Positions 1 through 64,000 of a stretch of 64,000 nucleotides of DNA are shown here, one piece after another (within the stretch, counting starts at the first letter, position 1; each line of letters begins with the position of its first letter). Both the position numbers and the translations under genes were made by a program. The notes below the pieces were generated by a model. That model was given only the letters and a program-made list of their open reading frames with translations, was not told where the DNA came from and did no database searches. The stretch comes from an uncultured Victivallales bacterium (GTDB lineage: Bacteria; Verrucomicrobiota; Lentisphaeria; Victivallales; UBA1829). The DNA is taken from assembly GCA_944391115.1 (NCBI GenBank), contig CALXSJ010000003.1, positions 167,574-231,573 on the forward strand, given 5' to 3'.

Positions 1-1
1 G

Positions 2-751
2 CGGACGCGCGTGTCGTTTGAAGTCGGCATTTTCGAGCTCGGCGGGCATCCGGTGTATCTGGATCAGTCCCGCACGCAGATGGGGCGCGGCGAAACGGTG
101 CCGGACACCGCGCGCGTCCTGGAGCGTTATCTTTCCGGCATCGTGATCCGGACATTCGCCCAGCAGGATCTGATCGATCTGGCCGCGAACGCGCATATCC
201 CGATCATCAACGCCCTCACGGACGATTTCCATCCCTGCCAGGCGCTGACGGACATGTTCACGATGTACGAGCACGCCGGGAAGCTGGAAGGGCTCAAGCT
301 TGCCTATCTCGGCGACGGCGCCAGCAACATGGCGAATTCGCTGATGCTGGCCTCCCAGCTCGCCGGCGTCAACATGGTGATTGCCGCGCCGGAGGAGTAC
401 AGGCCGAGGCGGGATCTGATGGAAAAGAATCTCGGACCCGGGAAATGCGCCTGGACCAAATGCGTCCGCGAGGCGATGGAGGATGCCGATTTCGTTTATA
501 CCGATGTCTGGGTCAGCATGGGATTCGAGGAGGAGTCCAAGCGGCGCATGGCGATTCTCCAGCCCTATCAGCTGAATATGGATGTGCTCAAACTTGCGAA
601 GCCCTCCGTCAAGGTTCTGCACTGCCTTCCCGCGCATCGCGGCGAAGAGATTACCGACGATGTGATGGAGTCTCCGAATTCCATCGTCTTCGATCAGGCG
701 GAGAACCGTCTGCATGTTCAGAAGGCGATCATGTCCCTGCTGATCCACTGA
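2..751 (+). CDS. argF: ornithine carbamoyltransferase, C-terminal ~250 aa (5' end outside window)
   Basis: Frame is open from the window edge. Translation carries the OTCase motifs DDFHPCQAL and HCLPAHRGEE and the C-terminal FDQAENRLHVQKA. Confidence 0.9.
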   Translation, partial: RTRVSFEVGIFELGGHPVYLDQSRTQMGRGETVPDTARVLERYLSGIVIRTFAQQDLIDLAANAHIPIINALTDDFHPCQALTDMFTMYEHAGKLEGLKLAYLGDGASNMANSLMLASQLAGVNMVIAAPEEYRPRRDLMEKNLGPGKCAWTKCVREAMEDADFVYTDVWVSMGFEEESKRRMAILQPYQLNMDVLKLAKPSVKVLHCLPAHRGEEITDDVMESPNSIVFDQAENRLHVQKAIMSLLIH

Positions 752-776
752 CCGTGTTCCGCGGATTCCGGGGAAA

Positions 777-810
777 AGCCTGAAGACCGATGTGTCTTCA
801 GGCTTTTTTC
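777..810 (+). terminator. rho-independent terminator after argF
   Basis: Perfect 11-bp stem AGCCTGAAGAC (777-787) / GTCTTCAGGCT (794-804), 6-nt loop, then a T-run at 804-809. Confidence 0.8.
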
Positions 811-857
811 TGTGCCGCGCCTGCGGAATAAAAAGTATGGAAAAGGTCCGGAACTAT

Positions 858-886
858 TTGAAAACACAGCCGGAAAGTGTTACATT
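858..886 (+). promoter_or_regulatory. candidate sigma70-type promoter for ilvC
   Basis: TTGAAA (858-863), 17-nt spacer, TACATT (881-886), about 70 nt upstream of the ilvC ATG. Confidence 0.3.
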
Positions 887-959
887 ATAGTTTTGACATG
901 GAAATTCCCAAACAATTTCTTATAAACAAAATTGCGGGGTGTCCCGCGAAGGAGCAAAA

Positions 960-1955
960 ATGGCACAGGAAGTGAAAATCCTTCATGACAAAGATGCGGA
1001 TGCATCAATCCTGAATGGGAAAACAGTCGCCGTGATCGGTTACGGCAGCCAGGGAAGCGCGCAGGCTCTCTGCATGAGAGATTCCGGCGTCAATGTGATT
1101 ATCGGTTCCAGAAAGGGACCGTCCTTTGAAAGAGCGGTTGCCGACGGGTTCCAGGTCATGTCCGCGGAAGAGGCCGCGGCGAAGGCTGATATCATTCACA
1201 TTCTTCTCCCGGATGAGTTCCACAAGGCGACCTATGACAAGGAAATCAAAAAGCATATGACCCCGGGCAAGACGCTGTCCTGCTCCCATGGTTTCAACGT
1301 CGTCTTCAAGCAGATTCTTCCTCCCGAAGGCTGCGACGTGATCATGGTTGCGCCGAAGAGCCCCGCCACGGAAGAGCGCAAGGCGTTTCTCGCGGGCTTC
1401 GGCGTTCCCGGACTGATCGCCGTCAAGCAGGATGCCTCCGGCCATGCCGCCAAGACCGCTCTTGCGATGGCGAAGGCCATGGGCTTCACCCGTGCCGGCG
1501 TTCTCGAATGCACCTTCGAGCAGGAAACTTATGAAGACCTCTTCGGCGAACAGAACGTCCTCTGCGGCGGCTGCGTCGATCTGATGAAATACGGGTTCGA
1601 AGTGCTTGTCGAAGCCGGATATCCCCCGGAAATGGCTTACTTCGAATGCATTCACGAGCTCAAGCTGATCGTCGACCTGATCTACGAAGGCGGCATTCAG
1701 AAGATGAACGCGGTCATTTCCAACACCGCGGAATTCGGCGAATACTACAACGGCCCGAAGATCATCACGCCCGATGTGAAGGAGAAAATGAAGGAATCTC
1801 TCCGCAGGATCGAAAGCGGCGAGTTCGCCAAAACCTTCCTGGCCGAAATTGCCAACGGTTCTCCGGAACTGCTCGGCAAGCGCAAGGCTCTGGGCGATCA
1901 TATTGCGGAAGTCACCGGCAGAAAGATCCGTGCTCTCTTTGAGCGCAAAGCCTGA
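960..1955 (+). CDS. ilvC: ketol-acid reductoisomerase
   Basis: MAQEVKILHDKDAD...VAVIGYGSQGSAQA (GxGxQG NADPH motif) with full-length KARI-like sequence. ATG at 960 is preceded by AAGGAG; the GTG at 939 in the ORF track is probably not the start. Confidence 0.95.
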   Translation: MAQEVKILHDKDADASILNGKTVAVIGYGSQGSAQALCMRDSGVNVIIGSRKGPSFERAVADGFQVMSAEEAAAKADIIHILLPDEFHKATYDKEIKKHMTPGKTLSCSHGFNVVFKQILPPEGCDVIMVAPKSPATEERKAFLAGFGVPGLIAVKQDASGHAAKTALAMAKAMGFTRAGVLECTFEQETYEDLFGEQNVLCGGCVDLMKYGFEVLVEAGYPPEMAYFECIHELKLIVDLIYEGGIQKMNAVISNTAEFGEYYNGPKIITPDVKEKMKESLRRIESGEFAKTFLAEIANGSPELLGKRKALGDHIAEVTGRKIRALFERKA

Positions 1956-1976
1956 TTGCCGCAGGATTGCAGAAAG

Positions 1977-2011
1977 AAAAAGGACGCTCCTGCAAGGGCG
2001 CGTCCTTTTTT
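1977..2011. terminator. bidirectional intrinsic terminator between convergent ilvC and hydrolase gene
   Basis: GGACGC (1982-1987) pairs with GCGTCC (2000-2005). The hairpin is flanked by an A-run upstream and a T-run (2006-2011) downstream, so it reads as hairpin+U on both strands. Confidence 0.7.
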
Positions 2012-2056
2012 ATGGATGTTTTCCGGGGATGTTTCCCGAGAAGTGATCCGGAGACG

Positions 2057-2998
2057 TTATTTTGCCAGTTCCGTCTGTCCGCCTGTTTCCGGCGCCGGTT
2101 TTCCCGCGGACCAGTCCGGCGCATGGGCGGCGTTCTGTCTGGACAGCCACTCCATCGCAGGCCAGGGCAGGAGGTCGTGCCCGCCTTCAAAAAGCGTCAG
2201 ACGCACGCGCCGGGACTGTTTCCGCAGATGGATGACGCGTCCGGCGAAGGCGGGATCGGCTGCAGGGGCGGCAAGATGCTCCGGAATCCGCTCATGTTCG
2301 ACAATGAAGGCAATGTCCGCTTCGGAGATCCTGTCCTCCGGTGCGGCAAGCAGGTTGTAGGCGCGGATCGCCTGGCTGACCGGAACGCTTCCCGTGTGCC
2401 CGTCATGAATGCCCGTGCTGATGTCGACTGTCAGGTCCGCCGCGTTCGGCAGCCAGGTCAGGGGCGAACGTTTCCGGGCTTCTTTCGCCGCATGTTCCGA
2501 GCGTGCCGGATCGCCTCCGCAGGCGGATTCGATGTGTTCGGAATATCCCCTGCAGCGGGTGTTGAGACACTCTCTGTGCCATGCCGCGATATCGGAGATC
2601 GGACACCATGCGCTGACCGCCGTCCAGAGATCGGGACGGCGTCCCGCCATCAGAAGCGTGCAGTGTCCCCCGCCGGAACCGCCCGCAAGATAGATTCGCG
2701 CGGGATCGACATCTGCCGTCTTTTTCATGTGCGCGACCGCGTCTTCCAGGTCGGAGACCACCAGCTCGGAGCCGCATCCGTCTTCCAGCCAGTTCGGTCC
2801 CCGGAAATTCGGGAAAATGAAATTCCAGTTCCAGGCAATGCAGAGGTCCGCATAGTTCGCGCATGGCTGCGTGAAGTCGCCGCTCCATGTGTGGAGTGCG
2901 ACAAGAAGCGGGCGCGGCTCATTCCCTTCGGCAAAATATGCCATCGCGGGCTGCTGTGTTCCATCGAATTTGCATGGACAGGTAATTTTCCGAATCAT
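2057..2998 (-). CDS. alpha/beta hydrolase (S9 peptidase / esterase-like)
   Basis: 313 aa with nucleophile-elbow-like LAGGSGGGH and an alpha/beta-hydrolase-like layout. No signal peptide seen. Confidence 0.6.
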   Translation of the reverse strand: MIRKITCPCKFDGTQQPAMAYFAEGNEPRPLLVALHTWSGDFTQPCANYADLCIAWNWNFIFPNFRGPNWLEDGCGSELVVSDLEDAVAHMKKTADVDPARIYLAGGSGGGHCTLLMAGRRPDLWTAVSAWCPISDIAAWHRECLNTRCRGYSEHIESACGGDPARSEHAAKEARKRSPLTWLPNAADLTVDISTGIHDGHTGSVPVSQAIRAYNLLAAPEDRISEADIAFIVEHERIPEHLAAPAADPAFAGRVIHLRKQSRRVRLTLFEGGHDLLPWPAMEWLSRQNAAHAPDWSAGKPAPETGGQTELAK

Positions 2999-3035
2999 GT
3001 CACGGCTCCTTGTTTTGACGGAATCCAGATGCTTG

Positions 3036-5702
3036 TCAGTTCAGGGATTTCAGAGCTTCTTCAACTCTTGCGAGTTTCTCCTTCATTTCCGCCAGGTGCG
3101 TTTTCGCGTCCTCGACGACTTTCGGCGGCGCCTTGGCGAGGAATCCCGGATTGCCGAGCTTTGCCTCGGACCCCTTGATCCAGCCGAGAAGCTCCTTTTT
3201 CTGCTTGTTCAGCTTGGCGGTTTCCGCCTCGACGTCGATGACGCCCTTGAGCGGCAGGAAGATTGCGCCTGCGTTGACGAGCGCCGACGGTGCGCCGGTT
3301 CCGTCTTCCGCCCGGTAGTCTTCCTGCGAAACCGTGACTTCCTCGGCATTGAGCAGGAATTTGAGATTTCCGGTTTCATTGCGGAGGAATGTTTCCTGTG
3401 CGTCCGTTGCCGCCTTGATATGATATTTGAGTTTCCTTCCCGGTGCGATGTCGTAGGAGATGCGCAGATTTCTGCCCGCACGGACGAGTTCGAACTTGTC
3501 TTCCACCTGCCCCAGCACCGTGTCGAGTCCGTCGGCAAGAGCGCCGAGTCCGAGCTTCTCAAGCGTTTCCGGATAGTGCGCATACATGATGCTTTCGTCT
3601 TCTTTGAGGAAGTCCATCTGATGGGCGAGTTCCTCCGTGACGAACGGCATGAACGGATGCAGGAGCCGCAGAAGCTTCCAGAGCACGAAGTCCAGCACGG
3701 CGAGCGTCTGCTTCTTCGCCTCGGGATCTCCGTAGAGACGCGGCTTGCACGATTCGATGAACCAGTCGCAGAACGTGCTCCAGACCATCTCATAAATATC
3801 ATGGGCGGCCTGATGGAACTTGAATCCCTCCAGTGCCTCTCGCGCCGATCTGATCGTGCGGTCGGTCCAGGCGAGAATCCATTTTTCGTCCGGGGCGAGC
3901 TTCGCCGGATCGATTCCGGCAAGGTTCCGGAAGTTTTCGGAAACGGCGCCCTGCATCTTCCGGAAGCGGCAGGCGTTCCAGAGCTTGTTCGCGAAATTGC
4001 GCCCGATTTCACATTTTTCATTCGCGTAGCGGATGTCCATGCCGATCGGGGCGATGTAGATGATCGAGAAGCGCAGCGCGTCCGCGCCGTAGCGGGCGAT
4101 CACGTCCAGCGGGTCGGGCGAGTTGCCGAGCGACTTGCTGAGCTTGCGCCCGAGGTCGTCGCGGATGATGCTCGTGAAATAGACGTTGCGGAACGGGGGA
4201 GCCCCCTTGAATTCGTAGCCTGCCATAATCATGCGCGCGACCCAGAAGAAGATGATGTCCGGGCCGGTCACGAGATCGTTGGTCGGGTAGAAATACTTCT
4301 GTTCCGGCGTGTCCTTGGGCCAGCCCATGATCGAGAACGGCCACAGCCATGAGCTGAACCAGGTATCCAGCACGTCCTCGTCCTGCCGCCAGTTGTCTCC
4401 TTCGGGCGGATTCACGCCGACATAGACTTCGTTTTTCTCGTTGTACCACGCGGGAATCCGGTGACCCCACCAGATCTGGCGGCTGATGCACCAGTCCTTG
4501 ATGTTTTCCATCCAGTGGAAATAGGTTTTGGTCCAGCGTTCCGGATAGAAGCGGATCGTGCCGTTGCGGACGGCCTCGATGGCCGGTTTGGCGAGTTCGT
4601 CCATCTTGACGAACCACTGTTCGCTGAGCATCGGTTCGACGGGAACGCCGCCGCGCTCGGAGTAGCCGACCGCGTGAACGAGATCCTCGATCTTGTCAAG
4701 CAGTCCGAGCCGTTCCATGTCCGCCACGACCTGCTTGCGGCATTCGAAACGGTCGAGTCCCGCGTATTTTCCGGCGCGTTCGTTCATTTTCGCGTCTTTG
4801 GTGAACACGTTGATGAAATCGAGATTGTGACGCAGTCCGACCTCGAAGTCGTTCGGATCGTGCGCGGGCGTGATTTTCACGCATCCGGTGCCTTTTTCCG
4901 GATCGGCGTGGGGATCCTCGATGATCGGGATTTTGCGGTCCGTCAGCGGGAGGTCCACGGTTTTTCCGACAAGGTGACGGTAGCGCGGATCGCCGATCGG
5001 AACCGCCACGGCTGTATCTCCGAGCATGGTTTCCGGACGGGTCGTCGCGACGATCAGGAAGCCGGAACCGTCGGAGAGCGGATATTTGAAGTGGTAGAAC
5101 TTGCCGTTCTCCTCCTTGTAGACGACCTCTTCGTCGGAAAGGGCCGTTCTGGAGACCGGGCACCAGTTTATCATGCGCTTGCCGCGCTTGATGTAGCCTT
5201 TTTCATAGAGCTGGACGAACACCTGTTTGACCGCGTCGCTGAGCCCCTCGTCCATCGTGAAGCGTTCGCGTTCCCAGTCGCAGGAGGTTCCGAGCTTGCG
5301 GAGCTGGCGGATGATCGTTCCGCCGTACTGCTCGCGCCAGGACCAGACACGCTTCACGAACTCTTCGCGTCCGAGCTCGTCGCGGCTTGTGCCCTCCTTT
5401 TCGCGCAGATACTTTTCCACGCGGCTTTCCGTGGCGATTCCGGCGTGATCGGTGCCGGGGAACCAGCAGACCTCGTCTCCTTCCATCCGGTGCCAGCGAG
5501 CGAGAATGTCCTGAAGCGTGTTGTTGAGCACATGCCCCATCGTCAGGATTCCCGTGACGTTCGGCGGCGGAATGACGATGGAATAAGGTTTTTTCGCAGG
5601 ATCGGGCCTGCCGTGGAACAGCCCGTTGCTTTCCCACCACGAATACCATTTTTCCTCGACGGCCGAGGATTCATATGCTTTGGGCATCTCTGCGTTCGAC
5701 AT
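3036..5702 (-). CDS. valS: valine--tRNA ligase
   Basis: 888 aa. PPPNVTGILTMGHVLN (HIGH-type motif), KLSKSLGN (KMSKS), and a C-terminal coiled coil typical of ValRS. Confidence 0.97.
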   Translation of the reverse strand: MSNAEMPKAYESSAVEEKWYSWWESNGLFHGRPDPAKKPYSIVIPPPNVTGILTMGHVLNNTLQDILARWHRMEGDEVCWFPGTDHAGIATESRVEKYLREKEGTSRDELGREEFVKRVWSWREQYGGTIIRQLRKLGTSCDWERERFTMDEGLSDAVKQVFVQLYEKGYIKRGKRMINWCPVSRTALSDEEVVYKEENGKFYHFKYPLSDGSGFLIVATTRPETMLGDTAVAVPIGDPRYRHLVGKTVDLPLTDRKIPIIEDPHADPEKGTGCVKITPAHDPNDFEVGLRHNLDFINVFTKDAKMNERAGKYAGLDRFECRKQVVADMERLGLLDKIEDLVHAVGYSERGGVPVEPMLSEQWFVKMDELAKPAIEAVRNGTIRFYPERWTKTYFHWMENIKDWCISRQIWWGHRIPAWYNEKNEVYVGVNPPEGDNWRQDEDVLDTWFSSWLWPFSIMGWPKDTPEQKYFYPTNDLVTGPDIIFFWVARMIMAGYEFKGAPPFRNVYFTSIIRDDLGRKLSKSLGNSPDPLDVIARYGADALRFSIIYIAPIGMDIRYANEKCEIGRNFANKLWNACRFRKMQGAVSENFRNLAGIDPAKLAPDEKWILAWTDRTIRSAREALEGFKFHQAAHDIYEMVWSTFCDWFIESCKPRLYGDPEAKKQTLAVLDFVLWKLLRLLHPFMPFVTEELAHQMDFLKEDESIMYAHYPETLEKLGLGALADGLDTVLGQVEDKFELVRAGRNLRISYDIAPGRKLKYHIKAATDAQETFLRNETGNLKFLLNAEEVTVSQEDYRAEDGTGAPSALVNAGAIFLPLKGVIDVEAETAKLNKQKKELLGWIKGSEAKLGNPGFLAKAPPKVVEDAKTHLAEMKEKLARVEEALKSLN

Positions 5703-5751
5703 GACATCACTCCAGAATAATTGTGTTGAAGACGGATTTTTGAAAATGCTT

Positions 5752-5779
5752 AATATACTGCAAAGCCTGCGGATTACAA
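5752..5779 (-). promoter_or_regulatory. candidate sigma70-type promoter for valS
   Basis: On the minus strand, TTGTAA (5779-5774), 16-nt spacer, TATATT (5757-5752), about 45 nt upstream of the valS ATG. Confidence 0.35.
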
Positions 5780-6271
5780 ATATTCGGGAAAAGAAAAACG
5801 CGCATCCCTCCCGGAATTCTCCGGAGTCAGACGCCTTCCCGGATTTTCAGGCTCGGAAGAAGCCCGCCCCTGCGTGCGTCCGGGCGTCAAACTGTTCCGA
5901 TCTCCTGGCCGGCCGGACGATTTGGAACAGAAAACTGCAATCAGGTCATGGGAAGACGGCTTTCGGTGCACGATTGCGGCGCTGCCCGTGATACAGGTGC
6001 TGGACTGTCTTCCTGATATGCCGGCAGAATCGAAAAAGAGGTCCGCTGAAGCGTCTCCGGCACAATCGGGGACCCCGTCTCTGAGGTTTGTGTGCCGGTT
6101 ACAGGCGGCACCGGAGGCGTCTTCATGTCCGCCAGAGCGTCGGAAAGGGAATCCGCTCTCCCCGGTTATGTCCGCGTCGCAGTTCCCCGCCCGGCGGATG
6201 GCTTAACCGCAGCTGCTATGCTTCTGACGTCCGGATCCCGTGAGAAAGCGCCTTGCAGATCACCACTGCCA

Positions 6272-7375
6272 TTACAGTCTGACGGCACAGTCCTCGTAGA
6301 TGGAATCATAGGCGGCATTCATCACCCTGACCGCATTCAGGCCATCCGCAAGAGAAGACTCCGGCATACTTCGCTCACCGCGCACGCATGCGGCAAAACT
6401 GCCGGCAAGGGTGTCATCGGGATTCAGCCTTGGACGAGGCGCCATGTCAACGATCAGACGGTCCGGCGAAGCATAGTTTTTTCCCACGACATAAAGCGGT
6501 TTGTCGAAATAATCCGCCGCGTAATACCCCTTGTCCCCTGTGATTTTCAGACTGCATTCCAGAGACTTCGGCCACAGCAGGCGTCGCGCGGGAACCCGTT
6601 CCTCCAGATTCGTATAGGAGGGGTTGATGAAGAAAGGTACTCCGCCGTCGAGTTTCCCTGTGATTGCCACATGATCCTCCACTTTCAGGTGTCCGCGCTG
6701 GTTCCGTGCCGACATCCCATACACCTCGCGGAACTCCAGCCCGGTGATCCAGCGGATCAGGTCAAAGGGATGCGGGTGGTCGGTCAGCGCTCCGCCCCGG
6801 AAATAATCCGCTCCAGGACGGATCGGTACAACCCTGCCGTAAGACAACTCCGGATCGCCCCAGTTCGGAAAGTAGTTGCACGGACTCTGCGAGATGTTCG
6901 TCAGATAGACCGACTGTATTTTCCCGAGATGCCCCGAACGGACCAGTTTCCGCGCATGCCGGAACTGCGGATTGAAATGAAGTTCCAGCTCGACCTGAAT
7001 CGTCTTCGGATAGACGGAACTCCATTTCAGGAGCTTCATCCCTTCATCGGGGTCCATCGTCGGAACCTTGGCGCTGTAAATGTGGAGGCGTCGCGCCATC
7101 GCCTCCCTGAACATTTCGAAATGATGCTTGTTGTCGCTCCCGATCTGAACGGCGTCCGCTTCGGGATGGGCGTCAAGCATTTTCCGCCAGTCGGAGTAAT
7201 ACTTGACGTTTTTGTTTTTCAATATTTTCCTGATATTGCCCATGCGCGCCGGATCGTCCTCCGCCACAGCAAGGATCTTCCACGGATATTCGGGATCATC
7301 CGCAAAACCGCGGCAGTATCCGGGGATGTGCGGATTGGCAGTGCCCGCAATCAGAATTCCGATTTGTTCTTTCAT
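6272..7375 (-). CDS. Gfo/Idh/MocA-family oxidoreductase
   Basis: 367 aa. N-terminal Rossmann-like IGILIAG...AVAEDDP...SDNKHH followed by an alpha/beta C-terminal domain. Assignment by overall pattern only. Confidence 0.6.
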   Translation of the reverse strand: MKEQIGILIAGTANPHIPGYCRGFADDPEYPWKILAVAEDDPARMGNIRKILKNKNVKYYSDWRKMLDAHPEADAVQIGSDNKHHFEMFREAMARRLHIYSAKVPTMDPDEGMKLLKWSSVYPKTIQVELELHFNPQFRHARKLVRSGHLGKIQSVYLTNISQSPCNYFPNWGDPELSYGRVVPIRPGADYFRGGALTDHPHPFDLIRWITGLEFREVYGMSARNQRGHLKVEDHVAITGKLDGGVPFFINPSYTNLEERVPARRLLWPKSLECSLKITGDKGYYAADYFDKPLYVVGKNYASPDRLIVDMAPRPRLNPDDTLAGSFAACVRGERSMPESSLADGLNAVRVMNAAYDSIYEDCAVRL

Positions 7376-7426
7376 TGTCCCGCCGCCTTTCTGACGGTTT
7401 CCGCCATCTGCTCATATCCGCTCATT

Positions 7427-7942
7427 TCAGGGGGGGGCTTTCAGACGGCAGAGCGCCCTGATGTTCTCCAATGTCCCGCCGGCGATTTCCGGTTCACAGG
7501 AGTCCACCGTAAATCTGTGAAGTCCAGATTCATCGGCCAAGACGGAGCCCTCTTCATTGAAATGTCCGACGAGCGGCTGGTTGGTCAGATGTCCATGTGT
7601 GAAATTGGCCTTGATGAAAAAGGTGTCCGGCATGGAATCCGGCAGTGTCTCATTCATCTCGAACTCCGCGACAATCCTGTTTTCAAATGCGGCCAGAGCA
7701 AAAAGGTTGTTCCGTCCGGGAACTTTCTCGATATGAAGTTTTTTCAGTCCGCATCCCGCCAGATCCTCCGCCAGACAAAGATAGTGCACCAGACTGCCAT
7801 ACAGGAACTCATCGCCGGAGGAGGCCGATTTCCCCGGCCTCTGCCATGTAAAGCGCAGGGAACAGAGTTCTCCGCATGTGCCGTTGCGCGCCATTTCCCG
7901 GATCCGGCGGAATACATCCCAATACAACCATGAATTCTTCAT
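7427..7942 (-). CDS. hypothetical protein resembling only the C-terminal domain of Gfo/Idh/MocA oxidoreductases
   Basis: 171 aa, same strand and immediately upstream of the full-length oxidoreductase. Has the ...IREMARNGTCGELCSLRFTW... pattern but no Rossmann N-terminus. Confidence 0.4.
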   Translation of the reverse strand: MKNSWLYWDVFRRIREMARNGTCGELCSLRFTWQRPGKSASSGDEFLYGSLVHYLCLAEDLAGCGLKKLHIEKVPGRNNLFALAAFENRIVAEFEMNETLPDSMPDTFFIKANFTHGHLTNQPLVGHFNEEGSVLADESGLHRFTVDSCEPEIAGGTLENIRALCRLKAPP

Positions 7943-8006
7943 TTCAGAACCTTCTCTGCTTGAAAATCAATTTTCCGCAGGGAAATATTGCAATCCCGTT
8001 TTCTTC

Positions 8007-10859
8007 TCAATATTCCAGATAGAAAATCCGGGTGACTTTTTCGGGAAGTTCCATGGTGAATTCCGTTGTGTTTTCTGCAATTTTTTCCCCGGAAAGCATT
8101 TCCGTGACTTTTACCGCTTTGCGTGGAAGTTTGATATGCTTTTTCCCCGCGGAGGAAGTATGGAGCATCAGGAACGATTCCCCCGGATAAAACACGTCGC
8201 CGCTGTCAATCCAGACATGGATGCCGGCCGATTGCGCCGCTTTCCGAATTTGCTTTCCTGAAATGCCGCCGGGCGAATAAGCGGAACGGAATCCATTCAC
8301 ATCCTTGAATTGCATGGCATTCAGACCTGTTGCACGAAATGACGGGAAATCACTTTTTTTCACGAAATCCAGCCCCGTCAACTGTTTCATGGAATCAAGG
8401 GACACTCCCTGTTCCGTCACATATCCCGGCGCGTAAATCCAAATTGCAGAGGCGTTATTCCTGCGCAATTTGCGGTGGATACATTCCGTTTTTTCGGGGG
8501 TTGACAAAAACTGATTCAGAAAAATATAGAGCTTATAATCCTTCATTTCCGGATTGTCCAGATCATCGGAAAGATAAATATCGCCCGCCAATCCGGAATG
8601 ATGAAGATTCTGCACGGTACCGAAAACAGCAGGTTTCAGGAACGCAGTCGCCCGTTCCGACCAGCAAATACTCTTGTAAGAAGGCTCGTCATAGATCAAG
8701 GCAATATCCGCAGGGGCCCTGCGGGAAACATTCAGAAATTTTTGACCGAGCTCCTGCAGGCGTGCTATTTCATTCATCATCGCTTCCGTATGAAACTGCT
8801 GATCTCCCGCCAAGGCAAACCACCAAACCCCGCTGCCTTTGGTCAGCATATATTCTGTCGTGCGCCGGAAAACTTCAATATTTTCGGATTCGCTTGGAAT
8901 GGTCACGAAATCAAAATCGGCAACTAAATGCGTGCGGTAATCCGCTTCATCCCAGAACATTTTACGGTGAAGCGCGAAGGAACCATTGAAATTTCCGATA
9001 TGGATGCCGGCCTCTCCGCCTTTTCGTTTGCTGTAATCGGTTGGAGTGCAGATAAAATCCACATTTTCATCTCGGAGAATTCCGCTTAAGGCTGAATGCC
9101 CCGAATTCAGCAGGGAACCATAGCCGGAATAGCGTTGCAGCATTTGATAACCATAGAAAAAGCCCACCAGTTTTTTCCCATGGGTCAGTTCCTTTACGAT
9201 TCCGGCCGCATTCTTTACAGAAGAAACCGTAATATTGTTGAGAAAGTCAAGATAATCCAGAATCGGACGAATTTTGCGCATATCACGGAAAAGTCCGTAA
9301 TCCATGCTCAGCCTTGATTCCGGAGAGGGAACCTTCACTTCGGAAAAAGATTTCAATCGGGTTCCCCATGTCCTGTTCAGCTCTGCAACTGTCCGGTATT
9401 TTCTCTCCATGGCATGCGCAAAATCCCGATGCGCAATCTCGGAATAATCCGTCAGTCCGATATCGGTTCCGTGATAATACCATTCGCTGGCCGCTCCTCC
9501 GGCAGGAAGATACCCGATCACATGACCGGCGTAATCGCTTTGCTCAATATGAGTAATCAGATCTCGCAGCATCCGGGAGCAGGACTGTGTCCATTCCGGA
9601 CTGGTAAGACCGCACCAGTATTTGGAACTCCGGTATTTTTTCTGATGAATATCCCAGGCGACAGAAATAAACTGCGGATTTTTCCTGAGCCACCACCACC
9701 AGGGAGTGTCCAGCTTGATTCTGAGGAGAATTTTTGCATTCGGAGACACCTTTGCAATGCTGCGGATATGTTCATCGACTGCCGCAAAATCATATTTTCC
9801 TTCCTCCTGCCACCAGCTGCCTGTTTTCGAATTTTTGTTATTGGTAGAAAGCATGGTGCTGAATAATGTGATTCCCGCGGCTGAAAAGTCCTTGATCGCT
9901 TCATAATTCGATTTTTCCGCCGAAGGCCACAATGCCGCAGGCCGCGGCATGAACATCATGGGATTGATATGTTTCCCATCAATGAATAATTGTGCTTCTC
10001 CCCGCGGAAAGATGATATCCGCAACGGTATTGCCCATCCTTCCGTCAGTCCTGGAAATGCTCCTGGCATATGCGGCCGTTCGTGGTAGAATCTTTTTGAA
10101 ATCAGGGTCAAAATCAGGATGTCTGATTTCAGGAAGCGGACGCTGGTCTTTCAAGGATTCCGAATTCCATATTTTTTTGATTACTGTTCCGGAAAGCGCT
10201 TCCCGAGTGATGGAAACTTTTGCAAAAGCTCCGCGGAACAGATTTGCAAAGCGGTTTCCAAACCGGGCAAATCCGAGGTTCAAAGTATCATCGCAAATCT
10301 TTACGGGATGGGACAGCGGAAGATCCGCCGTCAATATTCCGTTCAGATACAGTTTCACGGAAGAAGGCTCTACTGCCGCAACTGCCCAATTCCAGCGGTT
10401 TTCAACAGGTGAAATTTGATCCGCTTCCGGAAGATAGTGCTCTTTTGCGCAGATTCCATAATATCTGCATGTCTGCTGATTCCACCATTTAAATTCCAAT
10501 CTGGTCTTGTTCAGACCGAAAAAAAAGCCAAGATTATTTTCCGGCGCAAATGGCGTTTTGCCGAAAAGCAGTGCCTCCGGTGCAGAATTCCGGATTCTTT
10601 TATTGGGTGCGAACCAGACCGAGATGGTGAACGTATCCCTGTTTTTCACGTCTTCATCGACAATGATTCGGAATTGCGGCAGATAATTGTCCAAACGTCT
10701 ATCTTTCAGCGATTGCTTGCCGGCGCCAATAACGCCGCGCGGCAGAACACCCTTCGTGAAGTCATATTCTGCGGAGAATAAGTCTGCCGTGCAGACAATC
10801 ATTCCCGCAAATCCCGCTAAAATTCTGGACATCCAGTTTTGCTTCATTCTTATCATCAT
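8007..10859 (-). CDS. secreted LamG-domain + GH42-like (beta-galactosidase-like) glycoside hydrolase candidate
   Basis: 950 aa with a signal peptide (MSRILAGFAGMIVCTADLFSA). LamG-like block (TFTISVWF...VKLYLNGIL). TIM-barrel-like block (WWQEEGKYDFAAVDEHI; FAHAMERKYRTVAELNRTWGT). GH42M-like block (ADIALIYDEPSY; YKLYIFLNQFLS). Confidence 0.55.
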   Translation of the reverse strand: MMIRMKQNWMSRILAGFAGMIVCTADLFSAEYDFTKGVLPRGVIGAGKQSLKDRRLDNYLPQFRIIVDEDVKNRDTFTISVWFAPNKRIRNSAPEALLFGKTPFAPENNLGFFFGLNKTRLEFKWWNQQTCRYYGICAKEHYLPEADQISPVENRWNWAVAAVEPSSVKLYLNGILTADLPLSHPVKICDDTLNLGFARFGNRFANLFRGAFAKVSITREALSGTVIKKIWNSESLKDQRPLPEIRHPDFDPDFKKILPRTAAYARSISRTDGRMGNTVADIIFPRGEAQLFIDGKHINPMMFMPRPAALWPSAEKSNYEAIKDFSAAGITLFSTMLSTNNKNSKTGSWWQEEGKYDFAAVDEHIRSIAKVSPNAKILLRIKLDTPWWWWLRKNPQFISVAWDIHQKKYRSSKYWCGLTSPEWTQSCSRMLRDLITHIEQSDYAGHVIGYLPAGGAASEWYYHGTDIGLTDYSEIAHRDFAHAMERKYRTVAELNRTWGTRLKSFSEVKVPSPESRLSMDYGLFRDMRKIRPILDYLDFLNNITVSSVKNAAGIVKELTHGKKLVGFFYGYQMLQRYSGYGSLLNSGHSALSGILRDENVDFICTPTDYSKRKGGEAGIHIGNFNGSFALHRKMFWDEADYRTHLVADFDFVTIPSESENIEVFRRTTEYMLTKGSGVWWFALAGDQQFHTEAMMNEIARLQELGQKFLNVSRRAPADIALIYDEPSYKSICWSERATAFLKPAVFGTVQNLHHSGLAGDIYLSDDLDNPEMKDYKLYIFLNQFLSTPEKTECIHRKLRRNNASAIWIYAPGYVTEQGVSLDSMKQLTGLDFVKKSDFPSFRATGLNAMQFKDVNGFRSAYSPGGISGKQIRKAAQSAGIHVWIDSGDVFYPGESFLMLHTSSAGKKHIKLPRKAVKVTEMLSGEKIAENTTEFTMELPEKVTRIFYLEY

Positions 10860-10865
10860 CCTGTT

Positions 10866-11660
10866 TTACGGCAATATGCAATAATAAAAACGTCCCCACT
10901 GCCGATATCCGGCCGCATTCGTAAAAGGCCGCAGTGCATATCCGTTTGCCATAGTTGAATTCAATGTGGCCACATGTCCGTCAACCATCAATACATTGGC
11001 TTTCCGGTTATGAATCAAGGATAGTCCGCGTGTAACGGAGCTTGTTCGATAATCAAGCAGTCCAGTATATCCGTCGCTGCTCAAAATCTCAAAATAAAAA
11101 TCAGGACGCTGTTGACTGGTCAGCCAGTTGTCTCCAGTCCAGCCCCAATCGGAAGGCGTGTGAAGCCGGGAAAGAATATATCCGTGATAACTGGAACCTC
11201 CATTCCAGGTAATTGGAGAGAGCTGTGCCAGTCTTCCGCACAGGCCATATGTCTGCAAATATGTTGCCGTGTCGGAAAATTGATTTGACGGACAAAAAAA
11301 TACGTTCTGCTTCCTGGCGGTCAAATCCTTTTTGGTCAAATCCTTTTTTCTGTAAAGGAGAGAAAGAATCCTCCCCCATGGCTGAGCTTCGGAATATTCC
11401 TGTGTCATTTGGGAGGGCGTAATGGAATGATTCTTAAAATCGTCTGCATAATTCTGCAGCATAAGGAAACACTGACGCTGATTGGAAACACAATTTATGG
11501 CATATCCGCGTTTCCTGACGTTACTCAATGCAGGCAACAGCATGCCAGCCAGAATTGCAATGATCGCAATTACGATGAGAAGCTCTATCAAGGTAAATAT
11601 TTTCAATTTCAGTCCTGTATCCTCCCTGCAGCGTCCTTTTTCTTTGAAAAACAATCGCAT
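10866..11660 (-). CDS. prepilin-type N-terminal helix / H-X9-DG family pseudopilin-like protein
   Basis: N-terminal [24 protein letters not shown] and C-terminal [12 protein letters not shown] (exact H-X9-DG). AGGAGG sits 2 nt upstream of the ATG. Confidence 0.85.
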
Positions 11661-11688
11661 CGCCTCCTGATCTTGTTTTCTGTTATCT

Positions 11689-11716
11689 ATTATAATGAAA
11701 AAAACAATTTTGTCAA
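11689..11716 (-). promoter_or_regulatory. consensus sigma70 promoter for the pseudopilin/GH42-like operon
   Basis: On the minus strand, TTGACA (11716-11711), 16 nt, TATAAT (11694-11689). The palindrome TCAATTGA (11713-11720) overlaps the -35. Confidence 0.6.
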
Positions 11717-11727
11717 TTGAACAAAGG

Positions 11728-11756
11728 TTGCAAAACTTGTCTTTATGATGTATTCT
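11728..11756 (+). promoter_or_regulatory. candidate promoter driving leader copy A / AraC gene
   Basis: TTGCAA (11728-11733), 17 nt, TATTCT (11751-11756). The conserved leader begins a few nt downstream. Confidence 0.4.
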
Positions 11757-11761
11757 ATCGA

Positions 11762-11930
11762 ATAAATGAAAGAATGAACAGCCGCGATGCCGCGCATACA
11801 GGGGAATCGGGAAAATTCCCCCTGCGGCGGCCAGTCTTTTTCCGCAGGACCGCGGCAGGACTGGAGTTCCCGCATGAAAGGCGGTTTATGATGCCAAGGC
11901 GCTGCGGTTTCAAAACCGTTTTTTTCTTTT
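11762..11930 (+). ncRNA. candidate structured 5' leader / sRNA, copy A (paralog of 28222-28370)
   Basis: About 82% identity to copy B over the first ~73 aligned nt. Hairpin GGGGAAT/ATTCCCC (11801-11821). Helix CCAGTCTT/AGGACTGG (11831-38/11857-64) enclosing CCGC/GCGG. Ends with a small hairpin plus T7 (11919-11925). Confidence 0.45.
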
Positions 11931-11956
11931 GAATCAACGTCTCTTGGAGAAAAAAT

Positions 11957-12772
11957 ATGTATTTCGCACGCTACCGTTCCATTCCGGCGGATAAGATTCC
12001 GCCGATGCCGCTTGCGCTGAAAGGTGTCGGAAGATATCTGGCATACGCGGGATGGGAGGAAAAGAATGACGGAATTTACCGTCCGCACTGCGGAATGTTC
12101 TGGTGCAGAAGCGGAAAAGCGGCATTCGTAATTGGAACCCGGAATTGTACGCTCGAAGCGGAACAGGCAGTTTATTATTATCCTTTTGAAGCACATAAGA
12201 TTCATGTCATCAGCAGTTCCTTCGATTACTACTGGATGATATTCGACGGAATTGACGCTGCCGGTGTTCTCGGCATGTTCCAATATCCGAGGGAACCGTT
12301 TCACGCAGGTCCGCCGCCCGAAGAAATTTTCCGCCAGGCGTATGAAAGTTTAGAGGGGCTGAGTGATGCTGCTCGTTATCTCAGCGGAGCTCTTGTCTAC
12401 CGGATTCTGTCTCTTGCTGGCTCTCCGGCAGAGGCTCAAAAAGAGAAATCAAAAGAAGCGCATCTTGTTACCCGCTTCAGGCAGATTGTCGCTGAAGAAG
12501 CGGGAAACAGGGAACTGAATCTTATCAAAATTGCGGAACGGCTTCAATGTCATCGGACGACACTGACGCGGCTCGTCAAAAAGGAACTCGGAATCGTTCC
12601 CGCACAGTATCTGAATCATGTACGTCTTCAGAATGCCCTGGAACTGCTGGACAACAGCAATCTGACCGCCGCGGAAATCGGTGAAATCTGCGGATTCGCC
12701 ACACCGGAATATTTTTCCAGAAAGTTCAAGCAGCTCACGGGGGAACCTCCACGGCGTTTCAGGAACCACTGA
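11957..12772 (+). CDS. AraC-family transcriptional regulator
   Basis: 271 aa. C-terminal double HTH (IAERLQCHRTTLTRLVKKELG...; AAEIGEICGFATPEYFSRKFKQLTGEPPRRFR) with an N-terminal cupin-like sensor. Confidence 0.85.
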   Translation: MYFARYRSIPADKIPPMPLALKGVGRYLAYAGWEEKNDGIYRPHCGMFWCRSGKAAFVIGTRNCTLEAEQAVYYYPFEAHKIHVISSSFDYYWMIFDGIDAAGVLGMFQYPREPFHAGPPPEEIFRQAYESLEGLSDAARYLSGALVYRILSLAGSPAEAQKEKSKEAHLVTRFRQIVAEEAGNRELNLIKIAERLQCHRTTLTRLVKKELGIVPAQYLNHVRLQNALELLDNSNLTAAEIGEICGFATPEYFSRKFKQLTGEPPRRFRNH

Positions 12773-13048
12773 ATTCAGAAAGAAAATACGGTTTTCCGGA
12801 ATTGTGAGATTGAAAAATTGCCTGTTCGGACAACCGTGTCATGCAGGGCGGATTCCTAGGGCGGATGTGAACGGGAAATTTTCCTCTGTGCGGAGAGGAC
12901 TGGAAGACCGTGGAAGCGGAGGACGGCGCAAAGCGGACCGGGAATTTTCCGTCATGCTTGCAGCTTCGTCCGGTTCATGTTATATTGCGGCATAGACCGA
13001 TGGAAAACTTTTGCTTCCCATATAGGGATGAAAAAAGGAGAAGGGGCG

Positions 13049-13975
13049 ATGCTTGACAATATTCTCACGGCTTTGTGGCTGGCTCTGGCGCCCGCCGTGT
13101 TGTGGGCTGTTCCCCGGACACGGCGGATGACGGGAGACTGGATGACGGCGCTCCGGAATGTGCCGCCGGGATGTCTTGTCACATTCCTGCTGCCTGTTCT
13201 TGCCTATTTCTGTCTTGATTTCCTGGGCAATGAAAAAGAACTGTTTATCCTGCGCCGCGTCTGGCATCCGTTCTGGATTGGTGTCTTCTCCATTCTCGCA
13301 GGTCTGGGCCTGATCGCCTTCCTGAACCGTGTTTCGCATTCCAGACACCCGCCGGAACGGAAAACATCCTTTCTCCCGTATGTCGCGGTGTATGTGTTTT
13401 ATGCTGTTACCGCGATTGTCCTTTCCACTCTGATTTCCTTTGCCGTTATGATGCGGAACCCCTCCGGCTTCCGGGGAAACTGGCGGACCAGCCTCCTGCC
13501 GCCGGAAAACGGTGTGCGTGTCGCGTTTCAGCAGGCTGCGATTCACCCGTTTCTTGCCGAATACGACTACCGCCTCCGCTTCCGGAGCGGCTCTTCCGAA
13601 GAATACCGTGCGCTCCAGACCAATACGGGCGGACGGACGCATTTCAATCTCTACCGTCTGAAAGACGGCCGTCTTCTTTTCTCCGACAAGGATCATGACT
13701 ATCTTGTGGATGTCCCCTCCCGGAAAATCGACTATCTCTTCCGGCATGGCGGAACGTTTTATACCGTCCCATATCGGCATCACGGATTTCGTTCCCGCGG
13801 CCGGTCGGAATCCGGCGGCGTCGTGGAGTTCACTTTTGACGGAAAAACCGTGAAGGCCTTTCCCGCCGATCCCGCTCTGCTGGAAGGCAAGACCTATTAC
13901 GGCTGCCTGACAGACGACTTCTATTCCGCTTCCGAAAAGGGCGAAACGCCTGTGGAAAAACGCAATCCCTTCTGA
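13049..13975 (+). CDS. hypothetical membrane protein (about 4 TM segments + soluble C-terminal domain)
   Basis: Hydrophobic segments include LTALWLALAPAVLWAV, LVTFLLPVLAYFCL and FWIGVFSILAGLGLIAFL. ATG at 13049 is preceded by AAGGAG (13035-13040). The ORF track allows earlier starts at 12977 and 13028. Confidence 0.5.
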   Translation: MLDNILTALWLALAPAVLWAVPRTRRMTGDWMTALRNVPPGCLVTFLLPVLAYFCLDFLGNEKELFILRRVWHPFWIGVFSILAGLGLIAFLNRVSHSRHPPERKTSFLPYVAVYVFYAVTAIVLSTLISFAVMMRNPSGFRGNWRTSLLPPENGVRVAFQQAAIHPFLAEYDYRLRFRSGSSEEYRALQTNTGGRTHFNLYRLKDGRLLFSDKDHDYLVDVPSRKIDYLFRHGGTFYTVPYRHHGFRSRGRSESGGVVEFTFDGKTVKAFPADPALLEGKTYYGCLTDDFYSASEKGETPVEKRNPF

Positions 13976-13992
13976 CGGCGTGCATTTGTGCG

Positions 13993-15282
13993 TCAGTGCT
14001 GTTCCAGGGCAATCTCCACGCCGAGCCCCGTGAGTTTCGCGCAGATGTCCTCGTAGCCCCGGAAAATCGTATCGGCATTGTTGAGCACGGAGCGGCCGCG
14101 CGCGCAGATCGCGGCAAGCACCATCGCCATGCCCGCGCGGATGTCCGGACTGGACATTTCAATGCCGCGCAGTTTCGCCGGCCCGGAGATCACGACGCGG
14201 TGCGGATCGCAGACCACCGCGTTCGCTCCCATCGCAATGAGACGGTCCACAAAGTAGATGCGGCTTTCAAACATTTTTTCAAAAAAGAGAACCGATCCTT
14301 TCGCCTGCGTCGCGCAGACGATGAGACAGCTCATCATGTCGCTGGGGAACTGCGGCCACGGCCCGTCGGAGATTTGCGGGATCGCATTGCCGAAGTCCGG
14401 CTGGATCTTCATGCGCTGTCCGCCGGGAACCTCGATCCGGTCCGGATGGAGTTTGAAGCGGATGCCGATGCGCTCGAACACGCGGCGCGTCATCCAGTAG
14501 TCGCGCGGTGTGAGACGGCCCTCGATATTGACGGAGCCGCGCGTGCAGGCCGCAAGCGCGATGAAGCTTGCCGCCTCGATATGGTCTCCCTCGATCGAGA
14601 CCTCCGCGCCGTGAAGTTCCGGATTGCCCTTGATGACGAGCGTGTTGGAGTCAAGTCCCGTGATTTCCGCGCCCATTTTGATCAGCATCTCGCCAAGCTG
14701 CCGCACATGCGGTTCGGATGCGGCATTGCGGAGGATCGTCGTGCCCCGGCAGGCGGCGGCGGTCATGAGAATGTGTTCGGTCGCGGTCACGCTCGCCTCG
14801 TCGAGAAAGATTTCGCTTCCGTGCATGCCGCGCGGCGTAGTCCGGAATTCGAACGGGATGGAATCTCCCTGAATGACCGAACCGAGTTTTTTCAGTCCGT
14901 AAAAATGCGAGTCGAGACGGCGGCGGCCGATCACGTCCCCGCCCGGCGGATAGATCGTCGCTTCGCCGCAGCGTACGGAAAGCGGTCCCGCAAGCAGGAT
15001 CGAGGTGCGCAGCGCGGAACAGAGAGAACGCGGAATTTCGCTCTTTGTAATGTTTTTCGCGTTGATCCGGACCGTCTTTCCCGAACGCGTGACCTTTGCC
15101 CCGAGATGCCGGATGATTTTCAGCATCACGTCCGCGTCGCTGATGGCGGGCACGTCGTGCATGACGATTTCCTCCTTTGTGAGAATGGAGGCCGCGATCA
15201 TCGGCAGAACCGCGTTTTTGTTTCCGCCGACCGTTACATTTCCGGAGATTTCCGCTCCGCCGCTGATGACAAGACTTCGCAT
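13993..15282 (-). CDS. murA: UDP-N-acetylglucosamine 1-carboxyvinyltransferase
   Basis: 429 aa. MRSLVISGGAEISGNVTVGGNKNAVLPMIAASIL and full-length MurA/EPSP-fold similarity. Confidence 0.95.
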   Translation of the reverse strand: MRSLVISGGAEISGNVTVGGNKNAVLPMIAASILTKEEIVMHDVPAISDADVMLKIIRHLGAKVTRSGKTVRINAKNITKSEIPRSLCSALRTSILLAGPLSVRCGEATIYPPGGDVIGRRRLDSHFYGLKKLGSVIQGDSIPFEFRTTPRGMHGSEIFLDEASVTATEHILMTAAACRGTTILRNAASEPHVRQLGEMLIKMGAEITGLDSNTLVIKGNPELHGAEVSIEGDHIEAASFIALAACTRGSVNIEGRLTPRDYWMTRRVFERIGIRFKLHPDRIEVPGGQRMKIQPDFGNAIPQISDGPWPQFPSDMMSCLIVCATQAKGSVLFFEKMFESRIYFVDRLIAMGANAVVCDPHRVVISGPAKLRGIEMSSPDIRAGMAMVLAAICARGRSVLNNADTIFRGYEDICAKLTGLGVEIALEQH

Positions 15283-16013
15283 GTGTTTGATTCTTTCTGC
15301 TGGTTCGGGTGAAGGAGCCGTTCGTATTTCATTTCCTGATATTCTTCTTCTGAAAGAATGCCGTCCATCCGGAGAACGTCGAGAACGACATAGGTGTGGA
15401 GCGGCGTGAAGGGTTTGCGTTCGTCATACTGGCGCGTGACAAGTTCAATCTCAGCTTCCGTCAGCAGACGGTTTTCCCGCATTTCCGCAAGCGCTTCGAG
15501 AAATGCCGCGCGATTCCTGTAAACGCGTTCCGGTTCACGCAGAACGCGCGCCATGATCCGGCGCAGTTCCCGGAGAAATGCGGCGCTTTGTTTTGAGTCG
15601 CGCCATCCGATCCGGACCGCCAGGCCGTCATATCCTTCAACGGAGGGGAAAAAATAGACCGCCTCCGTCAGGAGGAGAAGAGCCGATACGGCGGCGAGCA
15701 GGGAAAATACAAGAATGCAGAGCGCCGGAATCTCCGGAAGAAGTCCGCACCATGCGAAAAGCAGGAACGGATACGGAAGAAGCAGAAGCGCGGCGAGAAG
15801 CTTCGGAAAGGACGGATCCAGACAGCGCAGACGTTTCCTTTCCGGCAGCGGAATGGCGGAGGAGAGGGGATGTTCGGCGGTTCTGGTTTTTCCGCCGGGA
15901 AAGCAGCGTTCCTGAATTTCCAGAACTCCGTCGTCGCGGATCCTGTACCGGCGTGTTTGCAGCAGCCATCCGCAATTGTAGGTTTCCATTCCCGCATCTC
16001 CCTTGTTTCCCAT
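15234..16013 (-). CDS. hypothetical membrane protein with C-terminal SHOCT-like motif
   Basis: Two central TM segments (LLAALLLLPYPFLLFAW, ALCILVFSLLAAVSALLLL). C-terminal GILSEEEYQEMKYERLL resembles the SHOCT motif. Alternative start at 15989 (METYN) has an AGGGAG RBS. The 3' end overlaps murA by 49 nt. Confidence 0.5.
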   Translation of the reverse strand: MGNKGDAGMETYNCGWLLQTRRYRIRDDGVLEIQERCFPGGKTRTAEHPLSSAIPLPERKRLRCLDPSFPKLLAALLLLPYPFLLFAWCGLLPEIPALCILVFSLLAAVSALLLLTEAVYFFPSVEGYDGLAVRIGWRDSKQSAAFLRELRRIMARVLREPERVYRNRAAFLEALAEMRENRLLTEAEIELVTRQYDERKPFTPLHTYVVLDVLRMDGILSEEEYQEMKYERLLHPNQQKESNTCEVLSSAAERKSPEM

Positions 16014-16239
16014 GGAGATTTTACATCATTTCATGCGCAATTCAAGCGTGAAACGGGAAAGATTGCATGATTTTTCCTGAAAAGCTGCGTTCCTCCGGAA
16101 GACCTTGGAAACGCAAGGGAACTCCCCCTTGCGGCAAATGTTTTTCCGGAGCGGTCCGGAAGGGATGGTTTCACCCGCATCGGAAGCGGATCGGGGTTGG
16201 AATTCCGGATGTTTCGGAATCCCGGTTTCGGCAGGGAGT

Positions 16240-16905
16240 TCAGAGGCAGGTTTCGGGAATGCGCTTCTGCTGCCATGCGTTTTTCCCGTGTGCGGATTCC
16301 GGCGTGAAGGTGTCAGCCGTCCGTGTCCGGCTGAAAAAGGGTTCGCGCCCTTCGACTTTTCCGCACAGGGCGTCGAGAAGCTCCGCGGGCGAGCTGTGGA
16401 CATTAATCAGCTTCAGGTCCGTGTCCCTGAGAAGTCCGCGGCGGCATGCATTGCGGAGAAAGCGCAGAAGGTCGTCATAGTATCCGTTGACGTTCAGGAG
16501 TCCGCAGGGTTTGCTGTGATTCCGGATCTGGAGGAGACAGAGCGCGTCGAAGAATTCATCCAGTGTTCCGAATCCCCCGGGCAGCGCCAGCCATGCGTCG
16601 GAAAGTTCCAGCATCAGCGCCTTCCGTTCGGCCATGCTGCCGACGATGCAGGTGCGGGTGAGATTGGTCTGGAGTTCCTCCAGGAAATGTCCGCGCGGAT
16701 AGACGCCTGTGACCTCGCCGCCGTTCCGGAGCACGGAGTCGGCGATCCGTTTCATGAGACCGACGCAGGAACCGCCGTAGACCAGTTCGATTTCCCGGCA
16801 TGCCAGCTCTCTTCCCAGTTCTTCCGCCGCTTTGCCGAATGCCGGGTCCAGGCCGTTTTTCGAGGCGCAGTAAACCGCCACTTTCTTCACTTTTCCATTG
16901 ATCAT
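16240..16905 (-). CDS. LOG-family (TIGR00730) nucleotide 5'-monophosphate nucleosidase-like protein
   Basis: VAVYCAS...LVYGGSCVGLM...LALPGGFGTLDEFF (PGGxGTxxE motif). Confidence 0.8.
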   Translation of the reverse strand: MINGKVKKVAVYCASKNGLDPAFGKAAEELGRELACREIELVYGGSCVGLMKRIADSVLRNGGEVTGVYPRGHFLEELQTNLTRTCIVGSMAERKALMLELSDAWLALPGGFGTLDEFFDALCLLQIRNHSKPCGLLNVNGYYDDLLRFLRNACRRGLLRDTDLKLINVHSSPAELLDALCGKVEGREPFFSRTRTADTFTPESAHGKNAWQQKRIPETCL

Positions 16906-17133
16906 CCTGTTTCCTTTCCGATTTGTTCAGGAGTTGCGGAACATTACAGCAGAATGTGCTTCCCTGCAAGAGGGAAACGCCGGAACTGACGGAATCGGAA
17001 CAGATTCCGAACACGTTTCAAATATTTCCCTCCGGCGCCGTCAAAAAAAACGCTTTTTTTACTTTTGACGCATTGAAAACACCGGAAAAGGCGATACCTT
17101 AAATATTCAGATAATAAAACAGGATGTTCAAAT

Positions 17134-17874
17134 ATGAACAACAGGATTCCCGCGGTGGAAAAAACCATTCTCCTGATGGAGCTTCTTGCAAAGTCCCCGG
17201 AAGGCGCGACGCAGTCGGAGCTGAAACGGGAACTGGCCATTTCGATGAGCACGGCTTACCGGATTCTCCAGACGCTGCTGAAACACAAATGGGTCAGAAA
17301 GAACGCGGACGGCGTTTACATGCCGGACAACGGTCTGCTTCCGCTGCTCTGCCGTTTCCGCGACAGCATGGACATTCTGGAACAGGCGCAGCGCGTCATC
17401 GACAAAGTCGCCTCCGCTCATGAAATCGCCTGCAAGCTCTCCATCCGCCGCGGTTCCGAACAGGTGACACTCCTCCGTGCGGAACCTGCGGGGCCTTTTG
17501 CCCTGACCGGGCAGGTCGGCTCGAGTTTTCCCGTGATCGAAGGTTCCGTGGGGGCGGCGCTGCTCTGCGAGGAAAGCGAAGACGAAATTCTGGAGCTTGC
17601 CGGCGAATGCCGCGCGGATCTGCCGGAGAAGCGGGAACCGGAACTTGTGCTGCGGGCGGTCCGGGATGTCCGGGAAAAGGGGTATGCGCTCAATCTCCGC
17701 AGAAACCGCTGGAACATTGCGGCCATGTCGATGCCGGTCCGGAACGCCGGCGGCTCGGTCATCGCCGCTCTTACGCTGATCGGAACGGAATCCGATTTTG
17801 CACCCGGCAGGCGGAAAAAACAGTTGTCGATTCTGGAAAAAGCAGTCCATGACTGTATGAATCATTCATCATAA
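17134..17874 (+). CDS. IclR-family transcriptional regulator
   Basis: N-terminal wHTH (VEKTILLMELLAKSPEGATQSELKRELAISMSTAYRILQTL) plus an IclR-type effector domain. Confidence 0.85.
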   Translation: MNNRIPAVEKTILLMELLAKSPEGATQSELKRELAISMSTAYRILQTLLKHKWVRKNADGVYMPDNGLLPLLCRFRDSMDILEQAQRVIDKVASAHEIACKLSIRRGSEQVTLLRAEPAGPFALTGQVGSSFPVIEGSVGAALLCEESEDEILELAGECRADLPEKREPELVLRAVRDVREKGYALNLRRNRWNIAAMSMPVRNAGGSVIAALTLIGTESDFAPGRRKKQLSILEKAVHDCMNHSS

Positions 17875-17889
17875 ATCAAGGAGAATCCA

Positions 17890-19221
17890 ATGTTCAGCGA
17901 AGAGGCGAAGAGACTTTCCAGGGAAATTCTCGCGGAGAATTCCGAGATCGATTTCCGGATCCGGACCGGAACGGAGATGTACCGGAAAGGATTCGGGCAT
18001 TTCCTGCTTACGGACGCGGCGGGAAAGGAACTGCCCGGCGCGACGGTCCGCCTGAAACAGAAAACGCATGAATACAAATTCGGCTGCAACGCCTTCATGA
18101 TCGATTCCTTCCCGGAAAAGGAGCAGAACGAACGCTACGAGGAGGTGTTCGCCTCCCTGTTCAACCTTGCCGTCGTTCCGTTCTACTGGAGCGATCTGGA
18201 ACCGGAGCCGGGAAAAGAGCGTTTCGCCAGGGACAGTTCCTTCTGCTACCGCCGTCCCGCGCCCGACCGGGTTCTGGAATTCTGTGAAAAACACGGCATC
18301 ACCCCGAAGGGACATCCGCTCTGCTGGCATCTTTTCTGGCCGGAATGGATTCCGAACAACACCGTCGACAACATGCGTTTCCTGCGGAACCGCATCGAGC
18401 GGATCGCCGCGCGCTATAAAGACCGGATTCCGATCTGGGACGTGGTCAACGAGGCGCAGTCGCGCCATCCCGCCTGCCGCACGGACATTCCCGTGTTTCC
18501 GGATGATTACGTGGAGCGCGTCTTCCGTATGGCGGAGCGCTTCCTGCCGGACTGCCGGAAAATTTACAATGACGACAGTACCTGGTGGAACTGGCAGGGC
18601 GACTACTCTCCCTCCTACCGCCTGATCCGTCGCCTTCAGGAGCGCGGCTGCAGCGTGGACGGAATCGGAGTTCAGTATCATATGTTTGAAAACATGCTCG
18701 GAGACCGCTGCTGCGGCGTCAACCGCCCGCTGACCCCGCGATGCATCCTGAAGTGTCTGGACCAGTACCGGAAACTGGATATTCCGGTCAATTTCTCCGA
18801 GGTCAGCATCATCAGCCGGCGCGATCTCGGCGACGGCGACACCTTTCAGGAGCTGGTCGCGGAAAAGCTCTACCGCCTCTGGTTCAGCCATCCCGCGACC
18901 GAGGCCATCATCTGGTGGAACCTTGTCGACGGAACCGGCGCCTACGCGCCGCTCGGAAGCGAGAAAGGGGAAAACGCTCTTCGAGCGGGTCTGGTCAACT
19001 ACGACTTCACCCCCAAAGCGGCTTTCCTGGCTCTCGAACGCCTCATCCGGAAGGAGTGGCATACGGAATGCGTGCTGGAATACCGGGCGGGCGGGGATAA
19101 CCGCTTCCACGGCTTCTACGGGCAGTACGAGGCGGAAATTGAAACGGAGAGCGGAAAAGTCACCCTGCCTGTTTCGCTCAGCAAGTTCTCCGAAAACGAA
19201 TTCAGGATTGCAGTCAAATAA
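17890..19221 (+). CDS. GH10-family glycoside hydrolase (xylanase-like), cytoplasmic, paralog 1
   Basis: WDVVNEA (acid/base Glu) and VNFSEVSI (nucleophile Glu position). YWSDLEPEPGKERF. No signal peptide. Confidence 0.8.
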   Translation: MFSEEAKRLSREILAENSEIDFRIRTGTEMYRKGFGHFLLTDAAGKELPGATVRLKQKTHEYKFGCNAFMIDSFPEKEQNERYEEVFASLFNLAVVPFYWSDLEPEPGKERFARDSSFCYRRPAPDRVLEFCEKHGITPKGHPLCWHLFWPEWIPNNTVDNMRFLRNRIERIAARYKDRIPIWDVVNEAQSRHPACRTDIPVFPDDYVERVFRMAERFLPDCRKIYNDDSTWWNWQGDYSPSYRLIRRLQERGCSVDGIGVQYHMFENMLGDRCCGVNRPLTPRCILKCLDQYRKLDIPVNFSEVSIISRRDLGDGDTFQELVAEKLYRLWFSHPATEAIIWWNLVDGTGAYAPLGSEKGENALRAGLVNYDFTPKAAFLALERLIRKEWHTECVLEYRAGGDNRFHGFYGQYEAEIETESGKVTLPVSLSKFSENEFRIAVK

Positions 19222-19233
19222 AGGAAACGGAAC

Positions 19234-20556
19234 ATGAACGGAACAATCGACCCGTCCACACTCAGAATCACGGACATGCGGTTCGCCGACATCGACGGCG
19301 CGCCGAAACGCTGCACGCTCATCAAGCTCTACACCAACCAGGGACTTGTCGGATACGGCGAGGTACGCGACGCGTCAAGCCGGACTTATGCCGCGATGCT
19401 CAAGAGCCGCATTCTCGGGGAGAATCCCTGCAACGTGGAGAAAATCTTCCGGCGGATCAAGCAGTTCGGCGGAGATTCGCGTCAGGCGGGCGGCGTCTGC
19501 GGAATTGAAGTCGCTCTGTGGGACCTCGCAGGAAAGGCATGGGGCGTTCCCGTCTGGCAGCTTCTCGGCGGAAAGTTCCGCGACCGGATCCGGATTTACT
19601 GCGACACGGATTCCGAAGGCGGCGGGCGCGATATGGGAAAAGCCCTCAAGGAGCGCATGGCGCAGGGCTACACCTTCCTGAAAATGGATCTCGGGATTGA
19701 ACTCCTGATGGATGTCCCCGGCGCGCTTTCCGCCCCGCTCGGTTTCCTGGAGAAAATGCGCGAATACAAGAAGACGGTCTTTTCGACGCCGCACGGTTCG
19801 ATCGACCCGCGCGCGATGCGCGGCGAGGCTTACGATCTCTTCAACACCGCGCATCCGTTCACGGGAATCCACATCACGGAAAAGGGGCTGGATTATCTGG
19901 AGCAGTACATGGCCGACTGCCGCGCCGTCACGGGGTATGAAATCCCGATCGCGATCGATCATCTGGGGCATATCCCGCTGGAGGACTGCATCAAGCTTGC
20001 GAAACGGCTCGAGAAGTTCAATCTCGCCTGGATGGAGGATCCCGTTCCGTGGCAGATGACGAATCAGTATGTGCGTCTCGCGAACGCCACGACGGTCCCG
20101 GTCGGCACCGGAGAGGACATGTATCTCAAGGAGTCGTTCCGGCCGCTGCTGGAATCCGGCGCGCTTGCCGTGATCCATCCCGACGTCCTGAGCGCCGGCG
20201 GCATTCTCGAAACGAAGAAGATCGGCGACATGGCCGAGGAGTGCGGTGTCCAGATGTCGATTCACATGGCGGAGAGCCCGATTGCCTGCATGGCCGCCGT
20301 TCACGTCGCCGCCGCGACGCGCAACTTCATGGCGCTTGAGGTGCATTCCGTCGATGTTCCGTGGTGGGCGGATCTCGTGGTCCCGCGTCTTGAGATCCGG
20401 GACGGCTATATCGCCGTGCCGGACAAGCCCGGACTGGGAATCGACGGACTCAACGAGGATCTGATTGCGGAAAAACTCCATGGAGATTTCCCCGTCGCCT
20501 GGGAATCCACGGAACAGTGGGACAAGGAATGGGCGAACGACCGGCAGTGGTCATGA
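19234..20556 (+). CDS. enolase-superfamily (mandelate racemase/muconate lactonizing enzyme family) sugar-acid dehydratase candidate
   Basis: 440 aa. GYGEVRD capping region and metal-ligand-like AIDHLG / AWMEDP / GTGED blocks. Confidence 0.8.
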   Translation: MNGTIDPSTLRITDMRFADIDGAPKRCTLIKLYTNQGLVGYGEVRDASSRTYAAMLKSRILGENPCNVEKIFRRIKQFGGDSRQAGGVCGIEVALWDLAGKAWGVPVWQLLGGKFRDRIRIYCDTDSEGGGRDMGKALKERMAQGYTFLKMDLGIELLMDVPGALSAPLGFLEKMREYKKTVFSTPHGSIDPRAMRGEAYDLFNTAHPFTGIHITEKGLDYLEQYMADCRAVTGYEIPIAIDHLGHIPLEDCIKLAKRLEKFNLAWMEDPVPWQMTNQYVRLANATTVPVGTGEDMYLKESFRPLLESGALAVIHPDVLSAGGILETKKIGDMAEECGVQMSIHMAESPIACMAAVHVAAATRNFMALEVHSVDVPWWADLVVPRLEIRDGYIAVPDKPGLGIDGLNEDLIAEKLHGDFPVAWESTEQWDKEWANDRQWS

Positions 20557-20580
20557 TTTCCGGAAAAAAAGGATGCGTTT

Positions 20581-21912
20581 ATGAGCAGTCGAAGCGAAGT
20601 GCTGAAGCCCTTTGAACGCAAAAAGGCGTTCATGGAGGACCGGATCGAACACGGGATCGAACTGTACCGGAAGGGATTTGCCTTCCTGCATTTCCGGGAT
20701 GCCATGGAGCGTCCCGTCCGCGGCGTGCGTGTGCACATCCGCCAGAAATCGCATGACTTCCGGTACGGCGCGAATCTTTTCATGCTCGGGGAATTCGATT
20801 CCTCCGAACAGAACGCGGCATACGAAAGTCTGTTCGCGGATGCGTTCAACATCGCGACCCTTCCGTTCTACTGGAGCGATCTTGAGCCCGAGCCGGGGAA
20901 GCCGCGCTTTGCCAAAGACAGCCCGAAACGCTACCGGCGGCCCGCTCCCGATCTCTGCCTCGAATACTGCGAGGCCAGGGGAATCGAACCCAAGGCGCAC
21001 TGTCTGAACTACGCCGCCTTCCATCCGGAATGGGCAAAAGGGGATGTGATGACGGAGAAGCGGCTCCTCGACAAGCGTTTCCGCGAACTTGCCGCGCGTT
21101 ATTCCGAACGCATTCCGAGCTGGGAGGTCACGAACGAAACTTTCTGGGGGATGCGGATTCCCCGCTATTCCGAACTGTACCGGCAGGACGATCTGATCGA
21201 ATGGAGTTTTGCGGAGGCCGAACGCCATTTCCCCATGAACCGCTTGATTATCAACGAGGCGCACTGCCGCATCTGGGGGCCGGATTATTTTTACGGGACG
21301 CGCAGTCCCTATTACATGCAGATCGAACGCGCGCTCCGCTCCGGCAGACGCATCGACAGCATCGGCATGCAGTTCCACATGTTCTACCGCGCGGAGGAGG
21401 AGATCGCGCAAACCGCCGTCTACTATGATCCGGAACGGATTTACGACGTGCTTGACACGTACGCGAAACTCGGGAGGAGGATCCAGCTGACGGAACTGAC
21501 GATTCCCGCCTACACGCGCGAAGCGGAGGATGAGGCGCTTCAGGCCGAAATTCTCCGGAATCTCTACAGCATGTGGTTCAGCCATCCCGCCATGGAGGGG
21601 ATCATTTACTGGAACCTCGTGGACGGATTCGCCGCATGCGCGGCGCAGGGGGATATGACGGCGGGGGAAAATTACTATCACGGCGGTCTTGTCCGTCATG
21701 ACTTTACGCCGAAGGAGGCATACCGCGTGATCCGGGATCTTTTCTCAAAGACCTGGCACACGGAACTGACGCTTGAAACCGATACGGACGAACTCGATTT
21801 CAAGGGGTTTTACGGCGTTTACGAGCTGGAAATTGAAGCGGGCGGGAAAACTGTCCGGCGGGAAATCCATCTGAACAGGGACAGCAACAGCTGTTTCCAT
21901 ATTGTGATCTGA
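20581..21912 (+). CDS. GH10-family glycoside hydrolase, cytoplasmic, paralog 2
   Basis: WEVTNET and IQLTELTI catalytic blocks. YWSDLEPEPGKPRF is nearly identical to paralog 1. No signal peptide. Confidence 0.8.
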   Translation: MSSRSEVLKPFERKKAFMEDRIEHGIELYRKGFAFLHFRDAMERPVRGVRVHIRQKSHDFRYGANLFMLGEFDSSEQNAAYESLFADAFNIATLPFYWSDLEPEPGKPRFAKDSPKRYRRPAPDLCLEYCEARGIEPKAHCLNYAAFHPEWAKGDVMTEKRLLDKRFRELAARYSERIPSWEVTNETFWGMRIPRYSELYRQDDLIEWSFAEAERHFPMNRLIINEAHCRIWGPDYFYGTRSPYYMQIERALRSGRRIDSIGMQFHMFYRAEEEIAQTAVYYDPERIYDVLDTYAKLGRRIQLTELTIPAYTREAEDEALQAEILRNLYSMWFSHPAMEGIIYWNLVDGFAACAAQGDMTAGENYYHGGLVRHDFTPKEAYRVIRDLFSKTWHTELTLETDTDELDFKGFYGVYELEIEAGGKTVRREIHLNRDSNSCFHIVI

Positions 21913-22111
21913 ACGGAAGGAGAGCGGGAGAGATGCTGTCACGGAAAGAGTGGAACGGAAATGTCCGGGAAGTCGGGATCCGCTTTCCGGCACGCCCGTC
22001 TTGTGCCGGTGACAGGTTTCCGGGGCCATCCCGCGGAAATCCCCCTGCCGTCAGAAGCGTCCGCGGCATATCCGGAAGCTTGAATTTCTTCTTAAGACAG
22101 GAGTGACAGAC

Positions 22112-23602
22112 ATGACCACCTATCAGGAACCGCAGGTTTCCGGGGAAGAGATTGATGCGGCATTTTCAGATGCCTACAGAAAGCTCTGGAACGAGGACGA
22201 ACAGCGCAGGATTGACGCGGACATCGAAAAGAACCGCAAGGCGGACGGAGAATTTCAGCTGCCCGCTTCCGCCGCGGGGCGCGAAGTCCGGGCCGAACAG
22301 CTTTCCCACGACTTCATCTTCGGCGCGCACATCTTCAACTTCGATCAGCTCGGCAGCGACGAGCGCAACGCCCGCTACCGGGAACTCTACGGGACGCTCT
22401 TCAATTCCGCGACGATCGCATTCTACTGGAAGACGCTCGAGCCTGAAGAAGGGCATCCCCGTTTCCAGGCCGGATACCGCGATACCGCGGAGTTCTGGAA
22501 TCATTGCCCGGAACCGAACAGTCAGCCGCACTGGCGGCGTCCGGCTGTCGATCCCGTCGTGGAATTCTGCCGTTCGAAAGGAATCCGCCTGCACGGACAC
22601 ACGCTTGTCTGGGGAAACAACACCTGGCAGATTCCGGACTGGCTCATCAACCGGATTCCGTTCGACTATCTGAAAAAGGCGAACCTGGAACGCAATCCGG
22701 TGAATCACACGCTTCCGGGCAATGCGACCGCTCATGCGTTTGAAGAAATGAGCGTCCGGGAAATGGAGGAGGCTCTTCCGGAATATGCGACGCTCATCAA
22801 TACGCTCATGGCAAAACGCATCATTGAAATTGCGATGCGTTACGGCGACAAGGTGGACAGCTGGGACGTTGTCAATGAGAGCTCTGTGGATTTCGGACCG
22901 GGCCTGATGGTTCCCGGTTCGAAGCTCTGCAAAAGCGCTTACGGCCCGATGCCGGGGGACTACGCATACCGGGGATTCAAGTTCGCCGAAGGCGTGCTTC
23001 CTCCGCAGGCGAAACTCAATATCAACGATTACAATCTCTGCGATGCCTACGCGGACCAGGTGAACGATCTGCGGGCGCGCGGCTGCCGGATCGACATCAT
23101 GGGCGCGCAGATGCATCTCTTCAATCCGCAGACCTGCCTGGACATCGCCGAGGGCAGGAGTCTCGTTCAGTCTCCGGACAAAGTGCGCGAGTCCATGAAA
23201 TGCATCGGCCGCGCCGGACTGCCGATTCATCTTTCCGAAATCACGATCACTTCGCCCGGCAGCGGCCGGCACGGACAGATTGTGCAGGCGGGAATCGCCC
23301 GCAATCTCTACCGTCTCTGGTTCAGCCTTGAACCGATGATGGGAATCACATGGTGGAATGTCGTGGACGGCTGCGGCGCCCCGGGCGAACCGGCGGCCTC
23401 CGGGCTTTTCACGCGGGAGATGGAACCGAAACTTTCATACTTCGCACTGGAAAAACTGATTCTTCACGAATGGCGCACCCGTCTGGTCCTCACTGCGGAC
23501 GCGGAGTCGCACGTGGCCTTCCGCGGGTTCCGCGGCCGTTACCGGCTCGCCTGGACCGGAGCGGACGGCCGTGAAGAGTCCATGATTTGTCACTTGAAAT
23601 AA
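22112..23602 (+). CDS. GH10-family glycoside hydrolase, cytoplasmic, paralog 3
   Basis: WDVVNES and IHLSEITI. ATG at 22112 has AGGAG 8 nt upstream, whereas the ORF track begins at the GTG at 22103. No signal peptide. Confidence 0.8.
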   Translation: MTTYQEPQVSGEEIDAAFSDAYRKLWNEDEQRRIDADIEKNRKADGEFQLPASAAGREVRAEQLSHDFIFGAHIFNFDQLGSDERNARYRELYGTLFNSATIAFYWKTLEPEEGHPRFQAGYRDTAEFWNHCPEPNSQPHWRRPAVDPVVEFCRSKGIRLHGHTLVWGNNTWQIPDWLINRIPFDYLKKANLERNPVNHTLPGNATAHAFEEMSVREMEEALPEYATLINTLMAKRIIEIAMRYGDKVDSWDVVNESSVDFGPGLMVPGSKLCKSAYGPMPGDYAYRGFKFAEGVLPPQAKLNINDYNLCDAYADQVNDLRARGCRIDIMGAQMHLFNPQTCLDIAEGRSLVQSPDKVRESMKCIGRAGLPIHLSEITITSPGSGRHGQIVQAGIARNLYRLWFSLEPMMGITWWNVVDGCGAPGEPAASGLFTREMEPKLSYFALEKLILHEWRTRLVLTADAESHVAFRGFRGRYRLAWTGADGREESMICHLK

Positions 23603-23624
23603 ACAACCGCAAGGAGGATATGTT

Positions 23625-24380
23625 ATGCCGTCACTCAAAGACATGAGAGGAAAAGCCAAGGAAGCCGGACTGATGAAACTGGACAAGCTCATTGCGACGC
23701 GCCAGCGCATTCCGGACTGCACGTTCCCCGTTCCGGTGAAGGAACTCTGCGAACGCTATGAAAAACTTTACACCGGGTGCATCAACGACGTGATGCGCGA
23801 ACTCTGTCTGCTGAACCAGAATCTTCCCTCGGACATCATGCCGCTGCGCGACGAAATGACCGTCTGCGGCGAGGCGTTCACAGTGAAAAGCGCCCCCAAC
23901 GTCATGATCGAAGGCGAAATGACGTTCCGCGCGCAGATGCTTGACGACTTCAAGCCCGAGGGCGTTGTTGTCTGGGACACATCCGAGGATACCGAGGCCT
24001 CCCTCTGGGGCGGCGTCATGACCGCGACCGCGATCACCAAGGGCATCCGCGGCGCCGTGATCGCCGGCGGCATCCGCGACACCAGGCAGATTCTCGAACA
24101 GAAGTTTCCCGTCTTTTACAAATACCGCACCAGCAACGGTTCGCTCGGGCGCTGCATGATTACGCATTATCAGGTTCCCGTCCGGATCGGCAAGGTCACG
24201 GTCCGTCCCGGCGACATCATCTTCGGAGACATCGACGGCGTCCTCTGCATCCCCCGGGAGATCGCCTACGACGTGCTGCTCCGGGCCGAGGGAATCGAAC
24301 GCAACGAGATCGACATCTTCTCCTGGGTCCGGCAGGGCGACACCATTTCCGAAATTATCGACAAGGGCGGATACTTCTGA
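23625..24380 (+). CDS. RraA-family protein / class II pyruvate aldolase (HMG/CHA-aldolase-like)
   Basis: GGVMTATAITKGIRGAVIAGGIRD block typical of the RraA/aldolase family. AAGGAGG RBS. Confidence 0.75.
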   Translation: MPSLKDMRGKAKEAGLMKLDKLIATRQRIPDCTFPVPVKELCERYEKLYTGCINDVMRELCLLNQNLPSDIMPLRDEMTVCGEAFTVKSAPNVMIEGEMTFRAQMLDDFKPEGVVVWDTSEDTEASLWGGVMTATAITKGIRGAVIAGGIRDTRQILEQKFPVFYKYRTSNGSLGRCMITHYQVPVRIGKVTVRPGDIIFGDIDGVLCIPREIAYDVLLRAEGIERNEIDIFSWVRQGDTISEIIDKGGYF

Positions 24381-24430
24381 GGAAAAAGTCCGCGGATGCG
24401 GATTCCTGCCAATGAGAGAAAGGAAGAGGC

Positions 24431-25183
24431 ATGTTGAAGCAATATTTCAGTCTGAGCGGGAAAAAGGCGCTTGTCACAGGTTCCAGCCGGGGAATCGGGC
24501 GTTCCATTGCAATGCTGCTCGGGGAGGCCGGGGCGGAGGTCTGGTTTCATGCCAGTTGCCCTTCCGCGGTTCTTGATTCGACGATCGCCGAAGCGTCCCG
24601 GCGGAACATCGCGTGCCGCTCCGTCACGGCGGACCTTTCCGCTTTGGAGGGGGTCGGACAGCTCGTCCATGCGGTGCGCGAATGCGACATCCTGATCCTG
24701 AACGCGTCCGTTCAGAGCTACCGGACGCTGGACGATTTCGATCCGGAGGAGTTTGCGCGCGAATTCAACACCAATGTGCGCGCCTCCTTTGCCCTTGTCC
24801 GGGCGTTTCTGCCGGGCATGCGCAACCGCGGATTCGGGCGCATTGTCACGATCGGCAGCGTCAACCAGTGGAAGCAGTCGCCCCGGCTCAGCATTTACGC
24901 CGCAACGAAGTCCGCGCAGGCGAACATGATTATGAACTGCGCCCGCACTTCGGCGGAATTCGGCGTGACTGCGAACAACATCGCGCCCGGCGTCATTGCC
25001 ACGGACCGGAACCGCGAGGCGCTCGGCGATCCCGCCGCGGCTCAGAGGATTCTGGAGCAGATTCCCGCCCGGCGTTTCGGCACTCCCGACGATTGCGCGG
25101 GAATAGTGCTTCTGCTCTGCTCCGAAGCGGGAAGCTACATCACGGGAGCGGACATTCCCGTGGCCGGCGGGATGCAGCTGTAG
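24431..25183 (+). CDS. SDR-family oxidoreductase
   Basis: TGSSRGIGRSIA (TGxxxGxG) and YAATKSA (YxxxK). Confidence 0.9.
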   Translation: MLKQYFSLSGKKALVTGSSRGIGRSIAMLLGEAGAEVWFHASCPSAVLDSTIAEASRRNIACRSVTADLSALEGVGQLVHAVRECDILILNASVQSYRTLDDFDPEEFAREFNTNVRASFALVRAFLPGMRNRGFGRIVTIGSVNQWKQSPRLSIYAATKSAQANMIMNCARTSAEFGVTANNIAPGVIATDRNREALGDPAAAQRILEQIPARRFGTPDDCAGIVLLLCSEAGSYITGADIPVAGGMQL

Positions 25184-25189
25184 GAACGT

Positions 25190-25211
25190 TCCGGGGGGCT
25201 TTCCCCCCGGA
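25190..25211. terminator. strong GC hairpin between convergent SDR and DUF2156 genes (no U-tract)
   Basis: TCCGGGGGG (25190-25198) / CCCCCCGGA (25203-25211), loop CTTT. There is no flanking T-run, so terminator function is uncertain. Confidence 0.4.
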
Positions 25212-25242
25212 CCTGTGACAGCGGAAGTCCGGATGCTTCAAT

Positions 25243-26154
25243 TCAGTCCGCGCGGGGGCGCAGATAGTAATCCCGGAGCATCAGGACCGGCATGTAGGAC
25301 TGCTTCGCATGGCGCAGCCCCGGAATGCCGAGATCCTGCTCCCGGTTGATGAATTCATACCGGTTCAGAAGATGTTTCGCCGTCTGATTCGTAATGACCT
25401 GGGAGGCTCCCTTGCAGTCCAGGTCCGCCTTCTCGAACTGGACGGTGCAGGAGTTGAACGTGAGACGGCTGAACACGGCGTATGCCTTGAGTTCCCCGCC
25501 CGCCAGAAGCATCAGTCCGTCGAATCCGAGCTGTCCGTAATGCTCCAGGGCGCGGTTGATCGCCCTGCGTTCGTTCTCCACCCTCGTGTCGTCGAGATGT
25601 TCCAGACGCCAGTGCTCCGTCAGGGAGATGACGGTCCGGAAGTCCTCCTTTTCAATTCGCTTCAGTTCAAAACTGTCGTAATTGCGTTCGAACTGCGAGA
25701 TCAGGTTGCGCTTTTTGGAGAGTTTCCCCCCGGGGAGTTCCGCCAGGGATCTTGTCAGATAGATGTATTCGTCGTTTTCGGCGCCCATCGGGACGGGTTC
25801 GAAGTATTCGCGGAGCTCCGGATGGGTCGCGATATAGGAGGGAGGGACATGCGCGATGGTTCCGGAAAACGAATGCGCGCGGAGTTCCCGGGAAACTGCG
25901 GCAAGTTCGCGGACCGGAACCGGTTTTTCCCCGCACGGGAACAGCAGCTCGTCCACGGAAGGCATATGCACGTAAAGGCGGCCGTTGAAAAAGCTTCGGA
26001 CCGTTCCATAGACTTCCGCCCAGATGTAGAGATTCGGAAAGCTGTATTCGCAGCTCGGATATCCGGAAAGGGCCAGGCTGCGCTGAATTTCCTCCATATC
26101 GTCCATGGAGACGGGTTTCATCGCACCGTAATCGAAGGAGAATTCCGTGCTCAT
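25243..26154 (-). CDS. DUF2156-like protein (MprF C-terminal / aminoacyl-transferase-like fold)
   Basis: 303 aa. N-terminal ...EYSFPNLYIWAEVYG... pattern that I recall from DUF2156 proteins. Assignment is from memory and needs an HMM. Confidence 0.5.
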   Translation of the reverse strand: MSTEFSFDYGAMKPVSMDDMEEIQRSLALSGYPSCEYSFPNLYIWAEVYGTVRSFFNGRLYVHMPSVDELLFPCGEKPVPVRELAAVSRELRAHSFSGTIAHVPPSYIATHPELREYFEPVPMGAENDEYIYLTRSLAELPGGKLSKKRNLISQFERNYDSFELKRIEKEDFRTVISLTEHWRLEHLDDTRVENERRAINRALEHYGQLGFDGLMLLAGGELKAYAVFSRLTFNSCTVQFEKADLDCKGASQVITNQTAKHLLNRYEFINREQDLGIPGLRHAKQSYMPVLMLRDYYLRPRAD

Positions 26155-26175
26155 AAAAATCCTTGTTTTTTGCGT

Positions 26176-26592
26176 TCAGAACCTCATCGGGGTGAATGAG
26201 TCCATTTTTTTCCCGGAGGTCTTCGCATAAAAGGCCTCGGTGCCGGGAGCCCCCACGCAAAGCACCCAGTCGCATCCTTTCTTTTTCAGGAATGCGGCGA
26301 GACGCTCCAGTATCTCCCCGCCGATTCCGCGTCCGCGGAAGGCTTTGAGAACCACGAGATCCAGCATGTATGCGTCGCTGACGCCGTCTGAAAACGCGCG
26401 CATCATTCCGATGAGCCGCCCGTTCCGGAAGGCCGCGGACACGGCATAGGACCCCTTCAGCATTGCCCGGAGCATGTTCTTGTCAACCGGTTCAGCGATC
26501 CAGCCCGCCTCCAGATAGAGCGCGGCGACCTCGTCGAGATTCAGATCGCGCTCCATCCGGAATTCGATTTCTCCGTTTTCCGCGGCGTTCAT
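26176..26592 (-). CDS. GNAT-family N-acetyltransferase
   Basis: 138 aa. VVLKAFRGRGIGGEILERL (acetyl-CoA binding R-x-x-G-x-G motif). Confidence 0.8.
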   Translation of the reverse strand: MNAAENGEIEFRMERDLNLDEVAALYLEAGWIAEPVDKNMLRAMLKGSYAVSAAFRNGRLIGMMRAFSDGVSDAYMLDLVVLKAFRGRGIGGEILERLAAFLKKKGCDWVLCVGAPGTEAFYAKTSGKKMDSFTPMRF

Positions 26593-26599
26593 GAGAGTT

Positions 26600-27850
26600 T
26601 CACATATTGCTGACCACGGCGTTTGCGAATCCGGAGCAGGAAAGTTCCGTCGCGCCTTCCATCAGACGTGCGAAATCGTAAGTCACCTGTCCGGAGGAGA
26701 TTGCCTTTTCAATGCCTTTGATGACCAGGTCGGCCGCCTCGTTCCAGCCGATGTGGCGCAGAAGCATTTCGCCGGAAAGCGCGAGAGAGGACGGATTCAC
26801 TTTGTCCATTCCCGCATATTTGGGCGCCGTCCCGTGCGTCGCTTCGAAGACCGCCATGCCGGTTGTGTAGTTGATGTTCGCTCCGGGGGCGATGCCGATG
26901 CCGCCCACGCATGCGGCAAGGGCGTCGGAGACGTAATCCCCGTTGAGATTCATCGTGGCGATCACGTCATATTCCGCGGGACGCGTCAGGATCTGCTGAA
27001 GGAAGGCGTCGCAGATGCAGTCCTTGATGAGGATTTTGCCTTCCGGCGCCTTCCAGTCGCATTCGGAGGCGATTGCGACGCGGTCGGCGAATTCGCGTCT
27101 GGCCAGCTCGTAGCCCCAGTCCTTGAAGCCGCCCTCGGTGAATTTCATGATGTTGCCCTTGTGGACCAGCGTCACGCTTTTCCGGTTGTTGTCCAGCGCA
27201 TAGCGGATGGCGGCGCGGATGAGCCGTTCGCTTCCTTCCCGGGAGACCGGCTTGACGCCGATCGCGCTGGTTTCGGGGAAACGGATTTTCTTCACGCCCA
27301 TTTCATTCCGGAGGAAGCTGATGACCTTTTGGGCCTCGGGGGAGCCGGCCTGCCATTCGATTCCGGCGTAGATGTCCTCGGTATTCTCCCGGAACACGAC
27401 CATGTCGGTCAGTTCCGGATTTTTCACAGGGGAGGGGACTCCGGCGAAGTGGCGCACGGGGCGCAGGCAGACGTAGAGATCCAGCGTCTGGCGGAGCGCC
27501 ACATTCAGCGAGCGGATGCCTTTCCCGACCGGGGTGGTCAGCGGTCCCTTGATGGAAATCCGGCAGTCGCGGATCGCTTCGACCGTTTCATCGGGAAGCC
27601 AGGTGCCTTCTCCGTAAATCCGGTTCGCCTTCTCGCCTGCGAAGACCTCCATCCATGCGATTTTCCGTTTGGAGCCGTAGGCTTTTTCCACTGCGGAATT
27701 CCAGATGTGCATGCTGGCGCGCGTGATGTCCGGACCGATGCCGTCGCCTTCAATGTAGGTGATGACCGGATGATCGGGCACATCCAGAACGCCTTCGGAT
27801 TTCAGCGTGATTTTTTCGCCTGCGGGAACTTTTATCTTGTCATAGGCCAT
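26600..27850 (-). CDS. icd: NADP-dependent isocitrate dehydrogenase
   Basis: 416 aa. ...[15 protein letters not shown]..., [13 protein letters not shown], and full-length IDH/IPMDH-family similarity. Confidence 0.95.
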
Positions 27851-27900
27851 GTTCTGTCAACTCCTTCCATGATAGTATCCAGTAAAAACTGACGGCGGAA

Positions 27901-27929
27901 AATATACATGAGTGTCATCCTTTTGTCAA
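27901..27929 (-). promoter_or_regulatory. candidate sigma70 promoter for the icd operon
   Basis: On the minus strand, TTGACA (27929-27924), 17 nt, TATATT (27906-27901). AAGGAG lies upstream of the icd ATG. Confidence 0.5.
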
Positions 27930-28190
27930 AACACGGAATTGCGATTCCCGCGAGAAAGCGCGTTTTTTTTGGTGACAGAGCAGGGAAAAGGACAGCCTTC
28001 CGGACGATGCCGTCCTGCTGGAAGGGCATTTGCCGCGCACTTTTTTCATGCCGCACGGCAGAAAGCGCGGAGATCCGGAGGACGCTTCCAGACTCTTTTC
28101 CCGGTTGCACGGAATCCCGCCGGATGCGTTTTCCCGGGGCCGGGAAGATCCATCCGGCGGAAAGTTTTTTAAAATAATTTTTTTGCTTTC

Positions 28191-28218
28191 TTGTAAAAAA
28201 CTATATTTGTAGTACAAT
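28191..28218 (+). promoter_or_regulatory. candidate promoter driving leader copy B / GntR gene
   Basis: TTGTAA (28191-28196), 16 nt, TACAAT (28213-28218). Confidence 0.5.
28207..28217. promoter_or_regulatory. candidate FadR/GntR-type operator overlapping the -10
   Basis: Perfect palindrome TTGTA-G-TACAA. It fits the GntR-family GT-Nx-AC operator pattern and overlaps the TACAAT -10 box. Confidence 0.4.
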
Positions 28219-28221
28219 ACC

Positions 28222-28370
28222 ATAAATGAACAGCCCCGGTGCGGAGCATGCGGGGAATCGGGGATTCCGCCTGCGGCAGCCGTCTTGTTCCGCTGGAACG
28301 AAGCGGCACAAGACGGAGAGCATGAAGCGTTTTGCGATGCGACGCATCGCGGTCCTGTCCCCGTTTTTTT
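28222..28370 (+). ncRNA. candidate structured 5' leader / sRNA, copy B (paralog of 11762-11930)
   Basis: Hairpin GGAATC/GATTCC (28254-28268). 9-bp helix CCGTCTTGT/ACAAGACGG (28280-88/28308-16) enclosing CCGCT/AGCGG. Hairpin GCGATGC/GCATCGC (28334-28350). T7 at 28364-28370. Confidence 0.45.
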
Positions 28371-28418
28371 ATGAACTCTTTTGGGAAACACCTCTGCGGA
28401 GAGGGAAAGGAGCCTGGC

Positions 28419-29117
28419 ATGAAAATCAATCCGGTCAGACGGAAAAGCGCTCTGGATTGCGCCATTGACGCGATCCGTTCGTATATCCTTGACAACCGTC
28501 TGCAGCCCGGAGATGTCCTTCCTCCTGAAACGGAACTCGCCCGCGAACTGGAAATCAGCCGCAATATTCTCCGCGAGGCGATGCGCCATTACCGCACGCT
28601 CGGGATCATTGATTCGAAGCCGAAGCTCGGCGCCGTGATCGTTCGCCTTGTCCCGGAGAATCCTTATGCGGGCTATCAGCCTTTTCTTGCCGCGGGAGAG
28701 AATTCCCTGCGCGAACTTTTTGAAATGCGGAGCAGTCTGGAAACCGGAGCCGCTCCGTTTCTGGTACGGGCCGTGACGCCGGAGACGCTCGCTTCGCTCG
28801 GGGAAATTGTGGACGAGATGAGACGGGAAAAACGCGAAGAGCATTTCACTGCGCTCGACATGCGTTTTCATACGGAACTGCTGCATGCGATGCGCAACCG
28901 GATTCTCGACGGGCTTCTACCGTTCGTGATCGGTTTTTTCTACGAACTCAGGAAAGAGAAGATCGCCCGCGGATGGAAACGGAAACCCCGCAGGGAGATT
29001 CTGGAGGAACACCGTGCCATCCTCGCCGCCCTGGAACGGCGTGACGCCGCCGGGCTGGCCGCGGAGATCGCCCGGCATAACGAAGTCTATTTCAACATTC
29101 TGAAGATCGGCGGATGA
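28419..29117 (+). CDS. GntR-family (FadR-subfamily) transcriptional regulator
   Basis: LPPETELARELEISRNILREAMRHYRTLGII wHTH plus an all-helical FCD-like C-terminus. ATG at 28419 is preceded by AAGGAG; the ORF track starts earlier at 28332. Confidence 0.85.
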   Translation: MKINPVRRKSALDCAIDAIRSYILDNRLQPGDVLPPETELARELEISRNILREAMRHYRTLGIIDSKPKLGAVIVRLVPENPYAGYQPFLAAGENSLRELFEMRSSLETGAAPFLVRAVTPETLASLGEIVDEMRREKREEHFTALDMRFHTELLHAMRNRILDGLLPFVIGFFYELRKEKIARGWKRKPRREILEEHRAILAALERRDAAGLAAEIARHNEVYFNILKIGG

Positions 29118-29137
29118 TTCCGGCCGGAAAGGAGAAC

Positions 29138-29944
29138 ATGAACATTCCGAGAAAAAGTCGTGTCCTGACGAAGATGCGCGCAGGACGGAAAGCCATATGC
29201 TACAAGTTCAATCTGTCCTGTCCGCGGGCTGTCGAGATTGCGGGACTTGCCGGTTTTGACGCAGTCTGGATCTGCCAGGAGCACGTTCCGACCGGCCGGA
29301 ACACGATGGAAATGCAGATTCTGGCCGCCAGAGCCTATGACATGGACTGCATCGTGCGCGTGGCAAAGGGAAGTTACAGCGACTGGATTCTGCCGCTGGA
29401 GGCGGACGCATCCGGAATCATGATCCCTCATCTGATGAGTCTGGAGGAGGCAAAGGAAATTGTCCATACGACCCGTTTTCAGCCGCTCGGACGCAGACCC
29501 GTTGACGGCGGGAACGCCGACGGACTCTACTGCCGGCTTGATTTCCGGGATTACATCCGTTTCGCCAATGAAAACCGCATGGTGATCGTCCAGATTGAAG
29601 ATCCCGAACCCCTGGCCGAACTGGATGCCATCTGCCGTCTTCCCGGCATCGACATGATTTTTTTCGGTCCCGGGGACTTCAGTCATGCGATCGGATGTCC
29701 GGGGGAGCTCGATCATCCTGAAATCCGCCGCGTCCGCCGCCTGATTGCCGAAACCGCGCACAAATACGGGAAATTTGCCGGCACCGTCACTTCCCCGGCC
29801 TCCATGCGTGAGTATTACGCGATGGGGTATGATTTCCTGAACTGCGGCGCGGATGTCGTCGCGCTCGGTGCGGCCTGCGACTCCGTCATCGCCGCTTATC
29901 AGGATGCGGCCGGGGAAAAGGAGTGCGCCGGAGGTGCGGAATAA
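29138..29944 (+). CDS. HpcH/HpaI-family aldolase (2-keto-3-deoxy-sugar-acid aldolase-like)
   Basis: VQIEDPEPLAELDAICRLPGIDMIFFGPGDFSHAIG, typical of class II HpcH/HpaI aldolases. AAGGAG lies just upstream of the ATG at 29138. Confidence 0.75.
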   Translation: MNIPRKSRVLTKMRAGRKAICYKFNLSCPRAVEIAGLAGFDAVWICQEHVPTGRNTMEMQILAARAYDMDCIVRVAKGSYSDWILPLEADASGIMIPHLMSLEEAKEIVHTTRFQPLGRRPVDGGNADGLYCRLDFRDYIRFANENRMVIVQIEDPEPLAELDAICRLPGIDMIFFGPGDFSHAIGCPGELDHPEIRRVRRLIAETAHKYGKFAGTVTSPASMREYYAMGYDFLNCGADVVALGAACDSVIAAYQDAAGEKECAGGAE

Positions 29945-30069
29945 TCCGTGCGGAACAAGCTGGCGGAAACATGCGCGCGGGGAGGAAGAATTCCGGAAAA
30001 AAACCTCGTTTTTGATTTGCACTGCACCGCTCTTATGGTAAATTGTGTGCAAAACCAAGGAGTTTCTTC

Positions 30070-30870
30070 ATGAATCCGGAAAACAGGAAAGAAATACCGC
30101 TGTGGAGCAGCCGCGCTCCGCTTGCCATTGAAAACGATACGGAGCACCTTCCGACCATTACCCCTTATTATCCGAGCACCTGGAAATTCAACCGCAAGGC
30201 CGTTGTCATTCTGCCCGGCGGAGCCTACGCGCACCTCGCCGATCATGAGGGGAGGGGATATGCGGAATATCTCGCTTCCAGAGGATACTGCTGCTTTGTC
30301 GTCAAATACCGTCTCGGTTCGAACGGATACCACCATCCCGCGGAGCTGGCGGACGCCGCGCGCGGCATCCGCTTTGTCCGCGCGCTCGCCCCGGAACTGG
30401 GAATCAGGCCGGACGGGATCGGCGTGATGGGATCTTCCGCGGGGGGGCATCTGGCCGCATTGCTCGGAAACTGCCACTCCGAGGCGCTTTATGAAGAGGG
30501 GGAGGACCGGACCGTATCCTCCCGTCCGGACTGGACGATTCTCTGCTATCCGGTGATTACCTTTGATCCGCCGTTCGGAAACGTCTATTCCGGCGAAATG
30601 CTGATGGGAACGAAAACACCCGCGCCGGAACTGCTGGCGCACCTGAGCTGTGAAAAGGGCGTTACCGCGGACACACCGCCCGCTTTCATCTGGCATACGG
30701 GAGAGGACGGGGCCGTGCCTGTGGAAAACAGTCTGATGTATGCCGCCGCCCTCCGGAAAAACGGAGTCCCCTTCGAACTCCACATTTATGAAAAAGGGCC
30801 GCACGGCACCGGACTGTTTGACGGCCATCCGTGGGCGGAGGAGGCGGTCCGCTGGATGGAGCGCTTCTGA
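30070..30870 (+). CDS. alpha/beta hydrolase, carbohydrate-esterase-like
   Basis: VVILPGGAY... and GSSAGGHLAA nucleophile elbow. AAGGAG lies 7 nt upstream of the ATG at 30070. Confidence 0.7.
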   Translation: MNPENRKEIPLWSSRAPLAIENDTEHLPTITPYYPSTWKFNRKAVVILPGGAYAHLADHEGRGYAEYLASRGYCCFVVKYRLGSNGYHHPAELADAARGIRFVRALAPELGIRPDGIGVMGSSAGGHLAALLGNCHSEALYEEGEDRTVSSRPDWTILCYPVITFDPPFGNVYSGEMLMGTKTPAPELLAHLSCEKGVTADTPPAFIWHTGEDGAVPVENSLMYAAALRKNGVPFELHIYEKGPHGTGLFDGHPWAEEAVRWMERF

Positions 30871-30886
30871 AAACCGGAGTCTGCTC

Positions 30887-31633
30887 ATGCATACGAAGGA
30901 GTCGCTTACGGCGGATCTGAAGCGTGCGGGCATCCTGCCGGCGGACACGCTGCTGATCCATTCCTCCCTGAAAAGCATCGGAGAGGTGGAAGGAGGAGCG
31001 GATACCGTTCTGGATGCCCTGATGGATTACTTCCGGGACGAGGGACTGCTGGTGTTTCCGACCCTGACTTACCACCTGAATCAGGCAAATCCGGTTTTTT
31101 CCGTCCGGGACACGCCCTCGCAGGTCGGACTGCTGTCCGAGCTTTTCCGCCGCCGTCCGGGGGTTCTGCGTTCGCTTCATCCGACCCATTCCGTGGCGGC
31201 ATGGGGGCGCGACGCGGCCGCTTTCATCGCGGGGCATGAGATGTTCAGCACGCCATGTGCGCGGAATTCCCCGTGGGGGCGTCTGGGGGACCGCGGCGCG
31301 AAGATTCTGTTCATCGGAACGAAAACCATTTCCTGCAACACGTTTCTGCATGGCGTCGAGGAGTGGTTCGGCGTGCCGGGGATGCTGACGGAAAACAGGG
31401 AGCGTCTGCTTTCGATTGACGCTTCCGGAATCGAGCACGTGGTGCCTTCCCGGCGCCATCTGGGCGGCCACTCCCGTTACTACGGAAAAATGCAGGGACT
31501 TTTCGAGCGTTTCGGCATTCTGAGGCATGTCGTTTTCGGCGATGCCGCTTCCTTTCTGCTTTCCGCCGCGGAGGCGCGCGACGTCGTCATGGAGTGCCTG
31601 AAGGTTGATCCGCTTCTTTTTACGCATGATTGA
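30887..31633 (+). CDS. AAC(3)-family (Antibiotic_NAT) aminoglycoside N3-acetyltransferase homolog
   Basis: LLIHSSLKSIGEVEGGADTVLDAL, RSLHPTHSVAAWG, ILFIGTKTISCNTFLHGVEEW. This is the block order I recall for AAC(3). True start is the ATG at 30887, not the ORF-track start at 30740. Confidence 0.7.
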   Translation: MHTKESLTADLKRAGILPADTLLIHSSLKSIGEVEGGADTVLDALMDYFRDEGLLVFPTLTYHLNQANPVFSVRDTPSQVGLLSELFRRRPGVLRSLHPTHSVAAWGRDAAAFIAGHEMFSTPCARNSPWGRLGDRGAKILFIGTKTISCNTFLHGVEEWFGVPGMLTENRERLLSIDASGIEHVVPSRRHLGGHSRYYGKMQGLFERFGILRHVVFGDAASFLLSAAEARDVVMECLKVDPLLFTHD

Positions 31634-31665
31634 TGCTTTTCATCATATGAAGTCAGGAGGAACGT

Positions 31666-32784
31666 ATGTCCGAAGAAGTTTTGCTGGAGACGCCGCTTGC
31701 GGCGGAACATGCCGCGCTCGGCGCGAAAATGGTGCCGTTTGCCGGCTGGAACATGCCGGTGCAGTATTCCGCCGGAATTCTTGCCGAACACAAGCATACC
31801 CGGGAAGCCGTTTCGCTTTTCGACATCTGCCACATGGGGGAGTTCCGTGTGAAAGGTCCCGGAAGCGCGGAGGCGCTCGACGGAGCCCTTGCGCGTGCCG
31901 TGGCGGATCAGAAGACCGGCGTATGCCGGTACAATTTCCTGCTGAATGAAAACGGCGGCGTGCTGGATGATCTGATTGTCTACCGGATTTCCGGAGACGA
32001 GTTTTTCATCGTCGTGAACGCCGCACGGCGGGAAACCGATTTTGCCGAACTTTCGAAACGCCTGCCGGAAGAGTGCGGAATCACGGATGAATCCGCCGCT
32101 ACGGCCAAGCTGGACCTGCAGGGGCCGCTTGCCGCCGATGTGCTTGTCCGGCTGGGGGTGGCGGCGGATGCGCTTCCCGCTTATTATCATTTTACGACGG
32201 TCCGGATCGCCGGCGTCGATCTTCTGCTCAGCCGCACCGGTTACACGGGCGAACTCGGGTATGAACTGTATTTCCCCGCGGACAAGGCCGTTTTCCTGTG
32301 GCGCACTCTTCTTGCATGCGAAGAGGTGAAGCCCGCCGGACTCGGCGCGCGCGATACGCTCCGGCTGGAAATGGGATATCCTCTCTACGGACATGAAATG
32401 AACGAAGAGACGACTCCCGTCGAGGCGGGATTCGGCGCCATGCTGAAGCTTGACGGACAGCCCCGGCGTTTCACCGGATCGGACGCGCTGCGGAACGCCG
32501 CGCCGAAACGGATCCTGACCGGGTTTCTCCTGGAAGGGCGTCGCGCCGCGCGGGAAGGCTGCACGGTTCTTCTGGACGGGAAAGCTGTCGGGCATGTGAC
32601 TTCCGGCGCGTTTGCGCCGTCCCTGGAACGCGCCGTTGCAATGGCATATCTGGATCCGGATGCCGCGGCTCTTTCTTCCGCCGTGTTTGAAGTGGATACG
32701 GGACGGGTCCGCATTCCCGCCCGGATGGAAGCGCTTCCCTTCTACAGAAACGGAACGGCGAGAAAAAAAATAGAAAAAACTTGA
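31666..32784 (+). CDS. gcvT: glycine cleavage system aminomethyltransferase (T protein)
   Basis: FAGWNMPVQY, FDICHMGEF and full-length GcvT similarity. AGGAGG RBS. Confidence 0.95.
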   Translation: MSEEVLLETPLAAEHAALGAKMVPFAGWNMPVQYSAGILAEHKHTREAVSLFDICHMGEFRVKGPGSAEALDGALARAVADQKTGVCRYNFLLNENGGVLDDLIVYRISGDEFFIVVNAARRETDFAELSKRLPEECGITDESAATAKLDLQGPLAADVLVRLGVAADALPAYYHFTTVRIAGVDLLLSRTGYTGELGYELYFPADKAVFLWRTLLACEEVKPAGLGARDTLRLEMGYPLYGHEMNEETTPVEAGFGAMLKLDGQPRRFTGSDALRNAAPKRILTGFLLEGRRAAREGCTVLLDGKAVGHVTSGAFAPSLERAVAMAYLDPDAAALSSAVFEVDTGRVRIPARMEALPFYRNGTARKKIEKT

Positions 32785-32865
32785 ATTGCTTCTTGACAGA
32801 CAGCGAAATCCATGCTTTTTTACCGCTGAAAACAAAGAGGAGCAACAACAACTTAGGAGTCCAAG

Positions 32866-33240
32866 ATGACCAAGTATTTTTCCAAAACACACGAATGGGT
32901 TGATATCGACGGCGACGAAGCCACAGTAGGCGTTTCCGCTTATGCGACCAAAGAGCTTGGCGACATTACCTATGTGGAGCTTCCCAAAGAGGGCTCCGAT
33001 ATGATCGTCGGCGACTCCCTCGGTGTTGTCGAATCCGTGAAGGCCGCCTCCGACGTTTATTCCCCGATCAGCGGAACTGTGACTTCCGTCAACAAGAATC
33101 TCGAAGACGATCCGGGCATTGTCTCCAATTATCCGGAATCCAAAGGATGGATCTGCAAGCTGGATAATATCGATCTGGATGAACTGCAGGATCTGATGAC
33201 CGAGGAAATGTACGCCAAATATCTCAAGACGCTGGGATGA
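32866..33240 (+). CDS. gcvH: glycine cleavage system H protein
   Basis: 124 aa. VESVKAASDVYSPISG (lipoyl-lysine motif). Confidence 0.95.
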   Translation: MTKYFSKTHEWVDIDGDEATVGVSAYATKELGDITYVELPKEGSDMIVGDSLGVVESVKAASDVYSPISGTVTSVNKNLEDDPGIVSNYPESKGWICKLDNIDLDELQDLMTEEMYAKYLKTLG

Positions 33241-33265
33241 ATTTCTGAAAAATCCTGCAGATACC

Positions 33266-33294
33266 GGACGGCCTCTGCGCCGTCCTTGTCTTTT
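33266..33294 (+). terminator. intrinsic terminator after gcvH
   Basis: GGACGGC (33266-72) / GCCGTCC (33279-85), then the TTGTCTTTT tail. Confidence 0.6.
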
Positions 33295-33310
33295 ACCAAG
33301 GAGTGTTTGA

Positions 33311-33814
33311 ATGGATTCTGATGCAATCAAAAAGTTCATCGCGGAAAAAGTTCCGCAGGGATACAGCCTTTCCAAAATACAGGATATGCTCAAGGAGCGG
33401 AATGTGAACATCACATTCATGGAGCTGCGCCTGCTCGCTTCCGAAATTGAAAGCGGAGTCTGGGCGGAGACCGAGGCGAAGGCGGAGGCCGCCCGGAAAA
33501 AAGACGCGCCCGCGCCGTCCGCCGCGCTTCCGGATGCGGAAGCGGAGGATGCGTTTCCGCCGGAGTCGGATGCCGACGCGGAACTTCCGCCTGCCGGCGC
33601 GGATCAGACGCTGACGGGAAAAACCACCGTGGAAGTCAGTCCGATTGCGCGTCCGGGAGCTGTCGCCAGCGGCTCCGTGAAATTCGGTTCCGGTGTGACC
33701 GCGGAGTGGATGCTGGACCAGTATGGACGGCTCGGTCTTGACAAACCGACCGGCAAGCCCACGGAGCAGGACATCAAGGAGTTCCAGATCGAACTTCAGA
33801 AGGCGCTCGGCTGA
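33311..33814 (+). CDS. hypothetical protein (helical N-domain, acidic Ala/Pro/Glu linker, small C-domain)
   Basis: 167 aa. AAGGAG lies 7 nt upstream of the ATG. I recognise no family. Confidence 0.5.
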   Translation: MDSDAIKKFIAEKVPQGYSLSKIQDMLKERNVNITFMELRLLASEIESGVWAETEAKAEAARKKDAPAPSAALPDAEAEDAFPPESDADAELPPAGADQTLTGKTTVEVSPIARPGAVASGSVKFGSGVTAEWMLDQYGRLGLDKPTGKPTEQDIKEFQIELQKALG

Positions 33815-33969
33815 TTCCGTTTTTTTGAAAAGACTCCGGTTTTCCGGACTCTTCCTGTGCATTTTCCCATTTTCCGTATTTCCGTTTCCCGCCGGTTCCG
33901 CCGGGACGTCGCCTTGTTTTGAACCGTTTTTATTTGACGCTCTCCGATGGATATAGAGAGGAGAGCCGT

Positions 33970-34401
33970 ATGTACAAAAAGAAAACAGAAAAAGCAGCGT
34001 CCGGACCGGAAAAACCGCTGCGCAACAGACGACAGGAACAGTTCTGCCATATTTACGCCTGCGAACTCTGGGGCCGTCCCGCGGAGGCCGCGGAAAAGGC
34101 CGGTTACCGGCCGGGTCAGAAAACGGTCCGCGCCCTTTTCGAGAATCCGGATGTCAGAAACCGGATCCGCTACCTGCGGGAGTGTCTTGCGGATCAGTCC
34201 ATTGCGGATGATGCGTGGATACGCGAAAATTTCATCGACATCATTCTGAACGCCGACAAGTCCTCCGACAAGATCCGGGCGCTTGCGACGCTGCACCGCG
34301 CGCTTGTCTCCGGGAGAAATCCCGACGGAAGGCGGAAGGAGGAAACGGACGATTCCTTTCTCTCCCTGTTCGAGGGGGCCGAGGACGGCGGAGAAGCCTG
34401 A
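33970..34401 (+). CDS. terminase small subunit (Terminase_2)-like DNA-binding protein, orphan
   Basis: RRQEQFCHIYACELWGRPAEAAEKAGYRPGQ...FENPDVRNRIRYL matches the TerS pattern Q-x-x-F-C-x-x-Y...AA..AGYS...L..p.V...I. ATG at 33970 follows GAGAGGAGAG. Confidence 0.55.
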   Translation: MYKKKTEKAASGPEKPLRNRRQEQFCHIYACELWGRPAEAAEKAGYRPGQKTVRALFENPDVRNRIRYLRECLADQSIADDAWIRENFIDIILNADKSSDKIRALATLHRALVSGRNPDGRRKEETDDSFLSLFEGAEDGGEA

Positions 34402-34434
34402 CGCAGGGTCGGTGTTGCGATCTTTTCTTCTTTT

Positions 34435-34466
34435 CCGGGAGCCGTTTCTCCCGGCTTTCCGTTTCC
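34435..34466 (+). terminator. candidate terminator after the TerS-like gene
   Basis: CCGGGAG (34435-41) / CTCCCGG (34448-54), followed by the U-rich tail CTTTCCGTTTCC. Confidence 0.4.
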
Positions 34467-34489
34467 ATTCTGAAACAGTCGGACGGCGT

Positions 34490-36166
34490 TCAAACGCCTG
34501 TATTGCGCGGGGCGGTCCGGCGCAGCATTGCCGCCGCGTGTTTTTCCGCAAGTTCTCCGCCTCCGAGCATCCGGGCGATCTCGCCGATTCTGGATTCCGT
34601 GTCCAGTCTGGAAACGGAGGTTGTCGTCACATCCGCGGCGGATTCCTTGCTTACCATGAAATGGACGGCCGCGTTGCAGGCCACCTGGGGAAGGTGGGAG
34701 ATGCAGAGGATCTGCTTGCTGTCCGCCAGAGCCGCGATCTCCTGTCCGACGCGCGAAGCCGTCTCCCCTCCGATGTTGGCGTCGATTTCATCGAAAATCA
34801 GAATCGGAATGGAGTCCGCTTCCGCCAGAACCGTTTTGACGGCGAGCATGACGCGGGAGAGCTCCCCGCTGCTGGCGACTTCGCGAAGCGGCATCAGCGG
34901 AACGCCCGGATTGGCGGTGAAGAGAAATTCCACGCGGTCCGCCCCGTCTCCGCTCTCTTCCGTCTCCGAAAAGGCGACATCGAATCCGGAGCGCTTGAAT
35001 CCGAGCTTCTTCAGTTCCGCGGCGATGGCCTTGGCAATTGCCGCGCCCGCCTTCTTTCTGGCGGCGGAAAGTGTGGAACAAGCCTCGTGCAGACGCTTCT
35101 GCAGTTCCCGTTCCTTCCGTTCGAACTGCGTCCGGATTGCCTCGGAATTGTCGTATGCGTCGATTTTCGAGCGCAGGAAGGAGAGATGCCTGATCACATC
35201 GTCCAGGGCGGGTCCGTAGCGCCGTTTCAAGGTTTGAAGGATGCGCATCCGTTCCTCCATCGCCATGAACTCCCCTTCGTCGATTTCGACGTCGGAGGCG
35301 TGTCCGGCAAGATCGCCGGAAAGGGAGACGATCCGCGCTGTGATCTCCTCCATTTCGGCGACAAACTGTTCCGCATGGTCCGGATCGAATTTCTCCAGGT
35401 CTCCGAGCATTCTGCGGACTTGTCCCGCGCGGTCCGCAAGCGAGTCTTCGCATTCGGAAAGCGCGTTGGCGGCGGAAAGCGCGATTTCAATGATGCTTTT
35501 GGAGTGGGCCGCAATCGAATGTCTTGCTTCCAGCTCGGCATCCTCGCCGGGGACCGGAGCGGCCTTTTCAATTTCCGCGGCGTCGCGGCGGAAGCGCGCG
35601 GTTTCCTCCGCGGATGGCATGGTTTCCATGAATGCCTTTTTTTCCGCGCGCAAATCCGCCAGGACCTTCCACGCGGCCCGCACCTGAGCGAGTTCCGCGT
35701 CGAGTTTTCCGAAGCGGTCGAGCGTTTCCAGCTGCGTGCGGTTTTTCAGGAGCTGGTGGGAACCGTTCGCACCGTGAATGTCCACCAGGAGTTCCCCGAT
35801 CCTGTGCAGAATCTGAAGGGTCACGGGGGATTCGTTGATGAAATTCCGGCTGGAGGAGGCCGTGATGACCCGCCGGACCAGCAGGCTTTCCAGGGAGTCC
35901 GGTTCGATTCCGGCTTCCTCCAGGATGGCCCCGACGCGCGGCGCGGAATTTTTGTCAAGGGAGAATTCGCCGGAGACTTCGCAGCGGTCGGTGCCGATCC
36001 GGATGGCGGACTTGTCCGCCCGGCCGCCGAGAAGGAGTCCGACTCCGCCCATGATGACCGATTTTCCGGCTCCCGTTTCTCCGGTTATCACATTGAATCC
36101 GGGCCCGAATTCCAGATCCGCCCTGTCAACGAGGGCAAGGTTTTTCAAGCGCATCCATTTGAGCAT
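34490..36166 (-). CDS. recN: DNA repair protein RecN
   Basis: MLKWMRLKNLALV...VITGETGAGKSV (Walker A), SSGELSRVMLA (signature), ILIFDEIDANIGG (Walker B). The ORF-track N-terminal extension to 36640 is Arg-rich junk overlapping the upstream gene. Confidence 0.92.
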   Translation of the reverse strand: MLKWMRLKNLALVDRADLEFGPGFNVITGETGAGKSVIMGGVGLLLGGRADKSAIRIGTDRCEVSGEFSLDKNSAPRVGAILEEAGIEPDSLESLLVRRVITASSSRNFINESPVTLQILHRIGELLVDIHGANGSHQLLKNRTQLETLDRFGKLDAELAQVRAAWKVLADLRAEKKAFMETMPSAEETARFRRDAAEIEKAAPVPGEDAELEARHSIAAHSKSIIEIALSAANALSECEDSLADRAGQVRRMLGDLEKFDPDHAEQFVAEMEEITARIVSLSGDLAGHASDVEIDEGEFMAMEERMRILQTLKRRYGPALDDVIRHLSFLRSKIDAYDNSEAIRTQFERKERELQKRLHEACSTLSAARKKAGAAIAKAIAAELKKLGFKRSGFDVAFSETEESGDGADRVEFLFTANPGVPLMPLREVASSGELSRVMLAVKTVLAEADSIPILIFDEIDANIGGETASRVGQEIAALADSKQILCISHLPQVACNAAVHFMVSKESAADVTTTSVSRLDTESRIGEIARMLGGGELAEKHAAAMLRRTAPRNTGV

Positions 36167-36309
36167 GTTCCCGATATCCTGTCTCTGAATGAAGTTTCGC
36201 TGGTAATATACTTCATTCCCGGAAAAAACCAATTCCCGGCGGCAAAAATATCGGAAGGGAGTTTTCTTCCGGGTTCTCCGGGAAGGATCGGAGCGTCTGC
36301 GCATGCGCT

Positions 36310-38748
36310 CTATTTTTCCTGCTGTGCGGAGGGCGGGGCCGGATCGTAGATTTTCCGCATGGAGACGTCGTCGATGTAAAGGCGCGAGTCGGCGGACTGG
36401 AGCGGCGGGCGGACGGCGAAGACGACGCGTTTCGCATCCTGCGGCATGGTGAAGCAGAATTCCAGCAGGACCCATTTCCCGACGGCTTCCGCCGGAACCG
36501 CCGCGCTGGCGAGCCAGGAACCGTTCGTCCAGTCCTTCCGGATGGAGACCGAGCCGAGATCGCCGTGCGCCGTTGCATCGTTCCGCTTCACGCGGCATGT
36601 GACACGGTAGCGTCCGCCTTTCGCGGGCACGATTCCCCATGTGTATGCCAGCATGTCATTCAGATTCTTCCCGAATGCCAGAGCACGTTCTCCGGAGAAC
36701 TTTTCCGTGCTGCTCCAGAAGACGTCCGTCTCCATTTTGCTGGAGCGCCATACGCCCCAGCCTCTGATCCCGGAAGGATCGCTCTGCTCCTGTCCCGGTT
36801 CCGGTTCAAAGCCGCCGTTTACGATATATTCCCGGTTTTCCGGATCGGTGTAGTTCTGGGTCAGGAAGAGCGCTTTCAGTTCGGGATCGGCGCTCTTTTC
36901 CGCCTGCGTCTTCCAGAATTGCCTTGTCTGATCCGGATCAGTGGCATGTTTCCGTTTCAGATAGGCTGTCGCGCGGGAGAGGGCCGGATCCGCCGTGCGT
37001 TCCAGAATCGGACGGGGAAGAAGATTGTACTGCGAGCGGAATTTCTCCAGACTCATGCGCTTTTTGTAGAAAATCTCATCTTCAATGCCCGGGCTGAACC
37101 GGAAATTCCGGATGTGCTCCAGTCCGGCATATCCCCGGCGCAGTTTCCGCAGCAGGTTTTCCAGGTCCACATCGCTCCCGATCTTCTGATCCGCGATCTC
37201 GCGGGAGGTCAGGTAAAGATCCAGATAGGAGCGGAAGAGCGAGTAGAACTCTTTCAGGCGCAGGAACCGTCGTTTGAAGGGTTCCGCCTGCGCCGTCCGT
37301 TCTGCGGAGGCAAGCTGTGCGTCCAGATACGCCAGATCGTTTCTCGTGTAGAATTTCATCTGATCGGGCGAACGCCAGTAGCGGAAGGTCGAAAAGATAT
37401 CGGGATCGCGTTCCGCGACTTCCTCGATGCGGCGGAAGAAGCGGGAAACCGCCGCGGAACTTTTCCCGTACATGGAGTCGAAATAGTCTTTCAGGAGAGC
37501 GTCCGCGTCGGCGTTCAGATTCCACGCCCCTTCGTCCAGAACATACTGGCGCGCGCCTTCGATTACGGTTTCACAGGGGAAATATTCGTTGAAAAGGACG
37601 CTCAATCCGAATTCCCGGTGCAGTTTTCTCCAGCGCTCCAGCTGCTTGTGCGGGAAGTAGCGGGGAATGAGGAAACCGCTTCCTGCGGTGTAGAGATAGT
37701 CGTAAACGCCGAAATGCCGGATGCCGGTTTTCTTCCACTCCCGCATCAGGGACTCGTTGATGCCGATGGTTTCGACCAGGATGTTCGGTTCCATCCGGAT
37801 GTTTTTCGGAACCGCCGAGGATCTTTTCCCGTAGGCGATGAAGGAAAGATATTTGCCCGGATGCCGTTTCGCGAGCGCCTTTGCCGCCTTGTTGTAGAAG
37901 CCCGCATACTGATTGCCGTATTTTTCATATTCTCCGTTGCAGAAGGAACAGAGACAGTCTCCGGCGGAATCATTCACGCCGAGGGGCAGTGAGATCATCC
38001 GCGGATTCCTTTTGAAATAACGGTCCGCGTATTCCATGGTGAGCTTGAGCAGTTCCGGATTGGCGAGACAGGGCTGCCAGCCTGCGCGCGAACGGGGAGG
38101 CGGAACCCTCCGCTTCCCGTCGATCAGCGGATAGAATTCCGGATGCGTTTTTCCGTAGACCTCCGGCGGGATGACCTCCCAGAAGGCATGGGTTCCCTTG
38201 CTTCTCATGCGGTCCGCCCGGGAGAAATAAGGATTCGGCGTGCCTCCCGCCAGATAGGATGCGATGTCCGGTTTTTCAAAGATGCGGACGGTTGCCGGCA
38301 GTTTGATCGATTCCAGTTCCGGGACGACCTCCTCCGACGGCATTCCCCCGAACTGCCGGTAAGGCGTGAAGCGTTTCAGAAAGTCGTAAAGGCCGTACCG
38401 GATGTTGCCGCCGATGTTCAGGGTTTTCCCGTCTTCGCAGAGCAGAAAGTAAACAGCATCCTTGTCCGTCCGGTTCATTTCCGCGGATTCCCGCGGAGAG
38501 AGAAAACGGATCACGTAATTGTCGAGCTTCGGATCAATTTTCCGGTAAATGGGCAGTTTTTTGCCTGCGGCGCGTCCCAGAATCTCGGAGAGAAGGCTGC
38601 GGCAGGTGATGTCGCCTTGCGGATCCAGCGCAAGATTCATTCGTTTTCCGTTGATTTCAATCAGTCCGTTTCCCGCTTCGGGCGGCAGTTTTCCCGCACA
38701 GACGGTCAAGGCCGGAATCAGAGCAAGAAAAGAGAGGCGGATTTTCAT
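36310..38748 (-). CDS. secreted DUF4838-like protein with C-terminal CBM4/9-like domain (paralog a)
   Basis: Signal peptide MKIRLSFLALIPALTVCAG. Shared paralog motif CLCSFCNGEY...FIAYG. C-terminal NGGFE...W...YIDDVSM, typical of CBM4_9. Confidence 0.6.
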   Translation of the reverse strand: MKIRLSFLALIPALTVCAGKLPPEAGNGLIEINGKRMNLALDPQGDITCRSLLSEILGRAAGKKLPIYRKIDPKLDNYVIRFLSPRESAEMNRTDKDAVYFLLCEDGKTLNIGGNIRYGLYDFLKRFTPYRQFGGMPSEEVVPELESIKLPATVRIFEKPDIASYLAGGTPNPYFSRADRMRSKGTHAFWEVIPPEVYGKTHPEFYPLIDGKRRVPPPRSRAGWQPCLANPELLKLTMEYADRYFKRNPRMISLPLGVNDSAGDCLCSFCNGEYEKYGNQYAGFYNKAAKALAKRHPGKYLSFIAYGKRSSAVPKNIRMEPNILVETIGINESLMREWKKTGIRHFGVYDYLYTAGSGFLIPRYFPHKQLERWRKLHREFGLSVLFNEYFPCETVIEGARQYVLDEGAWNLNADADALLKDYFDSMYGKSSAAVSRFFRRIEEVAERDPDIFSTFRYWRSPDQMKFYTRNDLAYLDAQLASAERTAQAEPFKRRFLRLKEFYSLFRSYLDLYLTSREIADQKIGSDVDLENLLRKLRRGYAGLEHIRNFRFSPGIEDEIFYKKRMSLEKFRSQYNLLPRPILERTADPALSRATAYLKRKHATDPDQTRQFWKTQAEKSADPELKALFLTQNYTDPENREYIVNGGFEPEPGQEQSDPSGIRGWGVWRSSKMETDVFWSSTEKFSGERALAFGKNLNDMLAYTWGIVPAKGGRYRVTCRVKRNDATAHGDLGSVSIRKDWTNGSWLASAAVPAEAVGKWVLLEFCFTMPQDAKRVVFAVRPPLQSADSRLYIDDVSMRKIYDPAPPSAQQEK

Positions 38749-40049
38749 TTTTCATTTTCCTTCCAGGGGGAGGTTGTGATCTTCAGCGGACGTGTTTCCG
38801 TCAGTGTGCCGGAACGGTCCCGCAGCGTATATTCCACGCGGTAGTCTCCGGGAGCCAGACGTTCCGAAGGCAGGGTTACGGTCATGGAACGGACGCTGAC
38901 CGGTAAAATCTTCCCGGCATTTCCGTTTTTCCCCGTGATCCGGCACTCCAGAGAGAGCGCATCTTCGGGAAAGGCGACGTCAAGCGCGGTGCCGGGCGCT
39001 TCGCCCTGATACTGGATGAACGGATGCGCCGTGACCTTCAGCGCATGCGGGACGTCCAGGTTGCGGAATATCTGCCGCACCGTTTTTCCGTTGCCGGCTT
39101 TCACGGCGAGCGTCAGCAGATGCTTTGCGCCGGACAGAAGGCGCGGACGCAGCGGAATTTCCTTCTTTTCCCCGCTTTGCAGAACGATTTTCTGTTCGGC
39201 GAGGACGAGATGTTTTCCGTTCCGGTAATCTTCCGCGATGACGCTTCCTTCCCATGGCGCCCGGGTGTTGTTGACGACCGTGCAGCGGATTGTGTTTTCG
39301 CCCCTTTTCAGACGTTCGGGAAAGCGGACGTCGTCAAGAAAAACCTTCCAGGGGGTGAGGTTGAGTCCTTCCACTTTTCCGAACCGTTCCGTGAAATGGA
39401 AATCCCCGTATGCGCAGCTCCAGCTGGAAAGTTCGCTCGGAAGCACATACTTCTCCCGGCAGAGGTTCATGGCGAATGCGGTCTTTCCGGGCGTGATGCC
39501 GAGCGTATAGAAGGGGATGGCGAACTCCGCCGTATATCCCGCTTTCCCGACGTGAACCGCATACTGCCAGACGCCGTTCCATTTCTCGTCGCCGTTCCGG
39601 GTGGAGCGGTCGAAGCCGACGCCGTCGTAGTTCACGACAAACTGATAGAGTTTTTCCGGGTCGGCAGGATCGGCAATGTAAACTTCCAGACAGTCGTCCA
39701 TCCAGACCTTGCCGTCGAATTTGCGCCCGCTGGGAGTGAACCATTTCTGAATGTCCCTGTCCTGCGCGTCGAATGCGACATAGAGATTGACGTCGTCGAA
39801 GACAACCATGGCATGCGTGTGAAAGAGCGGTTTTTTCGGTGTGTTGAAGAGCACGAAGGCCGGGGTGCGCACCGCGTTTTTCCAGACAGGATCATCCAGT
39901 TTCCCGTCGATGCGCGGCGGTTCCTCGCACCGGACGAGCTTCATGCGGGGAACGGGAATTTTTTTCTCCGTTCCGGAGAGTTCCGCAGCGGATCCTGCGG
40001 CGAGCAGGAGAAGAATCAGAAGTGTTTTCATTGCCGTTTTCATTTGCAT
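38745..40049 (-). CDS. secreted CBM9-like (DOMON-like) carbohydrate-binding protein
   Basis: Signal peptide. PPRIDGKLDDPVWKNA...YVAFDAQD...AEFAIPF pattern of carbohydrate-binding family 9. 4-nt overlap with the downstream gene. Confidence 0.6.
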   Translation of the reverse strand: MQMKTAMKTLLILLLLAAGSAAELSGTEKKIPVPRMKLVRCEEPPRIDGKLDDPVWKNAVRTPAFVLFNTPKKPLFHTHAMVVFDDVNLYVAFDAQDRDIQKWFTPSGRKFDGKVWMDDCLEVYIADPADPEKLYQFVVNYDGVGFDRSTRNGDEKWNGVWQYAVHVGKAGYTAEFAIPFYTLGITPGKTAFAMNLCREKYVLPSELSSWSCAYGDFHFTERFGKVEGLNLTPWKVFLDDVRFPERLKRGENTIRCTVVNNTRAPWEGSVIAEDYRNGKHLVLAEQKIVLQSGEKKEIPLRPRLLSGAKHLLTLAVKAGNGKTVRQIFRNLDVPHALKVTAHPFIQYQGEAPGTALDVAFPEDALSLECRITGKNGNAGKILPVSVRSMTVTLPSERLAPGDYRVEYTLRDRSGTLTETRPLKITTSPWKENEK

Positions 40050-42319
40050 ACCTCCCGGAGAAGCATGATTTCCTGTGCAGCCGCCCAGCGGATTTTTTCC
40101 ATGGCGGGTTCGTCCATCACGCCGTTTTTATCGACTTCATTCCAGAACGGAATCATCTCCCCTTTCAGCTGTCCGAGGAATTTTTCCGCCCGGTCCGCCT
40201 CACTGTTTCTGCCCTGTTCCCGCGCACTCCGGATCATCCGCTCCAGCGTATACGCATATTTGTAATCCGTCACGCCTTCACGGAGTCCTTCCCCCGCCAG
40301 TGTCGTGTTGGAGACCCGCTTCACCGGCGTTTCGATCTCTTGTGAGGAGCCGAACTCCTTTCGCGCGTAAACCATGTAATAACTCATCCTGCCGAATTCC
40401 AGTTCGTCGCGGTCGGGACCTGCCCCATACGTCCATGCCACACAGGCGGGCAATCCGGTCCGGTAGAAGAGAAAACCGCTCTGATAACGGTTGGTGATGC
40501 CGGTTCCGGGCACATAGCTTCCCGGCCCGAGGAGCCAGAGTTTCGTGCGCTGGCGTTTTGCCGCTGCGGAAAGGCGGTCATAATACTCCTTCGAGAATTT
40601 TACGTTGCCATTTACGGAAACATCCAGTCCCCATTTCCCGAATTCCACGAACTCCCGATAAGGATACACGGTGGAGGAGGTCCTGACTCCGGCCTTTTTC
40701 GCGAGCGGATATTCCCATGCCGCCTGGGAGAGTCCGCCGTAAATATGCGGTTCGTCCAGTCCCTGATAGTACCAGGCGGAACCTTTGAAGTGTTTCTTCA
40801 TCCAGGAGTCCAGTTTCCGCAGGTGCTCCACGAAGGCGTCCGCGAGTTTCGGATCTCTGCATTCGGGGTAGGGGAATCTGCGGTGATCGGAGAGGTTTTT
40901 TCCGTAAAGGTTCCGGTACATGGTTCCCTCCAGTCCCCAGCCGAAGTCAATGACAAGCGGTCCGCGCATCCCGGCAGCTTTCAGACGTTCGCAGAGAATG
41001 CGCGCCGCCTGTTCCGTATAGATCCCGCCGTGATGGATCATGCCGGTCTGCCCGTAGGAGGCAATCTCCTCGAAATGTTTTTTCTGGATGTCGGCGCGGC
41101 GGTTGTTTCTGTATCCTCCGGCCCAGAAACTGCCGCCGTACATGATCCAGTCCGCCGGCGGCTTCCGCAGCGTGAAGGGCAGCACGCGGAGCACAACGGG
41201 AATCCGGCACTCCAGATTCTTTCCCGTCAGGCGGACCGTGCCGCGGTAGAATCCCGCGGGCGTGTCTTCCGGAAGGCGCGCCTGCATCCAGAGAAAGGTA
41301 TTGGCGTCTTTTCCGGCGGAGAGAGGCTCAAACGGGTAGAGCACCTCTGGAATTGTGAAATATTCCGTGCTGCTCCAGGCCGGCTTGTTGCGGAAGGGAA
41401 CGTGGAAGAGTTCCCATGCTTCCGGCGCGATCTCATGCTTCCCGTCCGCGCTTCTCAGCATGGAAACTTGAAAGGAATCCAGCGTGACCCCGCGGAAGGT
41501 ATGCAGAACGAAATGGAGATTGCAGTATTCCCCCGGCACGGTGAATTTACGGAGCGCATCTGTGATTTCGCCGCGTCCCGGACGGCTTTCCGGCGCGATC
41601 CGGGATGGTTCCCTGCGGTAGACGACCCAGCCCCGTTTCCGTTCCTCCGGCGTATAATCCGCGGGCGGGTCCTGGATTACACGTGTCCGTTTCCAGATGC
41701 GTTTCCCCGCACGCAGAACCCCATCGGGGAAAGGGATCTCCCGCATGGACGGAGAGGAGAGTTTCAGTTCGCCGTTTCCTGCGAAGGAGAAGGATACCGA
41801 TACGGATTCCGTCGTGATCGGTGTAAGGAGCTTCAGGCCTCCGATGGTGATTTCCCTTGCTTTTCCGGATGGCTCAAAATCGAAGGTCCGCACAGATTCG
41901 CCGCCCGCCGCGCCCATGGCTTCCCGATCCCCGTGAAATATGACTGTGACACGCAGCGCCTTGTCATGAAAGCGGTTGACCTCTCCGCTTGTGCGATAGG
42001 TGAAGCGCAGCGCGTAGGGCGTCAGCTCCCGGACGGCGATTTTTCCCGTTGTGCCGACCGTGCCGCGCCCCCGGTTTTCTGTCTGAATCGCAAGTCCCCC
42101 TTCTGCAATGGAACGCTCCGCCGAGAGCGCGGGAGTGCTCCGGAACTCCCATGCTGTGCTTTTTTCGTCAAGACAAGGCAGGATTCCGCTCTCCTGGCCT
42201 GGCGTGGCGCAGCACGCGGAGATGCCGCAGAGTGCGCCGGCACATAAAAGAAGCGCCGTTTTGCTCCCCGCAAGGCATGACACTGAAAATTTCGTTCTCT
42301 CTTTTTCCGGTGATCTCAT
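40040..42319 (-). CDS. lipoprotein, DUF4091/GH123-like glycoside hydrolase candidate (paralog of 51571-53412)
   Basis: Lipobox-like LCGISAC. Shares VLRVLPFTL and TLAGEGLREGVTDYKY blocks with the 51571-53412 protein. ATG at 42319 follows GGAGGA; the ORF track starts at 42331. Confidence 0.5.
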   Translation of the reverse strand: MRSPEKERTKFSVSCLAGSKTALLLCAGALCGISACCATPGQESGILPCLDEKSTAWEFRSTPALSAERSIAEGGLAIQTENRGRGTVGTTGKIAVRELTPYALRFTYRTSGEVNRFHDKALRVTVIFHGDREAMGAAGGESVRTFDFEPSGKAREITIGGLKLLTPITTESVSVSFSFAGNGELKLSSPSMREIPFPDGVLRAGKRIWKRTRVIQDPPADYTPEERKRGWVVYRREPSRIAPESRPGRGEITDALRKFTVPGEYCNLHFVLHTFRGVTLDSFQVSMLRSADGKHEIAPEAWELFHVPFRNKPAWSSTEYFTIPEVLYPFEPLSAGKDANTFLWMQARLPEDTPAGFYRGTVRLTGKNLECRIPVVLRVLPFTLRKPPADWIMYGGSFWAGGYRNNRRADIQKKHFEEIASYGQTGMIHHGGIYTEQAARILCERLKAAGMRGPLVIDFGWGLEGTMYRNLYGKNLSDHRRFPYPECRDPKLADAFVEHLRKLDSWMKKHFKGSAWYYQGLDEPHIYGGLSQAAWEYPLAKKAGVRTSSTVYPYREFVEFGKWGLDVSVNGNVKFSKEYYDRLSAAAKRQRTKLWLLGPGSYVPGTGITNRYQSGFLFYRTGLPACVAWTYGAGPDRDELEFGRMSYYMVYARKEFGSSQEIETPVKRVSNTTLAGEGLREGVTDYKYAYTLERMIRSAREQGRNSEADRAEKFLGQLKGEMIPFWNEVDKNGVMDEPAMEKIRWAAAQEIMLLREVCK

Positions 42320-42339
42320 GAATTCCTCCATTATCTGTT

Positions 42340-43074
42340 TTACGGGATCTGCAGCGGCACCGCGTCTCCTGTCGTCCAGTAGAATATCTTCGAGCCGACG
42401 GTTGTTTTCCCGTTCAGGTCTTTGAAATTATGCCATTTGACGCTGAAGTCCGGCATGACCCAGCCGGAACCCTCCGGATGATTGACGAAGTGAGGTCCTC
42501 CGGTATTCAGGATATACTGATCTCCCGCAAGCGGCACAACGTCGAATTTTTTCGAGAAGCTGTTCCATTGCGGGCGGTTCCGTTTCAGGGGATTGGTGAC
42601 GTTCCAGCGGTCCCAGTTGGAGGTGGAGCCGATTCCCGCGAGAAGCATATAGCAGGTCCGGTTTCCCTTTTCATGTTCGCTTGCTCCGTCCGGCATGTGG
42701 AAGGCTGGGCATTTCAGAAGCCCCTCACGCGCCTCCTTCATGGAATAGGCGATGCTGTAATGAAGATAGGTTTTGACGAAATAATAAAGGCCGCTCATGG
42801 GTTCGCCGCTGTTTCCCCTCCGCCAGTCGCACGGATCGTTTGCCGTTGCGCCGGGATTCGGAAAATAGTCGTTCCAGTCATTGGCGTAGTTCAGCAGACT
42901 GAGTCCGACCTGCCGCAGATTGCCCGTGCAGGCCGTCCGCAGGGCCTTGCTTCTGGCTTTTCCGAGAGCGGGAAGAAGAAGTCCGGCAAGAATTACAATG
43001 ATTGATATGACAACAAGAAGTTCTATCAGCGTAAATGAATTTCTTTTCATGTTGTTCAACTCCTTTCCTTTCAT
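42340..43074 (-). CDS. prepilin-type N-terminal helix / H-X9-DG family pseudopilin-like protein (variant H-X9-DF)
   Basis: [24 protein letters not shown] and C-terminal [15 protein letters not shown] at 43074 overlaps the upstream stop (TGATG). An alternative ATG at 43050 ([12 protein letters not shown]) has AAGGAG 9 nt upstream. Confidence 0.8.
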
Positions 43075-44078
43075 CAAAGCTCCGTATAACTGCTTTTCAC
43101 CATATGGATGAGTTTCAATGTTCCGTATTTGGCCGCTTTGTCATTTTTATCGCCCGGGATCATATCGTCATAGAAGCGCCAGGGCGCCTCGTCCGTGCTC
43201 AGATTGTGCGCGATGACATAAGGTTTTCCGATTCCCGGGTGCTGTTCCAGGTATTTGAGATATCCGATCCAGTGATCGAGGCGGAAGAATATCACGTCGG
43301 GGTGCTGTTTTTCCAGGAGTTCCTTGGCTACGGAATAGCCGTCGTCGTTGCAGTAATACAGCAGGGATTCGTCCACTTTTTTTTCCGCTTTCACCAGCGC
43401 TTCCCGGACCTCCCGGAGCGACTCCCTGTGCGAAAGGAAATACTCGACTCCGGTGATGGCTGCGATTCGTTCGCCGCCCGAACGGCGGAAGGCTTCCGCC
43501 ATAAGTTTCACCGTGTGACGGCTTTTGCGCGGAAGCGACTGCGGATGGTGCGGGGAGATATCATAGTTTCCCAGCACGAAATAAGGGATCCCGCGGCCTT
43601 TCATCGTCTCGAGAAGCTTGTCGTCGACGATCCCGGTAATCAGCAGTCCGTCAATTTCCGGGTTGCGGTCGAGCCATTCCCCGAGTCCCCAGTCCTCATT
43701 GTAATTGCTTCCGGGGAGAACCTGAAACCCCTCGTGGCGTGCGACGCGGTAGATTTTTTCCATCATGGCGCCCTGCATCATCGGATTTTCCCGGTTGTTG
43801 AAGAATCCAATCTGGTAGCAGAGTCCGCTTTTCAGGTTCGAACTGACGAATGTCCCCTGTTTCGTATCCGTATAAACAAGTCCGGCGCGGCTCAGGATGG
43901 CAATGGCGGAAAGCACCACCTGACGCCCCACTCCGAGCTTTTCCGCAAGCGCGCGCACGGATGGAATTTTTGCTCCGGGATTGAATTTCCCGTCGCGGAT
44001 CATCCTTGTCAGGTGCGTTGCGACAATCTGGCATTGCGGCGCATAGATCGTCTTGTCAAGTGGAATATTGCTGACCAT
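43074..44078 (-). CDS. GntR-type wHTH + LacI/PBP-type sugar-binding domain transcriptional regulator
   Basis: [32 protein letters not shown] (GntR wHTH) followed by a ~250-aa periplasmic-binding-protein-like domain. Confidence 0.75.
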
Positions 44079-44150
44079 TCGAACTCCATTTTATTATTCT
44101 GACATATAAAAATATGGATAAAATATATTTTTATTTATGTCACAAGGGTA

Positions 44151-44178
44151 ATTATATGATATTTTGGGCATTTGTCAA
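44151..44178 (-). promoter_or_regulatory. consensus sigma70 promoter for the regulator/pseudopilin/CAZyme operon (module 2)
   Basis: On the minus strand, TTGACA (44178-44173), 16 nt, TATAAT (44156-44151). Confidence 0.6.
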
Positions 44179-44463
44179 TAGGCAAAATAAAAAAATGGAG
44201 AAAAAAGGCACCTGGGTTCGGGATTTTGTATGCATTGAAAATGTTGGAAGCGCATGCTCCGCCGCTCCGGAGTCTCTGGGATCGGGGAAGGGGATATGAA
44301 AGCCGCTTGCGGCTCCATGAACCTTTTTTCCGGGAAAGCCCTGAAAAAATGAGCCCGTGCAAATCCTGTGTCGAATGTCATCTTCCCCCGATGGATTTCC
44401 CGCGTCATGGATCAGGATGTTCCGGTGTCGGACCGGGAAGCGCGGGATCATGCTCTTTGCGGC

Positions 44464-44491
44464 TTGCAATCCGGACAGGACGGGATATAAT
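44464..44491 (+). promoter_or_regulatory. near-consensus sigma70 promoter for the AraC gene (module 3)
   Basis: TTGCAA (44464-69), 16 nt, TATAAT (44486-91). Confidence 0.55.
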
Positions 44492-44512
44492 ATGCCATGA
44501 TCGGGTCATGAA

Positions 44513-45409
44513 ATGTTGCTCAACCCAGGGAAAATACGCGGCATGAAAGGACAGTTTGAAGTCATATCCACCGAAGAGGATCAATACAATACGACACTGT
44601 ATGAGAGCAGTCTGACCCTGACTTTTTCCATTGACGGAGTACCGTCGACCCTCTCCTCCACACTCTACAACTACGGAATCACTTCCCGGCAGAAACAAAG
44701 ACAGTTCCAGCATTTCGCCGCGCCGTTTCCACGCTTTTTCCTTTTTGAAAGCGCGGGAGGGATTTTGGAGGATGGATGCGGAACGGAGTATTTTCTTCGT
44801 CCCGGGCAGCGCTATATCATTACTTCAGGGCATCCCTTTTTCATCACTTATCTGCCGGGATCGCTGTATTATCACGCCCATTTCGGCGTGCAGGACTGGA
44901 CCGGGCAGCAGCTCTTCCGCCATGCTCCGCTGCTTCTGGAGTTTCCCTCGCCGGACGACGAAATGATTCTCCGGCATGTCTGGAAATCCAGATATGCCGG
45001 CGGAGTGCTGGCAATTCTGGCCCAAATTCAGGTAGAGTATCTGCATCGGGACTGGAAGGAATTTCACAGCGAATATGAGCTGTATTCGAAATTCCAGGTG
45101 CTTTTCCCCCTGCTCAAAACGATACCGCCGGCACAGTTGCGGGTGGAAGCACTGGCGGAAGCCATGAACATGGCGAGGGCGGCATTTTCCCGCAGTTTCA
45201 GCTCCACGCTTGGCATCACCCCGAAGGAGTTCCTGCGCCAGTATTACCTGTCCCGCGCGGGGGAGCTGCTCTGTCATTCCGGAGCCTCCATTGCAAAGAT
45301 CGCCCATATGCTGGGACATAACGACACTCATAATTTTTTTCATGTGTTCAAACGAATTACCGGCATGACGCCTGCGGAATACCGCAGAACCCGCAGAAAA
45401 ACAAACTGA
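44513..45409 (+). CDS. AraC-family transcriptional regulator
   Basis: C-terminal double HTH (EALAEAMNMARAAFSRSFSSTLGITPKEF...IAKIAHMLGHNDTHNFFHVFKRITGMTPAEYRR). The start is uncertain (44513 or 44543). Confidence 0.85.
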   Translation: MLLNPGKIRGMKGQFEVISTEEDQYNTTLYESSLTLTFSIDGVPSTLSSTLYNYGITSRQKQRQFQHFAAPFPRFFLFESAGGILEDGCGTEYFLRPGQRYIITSGHPFFITYLPGSLYYHAHFGVQDWTGQQLFRHAPLLLEFPSPDDEMILRHVWKSRYAGGVLAILAQIQVEYLHRDWKEFHSEYELYSKFQVLFPLLKTIPPAQLRVEALAEAMNMARAAFSRSFSSTLGITPKEFLRQYYLSRAGELLCHSGASIAKIAHMLGHNDTHNFFHVFKRITGMTPAEYRRTRRKTN

Positions 45410-45519
45410 TTTCACTTCCCGTGAAATCCTCTTGCTTCCATCTTTCCAAATCCCCCGTTTTTTTCTTTCCGGAAATCCATGATGTTACAAAATTACACTA
45501 TATTATATCTTTTTTACAG

Positions 45520-45548
45520 TTGACGATTCCGGGGAAATGCGTTATAAT
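45520..45548 (+). promoter_or_regulatory. near-consensus sigma70 promoter for module 3 operon
   Basis: TTGACG (45520-25), 17 nt, TATAAT (45543-48). Confidence 0.6.
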
Positions 45549-45582
45549 TTAACCGGAAAGACAGGTGGGGAACAGGCTTTCC

Positions 45583-45659
45583 GGGAGATTCCATGAGGAA
45601 CTGCAATCACAGAATCTGCAATGCAGTTGAAGCGGAGGGAGATTCCATGAGGAACTGCA
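45583..45659 (+). repeat. 23-nt direct repeat duplicating the RBS+ATG of the pseudopilin-like gene
   Basis: GGGAGATTCCATGAGGAACTGCA occurs at 45583-45605 and again at 45637-45659, 54 nt apart and in frame. The inverted repeat AACTGCA (45599-605) / TGCAGTT (45622-628) lies between them. Confidence 0.9.
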
Positions 45660-46327
45660 GAGGACGGGAAAACGGAAGATTTACATTGATAGAGCTTTTA
45701 ATTGTCATTGCAATCATTGCAATTCTGGCAGCCCTGCTGCTGCCGGCCTTGAACAAGGCGAGAATGGTTTCTCTCCGGATAGACTGCATGTCCAGGGAAC
45801 GTCAGCTGGGAGTGGCGTTCCAGCTTTACGCGGACAACTTCGGCGGATATCTGCCAGCCTACCTCAATTATTCCGACAGCAAAACTGTTCTGGGATATCG
45901 CTGGATCGACGTGCTTGTGAAAAACATGCCGGACATCATAAAAAACGGCAGCGACCGCAGATATGTCTGCAAATCAATCCCGGAACTGCGGGAGATCTTC
46001 AGCGCCTGGGCGATCAACTGCACGGTCACGGGAAGTGTTTCCGCCGCCGGGCCGATGTCTCCGGAAGCCGTTCCCCTGCATCGCCTGAAGTCCGCTTCCC
46101 GGACCTGCATCATCACGGATGGCCGGAAAGGGTATGAAGGCCTGAACTATCCTGACCGCTTCCGCCCCGGCTATGAGTATCGCTCGGTGGAATACCGTCA
46201 TGAAAAGGGGGCTGATTTTCTTTTTGCGGACGGGCATACCGCTTATGCCATTCCCAATTACGCCACCGGTTTTTCCGCGGATTTTATCGCCGGCATCGAC
46301 AAGAACGACGGAAAATTGTATGAATAA
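45593..46327 (+). CDS. prepilin-type N-terminal helix / H-X9-DG family pseudopilin-like protein
   Basis: [24 protein letters not shown] and H-EKGADFLFA-DG (exact H-X9-DG). An alternative start at 45647 has an identical RBS context. Confidence 0.85.
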   Translation: MRNCNHRICNAVEAEGDSMRNCRGRENGRFTLIELLIVIAIIAILAALLLPALNKARMVSLRIDCMSRERQLGVAFQLYADNFGGYLPAYLNYSDSKTVLGYRWIDVLVKNMPDIIKNGSDRRYVCKSIPELREIFSAWAINCTVTGSVSAAGPMSPEAVPLHRLKSASRTCIITDGRKGYEGLNYPDRFRPGYEYRSVEYRHEKGADFLFADGHTAYAIPNYATGFSADFIAGIDKNDGKLYE

Positions 46328-46362
46328 CAGAAACTTCTGATGAATGCGGAAAGGAATAATGC

Positions 46363-49233
46363 ATGAAATCACCCGTGATTCTGCTTGCCGCGGGAGCGCT
46401 TGTTTTCGGTGCTCATGCGGGAGACCTGCTCTTCGGCAACGGAAAAACCGCCTGGAAAATTGTCATTCCCGCCAAAGCCGCCGCTCCGGAACAGTATGCC
46501 GCGGAGGAGCTGAAAAACACACTGAGGAAGATTTCCGGCGCAGATTTCATCATTCGGAAAGATGACTCTCCCGCCGGGAAAAGAAACATCGTCATCGGTT
46601 CTCCTTCCACCTCTCCGGCGGTCCGGAAACTGGAGAAGCCGCTTCAGCTCCGCAGGGACGATGCCGATATGCTTTCCGTGCGGACCCTGAACGGCAACCT
46701 CTATCTGACCGGCAGCCATCCGCGCGGCGCACTTTACGCCGTTTACTCTTTCCTGACCGGACCGCTGGAGGTCCGCTGGTTCTGGCCGGGCGACGGCGGC
46801 GAATTCATTCCCGCACGGAAAAGTTTTGAACTGCCGGATTTGAACTTCACCTATCGTCCGCCGTTCCGCTACCGGGTGATGGAGCTGACCTACACCCATC
46901 TGCATCTTCCCACGGAAGCCTGGCTGGCGCGGAACTTCATGAACATGGGTTCCCGCACCCGCAAGTTCCGCGATCAGGCCGGATTTGTGGCGAACACTCC
47001 CGCCGGGCACGCGGTCTGCATTCCCGGCGGCGACATCCGGAAGCGTTTTGCCGAGCATCCGGAGCAGTTTGCCCTGGTTGACGGGAAACGCAGCATTTAC
47101 GGTTTCTCCGGCTGCTGGTCGAATCCGGATTTCACGAAGGAGGTGCTGGAAAGACTGGACGAGGCCGTCTTCCTGTCCAGGGGGAAAATGCTTTGCACTT
47201 ATCCCGCGGATACGCCGCACCGGTGCTCGTGTGAAAAATGCACGGCGATCCATCCGGATCCGTCATCCCGCTGGTTTGTGTATTATGAGAAGCTGATGAA
47301 AGAGCTGCGCAGGCAGTATCCGGATCTCAAGTTTGCAAGCATTGCCTATCAGGAATATCAGAAGGTGCCGCAGACGCCGGTCCGCGGGCTGGAATATGTG
47401 GCCTACTGCCAGTATGACCGCTGCTTCATTCACGGACTGCATGATCCGGATTGCAAATCCAACCGCGACAGCGTCGCCACGCTGAAACGCTGGCAGGAAA
47501 AAACTCCGATGGGGATTTACGGGTATGAGTTCTGCGCGCTGAACAAGCCCATGTACATGCCGATCTGGAATGTCATCGCCGATGAGATGAAGGTGTACCG
47601 CGATATGAAAATGGTCTATATGAAAACCGAAATGCCGACTCAGTATCCGAAAAATGCGCGCCGCGCGGAGCTGAAACCTCAGATTTACCGTCTCGCCTAC
47701 TACATGTACGTCCGGCTGATGTGGAATCCTGATGCGGATGTCAATGCTCTGCTCCGCGACTGGTGCGACAAGGTCTACGGTCCGGCAGGAAAGGCCCTGT
47801 TCGCCTATCACAGACGCATGGCGGAGGCGTGGGACAACTGCCCCGGTCATACCGGTTACCTGGGCAATTCCGTTGGAACCCTCGCGAAAAACATGCTGAA
47901 TCCCGAAGTGATCCAGTTCTGCCGCGACCGGTTCAACGCCGCGGACAAGGCCGTGCGGAACCTGGCGGACGCCCGTCTCCGGAAACGCTGTCAGGAGGAG
48001 GTCGATCTGGAAAAGGAGCTGTTCCGCAACTGGGTGAAGGAGTATCATCTTTCCCTCGATGGCGCGCTGAGCGTCAATCTGCCCCGCCATCCGGCGGGAA
48101 CGGATTTCGCTTCTCTTCCGGAACTTCATGTGACCGGCCGTGCCGGGGATCAGCCTCTGCCGACGGAGATGCGCATGTACTGGTCGGAACAGGGGCTGCA
48201 CATTCAGATGATCGCAGGAGACTCCGCGATGAAAAACCTCCGCAAAGGTTCCCGCAGGCGTGACGCCTCCGGGAAGGACGCCGACAGAATCGAGGTTGCG
48301 ATCGACCTGAATGACAATTCCCCGTCCCGCCGCTTCTGCGTGAACGCCGCCGGCGGCATCTGCGACGCCCTCGGCGCGGATCCCGCCTGGAATCCCGACT
48401 GGAAAAGTTCCGTCAAACTGGAAAAGGACCGCTGGATTGCCGAAATGACGATTCCGTTCCGTGCGCTGGGCGCGAGTGCGCCGGAAGAGGGGCGGTATTG
48501 GAAGATCAGCATTGTGCGGCACGGAAGGAACGCCGTCTGCGGATTTCCGTCTCCTGTCGACCGGAATCTTTCGCAGGGAGCGAATGTCTTCTTCTCGAAA
48601 AAAAGTTCATGGGATGACAAGCTGGTCTGGATTTCTATTTCGAATCACAGATTTACCATTGTGAAGGGAGCTCTCCAGAAAGACGGCTGGCTCGCGAAAG
48701 GCTATCCGGGACCGGAGGGTGTCATGAACATTGACACGTCCGATGCCAGGATGTTCTTCATCGAGACCTTCCGGAATGACATGCCCCGGGAATTCTATGA
48801 ACAGAAGCTGATTCCCGCGGTGAAGAACGGCGCGGTCGCGGTTTTCAACTGCTATTACGGAGTGGAAAAGCTGCATGTCAATTTCAATGATCCGACCTAC
48901 AAGATGGTCTTCCGGCCGGATATTCCCAAAATCCGGCGTCCGAGCTGGGTGACCGGGAGCTCCTTCGCGACCACGCCCAACAAAATCAGCCTCTCCAGAT
49001 GGCAGACGCCTCCGGGCAATCTGATTCCGGCGCATCCGGAAAGCTGGGAAATTCTGGCGAAACAGCTTAACAGCAAAGGGGATAAGGATTATCCCATCAT
49101 GATGGCGCGTCCGCTGGGAAAGGGGATGATTCTGCTGGTCGGGACTCTCAGACCCTACCAGATTCCCCTCATTCTGGCGAATGCCCGGGAATACAACAAG
49201 GTCATTTCCCGCAAAAGCGCCGGAACGGAATAA
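46363..49233 (+). CDS. secreted DUF4838-like protein + CBM9-like + C-terminal GH42M/GATase1-like domain (paralog b)
   Basis: Signal peptide MKSPVILLAAGALVFGAHA. Paralog motif CSCEKCTAIH...SIAYQ. CBM9-like block (WIAEMTIPFRALG). The C-terminal ~200 aa are homologous to the next ORF. Confidence 0.6.
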   Translation: MKSPVILLAAGALVFGAHAGDLLFGNGKTAWKIVIPAKAAAPEQYAAEELKNTLRKISGADFIIRKDDSPAGKRNIVIGSPSTSPAVRKLEKPLQLRRDDADMLSVRTLNGNLYLTGSHPRGALYAVYSFLTGPLEVRWFWPGDGGEFIPARKSFELPDLNFTYRPPFRYRVMELTYTHLHLPTEAWLARNFMNMGSRTRKFRDQAGFVANTPAGHAVCIPGGDIRKRFAEHPEQFALVDGKRSIYGFSGCWSNPDFTKEVLERLDEAVFLSRGKMLCTYPADTPHRCSCEKCTAIHPDPSSRWFVYYEKLMKELRRQYPDLKFASIAYQEYQKVPQTPVRGLEYVAYCQYDRCFIHGLHDPDCKSNRDSVATLKRWQEKTPMGIYGYEFCALNKPMYMPIWNVIADEMKVYRDMKMVYMKTEMPTQYPKNARRAELKPQIYRLAYYMYVRLMWNPDADVNALLRDWCDKVYGPAGKALFAYHRRMAEAWDNCPGHTGYLGNSVGTLAKNMLNPEVIQFCRDRFNAADKAVRNLADARLRKRCQEEVDLEKELFRNWVKEYHLSLDGALSVNLPRHPAGTDFASLPELHVTGRAGDQPLPTEMRMYWSEQGLHIQMIAGDSAMKNLRKGSRRRDASGKDADRIEVAIDLNDNSPSRRFCVNAAGGICDALGADPAWNPDWKSSVKLEKDRWIAEMTIPFRALGASAPEEGRYWKISIVRHGRNAVCGFPSPVDRNLSQGANVFFSKKSSWDDKLVWISISNHRFTIVKGALQKDGWLAKGYPGPEGVMNIDTSDARMFFIETFRNDMPREFYEQKLIPAVKNGAVAVFNCYYGVEKLHVNFNDPTYKMVFRPDIPKIRRPSWVTGSSFATTPNKISLSRWQTPPGNLIPAHPESWEILAKQLNSKGDKDYPIMMARPLGKGMILLVGTLRPYQIPLILANAREYNKVISRKSAGTE

Positions 49234-49313
49234 AAGGATGAAGCGGAACGCCGGGACGGGATTCCGTTTTTCCGGATTTTCCGGATCGTCAAAAACAGAA
49301 AGGATGTTTCACT

Positions 49314-50036
49314 ATGGAGAAAATCATGCGGGGGCTGATTCTGGGATTCGCCTGTGTTCTGCTTTCATCCGCGGCTCCGGCGGCGGAGCAGGGGGGGAAT
49401 GCCCCCCGGACCGGACGCCTGCTCTGGATCGACAGTCCGAACGGCAGACTGGCCCTCTACAACCGGATCAAGGCGCAGCTGCGGAAGGACGGCTGGGAAA
49501 CCGCCGGCTGTTCCGGAATGGCGGGCGCGGAGAAAGCGGACCTTTCGAAAGCGGATCTGATCTGCATCGAAACCTTCCGGAACAATCTCTCCAAGGATTT
49601 CTATCTGCGGAAACTGGCGCCCGCTGTGAAGAACGGCGCAGTGCTGGTTCTCCGCTGCTACCACGGCATCGAGAAACTGCATTACTATTTCCGGAACTAT
49701 GACTTCGAGGTCGTGTTCCGGGAAGATGTGAACAAAAAACGGCGCCCGAGCTGGGTCACTTCCAGTTCCTTTGTCCGGGTCCCCCGCAAGCTTGATCTGG
49801 AAAACTGGCAGACGCCTCCGGGCATCTTCATTCCCGATGAGCTCGAAGGCTGGGATGTGCTTGCACGACAGTTCAATGCCTCGGGCGACAAGGAATATCC
49901 CTTTATCATGGCGCGCTCCTGGGGCAGAGGCATGGTCGTCATGACCGGGGCGATCCGACCGGACAATATGGCTCCTTTCCTGCTGAATGCCTATGAATAC
50001 CGCAAGGCGGTCAAACGGAAGCAGGCGGAGAAATAA
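49314..50036 (+). CDS. secreted stand-alone homolog of the C-terminal domain of the preceding protein
   Basis: CIETFRNNLSKDFYLRKLAPAVKNGAVLVLRCYHGIEKLH...RRPSWVT.SSF...WQTPPG aligns with FIETFRNDMPREFYEQKLIPAVKNGAVAVFNCYYGVEKLH...RRPSWVT.SSF...WQTPPG. Alternative start at 49326. Confidence 0.65.
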   Translation: MEKIMRGLILGFACVLLSSAAPAAEQGGNAPRTGRLLWIDSPNGRLALYNRIKAQLRKDGWETAGCSGMAGAEKADLSKADLICIETFRNNLSKDFYLRKLAPAVKNGAVLVLRCYHGIEKLHYYFRNYDFEVVFREDVNKKRRPSWVTSSSFVRVPRKLDLENWQTPPGIFIPDELEGWDVLARQFNASGDKEYPFIMARSWGRGMVVMTGAIRPDNMAPFLLNAYEYRKAVKRKQAEK

Positions 50037-50142
50037 GGGACTCAGGCGGCGATACGGGAGGCGGCTCTTCCGTCTGCTCATGGGAGAGGCGATCCTGTGC
50101 GGGCGGATCGGCGGCGGGGACGGGAAACACAGGAAACAGGCA

Positions 50143-51468
50143 ATGAATCACTGGAAACCAAATGGCAATTGTTTTGTCGGCGACTGCATGCCGTTCTTCC
50201 GCGACGGCGTGTTTCATCTCTACTATCTGCTGGACATCGGGCATCACAACCATCCGGTTGTCGGTACGCTGGGGGGGCATCAATATGCGCATGCCTCCAG
50301 CTCCGACTTGATCCACTGGAAGCAGGAACCGCTGGCGCTGCCGCTTGATTTTGAACAGGGCGAATGCAGCAACTGCACCGGATCCATGCTGGAATATCAG
50401 GGCAGGGTCTATGCCTTCTATGCCCTGCGCTCCCGTCATTTCAGAGGAGAGCGCATCCGTCTGGCGGTCAGCGACGACGGCGGCATCTCGTTCCGCAAGC
50501 TCCCGCCGCCGGAGATCCCGATGCCGCCCGACTGCCGCGGCTATTTCCGCGACCCGATGGCGTTCATCGGCGAGGACGGCAGGATTCATCTGCTGATCTC
50601 CTCCGGAGCTGAAGCCGTCAGCGGCGGCATTTCCATCCGCAAGGGGGCGGTTGCTCACTACATCACTTCGGATCTGCAGTGTTTCCAGCGCGCAGATGAC
50701 TGGGCCGACTGCTGGTATACTCCTGAATGCTGCGACTATTTCCGCTGGAACGGTCTTTACTATTACACCTTCAACAATATCTGGGAAACCCATGTGCGCT
50801 GTTCGGAAAAACCGTTCGGTCCATGGCGCATTCCCCTTCAGGATGTGCCGGCATCCCAGTACTGCTGCGTCATGAAAAGTGCTCCGTGGAAAGACGGACG
50901 CCGGATCGGCGTCGGCTGGGTTCCGTCCTGGGAGGCTGGGGGGATGTCTTTCGGCGGACCTGTCTTCGGAGGCAGGACGGTTTTCCGCGAGATGGTTCAG
51001 GAAGCGGACGGTTCGCTGGGAACCCGGTTCGTGGAGGAAATGATTCCCGGGCGCGGGGAAAAAACGTTTCCCGATGCGGTCCTGGCGTCGGAGAAGGGCA
51101 TTGATGTCTGCTGTCCGGGCATATTCGCGCGGGATTTCCGGCTGGACGGTGAAGTGGCTTTCCAACCGGGGACCCGTGAATTCGGTCTGATGATTGCTGA
51201 CAGGGATCAGAATCAGCGCAGATATGTTTCGTTTTATCCGGATCTCGGCATCGTGGAACTGGACCGGCATGCCCGCATCTGCCGTGTGCCGATGAATGAG
51301 CGGAAAGTTTCCTTCCGGTTGGTTCGGACGGAGGATGTGATCGATCTGGAAATCGACGGGCATCGCACGGTTGTCACGGGAAGAACGGATTTCCCGGAGA
51401 GCCTTACGGTCCTCTACGTCAGGGAGGGAGCCGCACACTTCAGGCGTCTCAGGCTGTTTGTCCGGTGA
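50143..51468 (+). CDS. GH32-like (clan GH-J) glycoside hydrolase, cytoplasmic, divergent N-terminal motif
   Basis: FVGDCMPFFRDGVFHLYYL (in place of WMNDPNG...YHLFYQ), YFRDPMAF (RDP motif), TPECCDYF (EC motif). ATG at 50143; the ORF-track start at 49987 overlaps the upstream gene. Confidence 0.55.
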   Translation: MNHWKPNGNCFVGDCMPFFRDGVFHLYYLLDIGHHNHPVVGTLGGHQYAHASSSDLIHWKQEPLALPLDFEQGECSNCTGSMLEYQGRVYAFYALRSRHFRGERIRLAVSDDGGISFRKLPPPEIPMPPDCRGYFRDPMAFIGEDGRIHLLISSGAEAVSGGISIRKGAVAHYITSDLQCFQRADDWADCWYTPECCDYFRWNGLYYYTFNNIWETHVRCSEKPFGPWRIPLQDVPASQYCCVMKSAPWKDGRRIGVGWVPSWEAGGMSFGGPVFGGRTVFREMVQEADGSLGTRFVEEMIPGRGEKTFPDAVLASEKGIDVCCPGIFARDFRLDGEVAFQPGTREFGLMIADRDQNQRRYVSFYPDLGIVELDRHARICRVPMNERKVSFRLVRTEDVIDLEIDGHRTVVTGRTDFPESLTVLYVREGAAHFRRLRLFVR

Positions 51469-51570
51469 GACCGGTTTCTGCAGCCATGGCAGACATGATT
51501 GCGGAAACGGCAAAGACGTTGTTTCAAGAAGGTTGTCATTTGGGGAAAATTAACAGGAGAAGGAGGATGC

Positions 51571-53412
51571 ATGAATCTGAAAAACACTCTTCTAGCGGCG
51601 GCGCTGGCATGCTGCAGTGCGGGGATCGGCGCCGAGCCCCCGTTCCGGCAGACTTATCCGCTGGACCCGGTCAAGCTGAAAAACATGTTCGACAAGGCGG
51701 CGGAAGACACCGCGAAAGCGCCTGCGGCGTGGCGAAAACTGCCGCTGGCGTATTATGTGGTCCCTCCGCTGAGTCATATCCCGCGCATGCCGGACGAGTA
51801 TCCGCAGGACGGCGCCGCGTTCGGAACGCTGGAGATCATTGCGGCGCAGGGGGAATACGAACCCGCCTCTTTCCAGCTCTTTCCGAAACAGAATTTTGAC
51901 AATGTGACGCTGAAGGCGACAGATCTCCGTGCCGCGTCCGGAGCGGTGATTCCGGCTTCGGAAATTGATCTCAAGGTGGTCAAGCTCTGGTATCAGGCCG
52001 GTTCGGCCTGGTGCGGTTTCTTTGCCGACGCCCTGGGACGCAGACTCATTCCGGAACTGCTGCTGAATGACGAGACCCTGATCCGCGCCGACAGCCGCAC
52101 GCAGGACAACTATGTCCGCTACACCAATCTCAACGGGACCAGCCGCTATGCATGGATGAGCGCAAACTTTTCGGCGGTCAACTACACCTTCGCGAATCAG
52201 GCGAATCAGGCGCTGATCCGTGACGCGGACACTCTGCAGCCAGTTGTTCTCAACCGCGGGGAACTGAAACAGTTCCTGGCGACCGTTCATGTTCCGGAGA
52301 AAACCGGACCGGGCATCTATCACGGCGGAATCGAAGTCTCCGCGGACGGCAGACGCCTGGGAGCCGTTCCCGTGAAAGTCCGGGTACTTCCGTTTGAACT
52401 TCCGCAGGCGAAGAGCAACTACGATCCGGACAAGGGATTCTATCTTTCCCTGTACGGAACCGGCACGAGCAATGTCAAGGTGCTGAAGAATCAGGTCCGG
52501 CACAATGCGCTGGCGGGAGTCGGCGGTTTTCCCGCACTCAGCGGCTTCTGGCATGAGGATACGGTGAAAAATATCGCCCTCGCAAAAGAACTCGGACTTT
52601 CCACCCGGCCGATGTTCGCTTCTGTCGCAGGCTGTTCCCAGCAGCTGGACCCGGAACATCCGACCCCCCTTCAGAAGATCGCCATTCAGACTCTTGCCCG
52701 TGAAATGAAAAGCGTCGCGGAGATCGTGAAGAAGGAACTGGGACACGGCGAGATTTACAGCTACGGCTACGATGAGGCCGGTCCGGACATCATCCGGCGC
52801 GAACGCGCAGCCTGGGAGGCCGTTCATCAGGGAGGGGCGAAAGTCATGGTCACCTGCCGTCCGTGGAGACGGCTGCTCTACAATCTGGACTTCTTCATCC
52901 AGCCGGGAGCTCCCGCTGACCGGAGAACCCGCGAGGCATCGCTGTTCCATGAGGCGAATCCGGATTCCCTGGTCGGATGGTATGCCAACCCGCATACCGG
53001 CCCGGAAAATCCCAACTACTTCCGGCGTCTGCATGGCCTTCTTCCCTATAAGAACAACTACGATTCCAGCACCAACTACAGCTGGTGGCGCAACAACTGG
53101 AATGACATGGCAATCCCTTATGAGTCCTATCTGCGCGGTCTGGTCATTGTATACGGCACGGCGGACAACGTGATCGACACGCTGGCCTGGGAAGGCGTCC
53201 GGGAAGGAATGGACGATGTCAGATATGCAACCTTGCTGAAGCAGCTGGCCCGCAAGGCGATGCAGAGTCCCGACATCGGAAGAGCCACACTCGGCAGACA
53301 GGCCATGGGATTCCTTGCCTTTACCGATGAAAAACGCGACGATCTGGATACGTTCCGTCTGGAATGCATCCGCTACATTCTCCAGCTGCAAAACCTTCTG
53401 AAAGGAAAATAA
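51571..53412 (+). CDS. secreted DUF4091/GH123-like glycoside hydrolase candidate (paralog of 40040-42319)
   Basis: Signal peptide MNLKNTLLAAALACCSAG after the AGGAGAAGGAGG RBS. VKVRVLPFEL and TLAWEGVREGMDDVRY blocks are shared with the module 2 protein. Confidence 0.5.
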   Translation: MNLKNTLLAAALACCSAGIGAEPPFRQTYPLDPVKLKNMFDKAAEDTAKAPAAWRKLPLAYYVVPPLSHIPRMPDEYPQDGAAFGTLEIIAAQGEYEPASFQLFPKQNFDNVTLKATDLRAASGAVIPASEIDLKVVKLWYQAGSAWCGFFADALGRRLIPELLLNDETLIRADSRTQDNYVRYTNLNGTSRYAWMSANFSAVNYTFANQANQALIRDADTLQPVVLNRGELKQFLATVHVPEKTGPGIYHGGIEVSADGRRLGAVPVKVRVLPFELPQAKSNYDPDKGFYLSLYGTGTSNVKVLKNQVRHNALAGVGGFPALSGFWHEDTVKNIALAKELGLSTRPMFASVAGCSQQLDPEHPTPLQKIAIQTLAREMKSVAEIVKKELGHGEIYSYGYDEAGPDIIRRERAAWEAVHQGGAKVMVTCRPWRRLLYNLDFFIQPGAPADRRTREASLFHEANPDSLVGWYANPHTGPENPNYFRRLHGLLPYKNNYDSSTNYSWWRNNWNDMAIPYESYLRGLVIVYGTADNVIDTLAWEGVREGMDDVRYATLLKQLARKAMQSPDIGRATLGRQAMGFLAFTDEKRDDLDTFRLECIRYILQLQNLLKGK

Positions 53413-53414
53413 GC

Positions 53415-55865
53415 ATGAATAAGATATCCTTCACGCTGCATGCCGCGCTGGCTCTGCTGATCCTGAACGGATGCGGCACCGTCCGGGAAAAGAATGCGGA
53501 TCCGTCCGGTGCGGTTCAGACGGCAAAAGTGATTCTGCCGACGACCTACGATGAAGTGAACAGTGTTGTGAACCGGGCGAAGAATCAGATGAAAAACAAT
53601 CCGGCGCAGGTTCTGGAAACAATGCGCCGTTTTCTGGCGGCCCATCAGACACTGGATGAACGCCAGAGCAACCGTTTTTATCCTCAGCTGCTGGTGAGCG
53701 CCCGCGCTGTGTCTCAGGATGAATTCCGGAAGGAACTGGCGAAGATCCGCGCATGGAAGGAAAACGGATTAAAGAAAAGCGTCCGGCAGAACATCATCCA
53801 TGCGCTCTGCGAAGATTTCCCGTCCGAGGCGGAAACGCTGCTCCGGGAAGAGGCCCGGAATCTTGACGCCGGCCAGATTCTGCGCGTCTATCAGCAGCTG
53901 GCCGGACAGGCTCTCTGGATTCGGGCCGATGAAAAGGAGTTTCTCCGTTTCTTTGAACTTGCCGGAAGTGTCGGAAGCGGTGACCGGAAGCTTGCGCCCC
54001 GGCAGAAGAAGAACCTTCAGGCGAACATCGGATCGGTGCGTCTGAACATGGTGGGCGAATATGTGAAATATGATGCGGCGAAAGCGGAAAAATTTATCGC
54101 CGCGCGGAAAAAACTCTTCAATGCCGCGGATGAATGCGTCATCCGGAAGCATTTCATCCTTGCCGCTCTGGAACAGAAAAACCGTCCGCTCTATGACGCG
54201 GAAATGGCGAAGCTGAGGAAGCTTCCGGATTCCCGGCAGAAATATTACGCGATGCTGGATATCGCGCGGTCGCTCTGCAGATTTTCGCGTCCGGCGGCGG
54301 AAAAAATGCGGACGGAGCTGCTTTCGAAAAAGCTGGATCCGTCCATTCGCTACAGCGTCATGGCGCTCTGCATGGATCTCTATCCGGCGCAGGGGTTCAA
54401 TTACCGGTTCAATGAACCGGGACTTTACCGGAAATTCAAAAGCGCCGCGCAGGAAACCCTTCAATTCGCCGCGCAGCACAAAATTGACAACACCAGCGTC
54501 AAATCTTTCCGCATCAACACCTTGCGGAAAGCGATGGATTTTGATGACATGGTCTTTGCCGATGAACTGGCGGGAAAAATCCGTCAATTTTCCGGCAAAG
54601 ACAAAGGACGGGATCTCCTGCTGGCGGAATATTTCCTGCGCCGCGGAAACAGCGCGCAGGCGTGTGAAACACTCGCCGGAATCGGCAGGGATTTTCCCGC
54701 CGAGAGGAAATTCACCGATGACATGCTTTTTTTCCTGAAAGGCGGCACCCCGGTGAAATTCGGTTCCACTCCGGAAACGAAATGTCTTACCGATGTGGAG
54801 CGCATGACGCGCCTGCGTCAGGTCAGCACTTTTCTGTTCCGTGCGCTCCGGTATGACGAGGTGCGCGCGATTCAGAAAGAAGTCCGGGAAAATATGTTCG
54901 CTCCGGTTCAGAAGAAGATCTATACGGTTAAATTTGACGCCAATGCTCCCAAAACCGCCGACGCCTGGTCCCGTATGGAATCCTACCGCGACTGGAACGG
55001 CATGGAAACCCGCTTCGAACGCTATGACAACGGCTATGAGATCAGCAGGACCACCGATGCGACGCGTCATCTCAGGAGTTCCCCGGTCCTGAGTGCGCCG
55101 GAAGAATACAGGACGGGTCTCTATGCGGTCTGCGACGCGGAAGGCCTGCATCTTTTCATCCGCGGCGATGATCCGGAAATCGGGGAAGTCGTTCTCGGAA
55201 AACGTGATGCGGGCGGACTGGAACTCTCCATGCGGCCGGGCGAAAAGGAAGTCTACCACTCCTGGTATATGAATGAACTGCCCCGGACGCTGGACCCGTG
55301 GGATGTCAACTGGTCTGCGCCAACCAGGGATTACCGCCTGACCTATGATTACATGACGAAGGACGCCATCACCACTCCCGAAGGCATTGCCGCACATACC
55401 TTCATTCCGTGGTACATGTTTTATGACAAGCTGCCGGTCAATGGGAACAACTGGTATTTCGGGATGCAGTTCTGGCGTCGGAAGGTTTCCCTGACTCTTT
55501 CCGGCAACGTTCATGAGCAGTCGCGCATGCTGGAACTCCGCTTTGACCTCACTCCGGCTCAGATCAATGCGCTGCGCAGAAACATGGCGATCCGCGCCTT
55601 CAACGCCTACAACACTCTGCGTCAGAACAAGGGCGAATTCATTCTCACCTGGAATGACGGTCAGCTCGGCGATCCCCGTTTCTTCAAGCAGGAGGTTGAA
55701 CCGCTGATTGCGAAACTCGATCAGGCCGGCAGGAAACTTTTCGAATCTCCGAATCTTCCGGATGAGTTCTATGCTGAATTTACTCCGCAGTGGGCTGAAA
55801 TCAAGTATATCATTGCGGAGAAACGCGCACGGTATCTGAAACAGTCTCTGTTTGCCGAGCCGTAA
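53415..55865 (+). CDS. lipoprotein, helical-repeat N-terminal region + CBM9-like C-terminal domain
   Basis: Lipobox LILNGC. The ATG lies 2 nt after the upstream stop. The C-terminal ~300 aa have a CBM9-like pattern (GLHLFIRGDD...HTFIPWYMF). Confidence 0.5.
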   Translation: MNKISFTLHAALALLILNGCGTVREKNADPSGAVQTAKVILPTTYDEVNSVVNRAKNQMKNNPAQVLETMRRFLAAHQTLDERQSNRFYPQLLVSARAVSQDEFRKELAKIRAWKENGLKKSVRQNIIHALCEDFPSEAETLLREEARNLDAGQILRVYQQLAGQALWIRADEKEFLRFFELAGSVGSGDRKLAPRQKKNLQANIGSVRLNMVGEYVKYDAAKAEKFIAARKKLFNAADECVIRKHFILAALEQKNRPLYDAEMAKLRKLPDSRQKYYAMLDIARSLCRFSRPAAEKMRTELLSKKLDPSIRYSVMALCMDLYPAQGFNYRFNEPGLYRKFKSAAQETLQFAAQHKIDNTSVKSFRINTLRKAMDFDDMVFADELAGKIRQFSGKDKGRDLLLAEYFLRRGNSAQACETLAGIGRDFPAERKFTDDMLFFLKGGTPVKFGSTPETKCLTDVERMTRLRQVSTFLFRALRYDEVRAIQKEVRENMFAPVQKKIYTVKFDANAPKTADAWSRMESYRDWNGMETRFERYDNGYEISRTTDATRHLRSSPVLSAPEEYRTGLYAVCDAEGLHLFIRGDDPEIGEVVLGKRDAGGLELSMRPGEKEVYHSWYMNELPRTLDPWDVNWSAPTRDYRLTYDYMTKDAITTPEGIAAHTFIPWYMFYDKLPVNGNNWYFGMQFWRRKVSLTLSGNVHEQSRMLELRFDLTPAQINALRRNMAIRAFNAYNTLRQNKGEFILTWNDGQLGDPRFFKQEVEPLIAKLDQAGRKLFESPNLPDEFYAEFTPQWAEIKYIIAEKRARYLKQSLFAEP

Positions 55866-55908
55866 TCAGCGGAGCCGGCACAGCTCCCGTGCCTTTCCCG
55901 TCCGGGAA

Positions 55909-56790
55909 TCAACCGCCAAAAGGATACGGGGGAGTGCCGGCGCCGGCTTTTGTCTGCCGGAGTGCGGAATCCCGCCCCCCGGGTTCCAGCCATTCTTTCC
56001 TGTAGCGCGACGGGGAATATCCGGTTTTCTGGCGGAAAAGCCTTGAAAACGAACTGAAGTCATTGAATCCGCACTGCATGGCGACTTCCTGAATCTGAAG
56101 TCTGTGGTTCCGGAGCAGTTCCATGGCATGGTAAATCCGCTGAGTCATGACGAATTCATGGGGCGCAATCCGGTTGACTCTTTTGAAAAACTTCCGGAAT
56201 CCGCTGTAAGACATATGGAACTCCTCCGCGGCAATGGTTTTGAAATCGTAGTCGGAAAACGGGGAAAAACGGATCTTCTTGATCAGGGCTTCCATTTTCA
56301 TGTCGATCAGCGGCTGTCCGTGTTCGCGGAAGTGGATTGCGGTAAGCTGTGCGAGAAGCTCCTCCATGCAGAGCACTGCGCGGGGATGGTCTTTTCTGGA
56401 GCGCGTGGAGATATAGTCCTGCATTCTGCTGTATACCGGAGTGAACTGCGCTTCGTCCTCCGGCATGAGTTCCACATATCCGCGCGGCCACATCCGATCG
56501 AGACTGCCGATCATGCGTTCCGCCCGGGCGCCGGTGCAGTTGGTCCATGCGTGCGTGCGGCCTTCTCTGGTCTGTGTCCCGTAAATATAGTAATTTCCCG
56601 GTGAAAGCCAGAACACCACGGGCGGCGTCAGAGTCACGGACTCCTCCGTATTTTTGGCAAACGTGAAGCTGCCTCTCCGGCAGTATTCCAGACTCCAGAA
56701 CCAGCTCGGCTGAACACGTGTCCGCACCGCGTGGGCGTAGGGCGCCAGCGCCCCGAAATAGGTGAATGCGATGTCGTCAAAGTAGCTCAT
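55909..56790 (-). CDS. AraC-family transcriptional regulator
   Basis: C-terminal double HTH (...IAAEEFHMSYSGFRKFFKRVNRIAPHEF...VAMQCGFNDFSSFSRLFRQKTGYSPSRYR). Confidence 0.85.
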   Translation of the reverse strand: MSYFDDIAFTYFGALAPYAHAVRTRVQPSWFWSLEYCRRGSFTFAKNTEESVTLTPPVVFWLSPGNYYIYGTQTREGRTHAWTNCTGARAERMIGSLDRMWPRGYVELMPEDEAQFTPVYSRMQDYISTRSRKDHPRAVLCMEELLAQLTAIHFREHGQPLIDMKMEALIKKIRFSPFSDYDFKTIAAEEFHMSYSGFRKFFKRVNRIAPHEFVMTQRIYHAMELLRNHRLQIQEVAMQCGFNDFSSFSRLFRQKTGYSPSRYRKEWLEPGGRDSALRQTKAGAGTPPYPFGG

Positions 56791-56918
56791 TGGTCAAAAC
56801 AGTCAAATTTTTTATCATTTCAGCCATTCTAATTTCGGGAAAATATAATATAATAAATAGAAAATGGCAATCAGGATATGCGAAAATCAATTAAAAATTA
56901 TGCAAAAAGGACCTTGTT

Positions 56919-58598
56919 ATGTTCCATAAGCTGAATCCGCAGGAAAAACGCTGGGTGGAAGAGACTCTGCGCACCATGACGCTTGATGAAAAGATCGGAC
57001 AGCTGGACTGCGAATTCGCGCCGCGCATCATGAGCGACAAGTGCGATCACAGGGCATATCTTGAACGCTATCCGCTTGGGATCGTCTGGATCGGACATTA
57101 TGGAAAGCCTCCGCACGGAGGAATGCGCAACTCCGAGATTTCCGCCGGAATTACGGGACCGTTTGAAAACATCCTGCGGATCCCCCCTCTTTTCTGCGGT
57201 GACTACGAGGCGGGGCTCGGCGAGGAGATCGAGGGATTCACCAAGCTTCCGCGCATGATGAGTCTCGGTGCGACGTTTGATCCGGCCGACTGCTACGAAT
57301 TCGGCAGGATTCTTTCCGAAGAGGCGCGCATTGCCGGCATCAACCTGATCTGCGGAACGGTCTCCGACCTGAATCTCAATCCGGGAAATCCTGTCACGAA
57401 CGTCCGTTCGATCAGCGACAATGCCGAATACGCCGCGCGCGGTCTGGCGGAGGTGACAAGGGGCATTCAGGATAACGGCGTGGCCGCGTGTTCCAAGCAT
57501 TTCCCCGGCGACGGCGTCGACATCCGCAACCAGCATTATGTGACAAGCCTGAACACGCTCTCCCGGGAAGAGTGGTTCGCACAGCACGGACGGGTGTTCA
57601 AAACTCTGATTGACGCCGGCGTCATGACGATGATGATCGGACACCTCGGACTGCCTTTTTTCGACCGTCCGGACCCGGCGGACGGCCGTTACCGTCCCGC
57701 CTCGCTGAACAGACATATCCTGCGCGATCTTCTGCGCGGCGAACTCGGATTTGAAGGCCTGATCATGACCGATTCCATGAAGATGGCCGGCTATTCCTCC
57801 TGGTTCCGCTCGGAGGAGGAACGGATTCTGGAATCCTTCAACGCCGGCGTCGATTTCTTCCTCTTTCCCGGCGCGGAAACCTTTTTCCGGACCATGAGAC
57901 GCGCTCTGGACGAGGGACGCGTCTCCATCGAACGGCTTGATGAATCCGTCCGGAGGATTCTTTCCGTCAAGGCGCTCCTGAAACTCCATCTGCCGAAACA
58001 GGCGCCGTCCGACGCGGAACCGTTCTCCGCAGTCCAGGCGCGCAACCGCCGTTCCGCGGAACGGATTGCGGAGAAAAGCATCACCCTCCTGCGGAACCGG
58101 AGCGGTCTGCTGCCGCTGAAGCTGGAAAAGGGCTCCCGGATCCTGCTGCTTTCCACGCCCGACGTTCCCGCGGCGCACGGAAGCATGATTCCGTTCTGGG
58201 AGGAGCTGAAGAAACGCACCTATGAAGTGAACTATCTGCCGTTCAAGTTTTTCCATACGGTCAGCATGGTCCCGGAGGCCTACGACATGACGATTCTGAT
58301 CTGCTGCGCGCAGTCCCGCTACGGCGATCCGCGCGGCTTCGATTCCACCATCTGGCCGTTCATGTCTGCCCCGCTCAGAAGACGTCTGATCATCTCCTTC
58401 GGCACGCCGTATTATCTGTATGACGTGGATTCCGCGGACACTTATATCAATGCCTATTCCAACAGCCCCGTCGCGCAGACAGCGGTTGCAAAGGCGATAT
58501 TCGGGGAACTGCCGTTCACCGGCCGCTCCCCGGTCTCCATGCCCTATTGTTTCCGCTTCGGAGACGGGATACAACTCGGCACAACGGAAAAGGAGTAA
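56919..58598 (+). CDS. GH3-family glycoside hydrolase (beta-hexosaminidase/glucosidase-like), cytoplasmic
   Basis: [30 protein letters not shown] (GH3 nucleophile region). No signal peptide. Confidence 0.85.
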
Positions 58599-58602
58599 GA
58601 GC

Positions 58603-59427
58603 ATGTCATATTCCGATGAGAAAAATGAAGCGGAGAAGATGCGGAAAAACAAACTTTCCGTCCGAAGCTCCTTATTGCCCTTCCGTCCCCCGCGGTACGT
58701 GGAAAACGTATTTTTCACCTTGATCGAGCTCCTCATCGTGATTGCGATCATCGCCATCCTGGCGTCGCTCCTCCTGCCCGCGCTGAATGTGGCAAGGGCA
58801 AAGGCGAAAGCCGTCGCCTGCACCGGCAAATTGAAGCAGCTCGGATTCGGCATCAACTGCTACACTTCCGATTACCGGGAATATTTCCCTCCCGGAAAAA
58901 TGGGATTGAATCAGTGGATGATTCTGCTTTATCCCTATGTGAAAAATGACTGCGGCGACGGCATCCGCGGCTATCGGAATTTTTCTCAGAACACAATCTG
59001 GCACTGTCCTTCGACGGCAAACCCCGAAATAGAACAGCCGGCCAGAATCAGCTATGGATATAACGTTATGCTGTTCGGCGGAAACGACTATGAGCCAAAC
59101 CCCTGGCAGACCGCTGTGACGCCCCCGATCAAGGCGGCGCAGATCAAACATCCCTCCCGGCAGCTGATTGTCTGCGACACCTGGCTGACCAATACGTCGC
59201 TGAATGGACGGAGCGGCGGATATTATATTCTGGAGGCCGCCTCCAATTTTGCACTGCGCCATTCCCGGAGGTGCAATGTCGCCTATTTCGGCGGAAATGT
59301 GAATCCGGAGGATGTCTACCGGACCATCTGGACGCATCCCTGCTATTATCCTGTCAACTGTCATCTGAACGACAGGGAAATGTATTACAGCAACGGCATC
59401 GCCAAACCGGAGTTTTCCCCTTATTAA
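58603..59427 (+). CDS. prepilin-type N-terminal helix / H-X9-DG family pseudopilin-like protein (variant H-X9-GG, long leader)
   Basis: [24 protein letters not shown] preceded by a 46-aa leader. [15 protein letters not shown] at 58603 follows AAGGAG, 4 nt after the GH3 stop. Confidence 0.8.
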
Positions 59428-59454
59428 AACAACAATCACTATGGAGAAAGAGCT

Positions 59455-60480
59455 ATGAAAAAACTGTTTTTTGCCACCGCTCTCGCCGCCGGCATTTTCC
59501 ACATGGAGGCCGATGCCCTGAAGGTTCAGCCGGACATTCTTGATACGGCAAAACCCGTAACAGTCACATTGACGCTCGATAAACCGGCGGATTCGGCGTG
59601 TCTGGAACTCCGTGCCTATCAGCGTCCCTTCCAGCTGAACGGGTCCGACCGGATCGCGCTGAAACCTTCCGCGGACAGAAAAACATTTCAGGCACAGTTC
59701 CCTGCGGAAACCTTTTATCATCCTGTCTATGCGACGGGGAGAAACAACGGGGGAAGCGCGCTGGAAGCTGTTCCGGTCGTCGTCCGGAACGGCGCGGAAA
59801 TCCGCCTGAAAGCGGCAAAGCCGTGGAAACTGATCCGCACTTTCCCCCTCCCGATGAAAGCCAACGCTGTGAAAGGCTGTGATGGAAAATTCGGCAGGGG
59901 ACTCGCCTTTGACGGAAAGGACGCCATGGCGGCGGTCAACCGGATGCGTTTCCATGCGGAGAGAGGCACAATCGAAGGCTGGTTCTTCCTGCCGCTTCTC
60001 CTGAAGAAAGGATCCTCCATCCTCTGTTTCATCCAGAGCGCGGACGGCTCCCCGTGGCGCTATCACCAGCTTTCGGTCCCGGCGAATTCGCGCAAGGTGC
60101 AGTATCTGACCTACAATGGACAGCCCAAAAACGCTGTCAGCATCATCACGTCAAAGGAGATCGCCTCCGAGGACTGGATTCACATTATGGCAACCTACGA
60201 TCTTTCCGCAAAGAAGATGGAGCTTTTCATCAACGGCGAAAGTCAGGGCTCCGCCCCCTACACGGTCCCGTGCGGAGGCAAGACCGCCGACCTGAATATC
60301 GGCGCGCGCATTCACAACACGGGAAACACCTATCAGTTTATCGGCGGATGCCAGATGATGCTTGACGACCTGCGCATCTCCGACACGGTCCGTCCGGCGG
60401 CAATGCCGGAAAAGGCTCTGGCAAATGATGCGAACACGCTTCTGCTGCTCGGATGCGACGGCGCGGATGTGATGAAATAA
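59455..60480 (+). CDS. secreted LamG (concanavalin-A-like lectin) domain protein
   Basis: Signal peptide MKKLFFATALAAGIF. C-terminal GTIEGWFFLP...WIHIMATYDLSAKKMELFINGES...LDDLRIS, typical LamG. Confidence 0.65.
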   Translation: MKKLFFATALAAGIFHMEADALKVQPDILDTAKPVTVTLTLDKPADSACLELRAYQRPFQLNGSDRIALKPSADRKTFQAQFPAETFYHPVYATGRNNGGSALEAVPVVVRNGAEIRLKAAKPWKLIRTFPLPMKANAVKGCDGKFGRGLAFDGKDAMAAVNRMRFHAERGTIEGWFFLPLLLKKGSSILCFIQSADGSPWRYHQLSVPANSRKVQYLTYNGQPKNAVSIITSKEIASEDWIHIMATYDLSAKKMELFINGESQGSAPYTVPCGGKTADLNIGARIHNTGNTYQFIGGCQMMLDDLRISDTVRPAAMPEKALANDANTLLLLGCDGADVMK

Positions 60481-60493
60481 TGAGGTTTCGAGA

Positions 60494-62965
60494 ATGAAAT
60501 ACGCATTTTCCGCACTGCTGATTCCAGCTTTCTGCATTCTCCTGTTTCCTGCGCATGCAATCGAAAAGATCACGCTTGTCCGGGACGGGAAGGCGCAGTC
60601 TGCCATCATTCTTTCCAGCCGTCCGACTTCGACGGCGCAGTTCAGCGCAATGGAGCTCAATCATCACATCCGCCTGATATCGGGTGCCGAACTCCCGATT
60701 GTGAAAGAAGGAGAAGCATTCCGCGGATTCGGGATCTATGTGGGGGAGACGGATTACGCCAGGAAAAACGGGTTCCGTCCCGAGGATTTCCAGATGGAGG
60801 AATCGCAGATCAAATTCACGGCGGACGCCATGATTCTGATCGGGCGCGACGTGCGGGCATTCGGCAAACCCGTTCCCGGAAGCATGGCAAATGTTCCCTC
60901 TCTCTACTATTACAACAAGGGAACCCTGTATGCGACATACGACTTTCTGGAACGCTACCTCGGCATCCGCTGGTATGCTCCGACCGATGCCGGAACCGCA
61001 TGGATTCCCCGGAAGACCATTGAAATCATCCCGAAGGATCTCCGGCGGAAACCGGCCATGTCCGCTTTCCGTCACGCATGGCTGCCGAAAATCCTGATGG
61101 AACGCGGAAAGGAATTCAGCAAGTATGACTGCAATCTTCTGAAACTGCGCTGGCGCCAGGCGATCAATTACGGCTACTGCAATCACAACGTTTACAGTAT
61201 CTGGTACCGTCACTGGGGCCGGGCGAAAGATCCGGAAAAGGCGAAATATTTCATTGAAAAACGCCCGCAGTACTTCGCGCAGGGCTACAAGGGGAAAAGC
61301 GCCCGGCATCTGATCGGGCTCCGCGCCCAGTATCCGGACGATCCCGATCTGCCGCCCCAGCTCTGCAATTCGAACGAGGAGGTCATCCGCTTCTTTGCTG
61401 ACGAGGCCGCCGCGAAATACGAGGGCGGCGGCGAACGAGGTCTGGGAATGAACATTGCGAAAGTGCCCGGTCTTCCGTGGTATTACCCGATTGAACCGGA
61501 CGACAACAACGGATTCTGCCTTTGTCCGGATTGTCTTGCCCAGTTCAGGGAGAAGCGCGTCAACGGCGAGCGTCCGACCAGCTACATCCACTTCAACTGG
61601 ATCAGCCGGATTGCGCGCGAGGCGGCAAAACGCAATCCCCGAATCAACATTGTCACGCTGGCCTACAACAACACGCTGACATATCCGGCGGGACTTGACA
61701 TCGCTCCGAATGTCGGCATTCAAATGTGTCTCACTCCCTATGACTTCTGGGTCAATTATGACGGTTCCGCAAAAAAGTATCAGGCGTGGATCGACAATGG
61801 CGAAGCGAAGAAACGCATGATGACGATCTGGACTTACATGTTTTCCGGAGCCTGGTATGCCGTGCGCGTCGATAAAAATCAATACTTCTTTCCGATGTTT
61901 GCGCCGGAACACACGGCGGAACTCTTCCGGAAATTCGCGGCGGACGGCATTCAGGGCTGGTTCGGCGAAACACCCGATGAAATCGGAATTCCTTTCTGGC
62001 ATACGCAGCTGGAGACTTATCTGGCCCATAAGCTCGCAGACGATCCGACGCTGGATCCCAAACAGCTGATCGGCGAATTCTTCCCTCTCTATTACGGGAG
62101 TGCGGCGGAACCGATGCGGAACTTCTACCGGCTGGTGGAAGACGCCGCATGGGAAAAATCCCTCTACGGAAGCGGCAACAAGGTGATTAATGAATCCTTC
62201 AACTGGGGAAAAATCGGCACGAAGGAACGCATGGAAACTCTGGCTGGATATATCGCACAGGCCCGGCGTCTTGTAAAATCCCCTGTGGAAAAACAGCGTC
62301 TTGCATGGTTCGTTGACGGAGTCTGGAAACCCATGCTGGCGGGGCGGGCCGCTTACGACAGGAAACAACAGTTCCGCTCCCGTCCCGCACCCGAGGGAAA
62401 GGCGTTCCGTGTCGCCGATGCCTCCGGCGATCCAGCCAAGGTCGATTGGACTCGAATTCCAGCCCTTCGCCCGTTCAAGACAATTTCAGGTTTCCCCGGC
62501 GGATCGGGCAGGGAATTGAAGTGCGCCCATGACGGAACATTCTTCTATCTCGTCTTTACGGAAAAGGGAGATACTTCAAAGCTGCGGAACGCACCCGATC
62601 TCTGGAGCGGGGACGGAATCGAATTCCTGATTTCAGGAACACGGGCGCGCCCCTATGTGCAGTATGCTGTGAATCCGGGCGGAAAAAGCGCGATGATCGG
62701 CTATTACTACGAGAACATGGTTGCGTATTCCCATGCGCTGAACAGCCGGGCCGTCCTCCGGAGCACCATGACGGAAAACGAATGGCGTGTCGAAGGTGCG
62801 ATTCCGCTGAACGAGATTCCGACGGAGAAAACATTATGCCCGGGCAACGTCTTCTATTTCAACTTCTTCCGCACGATTCCCGGAATGGTGTCACTGGCAT
62901 GGAGTCCGACTTACACGAATTCCTATCACGAACTGGAAAGAATGGGAAAAATAATATTGGAATGA
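60494..62965 (+). CDS. secreted DUF4838-like protein + CBM9-like domain (paralog c)
   Basis: Signal peptide MKYAFSALLIPAFCILLFPAHA. Paralog motif CLCPDCLAQF...TLAYN. C-terminal CBM9-like block (WRVEGAIPLNEI...YHELERMG). Confidence 0.6.
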   Translation: MKYAFSALLIPAFCILLFPAHAIEKITLVRDGKAQSAIILSSRPTSTAQFSAMELNHHIRLISGAELPIVKEGEAFRGFGIYVGETDYARKNGFRPEDFQMEESQIKFTADAMILIGRDVRAFGKPVPGSMANVPSLYYYNKGTLYATYDFLERYLGIRWYAPTDAGTAWIPRKTIEIIPKDLRRKPAMSAFRHAWLPKILMERGKEFSKYDCNLLKLRWRQAINYGYCNHNVYSIWYRHWGRAKDPEKAKYFIEKRPQYFAQGYKGKSARHLIGLRAQYPDDPDLPPQLCNSNEEVIRFFADEAAAKYEGGGERGLGMNIAKVPGLPWYYPIEPDDNNGFCLCPDCLAQFREKRVNGERPTSYIHFNWISRIAREAAKRNPRINIVTLAYNNTLTYPAGLDIAPNVGIQMCLTPYDFWVNYDGSAKKYQAWIDNGEAKKRMMTIWTYMFSGAWYAVRVDKNQYFFPMFAPEHTAELFRKFAADGIQGWFGETPDEIGIPFWHTQLETYLAHKLADDPTLDPKQLIGEFFPLYYGSAAEPMRNFYRLVEDAAWEKSLYGSGNKVINESFNWGKIGTKERMETLAGYIAQARRLVKSPVEKQRLAWFVDGVWKPMLAGRAAYDRKQQFRSRPAPEGKAFRVADASGDPAKVDWTRIPALRPFKTISGFPGGSGRELKCAHDGTFFYLVFTEKGDTSKLRNAPDLWSGDGIEFLISGTRARPYVQYAVNPGGKSAMIGYYYENMVAYSHALNSRAVLRSTMTENEWRVEGAIPLNEIPTEKTLCPGNVFYFNFFRTIPGMVSLAWSPTYTNSYHELERMGKIILE

Positions 62966-63253
62966 AACCCGTCTGGACAAGGGGGGATGAACGTCCATTC
63001 CGGAAGTTTTGCTCTCATTTCCGCCCTGCAGTTCCCGAATCCATTCAGATGATGGGATGGGCCGCTGCATTACGGGAAAAAGAAGCTAATGGAAGGAGCT
63101 TCCGAAATTTTTCTGTCCAAGGCCGGGCGAAAAGCAGGCAAACCATATACTGAGGATGATCTGATGAGGAAAATCGGACACCTTGAAATTGGGAATGACT
63201 TTTTACGAAATATGTCCATATCCTGCGGCTTGAATCCAGAAAAGCTCAAATAA
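62962..63253 (+). mobile_element. decayed IS3-family orfA (HTH_Tnp_1-type transposase) remnant, no DDE orfB
   Basis: Frame 2 reads ...KKKLMEGASEIFLSKAGRKAGKPYTEDDLMRKIGHLEIGNDFLRNM*, matching the IS3 OrfA pattern ...WKRQLLEGASE.F...KIG.L..ENDFL. An N-terminal fragment (RKFCSHFRPAVPESI, cf. RKYS.EFKAKV.LEAL) lies in another frame, with the HTH core deleted and an in-frame stop. Confidence 0.5.
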
Positions 63254-63254
63254 G

Positions 63255-64000
63255 CGCTCAGAATCCGGAGGCGTGAAACTTCTGGAAAAGGGACTTGGCG
63301 GCATGCGCTTTGACCGCAGTTTCAAATGTGACTGGACAGTGAGATCCGAGTTGAGCGCTGATACATGGGATGCCGCAGTGAGCATTCCCTTCTCCGCTTT
63401 CCCGCACTCTCCCGCGCCCACGGAAAAGCCGTGGAAAATCGGCATTGTCCGCACTTCCTCTGCGGCAAAGGGACTTCTGCCCAGCTGCGCCTGGCCGGTG
63501 GCGCAGTATCACAACCTCGGAGCGCTGGGCAATTTCAAAGCGGTGACACAGGAGCAGTTTGCCGGCGAGCCTTCCAGAATGTTTGCTCTTTTTCGGCGGC
63601 GGAGCTGAAAAAAACTATGCCAGAGGTGTGTTTCTCAGCTTTGCCTCAAGGGGCTGGAAGCTTGAGATCCCGCCGACCGAAGCGGATTTTGCCGACCTCG
63701 TATCCAATGACTACGGGATCATTTTCTATACCGGTTTCAGAGGATACAAAAAAGAAGACGTCACTGCGCGGGGGCGCATGCTGCCGAATGAGCTTGGCGC
63801 CATTCGCAAGGCCATTGAAAACGGCGCCCTCTTTCTCTGGGATCATTCCCATCAGAACGGTCATTGGCTCAAGGACCCGGATTTGACATTGAAAGGCAGT
63901 TATCTTGCCGCTAATTTGAGATTCACTGAAATCGCACCCGGCGACTGGAGCAGAAAGGCTCACAATCTGAACAAAATATTCCGCCTTCCGGTTCCGACCT
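63255..64000 (+). pseudogene. 5'-truncated, frameshifted paralog of the CBM9-like + C-terminal domains of the 46363-49233 protein (runs off window)
   Basis: CDWTVRSELSADTWDAAVSIPFSAF...KPWKIGIVR aligns with PDWKSSVKLEKDRWIAEMTIPFRAL...RYWKISIVR. The reading frame shifts +1 at the T5 run (63589-63593). The downstream frame (GWKLEIP...YGIIFYTGF...AIRKAIENGALFLW) stays open to 64000 and is absent from the ORF track. Confidence 0.55.

Follow-up and report, generated by a model that had tools for sequence, protein, structure and literature searches.

The leader peptides of canonical bacterial pilins end almost always in glycine, the residue at position -1 relative to the first residue of the mature protein, and the question raised by this locus is why four genes that encode the remainder of such an N-terminus so faithfully have something else at that position. 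The window, by which is meant the whole 64-kb stretch of DNA that was analysed (56% G+C), contains exactly four FTLIELL motifs when scanned in all six frames, one in each of the reading frames here called ORF1 to ORF4 (Table 1). A preliminary description of this DNA had reported that the four proteins are without Gly(-1), and both the six-frame scan and the codons themselves bear this out, the residues being Ile, Ser, Arg and Phe respectively. All four have Phe+1, Glu+5 and a stretch of about 20 hydrophobic residues of the form FTLIELL(I/V)VI(A/S)II(A/V)ILA..LLPAL, and none has the Gly, or rarely Ala, at -1 by which a prepilin-type site is normally recognised. Since Gly(-1) is near-universal in canonical bacterial pilins, four proteins out of four without it is far from what chance would give. 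A relaxed motif found no other pilin-like N-termini, either in the window or in the Lentisphaerota loci that were compared with it.

The most mundane explanation would be an artefact, in which the genes are mis-started, are pseudogenes or are chance reading frames, and the true family carries Gly(-1). There is some ambiguity for it to draw on, as the starts of ORF1 and ORF4 are ambiguous and ORF3 has two candidate starts, yet position -1 lies inside the reading frame at every possible start and the choice of start therefore cannot restore Gly. The codon at -1 acting as a non-canonical start was also considered, and is ruled out by the codons concerned (Table 1). Gene calls on several independent public contigs give identical proteins, the same feature is seen in hundreds of homologs, and in relatives whose leaders are bounded by upstream stops there is still no Gly. 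The in-frame position of -1, the homolog sets, the comparison by lineage given below and the stop-bounded leaders together refute a start-codon artefact, and an artefact of any of these kinds is held to be extremely improbable.

The starts do matter for the length of the leaders, which the preliminary description had called unusually long. In ORF2 the ATG at 43050 is preceded by a strong Shine-Dalgarno sequence, AGGAAAGGAG, giving the 5-residue leader MKRNS, and in ORF3 the ATG at 45647 is likewise preceded by a strong Shine-Dalgarno sequence, GGAGGGAG, giving the 11-residue leader MRNCRGRENGR; the latter start, which yields a protein of 226 aa, is also the choice of gene callers on identical public contigs. 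Two of the four original start calls are probably too long. For ORF1 the called start at 11660 gives a 21-residue leader and a protein of 264 aa, and an alternative TTG start at 11606 would leave the leader MKI, which is also the leader of a homolog (P0002, 80% identical) whose called start reads ATG-AAA-ATT. The called start of ORF4 at 58603 has a good Shine-Dalgarno sequence (AAGGAG) upstream and gives a 37-residue leader. Unusual length is thus real in at most two of the four and is partly a product of start calling, the leaders of relatives being typically basic and of 3-12 residues, with the shortest down to three (e.g. MKK, MKR, MKI). Many Lentisphaerota leaders are bounded to 8-13 residues or fewer by in-frame upstream stops (e.g. 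MKKY and MKRKP, each directly before Phe), and not one of these stop-bounded leaders has Gly(-1).

The shared N-terminus might also have been kept as a DNA repeat or by gene conversion, which is ruled out in the window by the many synonymous differences among the four copies; as the synonymous codons differ, it is on the protein that selection acts.

Table 1. Coordinates of the four pilin-like genes, their motifs and the neighbouring genes within the window
Feature	Position	Strand	Remarks
GH42-like + Laminin_G_3 protein, 950 aa	8007..10859	-	3' of ORF1, 7-nt gap; signal peptide by inspection
ORF1, pilin-like DUF1559/H-X9-DG family, 264 aa as called	10866..11660	-	TIGR02532 20.7
ORF1 H-X9-DG motif	10977..11012	-	TIGR04294 18.9 vs cutoff 19
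ORF1 conserved N-terminal segment F1-L24, class III-type hydrophobic helix	11526..11597	-	Phe aligns to mature pilin residue 1
ORF1 Phe codon	11597	-	residue -1 Ile (ATA)
AraC-family regulator	11957..12772	+	divergent from ORF1
Three genes downstream of ORF2: 763 aa, 434-aa CBM9, 812-aa DUF4838 + CBM_4_9	36310..42331	-	
ORF2, pilin-like family	42340..43074	-	likely start ATG 43050; TIGR02532 17.7, PF07963 27.2, PF07596 27.1
ORF2 Phe codon	43035	-	residue -1 Ser (TCA)
GntR-family regulator	43074..44078	-	immediately upstream of ORF2, same strand
AraC-family regulator	44513..45409	+	upstream of ORF3
ORF3, pilin-like family	45593..46327	+	likely start ATG 45647, 226 aa; TIGR02532 21.4
ORF3 Phe codon	45680	+	residue -1 Arg (AGA)
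ORF3 canonical H-X9-DG	46199-46234	+	
Genes downstream of ORF3: DUF4838/GH67N-like (956 aa), 240-aa, GH32-like, GH123-like, 833-aa	46363..55865	+	
AraC-family regulator	55909..56790	-	divergent from the GH3-ORF4 operon
GH3 gene	56919..58598	+	immediately upstream of ORF4, 4-nt gap
ORF4, pilin-like family, 37-residue leader as called	58603..59427	+	TIGR02532 21.5
ORF4 Phe codon	58714	+	residue -1 Phe (TTT)
Genes downstream of ORF4: Laminin_G_3 (341 aa), DUF4838 (823 aa)	59455..62965	+	

What the four genes are is well supported: they are members of a very large type IV pilin-like family of the PVC superphylum, which is marked by an N-terminus of class III type, a DUF1559 region and, close to the C-terminus, an H-X9-DG motif. 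All four pass the TIGR02532 model (cutoff 16.3), with matches that begin at Phe, which is profile position 4, and that skip the Gly position. Matches to PF07963 also begin at Phe, with ORF2 above the cutoff of 21.2 and the other three just below it at 19.1-20.2. For PF07596 (DUF1559, SBP_bac_10) ORF2 exceeds the cutoff of 23.3, ORF4 falls below it at 21.3 and ORF1 and ORF3 give no match, the matches spanning only the first ~50-60 positions of a 268-position model; most homologs of ORF1 and ORF3 carry a precomputed PF07596 assignment. Each of the four proteins has H-X9-DG or a variant of it 30-43 residues from the C-terminus, in its proper form in ORF1 and ORF3 (HEKGADFLFADG in ORF3), as H-X9-DF in ORF2 and as H-X9-GG in ORF4, with the H, N, D and G of the motif conserved at 90% or above in an alignment of the family (A1). 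ORF1 alone matches the corresponding model, TIGR04294, at a score fractionally under its cutoff, and a conserved Cys36 is found in each protein.

These proteins, labelled pseudopilin-like in the preliminary description, are not strict type II secretion system (T2SS) pseudopilins, as the models for GspG (TIGR01710, scores of 19.8-28.8 against a cutoff of 88.85), GspH (TIGR01708, 19-22 against 80) and GspI (TIGR01707, 17 against 44) all score far under their cutoffs, with the match in each case confined to the N-terminal helix. In the source records the relatives go by names such as prepilin-type N-terminal cleavage/methylation domain-containing, DUF1559 domain-containing or H-X9-DG protein, of Victivallales or Lentisphaerota, and an exhaustive HMMER search finds ~201,000 cluster representatives that match at E<=1e-3. 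The family itself is already known and very large, and curated models cover its pilin-type N-terminus. DUF1559 has been described as PVC-specific, with 68 paralogs in Planctopirus limnophila and 74 in Rhodopirellula baltica, its members have been labelled solute-binding proteins in published papers, and in a 2023 paper it was still listed as of unknown function.

An AlphaFold (AF2) model of ORF1 (pLDDT 78, pTM 0.78) predicts a 51-residue N-terminal helix followed by a single beta-rich head. When this model was compared with the PDB using Foldseek nothing was found at E<=0.001, the only matches being those of the helix to full-length type IV pilins, and a two-lobed periplasmic-binding-protein fold was seen neither in the model nor in the Foldseek comparison, which gave no support for a pseudopilin head either. 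The family profile, searched against PDB sequences, matches PilA, geopilin, PilE and GspG (best E=2e-14), and the family Phe aligns with residue 1 of mature pilin chains, including those of solved pilus filaments.

The four genes of the window are not alone in what they have at position -1. Only 2 of the 116 scorable best homologs of ORF1 have Gly there. That query contained KIFTL, and the search was repeated with ORF3 starting at Phe so that position -1 was left out; among the 119 close relatives then obtained the residues at -1 were K17 I14 S13 N12 G10 V9 R9 A7 F6 and others. Gly thus accounts for 8% of them, and query bias as the source of an Ile-rich -1 is ruled out, since the query starting at Phe still gave Gly in just 10 of 119. 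The information content is 0.4-0.7 bits per position from -8 to -1 and 4.3 bits from +1, so that conservation jumps exactly at Phe, from ~0.6 bits at -1 to 4.3 bits at +1, with the apparent conservation of +1 to +24 inflated by the retrieval of homologs through N-terminal similarity. Phe+1 and Glu+5 are invariant in ~385 relatives. The preliminary description had allowed that a logo of the family might show Gly(-1) in most members, leaving these four as start-codon artefacts, and that case fails, as close relatives show essentially no constraint on the residue at -1.

A more diverse set of representatives from mixed lineages gives a different picture, with G42 and A29 out of 149 at position -1, and the difference follows lineage. 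In a scan of GTDB species genomes, which gave 80 loci with organism names that were all scanned in six frames, Gly or Ala is at -1 in 44/44 sites from Verrucomicrobiota (22 G, 22 A), in 9/9 from Planctomycetota and in 14/17 from other or unlabelled lineages; within Lentisphaerota (records titled Lentisphaeria, Victivallales or Oligosphaeraceae, the taxonomy of which was checked) the figure is 4/37 (4 G, 0 A). For Lentisphaerota against Verrucomicrobiota and Planctomycetota combined this gives p=1.6e-20 by Fisher test, with lineage labels taken from record titles, where a GTDB-style Verrucomicrobiota could include Lentisphaeria, yet all sites so labelled had Gly or Ala. The residues that take the place of Gly in the Lentisphaerota sites are R, S, K, P, T, N, I, D, Y, H, L, Q and E. 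The few Lentisphaerota members with Gly(-1) might have been a separate class of small true pilins, which is ruled out as they are of the same 240-310 aa H-X9-DG type.

Missing Gly(-1) is, going by the sites compared, a trait of the phylum Lentisphaerota and not peculiar to the four genes of the window, which is itself from a Victivallales-type member of that phylum; as just 8-11% of Lentisphaerota family members have Gly(-1), four out of four without it is what would be expected there. It is well supported by these alignments that in Lentisphaerota the family, across its members, has lost the small residue, Gly or Ala, at -1 and has kept its mature N-terminus unchanged, this N-terminus being the same in Lentisphaerota, Verrucomicrobiota and Planctomycetota. 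Ala is used as often as Gly in the sister lineages, and some relaxation is already present within PVC. In the literature searched on DUF1559, on H-X9-DG and on Lentisphaerota prepilins no description of the missing Gly(-1) of Lentisphaerota members was found.

The neighbourhood of the genes bears on what the proteins may do. Each of the four family genes in the window lies in a carbohydrate-use operon controlled by an AraC or GntR regulator, together with large genes for carbohydrate-active or carbohydrate-binding proteins, and the proteins encoded directly downstream of ORF1 to ORF4 have, on inspection of these four, signal-peptide-like or lipoprotein-like N-termini. One of them, the 763-aa protein downstream of ORF2, has no Pfam match and by inspection has a lipoprotein-like N-terminus. 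The same operon layout is found in relatives on Mb-scale contigs (L085, L087 and L088), and both in these and in the window an operon usually contains a single family gene. Across the Lentisphaerota loci and the same three metagenome contigs, 30 of 44 family genes have an ORF of 250 aa or more behind them within ~280 nt, and 7 of 10 such large downstream ORFs tested from Lentisphaerota loci have carbohydrate-active or carbohydrate-binding domains (DUF4838/GH67N, rhamnosidase, heparinase II-like, CBM9/CBM4_9, rhamnogalacturonase-like and beta-helix).

No gene for a secretin, an ATPase, a platform protein or a peptidase is present in the window, and no pilus or T2SS cluster adjoins the four genes. 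In one relative (L088) two genes for PilB-type ATPases, one PilT-family gene and one PilC/GspF platform gene lie within 10 kb of three family genes, the PilT-family gene scoring 467 bits against a cutoff of 319. An A24 prepilin peptidase was sought in the window and in ~90 related loci by tblastn and phmmer with E. coli GspO and by a scan for the GxGD motif, and none was found.

The reading that is favoured, to which a probability of about 0.5 is given, is that the leader is removed before Phe by a peptidase adapted to this lineage and that the protein is then handled in the manner of a pilin, as an operon module that works with its glycan-degrading neighbours. The short basic leader and hydrophobic helix would insert the protein into the inner membrane with its N-terminus inside and C-terminus outside, where a hypothetical lineage-adapted prepilin peptidase that no longer reads -1 would cut the leader directly before Phe+1. 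The processed protein could then be taken up, by way of Glu+5 and the alpha-1 helix, by a machine of the PilB/PilT/PilC type, and would serve its own operon as a dedicated pilin-like module, either capturing glycans or helping to export or display the neighbouring glycan-degrading enzymes. It is the invariant Glu+5 within the membrane and the sharp boundary of conservation at Phe that suggest these proteins still enter a pilin-type pathway, and continued use of such a pathway would in turn imply that the leader is taken off in front of Phe by an enzyme indifferent to the residue at -1. Glu5 is dispensable for cleavage and needed for assembly (PMC4471445), and the archaeal A24 enzyme PibD is flexible around the cleavage site and cuts leaders of 3-4 residues (PMC4187195). 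Counted against this reading is that -1 here includes K, R, I, F, P, D and E. To our knowledge no characterised bacterial prepilin peptidase accepts bulky or charged residues at that position. Bacterial leaders are said in a review of type IV filaments to 'invariably' end in Gly, which is 'absolutely critical' for cleavage (PMC4471445). With no A24 gene found in the window or the ~90 related loci the enzyme stays hypothetical, and as the head domain matches no solved structure the putative role in glycan use is a suggestion from the gene neighbourhood.

The preliminary description had offered two ways of accounting for the missing Gly, a peptidase of different specificity and an uncleaved signal anchor, and these are the two readings that survive the tests. 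In the second the leader would be retained and the helix would anchor a periplasmic head as a bitopic inner-membrane protein, which would bind or sense glycans as an operon-specific partner to a transporter or to the enzymes encoded beside it. A position -1 that looks unconstrained and includes Pro, Asp and Glu fits no known peptidase site, leaders as short as three residues are cheap to keep, and the failure to find an A24 peptidase, the published solute-binding label for DUF1559 and the mostly single family gene per operon are all as such an anchor would have it. It is harder to see why Phe+1 and a membrane-embedded Glu+5 would be invariant when -1 has been randomised, as drift would be expected in an old phylum whose genomes each carry hundreds of paralogs. 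The same mature N-terminus is preceded by canonical Gly or Ala in sister phyla, PilB, PilT and PilC genes are present in a relative (L088), and the fold search gives no support for a periplasmic-binding-protein fold. An uncleaved anchor is on this evidence thought rather unlikely, though it is the main rival.

It might otherwise be that the leader is trimmed by a protease or aminopeptidase that is not of the A24 type, or that the cut is made elsewhere than before Phe. This would sit well with the absence of any conserved leader residue from -8 to -1, given the low information content there, and with the window and ~90 loci having yielded no A24 gene, but neither a candidate enzyme nor another conserved site came to light and the conserved block begins exactly at Phe, as it does in cleaved pilins. 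Nor is the LLPAL segment a cleavage site specific to Lentisphaerota, since lineages that have Gly or Ala at -1 conserve it just as well. Such processing by another enzyme or at another site is considered improbable.

If cleavage before Phe by a peptidase blind to -1 is taken up again as the preferred reading, it can be extended to a broader and more tentative proposal, which is put at somewhat below even odds. Lentisphaerota may possess a class III signal-peptide pathway that ignores -1, by means of a reshaped A24 pocket or of another enzyme, and this pathway may serve hundreds of pilin-like proteins per genome, one per glycan operon, which would be handled by PilB/PilT/PilC and would amount to a bacterial counterpart of the bindosome. 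Were a pathway blind to -1 to prove real, it would be an exception to the rule of a terminal Gly in bacterial prepilin leaders.

As a gene family these proteins are ordinary, and what appears to be new is the processing signal, namely that Lentisphaerota members are without Gly(-1). A whole bacterial phylum with very many otherwise textbook class III N-termini would stand as an exception to the Gly rule as it has been stated (PMC4471445). If the leaders are cleaved then Lentisphaerota hold a natural prepilin peptidase variant of new specificity, which would inform how A24 enzymes recognise their substrates, and motif-based pilin predictors that require Gly would probably miss the Lentisphaerota set. 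If they are not cleaved then what was a pilin scaffold now serves as a membrane anchor that keeps Phe1 and Glu5. In either case the linkage to operons of glycoside hydrolases is a lead on the function of DUF1559.

Set beside known systems the family is closest at its N-terminus to type IV pilins and other class III proteins, with which it shares a short basic leader, Phe+1, Glu+5 and a hydrophobic stretch of ~21 residues with Pro22, and also, in the predicted structure, a helix of ~50 residues followed by a beta-rich head; with PilA, PilE and GspG the likeness extends to alignment of the family profile with the mature chains from Phe1. Unlike bacterial type IV pilins there is no Gly at -1, the head has no match among solved pilins, and the genes lie in glycoside hydrolase operons rather than in pilus or T2SS operons. 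Streptococcal ComGC and some other pilins are natural substrates with Ala instead of Gly at -1, but Ala is still a small residue, whereas in the Lentisphaerota set Ala is found in 0/37 sites and most residues are bulky or charged. The archaeal bindosome is similar in placing a pilin-type N-terminus on proteins that serve carbohydrate use and not a filament, yet its proteins have substrate-binding folds of the ABC type and partner ABC transporters, and neither such a fold nor an adjacent ABC transporter was seen here. The tolerance of PibD at -1 is, as far as we know, limited to small residues (Gly, Ala, Ser). With the DUF1559 (PF07596) and H-X9-DG (TIGR04294) family of Planctomycetota and Verrucomicrobiota, in the PVC superphylum, the mature N-terminus, the DUF1559 N-terminal region, Cys36, H-X9-DG or a variant of it and very many paralogs are held in common, and it is at position -1 that the members part, with Gly or Ala in 53/53 sites of Planctomycetota and Verrucomicrobiota and other residues prevailing in Lentisphaerota.

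Many relatives in the pilin-like family carry a repeat upstream, in one or two copies, and this repeat accounts for many of the over-long ORFs that are called. Each copy opens with a degenerate FT(L/M/I)I(E/R/K)(L/F)L-MRKSCKSGISFRQQ... and has as its 3' end ...PCSSVLTSRVK(I/M)(R/K)I-FTLIELL, FTLIELL being the conserved start of the predicted mature N-terminus, and from these two ends it follows that the 5' end of the gene has been duplicated around an inserted element. The element could be mobile or promoter-carrying, with the conserved FTLIELL-coding sequence as its target. In two further homologs, P0130 and P0275, there are two N-terminal FTLIELL copies, and the short stretch inserted between them (VACQPKPAGRRPIRAA or ACPAVAPSRGDGRRPVRSA) is of another kind. 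The upstream repeat of the relatives does not occur in the window.

A direct repeat lies 5' of ORF3, one of the pilin-like genes of the window, where the exact 23-nt sequence GGGAGATTCCATGAGGAACTGCA occurs in two copies 54 nt apart. The repeated unit spans the Shine-Dalgarno sequence, the ATG and the opening codons (MRNC) of ORF3, and its duplication gives this gene two candidate starts.

Features of the window and of related loci
Feature	Location	Detail
Operon with low third-position G+C	window 8007-12772	GH42-like gene, ORF1, AraC regulator
IclR/GH10 cluster	window 17134-23602	IclR regulator, three GH10 paralogs, mandelate racemase/enolase-like gene
Aminoglycoside 3-N-acetyltransferase match	window 30740-31633	PF02522, E=1.6e-56
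23-nt direct repeat	window 45583-45605 and 45637-45659	upstream of ORF3
Upstream repeat, ~65-70 codons	P0016, P0019, P0055, P0079, P0090, P0097, P0102, P0146; L084:1-76	homologs
Pilus-type genes	L088:157-6054	two PilB-type ATPases, one PilT-family ATPase, one PilC/GspF gene

The operon of ORF1, another of these pilin-like genes, has a third-position G+C of 0.46-0.51, much lower than the ~0.65-0.80 of the remaining window, which suggests that it was gained recently by horizontal transfer. The IclR/GH10 cluster contains no pilin-like gene, and not all glycoside hydrolase clusters of this genome have one.

On L088, a related metagenome contig of 4.4 Mb, no pilin or prepilin peptidase gene adjoins the PilB/PilT/PilC-type genes. 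Within the Lentisphaerae, strains WC36 and zth2 are reported to up-regulate 'secretion system-related' genes on laminarin, and 'filamentous phages' of 0.4-8 um, induced by polysaccharide, are also described (PMC11361711).

Follow-up and report, generated by a model that had tools for sequence, protein, structure and literature searches.

The window, by which we mean the whole 64-kb stretch of DNA that was analysed, has a GC content of 56% and carries genes of Lentisphaerae type, prepilin-type N-termini among them; the source names of homologues of its GntR-family gene are Lentisphaerae or Lentisphaeria. Two similar segments, copy A and copy B, lie within it, both sense-oriented between a promoter and a regulator gene. 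Copy A is set in a 296-nt divergent intergenic region that separates a prepilin-like gene from an AraC-family gene, and copy B in a 568-nt divergent region between an isocitrate/isopropylmalate-dehydrogenase-type gene and a GntR/FCD gene, the first gene of an operon that also encodes an HpcH/HpaI aldolase and an esterase. The original prediction had named the two downstream genes as AraC and FadR-type GntR regulators, and their Pfam domains agree. The features of the two loci are as follows.

10866-11660, minus strand: prepilin-like gene, on the other side of the copy A intergenic region
11728-11756, plus strand: native AraC promoter, -35 TTGCAA (11728-11733), 17-nt spacer, -10 TATTCT (11751-11756), outside the repeat
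11772-11779, plus strand: left flanking direct repeat of copy A, GAATGAAC, putative target site
11780-11930, plus strand: copy A of the repeat, 151 nt (blastn and nhmmer homology to copy B, folds, inverted repeats, terminator scan)
11931-11938, plus strand: right flanking direct repeat of copy A, GAATCAAC, identical to the left repeat at 7 of 8 positions
11957-12772, plus strand: AraC-family regulator gene, downstream of copy A (Pfam HTH_18, 3.5e-21; HTH_AraC; AraC_binding)
26600-27850, minus strand: isocitrate/isopropylmalate-dehydrogenase-type gene, on the other side of the copy B intergenic region
28191-28218, plus strand: native GntR promoter, TTGTAA, 16-nt spacer, TACAAT (promoter scan), outside the repeat
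28226-28231, plus strand: left flanking direct repeat of copy B, ATGAAC
28232-28370, plus strand: copy B of the repeat, 139 nt (homology to copy A, folds)
28371-28376, plus strand: right flanking direct repeat of copy B, ATGAAC
28419-29117, plus strand: GntR/FCD (FadR-type) regulator gene, downstream of copy B (Pfam GntR, 2.8e-12; FCD, 1.1e-20)

Within the window, blastn aligns copy A with copy B at 81.8% identity over 77 nt (E = 3e-12), in line with the claim of two homologous leader copies that share about 82% identity in their 5' part, and returns no significant match to the copies beyond this pair. In a global alignment of 11780-11930 with 28232-28370, 111 of 161 columns are identical (~69%), with 76% identity over the leading 90 columns and 61% thereafter; the similarity of the 3' halves also lies above that of shuffles (p = 0.003). 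The common 5' end that had been placed behind each promoter was found as well, in the form of ATAAATGAA at 11762-11770 on the A side and 28222-28230 on the B side, and, as had been argued, no reading frame common to A and B survives the indels that separate them. Beyond the U-run, towards the ribosome-binding site, the similarity between the copies is marginal (p = 0.018); there it overlaps sequence native to an orthologous locus (L079, below), and was treated as chance.

The AraC promoter matches the consensus at 8 of 12 positions, under the threshold of the promoter scan. On the opposite strand, the divergent gene at 10866-11660 has a perfect sigma-70 consensus promoter (TTGACA, 16-nt spacer, TATAAT; window 11689-11716, minus strand), and the two promoters together make up a compact divergent control region that is kept, with small changes, at all AraC orthologue loci. 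At the GntR locus, TTGTAGTACAAT is kept in the orthologues with or without an insert.

AraC homologues were fetched with their contigs, and four loci were informative: L079 (89% amino acid identity), L098 (75%), L080 (64%) and L081 (60%). In all four, the promoter block TTGTCAATTG..GTTGCAAAACTT(G/A)TCTTTATGATGTAT is nearly unchanged (~93% identical to the window in L079), and in all four the ~150-nt element is missing, the promoter leading through a ~40-nt leader to the start codon. When positions 11780-11938 are removed from the window, a 41-nt leader is left (GAATAAATGAAAGAATGAAC joined to GTCTCTTGGAGAAAAAATATG), which aligns along its length with the 39-nt leader of L079. Since three successively more distant outgroups are all empty, copy A is read as a lineage-specific insertion.

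The picture at the GntR locus is more varied. Orthologues with 69% amino acid identity (L082-85) have a short empty leader of ~35 nt, TACAAT..AAAATGAAC GGATGACAATAAGGAGG, whereas a second group (L086-91, L096 and L097; 71-80%) carries a different, hairpin-rich leader of ~85 nt after the same AATGAAC, followed by AATGAAA. This alternative GntR leader (L086, 2890-2975; also in L087-L091, L096 and L097) has no similarity to A or B past AATGAAC (p = 0.81 and 0.21) and no match in Rfam. The GntR leader is clearly unconserved across orthologues, and this different insert suggests that insertions recur at the site directly behind the transcription start. With orthologues that are only 69-80% identical in protein, copy B may be either an insertion or ancestral.

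The junctions of both copies carry a common motif. The left flank of copy A, GAATGAAC, aligns with the native leader sequence AAATAAAT of L079, and its right flank, GAATCAAC, aligns with the right-hand ATGAAC of copy B; in the empty orthologous leader of L082-85, AATGAAC is present once. Judged from these alignments, the flanking repeats of A and B look like a target-site duplication, or like a junction formed site-specifically around an (A)ATGAAC core. As the same hexamer, ATGAAC, flanks both copies, it could be such a core or belong to the element ends.

The sampled strains are near-identical to one another, and in all of them both copies are fixed. Over its 151 nt, copy A differs from its counterpart in L004 by 5 substitutions and 1 indel; these 5 substitutions compare with 10 in 1545 nt of the two flanking coding sequences (p = 0.0075), a rate about 5 times higher. 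That rate is indistinguishable from the one at synonymous sites in AraC (~4 of 204), and since 4 synonymous changes amount to ~2% per synonymous site, copy A appears to evolve at close to the neutral rate. In copy B, 2 of 139 nt are substituted, a level indistinguishable from that of coding sequence and below that of the hypervariable region upstream of it. Among the strain changes that fall in the H1 helix (defined below), one turns an A-U pair of copy A into G-U and one breaks a pair in a variant of copy B.

Variation between strains is also concentrated elsewhere. Downstream of the AraC gene, window positions 12857-12932 hold 10 substitutions in ~75 nt between L004 and the window, in a region whose first ~100 nt are kept even in L079 (89%). 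The intergenic stretch upstream of copy B (27962-28020 and 28129-28181) is hypervariable among near-identical strains, with L008 differing by substitution at 23 of 340 nt, compared with at most 0.5% in the flanking genes. It contains motifs of a hairpin plus T-run, for instance around 27948-27970; an Rfam scan of this region returned nothing relevant, its sole match being at chance level (snoR9, at 23.5 bits where the gathering score is 90). Either a further insert in decay or a small RNA may lie here.

Folding of the two copies predicts the following elements, all on the transcribed strand.

11781-11786 with 11823-11828: P1 of copy A
11787-11797: small hairpin of copy A, ATGC-CGC-GCAT
11801-11807 with 11815-11821: H1 of copy A, GGGGAAT with ATTCCCC
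11831-11838 with 11857-11864: H2 of copy A, CCAGTCTT with AGGACTGG
11904-11919: weak terminator-like hairpin of copy A, 6 bp, -5.5 kcal/mol, abutting the U7
11919-11925: U7 of copy A
28239-28249: small hairpin of copy B, GTGC-GGA-GCAT
28254-28259 with 28263-28268: candidate H1 of copy B, GGAATC with GATTCC
28280-28288 with 28308-28316: H2 of copy B, CCGTCTTGT with ACAAGACGG
28334-28350: 3' hairpin of copy B, GCGATGC-GAC-GCATCGC
28364-28370: U7 of copy B

Much of the architecture that had been described for the pair can be recognized in these folds. H1, H2 and the inner hairpins (CCGC/GCGG in A, 11842-11855; CCGCT/AGCGG in B) are present in both copies, except that H1 is missing from the minimum-free-energy fold of copy B. 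The H2 of copy B (28280-28316) has 15-nt arms that are 93% complementary. The paired A/T indel reported in H2 is real in the A/B alignment and is compensated, on a sample of two independent sequences. That each copy ends in a hairpin plus U7 holds in part: the U7 is found in both, and copy A has a weak hairpin against it, but the nearest local hairpin of copy B (28334-28350) stops 13 nt short of the U-run, and the terminator scan found no terminator in copy B, for which a long-range closing stem alone is predicted.

Measured against shuffles, the folding is modest, with z-scores of -1.64 for A and -2.86 for B. The two strands give fold energies of -58.7 (plus) and -58.7 (minus) for A, and of -65.5 and -62.8 for B, and because plus and minus strands fold equally well there is no sign of RNA-specific G-U pairing. 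The RNAalifold consensus disagrees with the single-sequence folds, and the 5' domain differs between the copies; in the MAFFT alignment, the 3' strand of H2 is misaligned. A small hairpin of the form RTGC-NNN-GCAT recurs at 11787, 28239 and 28337, near the left end of both copies and near the right end of B. The end hairpins A-left and B-right are identical at 12 of 14 positions (p = 0.006), with a weaker likeness between B-left and B-right (p = 0.067), and the right-end (3') hairpin of copy A is degenerate relative to that of copy B. Terminal inverted repeats were found in neither A nor B (p = 0.84 and 0.20).

The element matches no Rfam family. Across the whole window, cmscan gave 0 Rfam matches at gathering thresholds, and permissive scans of both copies returned chance matches (E at least 0.49, far under gathering scores), in line with the earlier remark that it could be matched to no known riboswitch or leader class. 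The collection of further copies by BLASTN and nhmmer, which had been put forward as a check, yielded none: a third copy was absent from the 64-kb window (blastn; nhmmer with an A+B profile) and from ~190 kb of related loci, in which the profile retrieved orthologous strain copies alone. Weak nhmmer matches in the window at 47151-47227 and 37417-37468 lie within coding ORFs and were set aside. A pattern scan of GTDB genomes for exact ATGAACAGCC N25-45 CCTGCGGCNGCC gave 67 matches, among them 1 Lentisphaerae and 3 Verrucomicrobiota contigs, all of which were judged to be chance or coding by nhmmer and by eye. The same approach gave 2 matches in JGI metagenomes, both chance, and, in two scans of IMG/VR, 0 matches and 1 chance match. 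Plasmids and phages held no blastn match, and six-frame translations of both copies matched no protein at E of 10 or less among 5.8 billion clusters. The exact-pattern scans require 18-23 chosen bases to be exact and were run on collections without the source organism's own genome; because of this design, the absence of a third copy is weak evidence, which suggests that the element is not widespread in recognizable form. No IS200-type transposase was found in the window or the related loci by tblastn with an IS200 TnpA query, which is a weak test.

Two further sets of repeated segments in the window are coding. Three paralogous segments encode prepilin-type N-termini (N_methyl) at 11525-11616 (minus strand), 45661-45752 (plus) and 58714-58786 (plus), with 75-78% DNA identity; they lie next to glycoside-hydrolase genes, and expanded pilin-like families of this sort are typical in Lentisphaerae and the PVC group. 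An 88-nt coding segment occurs three times in neighbouring large ORFs (18865-18952, 21559-21646 and 23303-23390) at 66-77% identity, indicating a probable tandem array of paralogous genes.

We find it somewhat more probable than not that A and B are copies of a lineage-specific, small, non-autonomous interspersed repeat (MITE/SPRITE/PATE-like) inserted in the 5' UTRs of two regulators. That the element is small, non-coding and polymorphic in presence and absence between related genomes is observed directly, and the direct repeats GAATGAAC/GAATCAAC around A and ATGAAC/ATGAAC around B would correspond to the target-site duplication expected of a MITE. The MITE label itself does not fit, since terminal inverted repeats were tested for and are absent, and with two copies known a multi-copy mobile family is not demonstrated. 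On this reading, a non-coding, hairpin-rich repeat of ~140-150 nt was inserted twice in the transcribed orientation into a short native 5' UTR, at a point directly after (A)ATGAAC, and the motif now stands on both sides of each copy as a direct repeat of 6-8 bp. As a non-autonomous element, it may have been transposed in trans, or its insertion may have been site-specific or templated. A single-strand mechanism like that of IS200/IS605 or REP elements is one candidate, in view of the similar small end hairpins, the lack of inverted repeats and the specific target at the left flank. As a by-product, the leader would be lengthened from ~40 to ~190 nt, with stable hairpins and a U7 now placed between promoter and ribosome-binding site, and the probable outcome is a constitutive drop in read-through or translation, not a response to a ligand.

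An alternative hypothesis is that the pair arose by a one-off, non-mobile duplication, in which a leader (probably that of B, or one at a third locus since lost) was copied at ATGAAC through microhomology-mediated templated insertion or ectopic recombination and then drifted neutrally. This we regard as unlikely, though it accounts simply for the two copies found in all searches, for the same hexamer of microhomology at all four junctions, for the failure to find inverted repeats or a transposase, and for the resemblance of copy A to a decaying copy. It sits poorly with the divergence between A and B, which differ by 18-39%, far above strain-level divergence, so that neither copy can be fresh from the other. 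The hexamer is, moreover, duplicated around copy B too, as expected of an insertion and not of a resident source, and the different insert that L086-type genomes carry at the same AATGAAC suggests a recurrent process.

The original prediction was of a structured leader RNA. On this model, a genuine cis-regulatory leader (a terminator-type attenuator or riboswitch) would have been recruited recently by duplication and would answer to a common ligand or factor, which we consider rather improbable. The 5' UTR position and sense orientation of both copies favour it, as do the U7 at the 3' end, the compensated A/T indel in H2, the z-score of copy B (-2.86 against shuffles) with its few strain substitutions (2 in 139) and the existence of mutually exclusive pairings, such as that of CCTGCGG (11821-11827) with CCGCAGG (11842-11848) in copy A, which competes with H2 and its inner hairpin; as no known family was matched, its novelty would hold. 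The data nevertheless do not support a conserved leader: the element is missing from all four AraC orthologues and from L082-type GntR orthologues, copy A diverges almost neutrally and has a 3' hairpin degenerate with respect to that of copy B, and copy B lacks a canonical terminator while that of copy A reaches only -5.5 kcal/mol. RNAalifold and single-sequence folds conflict in the 5' domain, a strain variant breaks a pair of H1, and the folding has no strand asymmetry. The element is real, has structure and is unclassified, yet as a leader it is not conserved; the riboswitch interpretation is partly supported, and the repeat or MITE that had itself been named as the alternative lies closer to the evidence. 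A leader peptide or small protein, translated from a conserved frame initiated at ATGAAC, is very improbable. An ATG does stand 7-20 nt past each -10 box, and from it a frame runs without a stop across the element in both copies (52 codons in A, from ATG 11775 to a stop at 11932, within a listed ORF of 71 aa from TTG 11717; 80 aa in B, 28226-28468), yet the frame is displaced between the copies by indels of 1, 2 and 1 nt, similarity is gone after 3-8 residues in every frame, no Shine-Dalgarno sequence precedes the ATG, no protein matches at E of 10 or less among 5.8 billion clusters, and gene callers left it uncalled in 11 contigs.

Under the preferred reading of a small interspersed repeat, a previously undescribed element is present in an uncultured Lentisphaerae-like gut bacterium, and the AATGAAC just after the transcription start would be a hot spot that takes up different inserts in different lineages. 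Sense-oriented sites in the 5' UTRs of transcription-factor genes are those least tolerated for a selfish repeat, which hints at target specificity or at a selected function; the fixation of both copies in the sampled strains points the same way. Should further copies prefer the leaders of regulators, mobile DNA would be rewiring transcription-factor expression. A stronger version, for which we see little likelihood, makes the element a regulatory cassette that is portable, namely a structured RNA that is mobile and has its own conditional terminator, and that would act as a transposable attenuator or riboswitch in gut Lentisphaerae; if it were true, landings at ATGAAC would tie unrelated AraC and FadR-type GntR regulators to one common signal. 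The pair also makes a cautionary case, in that similar, well-folded leaders with a compensated indel can mimic a new riboswitch until orthologous loci reveal a recent insertion.

Like terminator-type riboswitches and attenuators, the element lies in a 5' UTR and offers alternative hairpins and a U-tract ahead of the ribosome-binding site; unlike them, it has no Rfam match, is unconserved at orthologous loci and, in copy B, comes without a canonical terminator. PATEs derived from IS200/IS605 and REP/BIME repeats are mobilized by Y1 (HUH) transposases. The element shares with them the absence of terminal inverted repeats, insertion directly 3' of a short specific target (..GAAC) with a related right end (GAAC/CAAC), and the same orientation of copies A and B; the small imperfect hairpins near both ends on the same strand (RTGC-NNN-GCAT) are a marginal likeness. 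It differs from them in that no TnpA or RAYT gene was found in the window or related loci with the IS200 TnpA query, that no pairing of guide and target could be demonstrated, and that only two copies are known. Terminal inverted repeats define Correia elements and other MITEs, which number tens to hundreds of copies, whereas the repeat here has no terminal inverted repeats and was seen in two copies. In other respects it is like the Correia elements, the MITEs of Neisseria, which measure ~100-160 bp, lie between promoter and gene, are co-transcribed, form stable hairpins able to alter the fate of the transcript, have short flanking direct repeats and are polymorphic in presence and absence (PMC10969869). 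SPRITE is a small bacterial repeat with a terminator-like structure and no identifiable parent IS (PMC3049150; reviewed in PMC10969869), AT-rich, present at ~30 copies per genome and enriched downstream of genes between convergent coding sequences (PMC3049150). The present repeat is set apart from SPRITE by description, being GC-rich, known in two copies, both in 5' UTRs, and bordered by a specific 6-8 bp flanking repeat; no likeness in sequence is expected. Like SPRITE, it is shorter than 200 bp and non-coding, has a U-rich tract behind a hairpin, cannot be traced to a parent IS, carries terminal inverted repeats that are at most trivial (AAAA/TTTT in SPRITE), is confined to one species group and is transcribed together with adjacent genes (PMC3049150). 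Its nearest described analogues are the SPRITE, BOX and RUP repeats of pneumococci (PMC3049150), MITEs such as Correia (PMC10969869) and the palindromic elements derived from IS200/IS605, and among such small bacterial interspersed repeats the one described here is a previously undescribed member.

Follow-up and report, generated by a model that had tools for sequence, protein, structure and literature searches.

A recurrent gene cassette of a gut Victivallales bacterium groups three cytoplasmic GH10 enzymes with a predicted oxidative sugar-acid route

GH10 enzymes acting inside the cell are well known, for example IXT6 of Geobacillus stearothermophilus, XynB of Paenibacillus barcinonensis and XynA of Xanthomonas (4PMU), which lack signal peptides and finish imported xylo-oligosaccharides in the cytoplasm. 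Their genes accompany ABC transporters and the isomerase pathways for xylose or uronate, rather than an oxidative route. The Xanthomonas enzyme is a reducing-end exo-oligoxylanase and thus an example of xylose release by a GH10. Another group, comprising AcXyn10A (8B73), XynA of Bacillus sp. KW1 (BsXyn10; 7D88) and Fsa02490Xyn, combines a barrel with a β-sandwich. Fsa02490Xyn is secreted via a TAT signal, and no report places any of these three together with a sugar-acid gene set.

The known aldolases of Dahms and other non-phosphorylative routes belong to the DHDPS/NAL or the HpcH type. Kinase-free sugar oxidation by the Dahms and Weimberg pathways (Caulobacter xylXABCD; Haloferax volcanii) proceeds through an aldose 1-dehydrogenase, a lactonase and an aldonate dehydratase, followed by cleavage or dehydration of the 2-keto-3-deoxy acid. 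According to a review of the Dahms and Weimberg enzymes, which does not mention RraA, the bacterial pentonate dehydratases belong to the IlvD/EDD family, not to the enolase superfamily. The archaeal dehydratases, as in Sulfolobus and Thermoplasma with their promiscuous non-phosphorylative Entner-Doudoroff pathway, are members of the enolase superfamily. All these routes are known from aerobes, and their genes are not known to be joined to glycoside hydrolases. The RraA fold is found in the HMG/CHA aldolase 3NOJ of aromatic catabolism and in FlDet of alginate catabolism, both acting on 4-hydroxy-2-oxo acids; FlDet (237 aa) is not an aldolase but a dehydratase/decarboxylase on 2-keto-3-deoxy-glucarate.

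Layout of the locus

The window, i.e., the whole 64-kb stretch of DNA analyzed here, stems from an uncultured gut Victivallales bacterium and contains a seven-gene unit that is repeated in many relatives (the cassette). Its features are:

17106..17138, + strand: candidate IclR operator, two sites (conservation in cassette loci)
17134..17874, + strand: IclR-family transcription regulator, 246 aa (Pfam HTH_IclR and IclR_C)
17890..19221, + strand: GH10a, cytoplasmic GH10 enzyme, 443 aa (PF00331, 112 bits)
19234..20556, + strand: ENOL, enolase-superfamily (MR/MLE) sugar-acid dehydratase candidate, 440 aa (MR_MLE_N and MR_MLE_C)
20581..21912, + strand: GH10b, second cytoplasmic GH10, lineage b, 443 aa (PF00331, 78.5 bits)
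21913..22111, + strand: spacer between GH10b and GH10c, 199 nt (no recognized elements)
22112..23602, + strand: GH10c, third cytoplasmic GH10, lineage c (PF00331, 108.9 bits); 496 aa from the ATG at 22112 or 499 aa from the GTG at 22103
23625..24380, + strand: RraA-like protein, 251 aa (PF03737, 114 bits)
24431..25183, + strand: classical SDR oxidoreductase, 250 aa (adh_short and adh_short_C2)

As predicted from these genes, the unit pairs three signal-peptide-free GH10s with a likely oxidative route of sugar-acid breakdown. The sequence-only reading had presented cytoplasmic GH10s as unusual, which was overstated, since intracellular enzymes such as IXT6 and XynB are familiar and have solved structures. 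What is new is the combination of enzymes and its occurrence in gut-derived lineages that are assumed to be anaerobes.

The seven co-directional open reading frames (17134–25183, + strand) and their families were confirmed, with Pfam support for each family, and all three GH10s score above the PF00331 cut-off of 22.1 bits; HTH_IclR and IclR_C likewise exceed their thresholds in the regulator. The genes flanking the cluster lie on the opposite strand. No transporter was found in the cluster, in agreement with the sequence-only reading, or among the window genes checked. The cluster encodes no kinase of any kind, and the cassettes inspected contain no sugar-acid kinase.

The genes are separated by 12–50 nt except for the 199-nt spacer, which had no Rfam match and showed no RNA-folding advantage over shuffled sequence (z = −0.33); in other loci GH10b and GH10c abut without a spacer. 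This gap could house a separate promoter, as would be expected if the genes were neighbors by chance, with no common function or regulation. However, a consensus scan of its + strand detected no promoter- or terminator-like site, the remaining gaps are short, a conserved cis-element lies upstream of the IclR gene, and the gene content is kept in ~30 loci from several labeled phyla despite shuffled order. Chance adjacency is thus hardly tenable and effectively refuted by synteny.

The GH10 enzymes

Both catalytic glutamate blocks are retained in all three GH10s, as had been claimed. The acid/base blocks read WDVVNE (GH10a), WEVTNE (GH10b) and WDVVNE (GH10c), and the nucleophile blocks FSEVS, LTELT and LSEIT, respectively. 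In the family alignment, N187, E188 and E304 (GH10a numbering; n = 44 sequences) and the −1 subsite residues His142, Asn187, Gln262, His264 and Trp343 were invariant, and Trp146 was nearly so. The AF2 model of GH10a (pLDDT 94.3) is a (β/α)8 barrel with a β-sandwich formed by N- and C-terminal strands, and its top Foldseek matches were 8B73 (AcXyn10A) and 7D88 (XynA). Over nearly its full length, GH10a has its closest counterparts, by sequence and by structure, in these enzymes and Fsa02490Xyn. They share its architecture and both catalytic glutamates, but their identity to GH10a is only 22–25%. GH10c differs from this group, and from GH10a and GH10b, by two large insertions. IXT6, XynB and 4PMU show ~19–20% identity and, unlike GH10a, have no accessory β-sandwich. 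GH10a, GH10b and GH10c are best read as retaining glycosidases of the AcXyn10A/XynA-type architecture.

None of the three can carry a signal peptide, whichever start codon is used: in-frame stop codons precede the earliest possible starts by 5, 8 and 30 codons. N-terminal runs without charged or strongly polar residues comprise at most 7 residues in the three proteins, and a hydrophobic N-terminus was found in none of 120 homologues. In a Paenibacillaceae locus, a homologue sits after an ABC sugar-uptake operon, in keeping with a cytoplasmic location.

The earlier label of tandem paralogs is misleading. GH10a and GH10b are 42% identical, GH10c shares 29–32% with either of them (29% and 32%), and the three represent old lineages, which rules out a recent tandem duplication. 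Lineage b occurs mostly within cassettes and takes in members from Clostridia and Paenibacillaceae, nearly all members of lineage c lie within cassettes, and about half of the GH10a-type homologues are located outside any cassette. Because each lineage was retained across genera, three distinct specificities, as proposed earlier, are plausible. The cassette contains no β-xylosidase, and hence a monosaccharide would be released only if one GH10 acts in exo mode.

It is possible, if doubtful, that these GH10-fold hydrolases are not directed at xylan and cleave another β-glycoside whose sugar the pathway degrades. Candidates would be gluco-, galacto- or arabinopyranosyl-configured oligosaccharides or a small glycoside, with galactose or L-arabinose, for example, passing through a galactonate-type dehydratase. 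Identity to proven xylanases is only ~23–25%, the clade forms a large group of its own (>1,100 proteins), and PFYW stands in place of the β2 Glu-Asn-x-x-Lys sugar-binding segment of classical GH10s. The best NCBIfam match of ENOL, a galactonate dehydratase, and the free recruitment of GH113 and GH13-like enzymes by cassettes point in the same direction. Yet PFYW is also present on β2 of AcXyn10A, which was deposited as a β-1,4-xylanase, xylanase activity is proven for two enzymes with this architecture, XynA/BsXyn10 and Fsa02490Xyn, and most −1 subsite residues are retained. Weak pNP-β-xylosidase activity of a distant GH10 from C. termitidis, be it in or outside the GH10a clade, also favors xylan-derived substrates.

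Occurrence of the cassette in relatives

The genes for IclR, ENOL, one to three GH10s, the RraA-like protein and the SDR recur in ~30 of 80 related loci. Since this content persists in shuffled order, the case for a functional link of the GH10s to the dehydratase/RraA-like/SDR set, as judged from gene neighborhoods, is strong. Carriers are Lentisphaeria/Victivallales, metagenome-assembled genomes labeled Planctomycetota or Planctomycetaceae, and Clostridia, in which an AraC regulator takes the place of IclR. The SDR occurs in nearly all cassettes. The cassette was also recovered with RraA-like homologues as the starting point, and a GH10 adjoins the RraA-like gene in all three loci reached in this way. 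In one of them, from Kiritimatiellae, the RraA-like gene keeps its GH10 neighbor even though ENOL is missing.

ENOL and the RraA-like protein (both 79–100% identical across cassettes) change at a much lower rate than the GH10s, with median pairwise identities of 82%, 89% and 62%, respectively. This disparity suggests different constraints, as might be expected if the GH10s were ordinary intracellular enzymes for xylo-oligosaccharides, with xylose entering an unlinked isomerase/kinase pathway, and ENOL, the RraA-like protein and the SDR processed an unrelated sugar acid under a shared regulator. GH10s of the IXT6 and XynB type indeed feed an isomerase pathway, and many GH10a-type homologues occur without a cassette. 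Nevertheless, we consider such a division quite improbable in view of the GH10 neighbors in all RraA-seeded loci, the near confinement of lineages b and c to cassettes, and the emergence of the same content under a different regulator in Clostridia.

Some cassettes contain additional genes. In relatives, a lactonase gene is inserted, and its product belongs to MBL, dienelactone hydrolase (DLH) or PF10282, three folds unrelated to each other. Their presence speaks for a lactone as an intermediate. No lactonase is encoded in the window's own cassette. Further additions to the core in some cassettes are cytoplasmic GH113 and GH13-like enzymes and a UxuA-like mannonate dehydratase, the UxuA-like gene adjoining the GH113 gene in three of them, and polysaccharide-lyase genes flank one cassette.

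Sugar-acid enzymes, proposed route and regulator

The best NCBIfam matches of ENOL were galactonate (E = 2e-61), gluconate/galactonate (3e-51) and mannonate (ManD, 1e-41) dehydratases, all below cut-off, and matches to aldarate dehydratases were far weaker (glucarate, 1e-7). Its best PDB match, 2QQ6, is an entry without assigned function. The RraA-like protein matches PDB 5IR2, its nearest solved relative and an entry without published function, at E = 1e-89, and is only distantly related to 3NOJ (E = 6e-11). Its earlier designation as an RraA-type aldolase holds in part: the GGIRD motif aligns with the Arg123/Asp124 pair of 3NOJ, but the equivalent of Asp102 is Gly. We presume from these similarities that the protein acts on a 2-keto-3-deoxy acid, as an aldolase or otherwise. 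The SDR contains the TGSSRGIG and YAATK motifs and had generic SDR matches only; it may be an aldose 1-dehydrogenase working in the oxidative direction.

We favor, at about an even chance of being correct, an IclR-controlled catabolic operon in which cytoplasmic GH10s feed a non-phosphorylative oxidative sugar-acid route. β-linked oligosaccharides would be imported by an unlinked transporter and hydrolyzed by the three GH10s, with xylo-oligosaccharides as the leading candidate substrate; xylose as the sugar used is a leading guess only. The SDR would oxidize the released aldose at C1 to an aldonolactone, which may open spontaneously in the window's bacterium and by the encoded lactonase in relatives. 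ENOL would then dehydrate the aldonate to a 2-keto-3-deoxy-aldonate, and the RraA-like enzyme could cleave this to pyruvate and an aldehyde. Overall, such a route would be of the Dahms type or the non-phosphorylative Entner-Doudoroff type, without phosphorylation. The oxidative logic suggested by the sequence-only reading gains support from the lactonases of relatives and from the lack of a sugar-acid kinase in inspected cassettes, and the scores of ENOL favor aldonates. Counted against this route are the replaced Asp102, the missing lactonase of its own, the ENOL-free Kiritimatiellae locus, the low xylanase identity, the PFYW segment and the absence of a β-xylosidase. In addition, no gene near the cassette handles the aldehyde product, and for an anaerobe living by fermentation an oxidative route that yields little ATP would be an odd choice. 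The review's assignment of bacterial pentonate dehydratases to IlvD/EDD and its silence on RraA also speak against the route.

Several of these observations would also suit an oxidative uronate/aldarate route. The SDR would then be a uronate (or DEHU-type) dehydrogenase, a lactonase or ENOL would convert the aldarolactone/aldarate to 2-keto-3-deoxy-glucarate, and the RraA-like protein would form α-ketoglutarate semialdehyde as a FlDet-type dehydratase/decarboxylase. The GH10s would trim oligosaccharides bearing uronic acids, e.g., aldouronic acids from glucuronoxylan. FlDet has exactly this activity and partners with an SDR, FlRed; ENOL matches the enolase-superfamily galactarolactone cycloisomerase 4GGB/4HPN at 6.5e-28; and the Asp102 replacement, the UxuA-like gene, whose family belongs to uronate catabolism, and the flanking polysaccharide-lyase genes would fit as well. 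Such a route is unlikely in our judgment, because α-ketoglutarate-semialdehyde dehydrogenase (ALDH) and α-glucuronidase are absent from every inspected cassette, ENOL scores far closer to aldonate than to aldarate dehydratases, and the position of the UxuA-like gene beside GH113 better fits mannose oxidation.

Control by IclR, as claimed earlier, is backed by a conserved candidate operator. KdgR-type IclR regulators govern 2-keto-3-deoxy-acid pathways and bind AT-rich palindromic operators of the TTTCA/TGAAA type. The cassette regulator belongs to the same family but reaches the cut-off of none of the named NCBIfam equivalogs, among them KdgR (48.8 bits, cut-off 275; E = 5e-13) and PcaR. Its gene leads the cassette in >18 related loci. 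Two copies of TTCA-N4-(T/A)(G/T)AA lie 21 nt apart, TTCAGATAATAA at 17106–17117 and TTCAAATATGAA at 17127–17138. The latter overlaps the IclR ATG, a difference from the KdgR type, and recurs with 0–1 mismatch in 21 of 21 cassette loci. The upstream half-site is more variable, and conservation does not extend to other parts of the intergenic region in these loci. The conserved 12-nt site is likely the operator of IclR, which would bind the double site over its own start codon and probably respond to a pathway intermediate. Within the 64-kb window, the operator 12-mer has its sole match at this position.

Gene content, conservation and putative control of the cassette

The region 17134–25183 contains seven + strand ORFs with Pfam assignments, which agrees with the co-directional cluster with an IclR regulator described in the sequence-only reading.

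Genes, spacer and candidate sites of the cassette
17106–17117 and 17127–17138, two candidate operator sites, upstream of and overlapping the IclR start
17134–17874, + strand, IclR regulator
17890–19221, + strand, GH10a, first GH10 paralog
19234–20556, + strand, ENOL, enolase-superfamily (MR/MLE) dehydratase candidate
20581–21912, + strand, GH10b, second GH10 paralog
21913–22111, GH10b–GH10c spacer, 199 nt, GC-rich
22103/22112–23602, + strand, GH10c, third GH10 paralog
23625–24380, + strand, RraA-like protein
24431–25183, + strand, classical SDR (oxidoreductase)

Both flanking genes (LOG-type upstream, LPG_synthase_C downstream) lie on the opposite strand, and the cassette is therefore a discrete unit. 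Its intergenic gaps measure 12–50 nt except for the 199 nt ahead of GH10c. This spacer contains short imperfect inverted repeats, has no Rfam match and no significant fold (z = −0.33), and is missing in other species where GH10b and GH10c abut. An Rfam scan of 16–26 kb gave no matches at E ≤ 1, so that no riboswitch was found, and a promoter and terminator consensus scan, which detected no + strand promoter, performed no better than on shuffled sequence. GH10a also occurs in identical form on several metagenome contigs (ENA and Logan) that have this gene order. A haloarchaeal origin, hinted at by a weak HVO_A0261_N match, was rejected because the proteins lack an acidic character and the locus is 98% identical to its counterpart in an uncultured Victivallales MAG (L008).

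The IclR protein contains a winged HTH (PF09339) and an effector domain (PF01614), both above cut-offs. A common pattern, TTCAaAtaatAA-N9-TTCAAATATGAAC, was found upstream in all 21 cassette loci examined, and in most relatives it is preceded by a TTGACA-N16/17-TATAAT-like promoter. The 12-mer that overlaps the start codon, and whose ATG is the IclR start, had 0–1 mismatch in 21/21 loci. The upstream half-site is more variable, and the remainder of the intergenic region shows no conservation. Judged from its conservation, the double site makes a strong candidate operator through which IclR would regulate its own gene. The start-codon 12-mer does not recur in the 64-kb window, and thus neither regulon members nor a transporter could be traced by the operator.

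Relatives were collected by a family-alignment scan with one genome per species; the best 80 loci were kept, and the seven window proteins were mapped onto them. About 30 of these 80 loci combine IclR, ENOL, one to three GH10, RraA-like and SDR genes in varying order. The carriers are Lentisphaeria/Victivallales, among them a MAG (L024) placed in Victivallis vadensis, a cultured species, and MAGs labelled Planctomycetota or Planctomycetaceae. When the search was started from RraA-like homologues, a GH10 gene adjoined the RraA-like gene in 3/3 loci, one of which belongs to Kiritimatiellae and is without ENOL. Uncultured Clostridia contain the arrangement ENOL-SDR-GH10-RraA(-lactonase-GH10) with an AraC regulator alongside, and a Paenibacillaceae MAG has a solitary homologue after a two-component system and an ABC sugar transporter. 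Chance adjacency of the genes is excluded by this synteny. The notion that the genes share regulation only, their functions being otherwise unrelated, is set against the clostridial arrangement, in which the enzyme genes occur beside an AraC regulator, and we rate it as quite improbable.

No cassette inspected encodes a sugar-acid kinase or a transporter, and the earlier statement that the cluster lacks a transporter thus holds for this cluster and for the other cassettes inspected. Clustering of all ORFs of the 80 loci likewise revealed no conserved transporter. The only recurrent non-cassette families in these loci were prepilin-like proteins, AraC/IclR regulators and large proteins without annotated function.

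Three lineages of cytoplasmic GH10 proteins

GH10a, GH10b and GH10c scored 112, 78.5 and 108.9 bits against PF00331 (cut-off 22.1), which upholds their assignment to GH10, and share 42% (a/b), 32% (a/c) and 29% (b/c) identity. The acid/base motif Asn187-Glu188 on strand 4 and the nucleophile Glu304 on strand 7 (GH10a numbering throughout) are invariant in a 44-sequence alignment including the three paralogs; both catalytic Glu blocks are thus retained in all three, as had been noted. These residues align with the catalytic residues of Thermotoga TmxB (1VBR). The AlphaFold (AF2) model of GH10a (pLDDT 94.3) consists of a (β/α)8 barrel and a β-sandwich formed from strands 33–60 and 393–441, and its best 50 Foldseek matches in the PDB were all GH10. 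AcXyn10A (8B73) and XynA (7D88) were closest by both Foldseek and sequence, followed by classical GH10 enzymes, among them two intracellular xylanases, IXT6 and XynB, as well as the exo-oligoxylanase 4PMU.

The earliest start codons available to the three GH10 genes are preceded by in-frame stops at distances of 5, 8 and 30 codons, the N-termini are charged and part of the fold, and a hydrophobic N-terminus was found in 0/120 homologues. For these reasons a signal peptide is impossible in all three proteins, also when the start codons are revised, in line with the absence claimed before.

The glycone site of classical GH10 enzymes (Cex numbering) comprises His80, Trp84, Gln203, His205 and Trp273, with Glu43-Asn44-Lys47 on strand 2. 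The GH10s analyzed here keep H142, Q262, H264 and W343, while W146 is replaced by Tyr in GH10b and the strand 2 Glu-Asn-x-x-Lys segment by PFYW (AFYW in GH10c). The same PFYW replacement is present in AcXyn10A. Xylanase activity has been proven for this accessory-domain architecture in BsXyn10/XynA and Fsa02490Xyn, which are, however, just 22–25% identical to GH10a. Weak pNP-β-xylosidase activity has been reported for the distant GH10 (GH10_dist) of Clostridium termitidis; a homology search meant to link it to the clade of the three GH10s gave no named cultured organism among its matches. This clade has >1,100 sequences under the blanket label ‘endo-1,4-beta-xylanase’. Xylose is the leading candidate for the sugar degraded. 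A clade substrate other than xylan, which would concern only the identity of the sugar, would be consistent with the altered strand 2 segment and the low identity to proven xylanases; considering also the retained glycone residues and the likeness to AcXyn10A, we regard such a substrate as unlikely, albeit with a real chance of being correct.

In a neighbour-joining tree built from every GH10 ORF of the 80 related loci, a, b and c formed three old lineages, of which b and c occur almost exclusively within cassettes. The three genes are therefore not recent tandem duplicates, and the description as tandem paralogs is misleading. Each lineage has been kept across genera, which points to non-redundant roles and makes the earlier proposal of three specificities plausible. 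Outside cassettes, GH10a-lineage genes occur in two arrangements, either by an AraC-like regulator and a ~707-aa protein of no known function (L017, L018, L022, L027, L028, L035) or immediately after a second IclR-like regulator (L020, L021, L023). These look like further regulator–GH10 modules.

Putative sugar-acid enzymes of the cassette and its relatives

ENOL combines an N-terminal cap (MR_MLE_N) with a barrel domain (MR_MLE_C), and its Asp/Glu/Glu metal motifs AIDH, WMEDP and GTGED align with AIDMHG, WLEEP and GEN of 2QQ6. The nearest PDB entries have no assigned function. Its best NCBIfam scores were obtained with galactonate, gluconate/galactonate and mannonate dehydratases (2e-61 to 1e-41), glucarate dehydratase reaching only 1e-7. 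All named NCBIfam equivalogs (galactonate, gluconate, mannonate, arabinonate, fuconate and rhamnonate dehydratase) remained below cut-off, the top one being PRK14017 galactonate dehydratase with 208 bits versus a cut-off of 311.

The RraA-like protein (PF03737, 114 bits) has the RraA fold, which is frequently mis-annotated as RNase E regulator or methyltransferase. Work on HMG/CHA aldolase by Wang et al. in 2010 reportedly assigned roles to Arg123 (catalytic), Asp124 (metal ligand) and Asp102 (second shell). The GGIRD motif of the RraA-like protein aligns with AGVRD (Arg123/Asp124) of this aldolase (3NOJ), and the Asp102 position is Gly in both the RraA-like protein and 5IR2, its closest structure (E = 1e-89, 218 residues aligned). 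FlDet, another RraA-like protein, converts 2-keto-3-deoxy-glucarate to α-ketoglutarate semialdehyde by dehydration and decarboxylation; RraA-like enzymes hence act on 2-keto-3-deoxy sugar acids, which does not imply aldolase activity. The RraA-type class II aldolase proposed earlier has the fold and the Arg-Asp pair in its favor, and the Gly residue and the activity of FlDet against it. FlDet would also fit an oxidative uronate or aldarate route with an FlDet-like step; in view of the low glucarate dehydratase score of ENOL, we consider this route improbable.

The structure 5IR2 was deposited under the name ‘Cellulase’, and literature searches yielded no paper on it or on RraA together with cellulase. 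The name may go back to a GH10 gene (‘cellulase family F’) next to or fused with it, or to a functional screen.

The SDR has the motifs TGSSRGIG (aa 16–23) and YAATK (aa 156–160) and matches adh_short with 1.4e-36; no substrate could be assigned. Median pairwise identities among cassettes (L008–L090) were 89% for the RraA-like protein, 82% for ENOL, 62% for GH10, 53% for the SDR and 50% for IclR, and the best 120 RraA-like homologues were each at least 82% identical. The slow divergence of ENOL and the RraA-like protein may reflect strong constraint, such as participation in a protein complex would impose, or a further role.

Genes inserted in cassettes of other genomes
MBL-fold hydrolase, ~265 aa
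dienelactone-hydrolase-type esterase
PF10282 beta-propeller lactonase
GH113 protein
GH13-like protein
short UxuA-like mannonate dehydratase, adjoining the GH113 gene in three loci
L009:16788–18989, L074:3562–5661, L084:5396–7594, L088:11920–13974 and L089:6909–8966, protein of ~685–730 aa, inside related cassettes

The cassettes with the ~685–730-aa protein include the Kiritimatiellae locus, and the protein is missing from the window. It had no Pfam, NCBIfam or PDB matches and may act in the pathway of the cassette as an enzyme not described so far. The best evidence for a lactone intermediate is that three non-homologous lactonase-type genes, each of a different fold, have joined one core in the relatives; a lactone would in turn mean that the SDR oxidises the sugar at C1. 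The window cassette has no lactonase.

Candidate oxidative route and genomic setting

In the most economical model, which we judge about evenly poised between right and wrong, a β-linked oligosaccharide would be imported and hydrolyzed by the cytoplasmic GH10s to an aldose. The SDR would oxidise the aldose to the aldonolactone, which would open to the aldonate, ENOL would dehydrate the latter to the 2-keto-3-deoxy-aldonate, and the RraA-like enzyme would cleave this product into pyruvate and an aldehyde, resulting in a Dahms-like or non-phosphorylative ED-like route. The non-phosphorylative route of the sequence-only reading would accord with the candidate dehydrogenase, dehydratase and aldolase, the lack of a kinase in the cluster and the lactonases of relatives. 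Weak points are the missing β-xylosidase, window lactonase and enzyme for the aldehyde product, and the poor ATP yield for a fermenter. Overall, the observation behind that reading was confirmed and its interpretation was supported in part.

Cytoplasmic GH10 enzymes and oxidative pentose and hexose pathways are each well known, and oxidative sugar-acid routes have so far been found mainly in aerobes and archaea. The new element is the physical coupling of cytoplasmic GH10s with putative oxidative sugar-acid genes, along with the type of dehydratase, the RraA-like enzyme and the presence of the cassette in Lentisphaerota and Clostridia from the gut, both taken to be anaerobes. No publication describing the cassette was found. 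According to a review of oxidative pentose pathways, bacterial pentonate dehydratases are IlvD/EDD enzymes, whereas the cassette encodes an enolase-superfamily dehydratase; RraA, placed here at the 2-keto-3-deoxy step, is not mentioned there. The same review assigns pentonolactonases to the SMP30 family, and an MBL-fold parallel with the Haloferax pentonolactonase was therefore dropped.

Taken jointly, the data tentatively suggest, as a possible rather than a probable reading, that the conserved ENOL and RraA-like pair forms the core of an undescribed oxidative non-phosphorylative sugar route, with the RraA-like protein as a new type of 2-keto-3-deoxy-aldonate aldolase. This route would specifically handle what is released by a separate clade of cytoplasmic GH10s, whose true substrate is perhaps not xylan, in gut- and sediment-derived Lentisphaerota, Planctomycetota-labelled MAGs and Clostridia, all assumed to be anaerobic. 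If the most economical model is right, Victivallales/Lentisphaeria and some Clostridia, which are common in the gut and have hardly been studied, would use an oxidative sugar-acid route on an imported glycan, the RraA fold would gain a new sugar-acid role, and the large GH10 clade a defined physiological context. The proteins are also candidate enzymes for the cell-free Dahms-type conversion of hemicellulose sugars. Because the Victivallis vadensis MAG carries the cassette, the model may lend itself to tests with a cultured organism.

The window genes checked included no classical sugar transporter. About 3–5 kb downstream of the cassette (~28420–29950) lie a GntR/FCD regulator and an HpcH/HpaI-type class II pyruvate aldolase, with an esterase after them; this aldolase is another candidate for the cleavage of 2-keto-3-deoxy acids. 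The regions ~36300–49300 and 60494–62965 encode large DUF4838 proteins, a CBM9 protein, GntR/AraC regulators and a prepilin-type N-methyl/SBP_bac_10 protein; around the GH10 homologues of other Victivallales loci, no non-cassette family is as common as the prepilin-like proteins. The stretch ~8000–12800 has a low GC content (46–48% vs ~57% elsewhere) and encodes a 950-aa GH42 + Laminin_G_3 protein, a 264-aa ORF and an AraC regulator. It is common to contigs L001 and L002, whereas L003 has LacI and peptidase M24 genes instead, between valS and a 308-aa gene, and the stretch is thus a strain-variable insertion.
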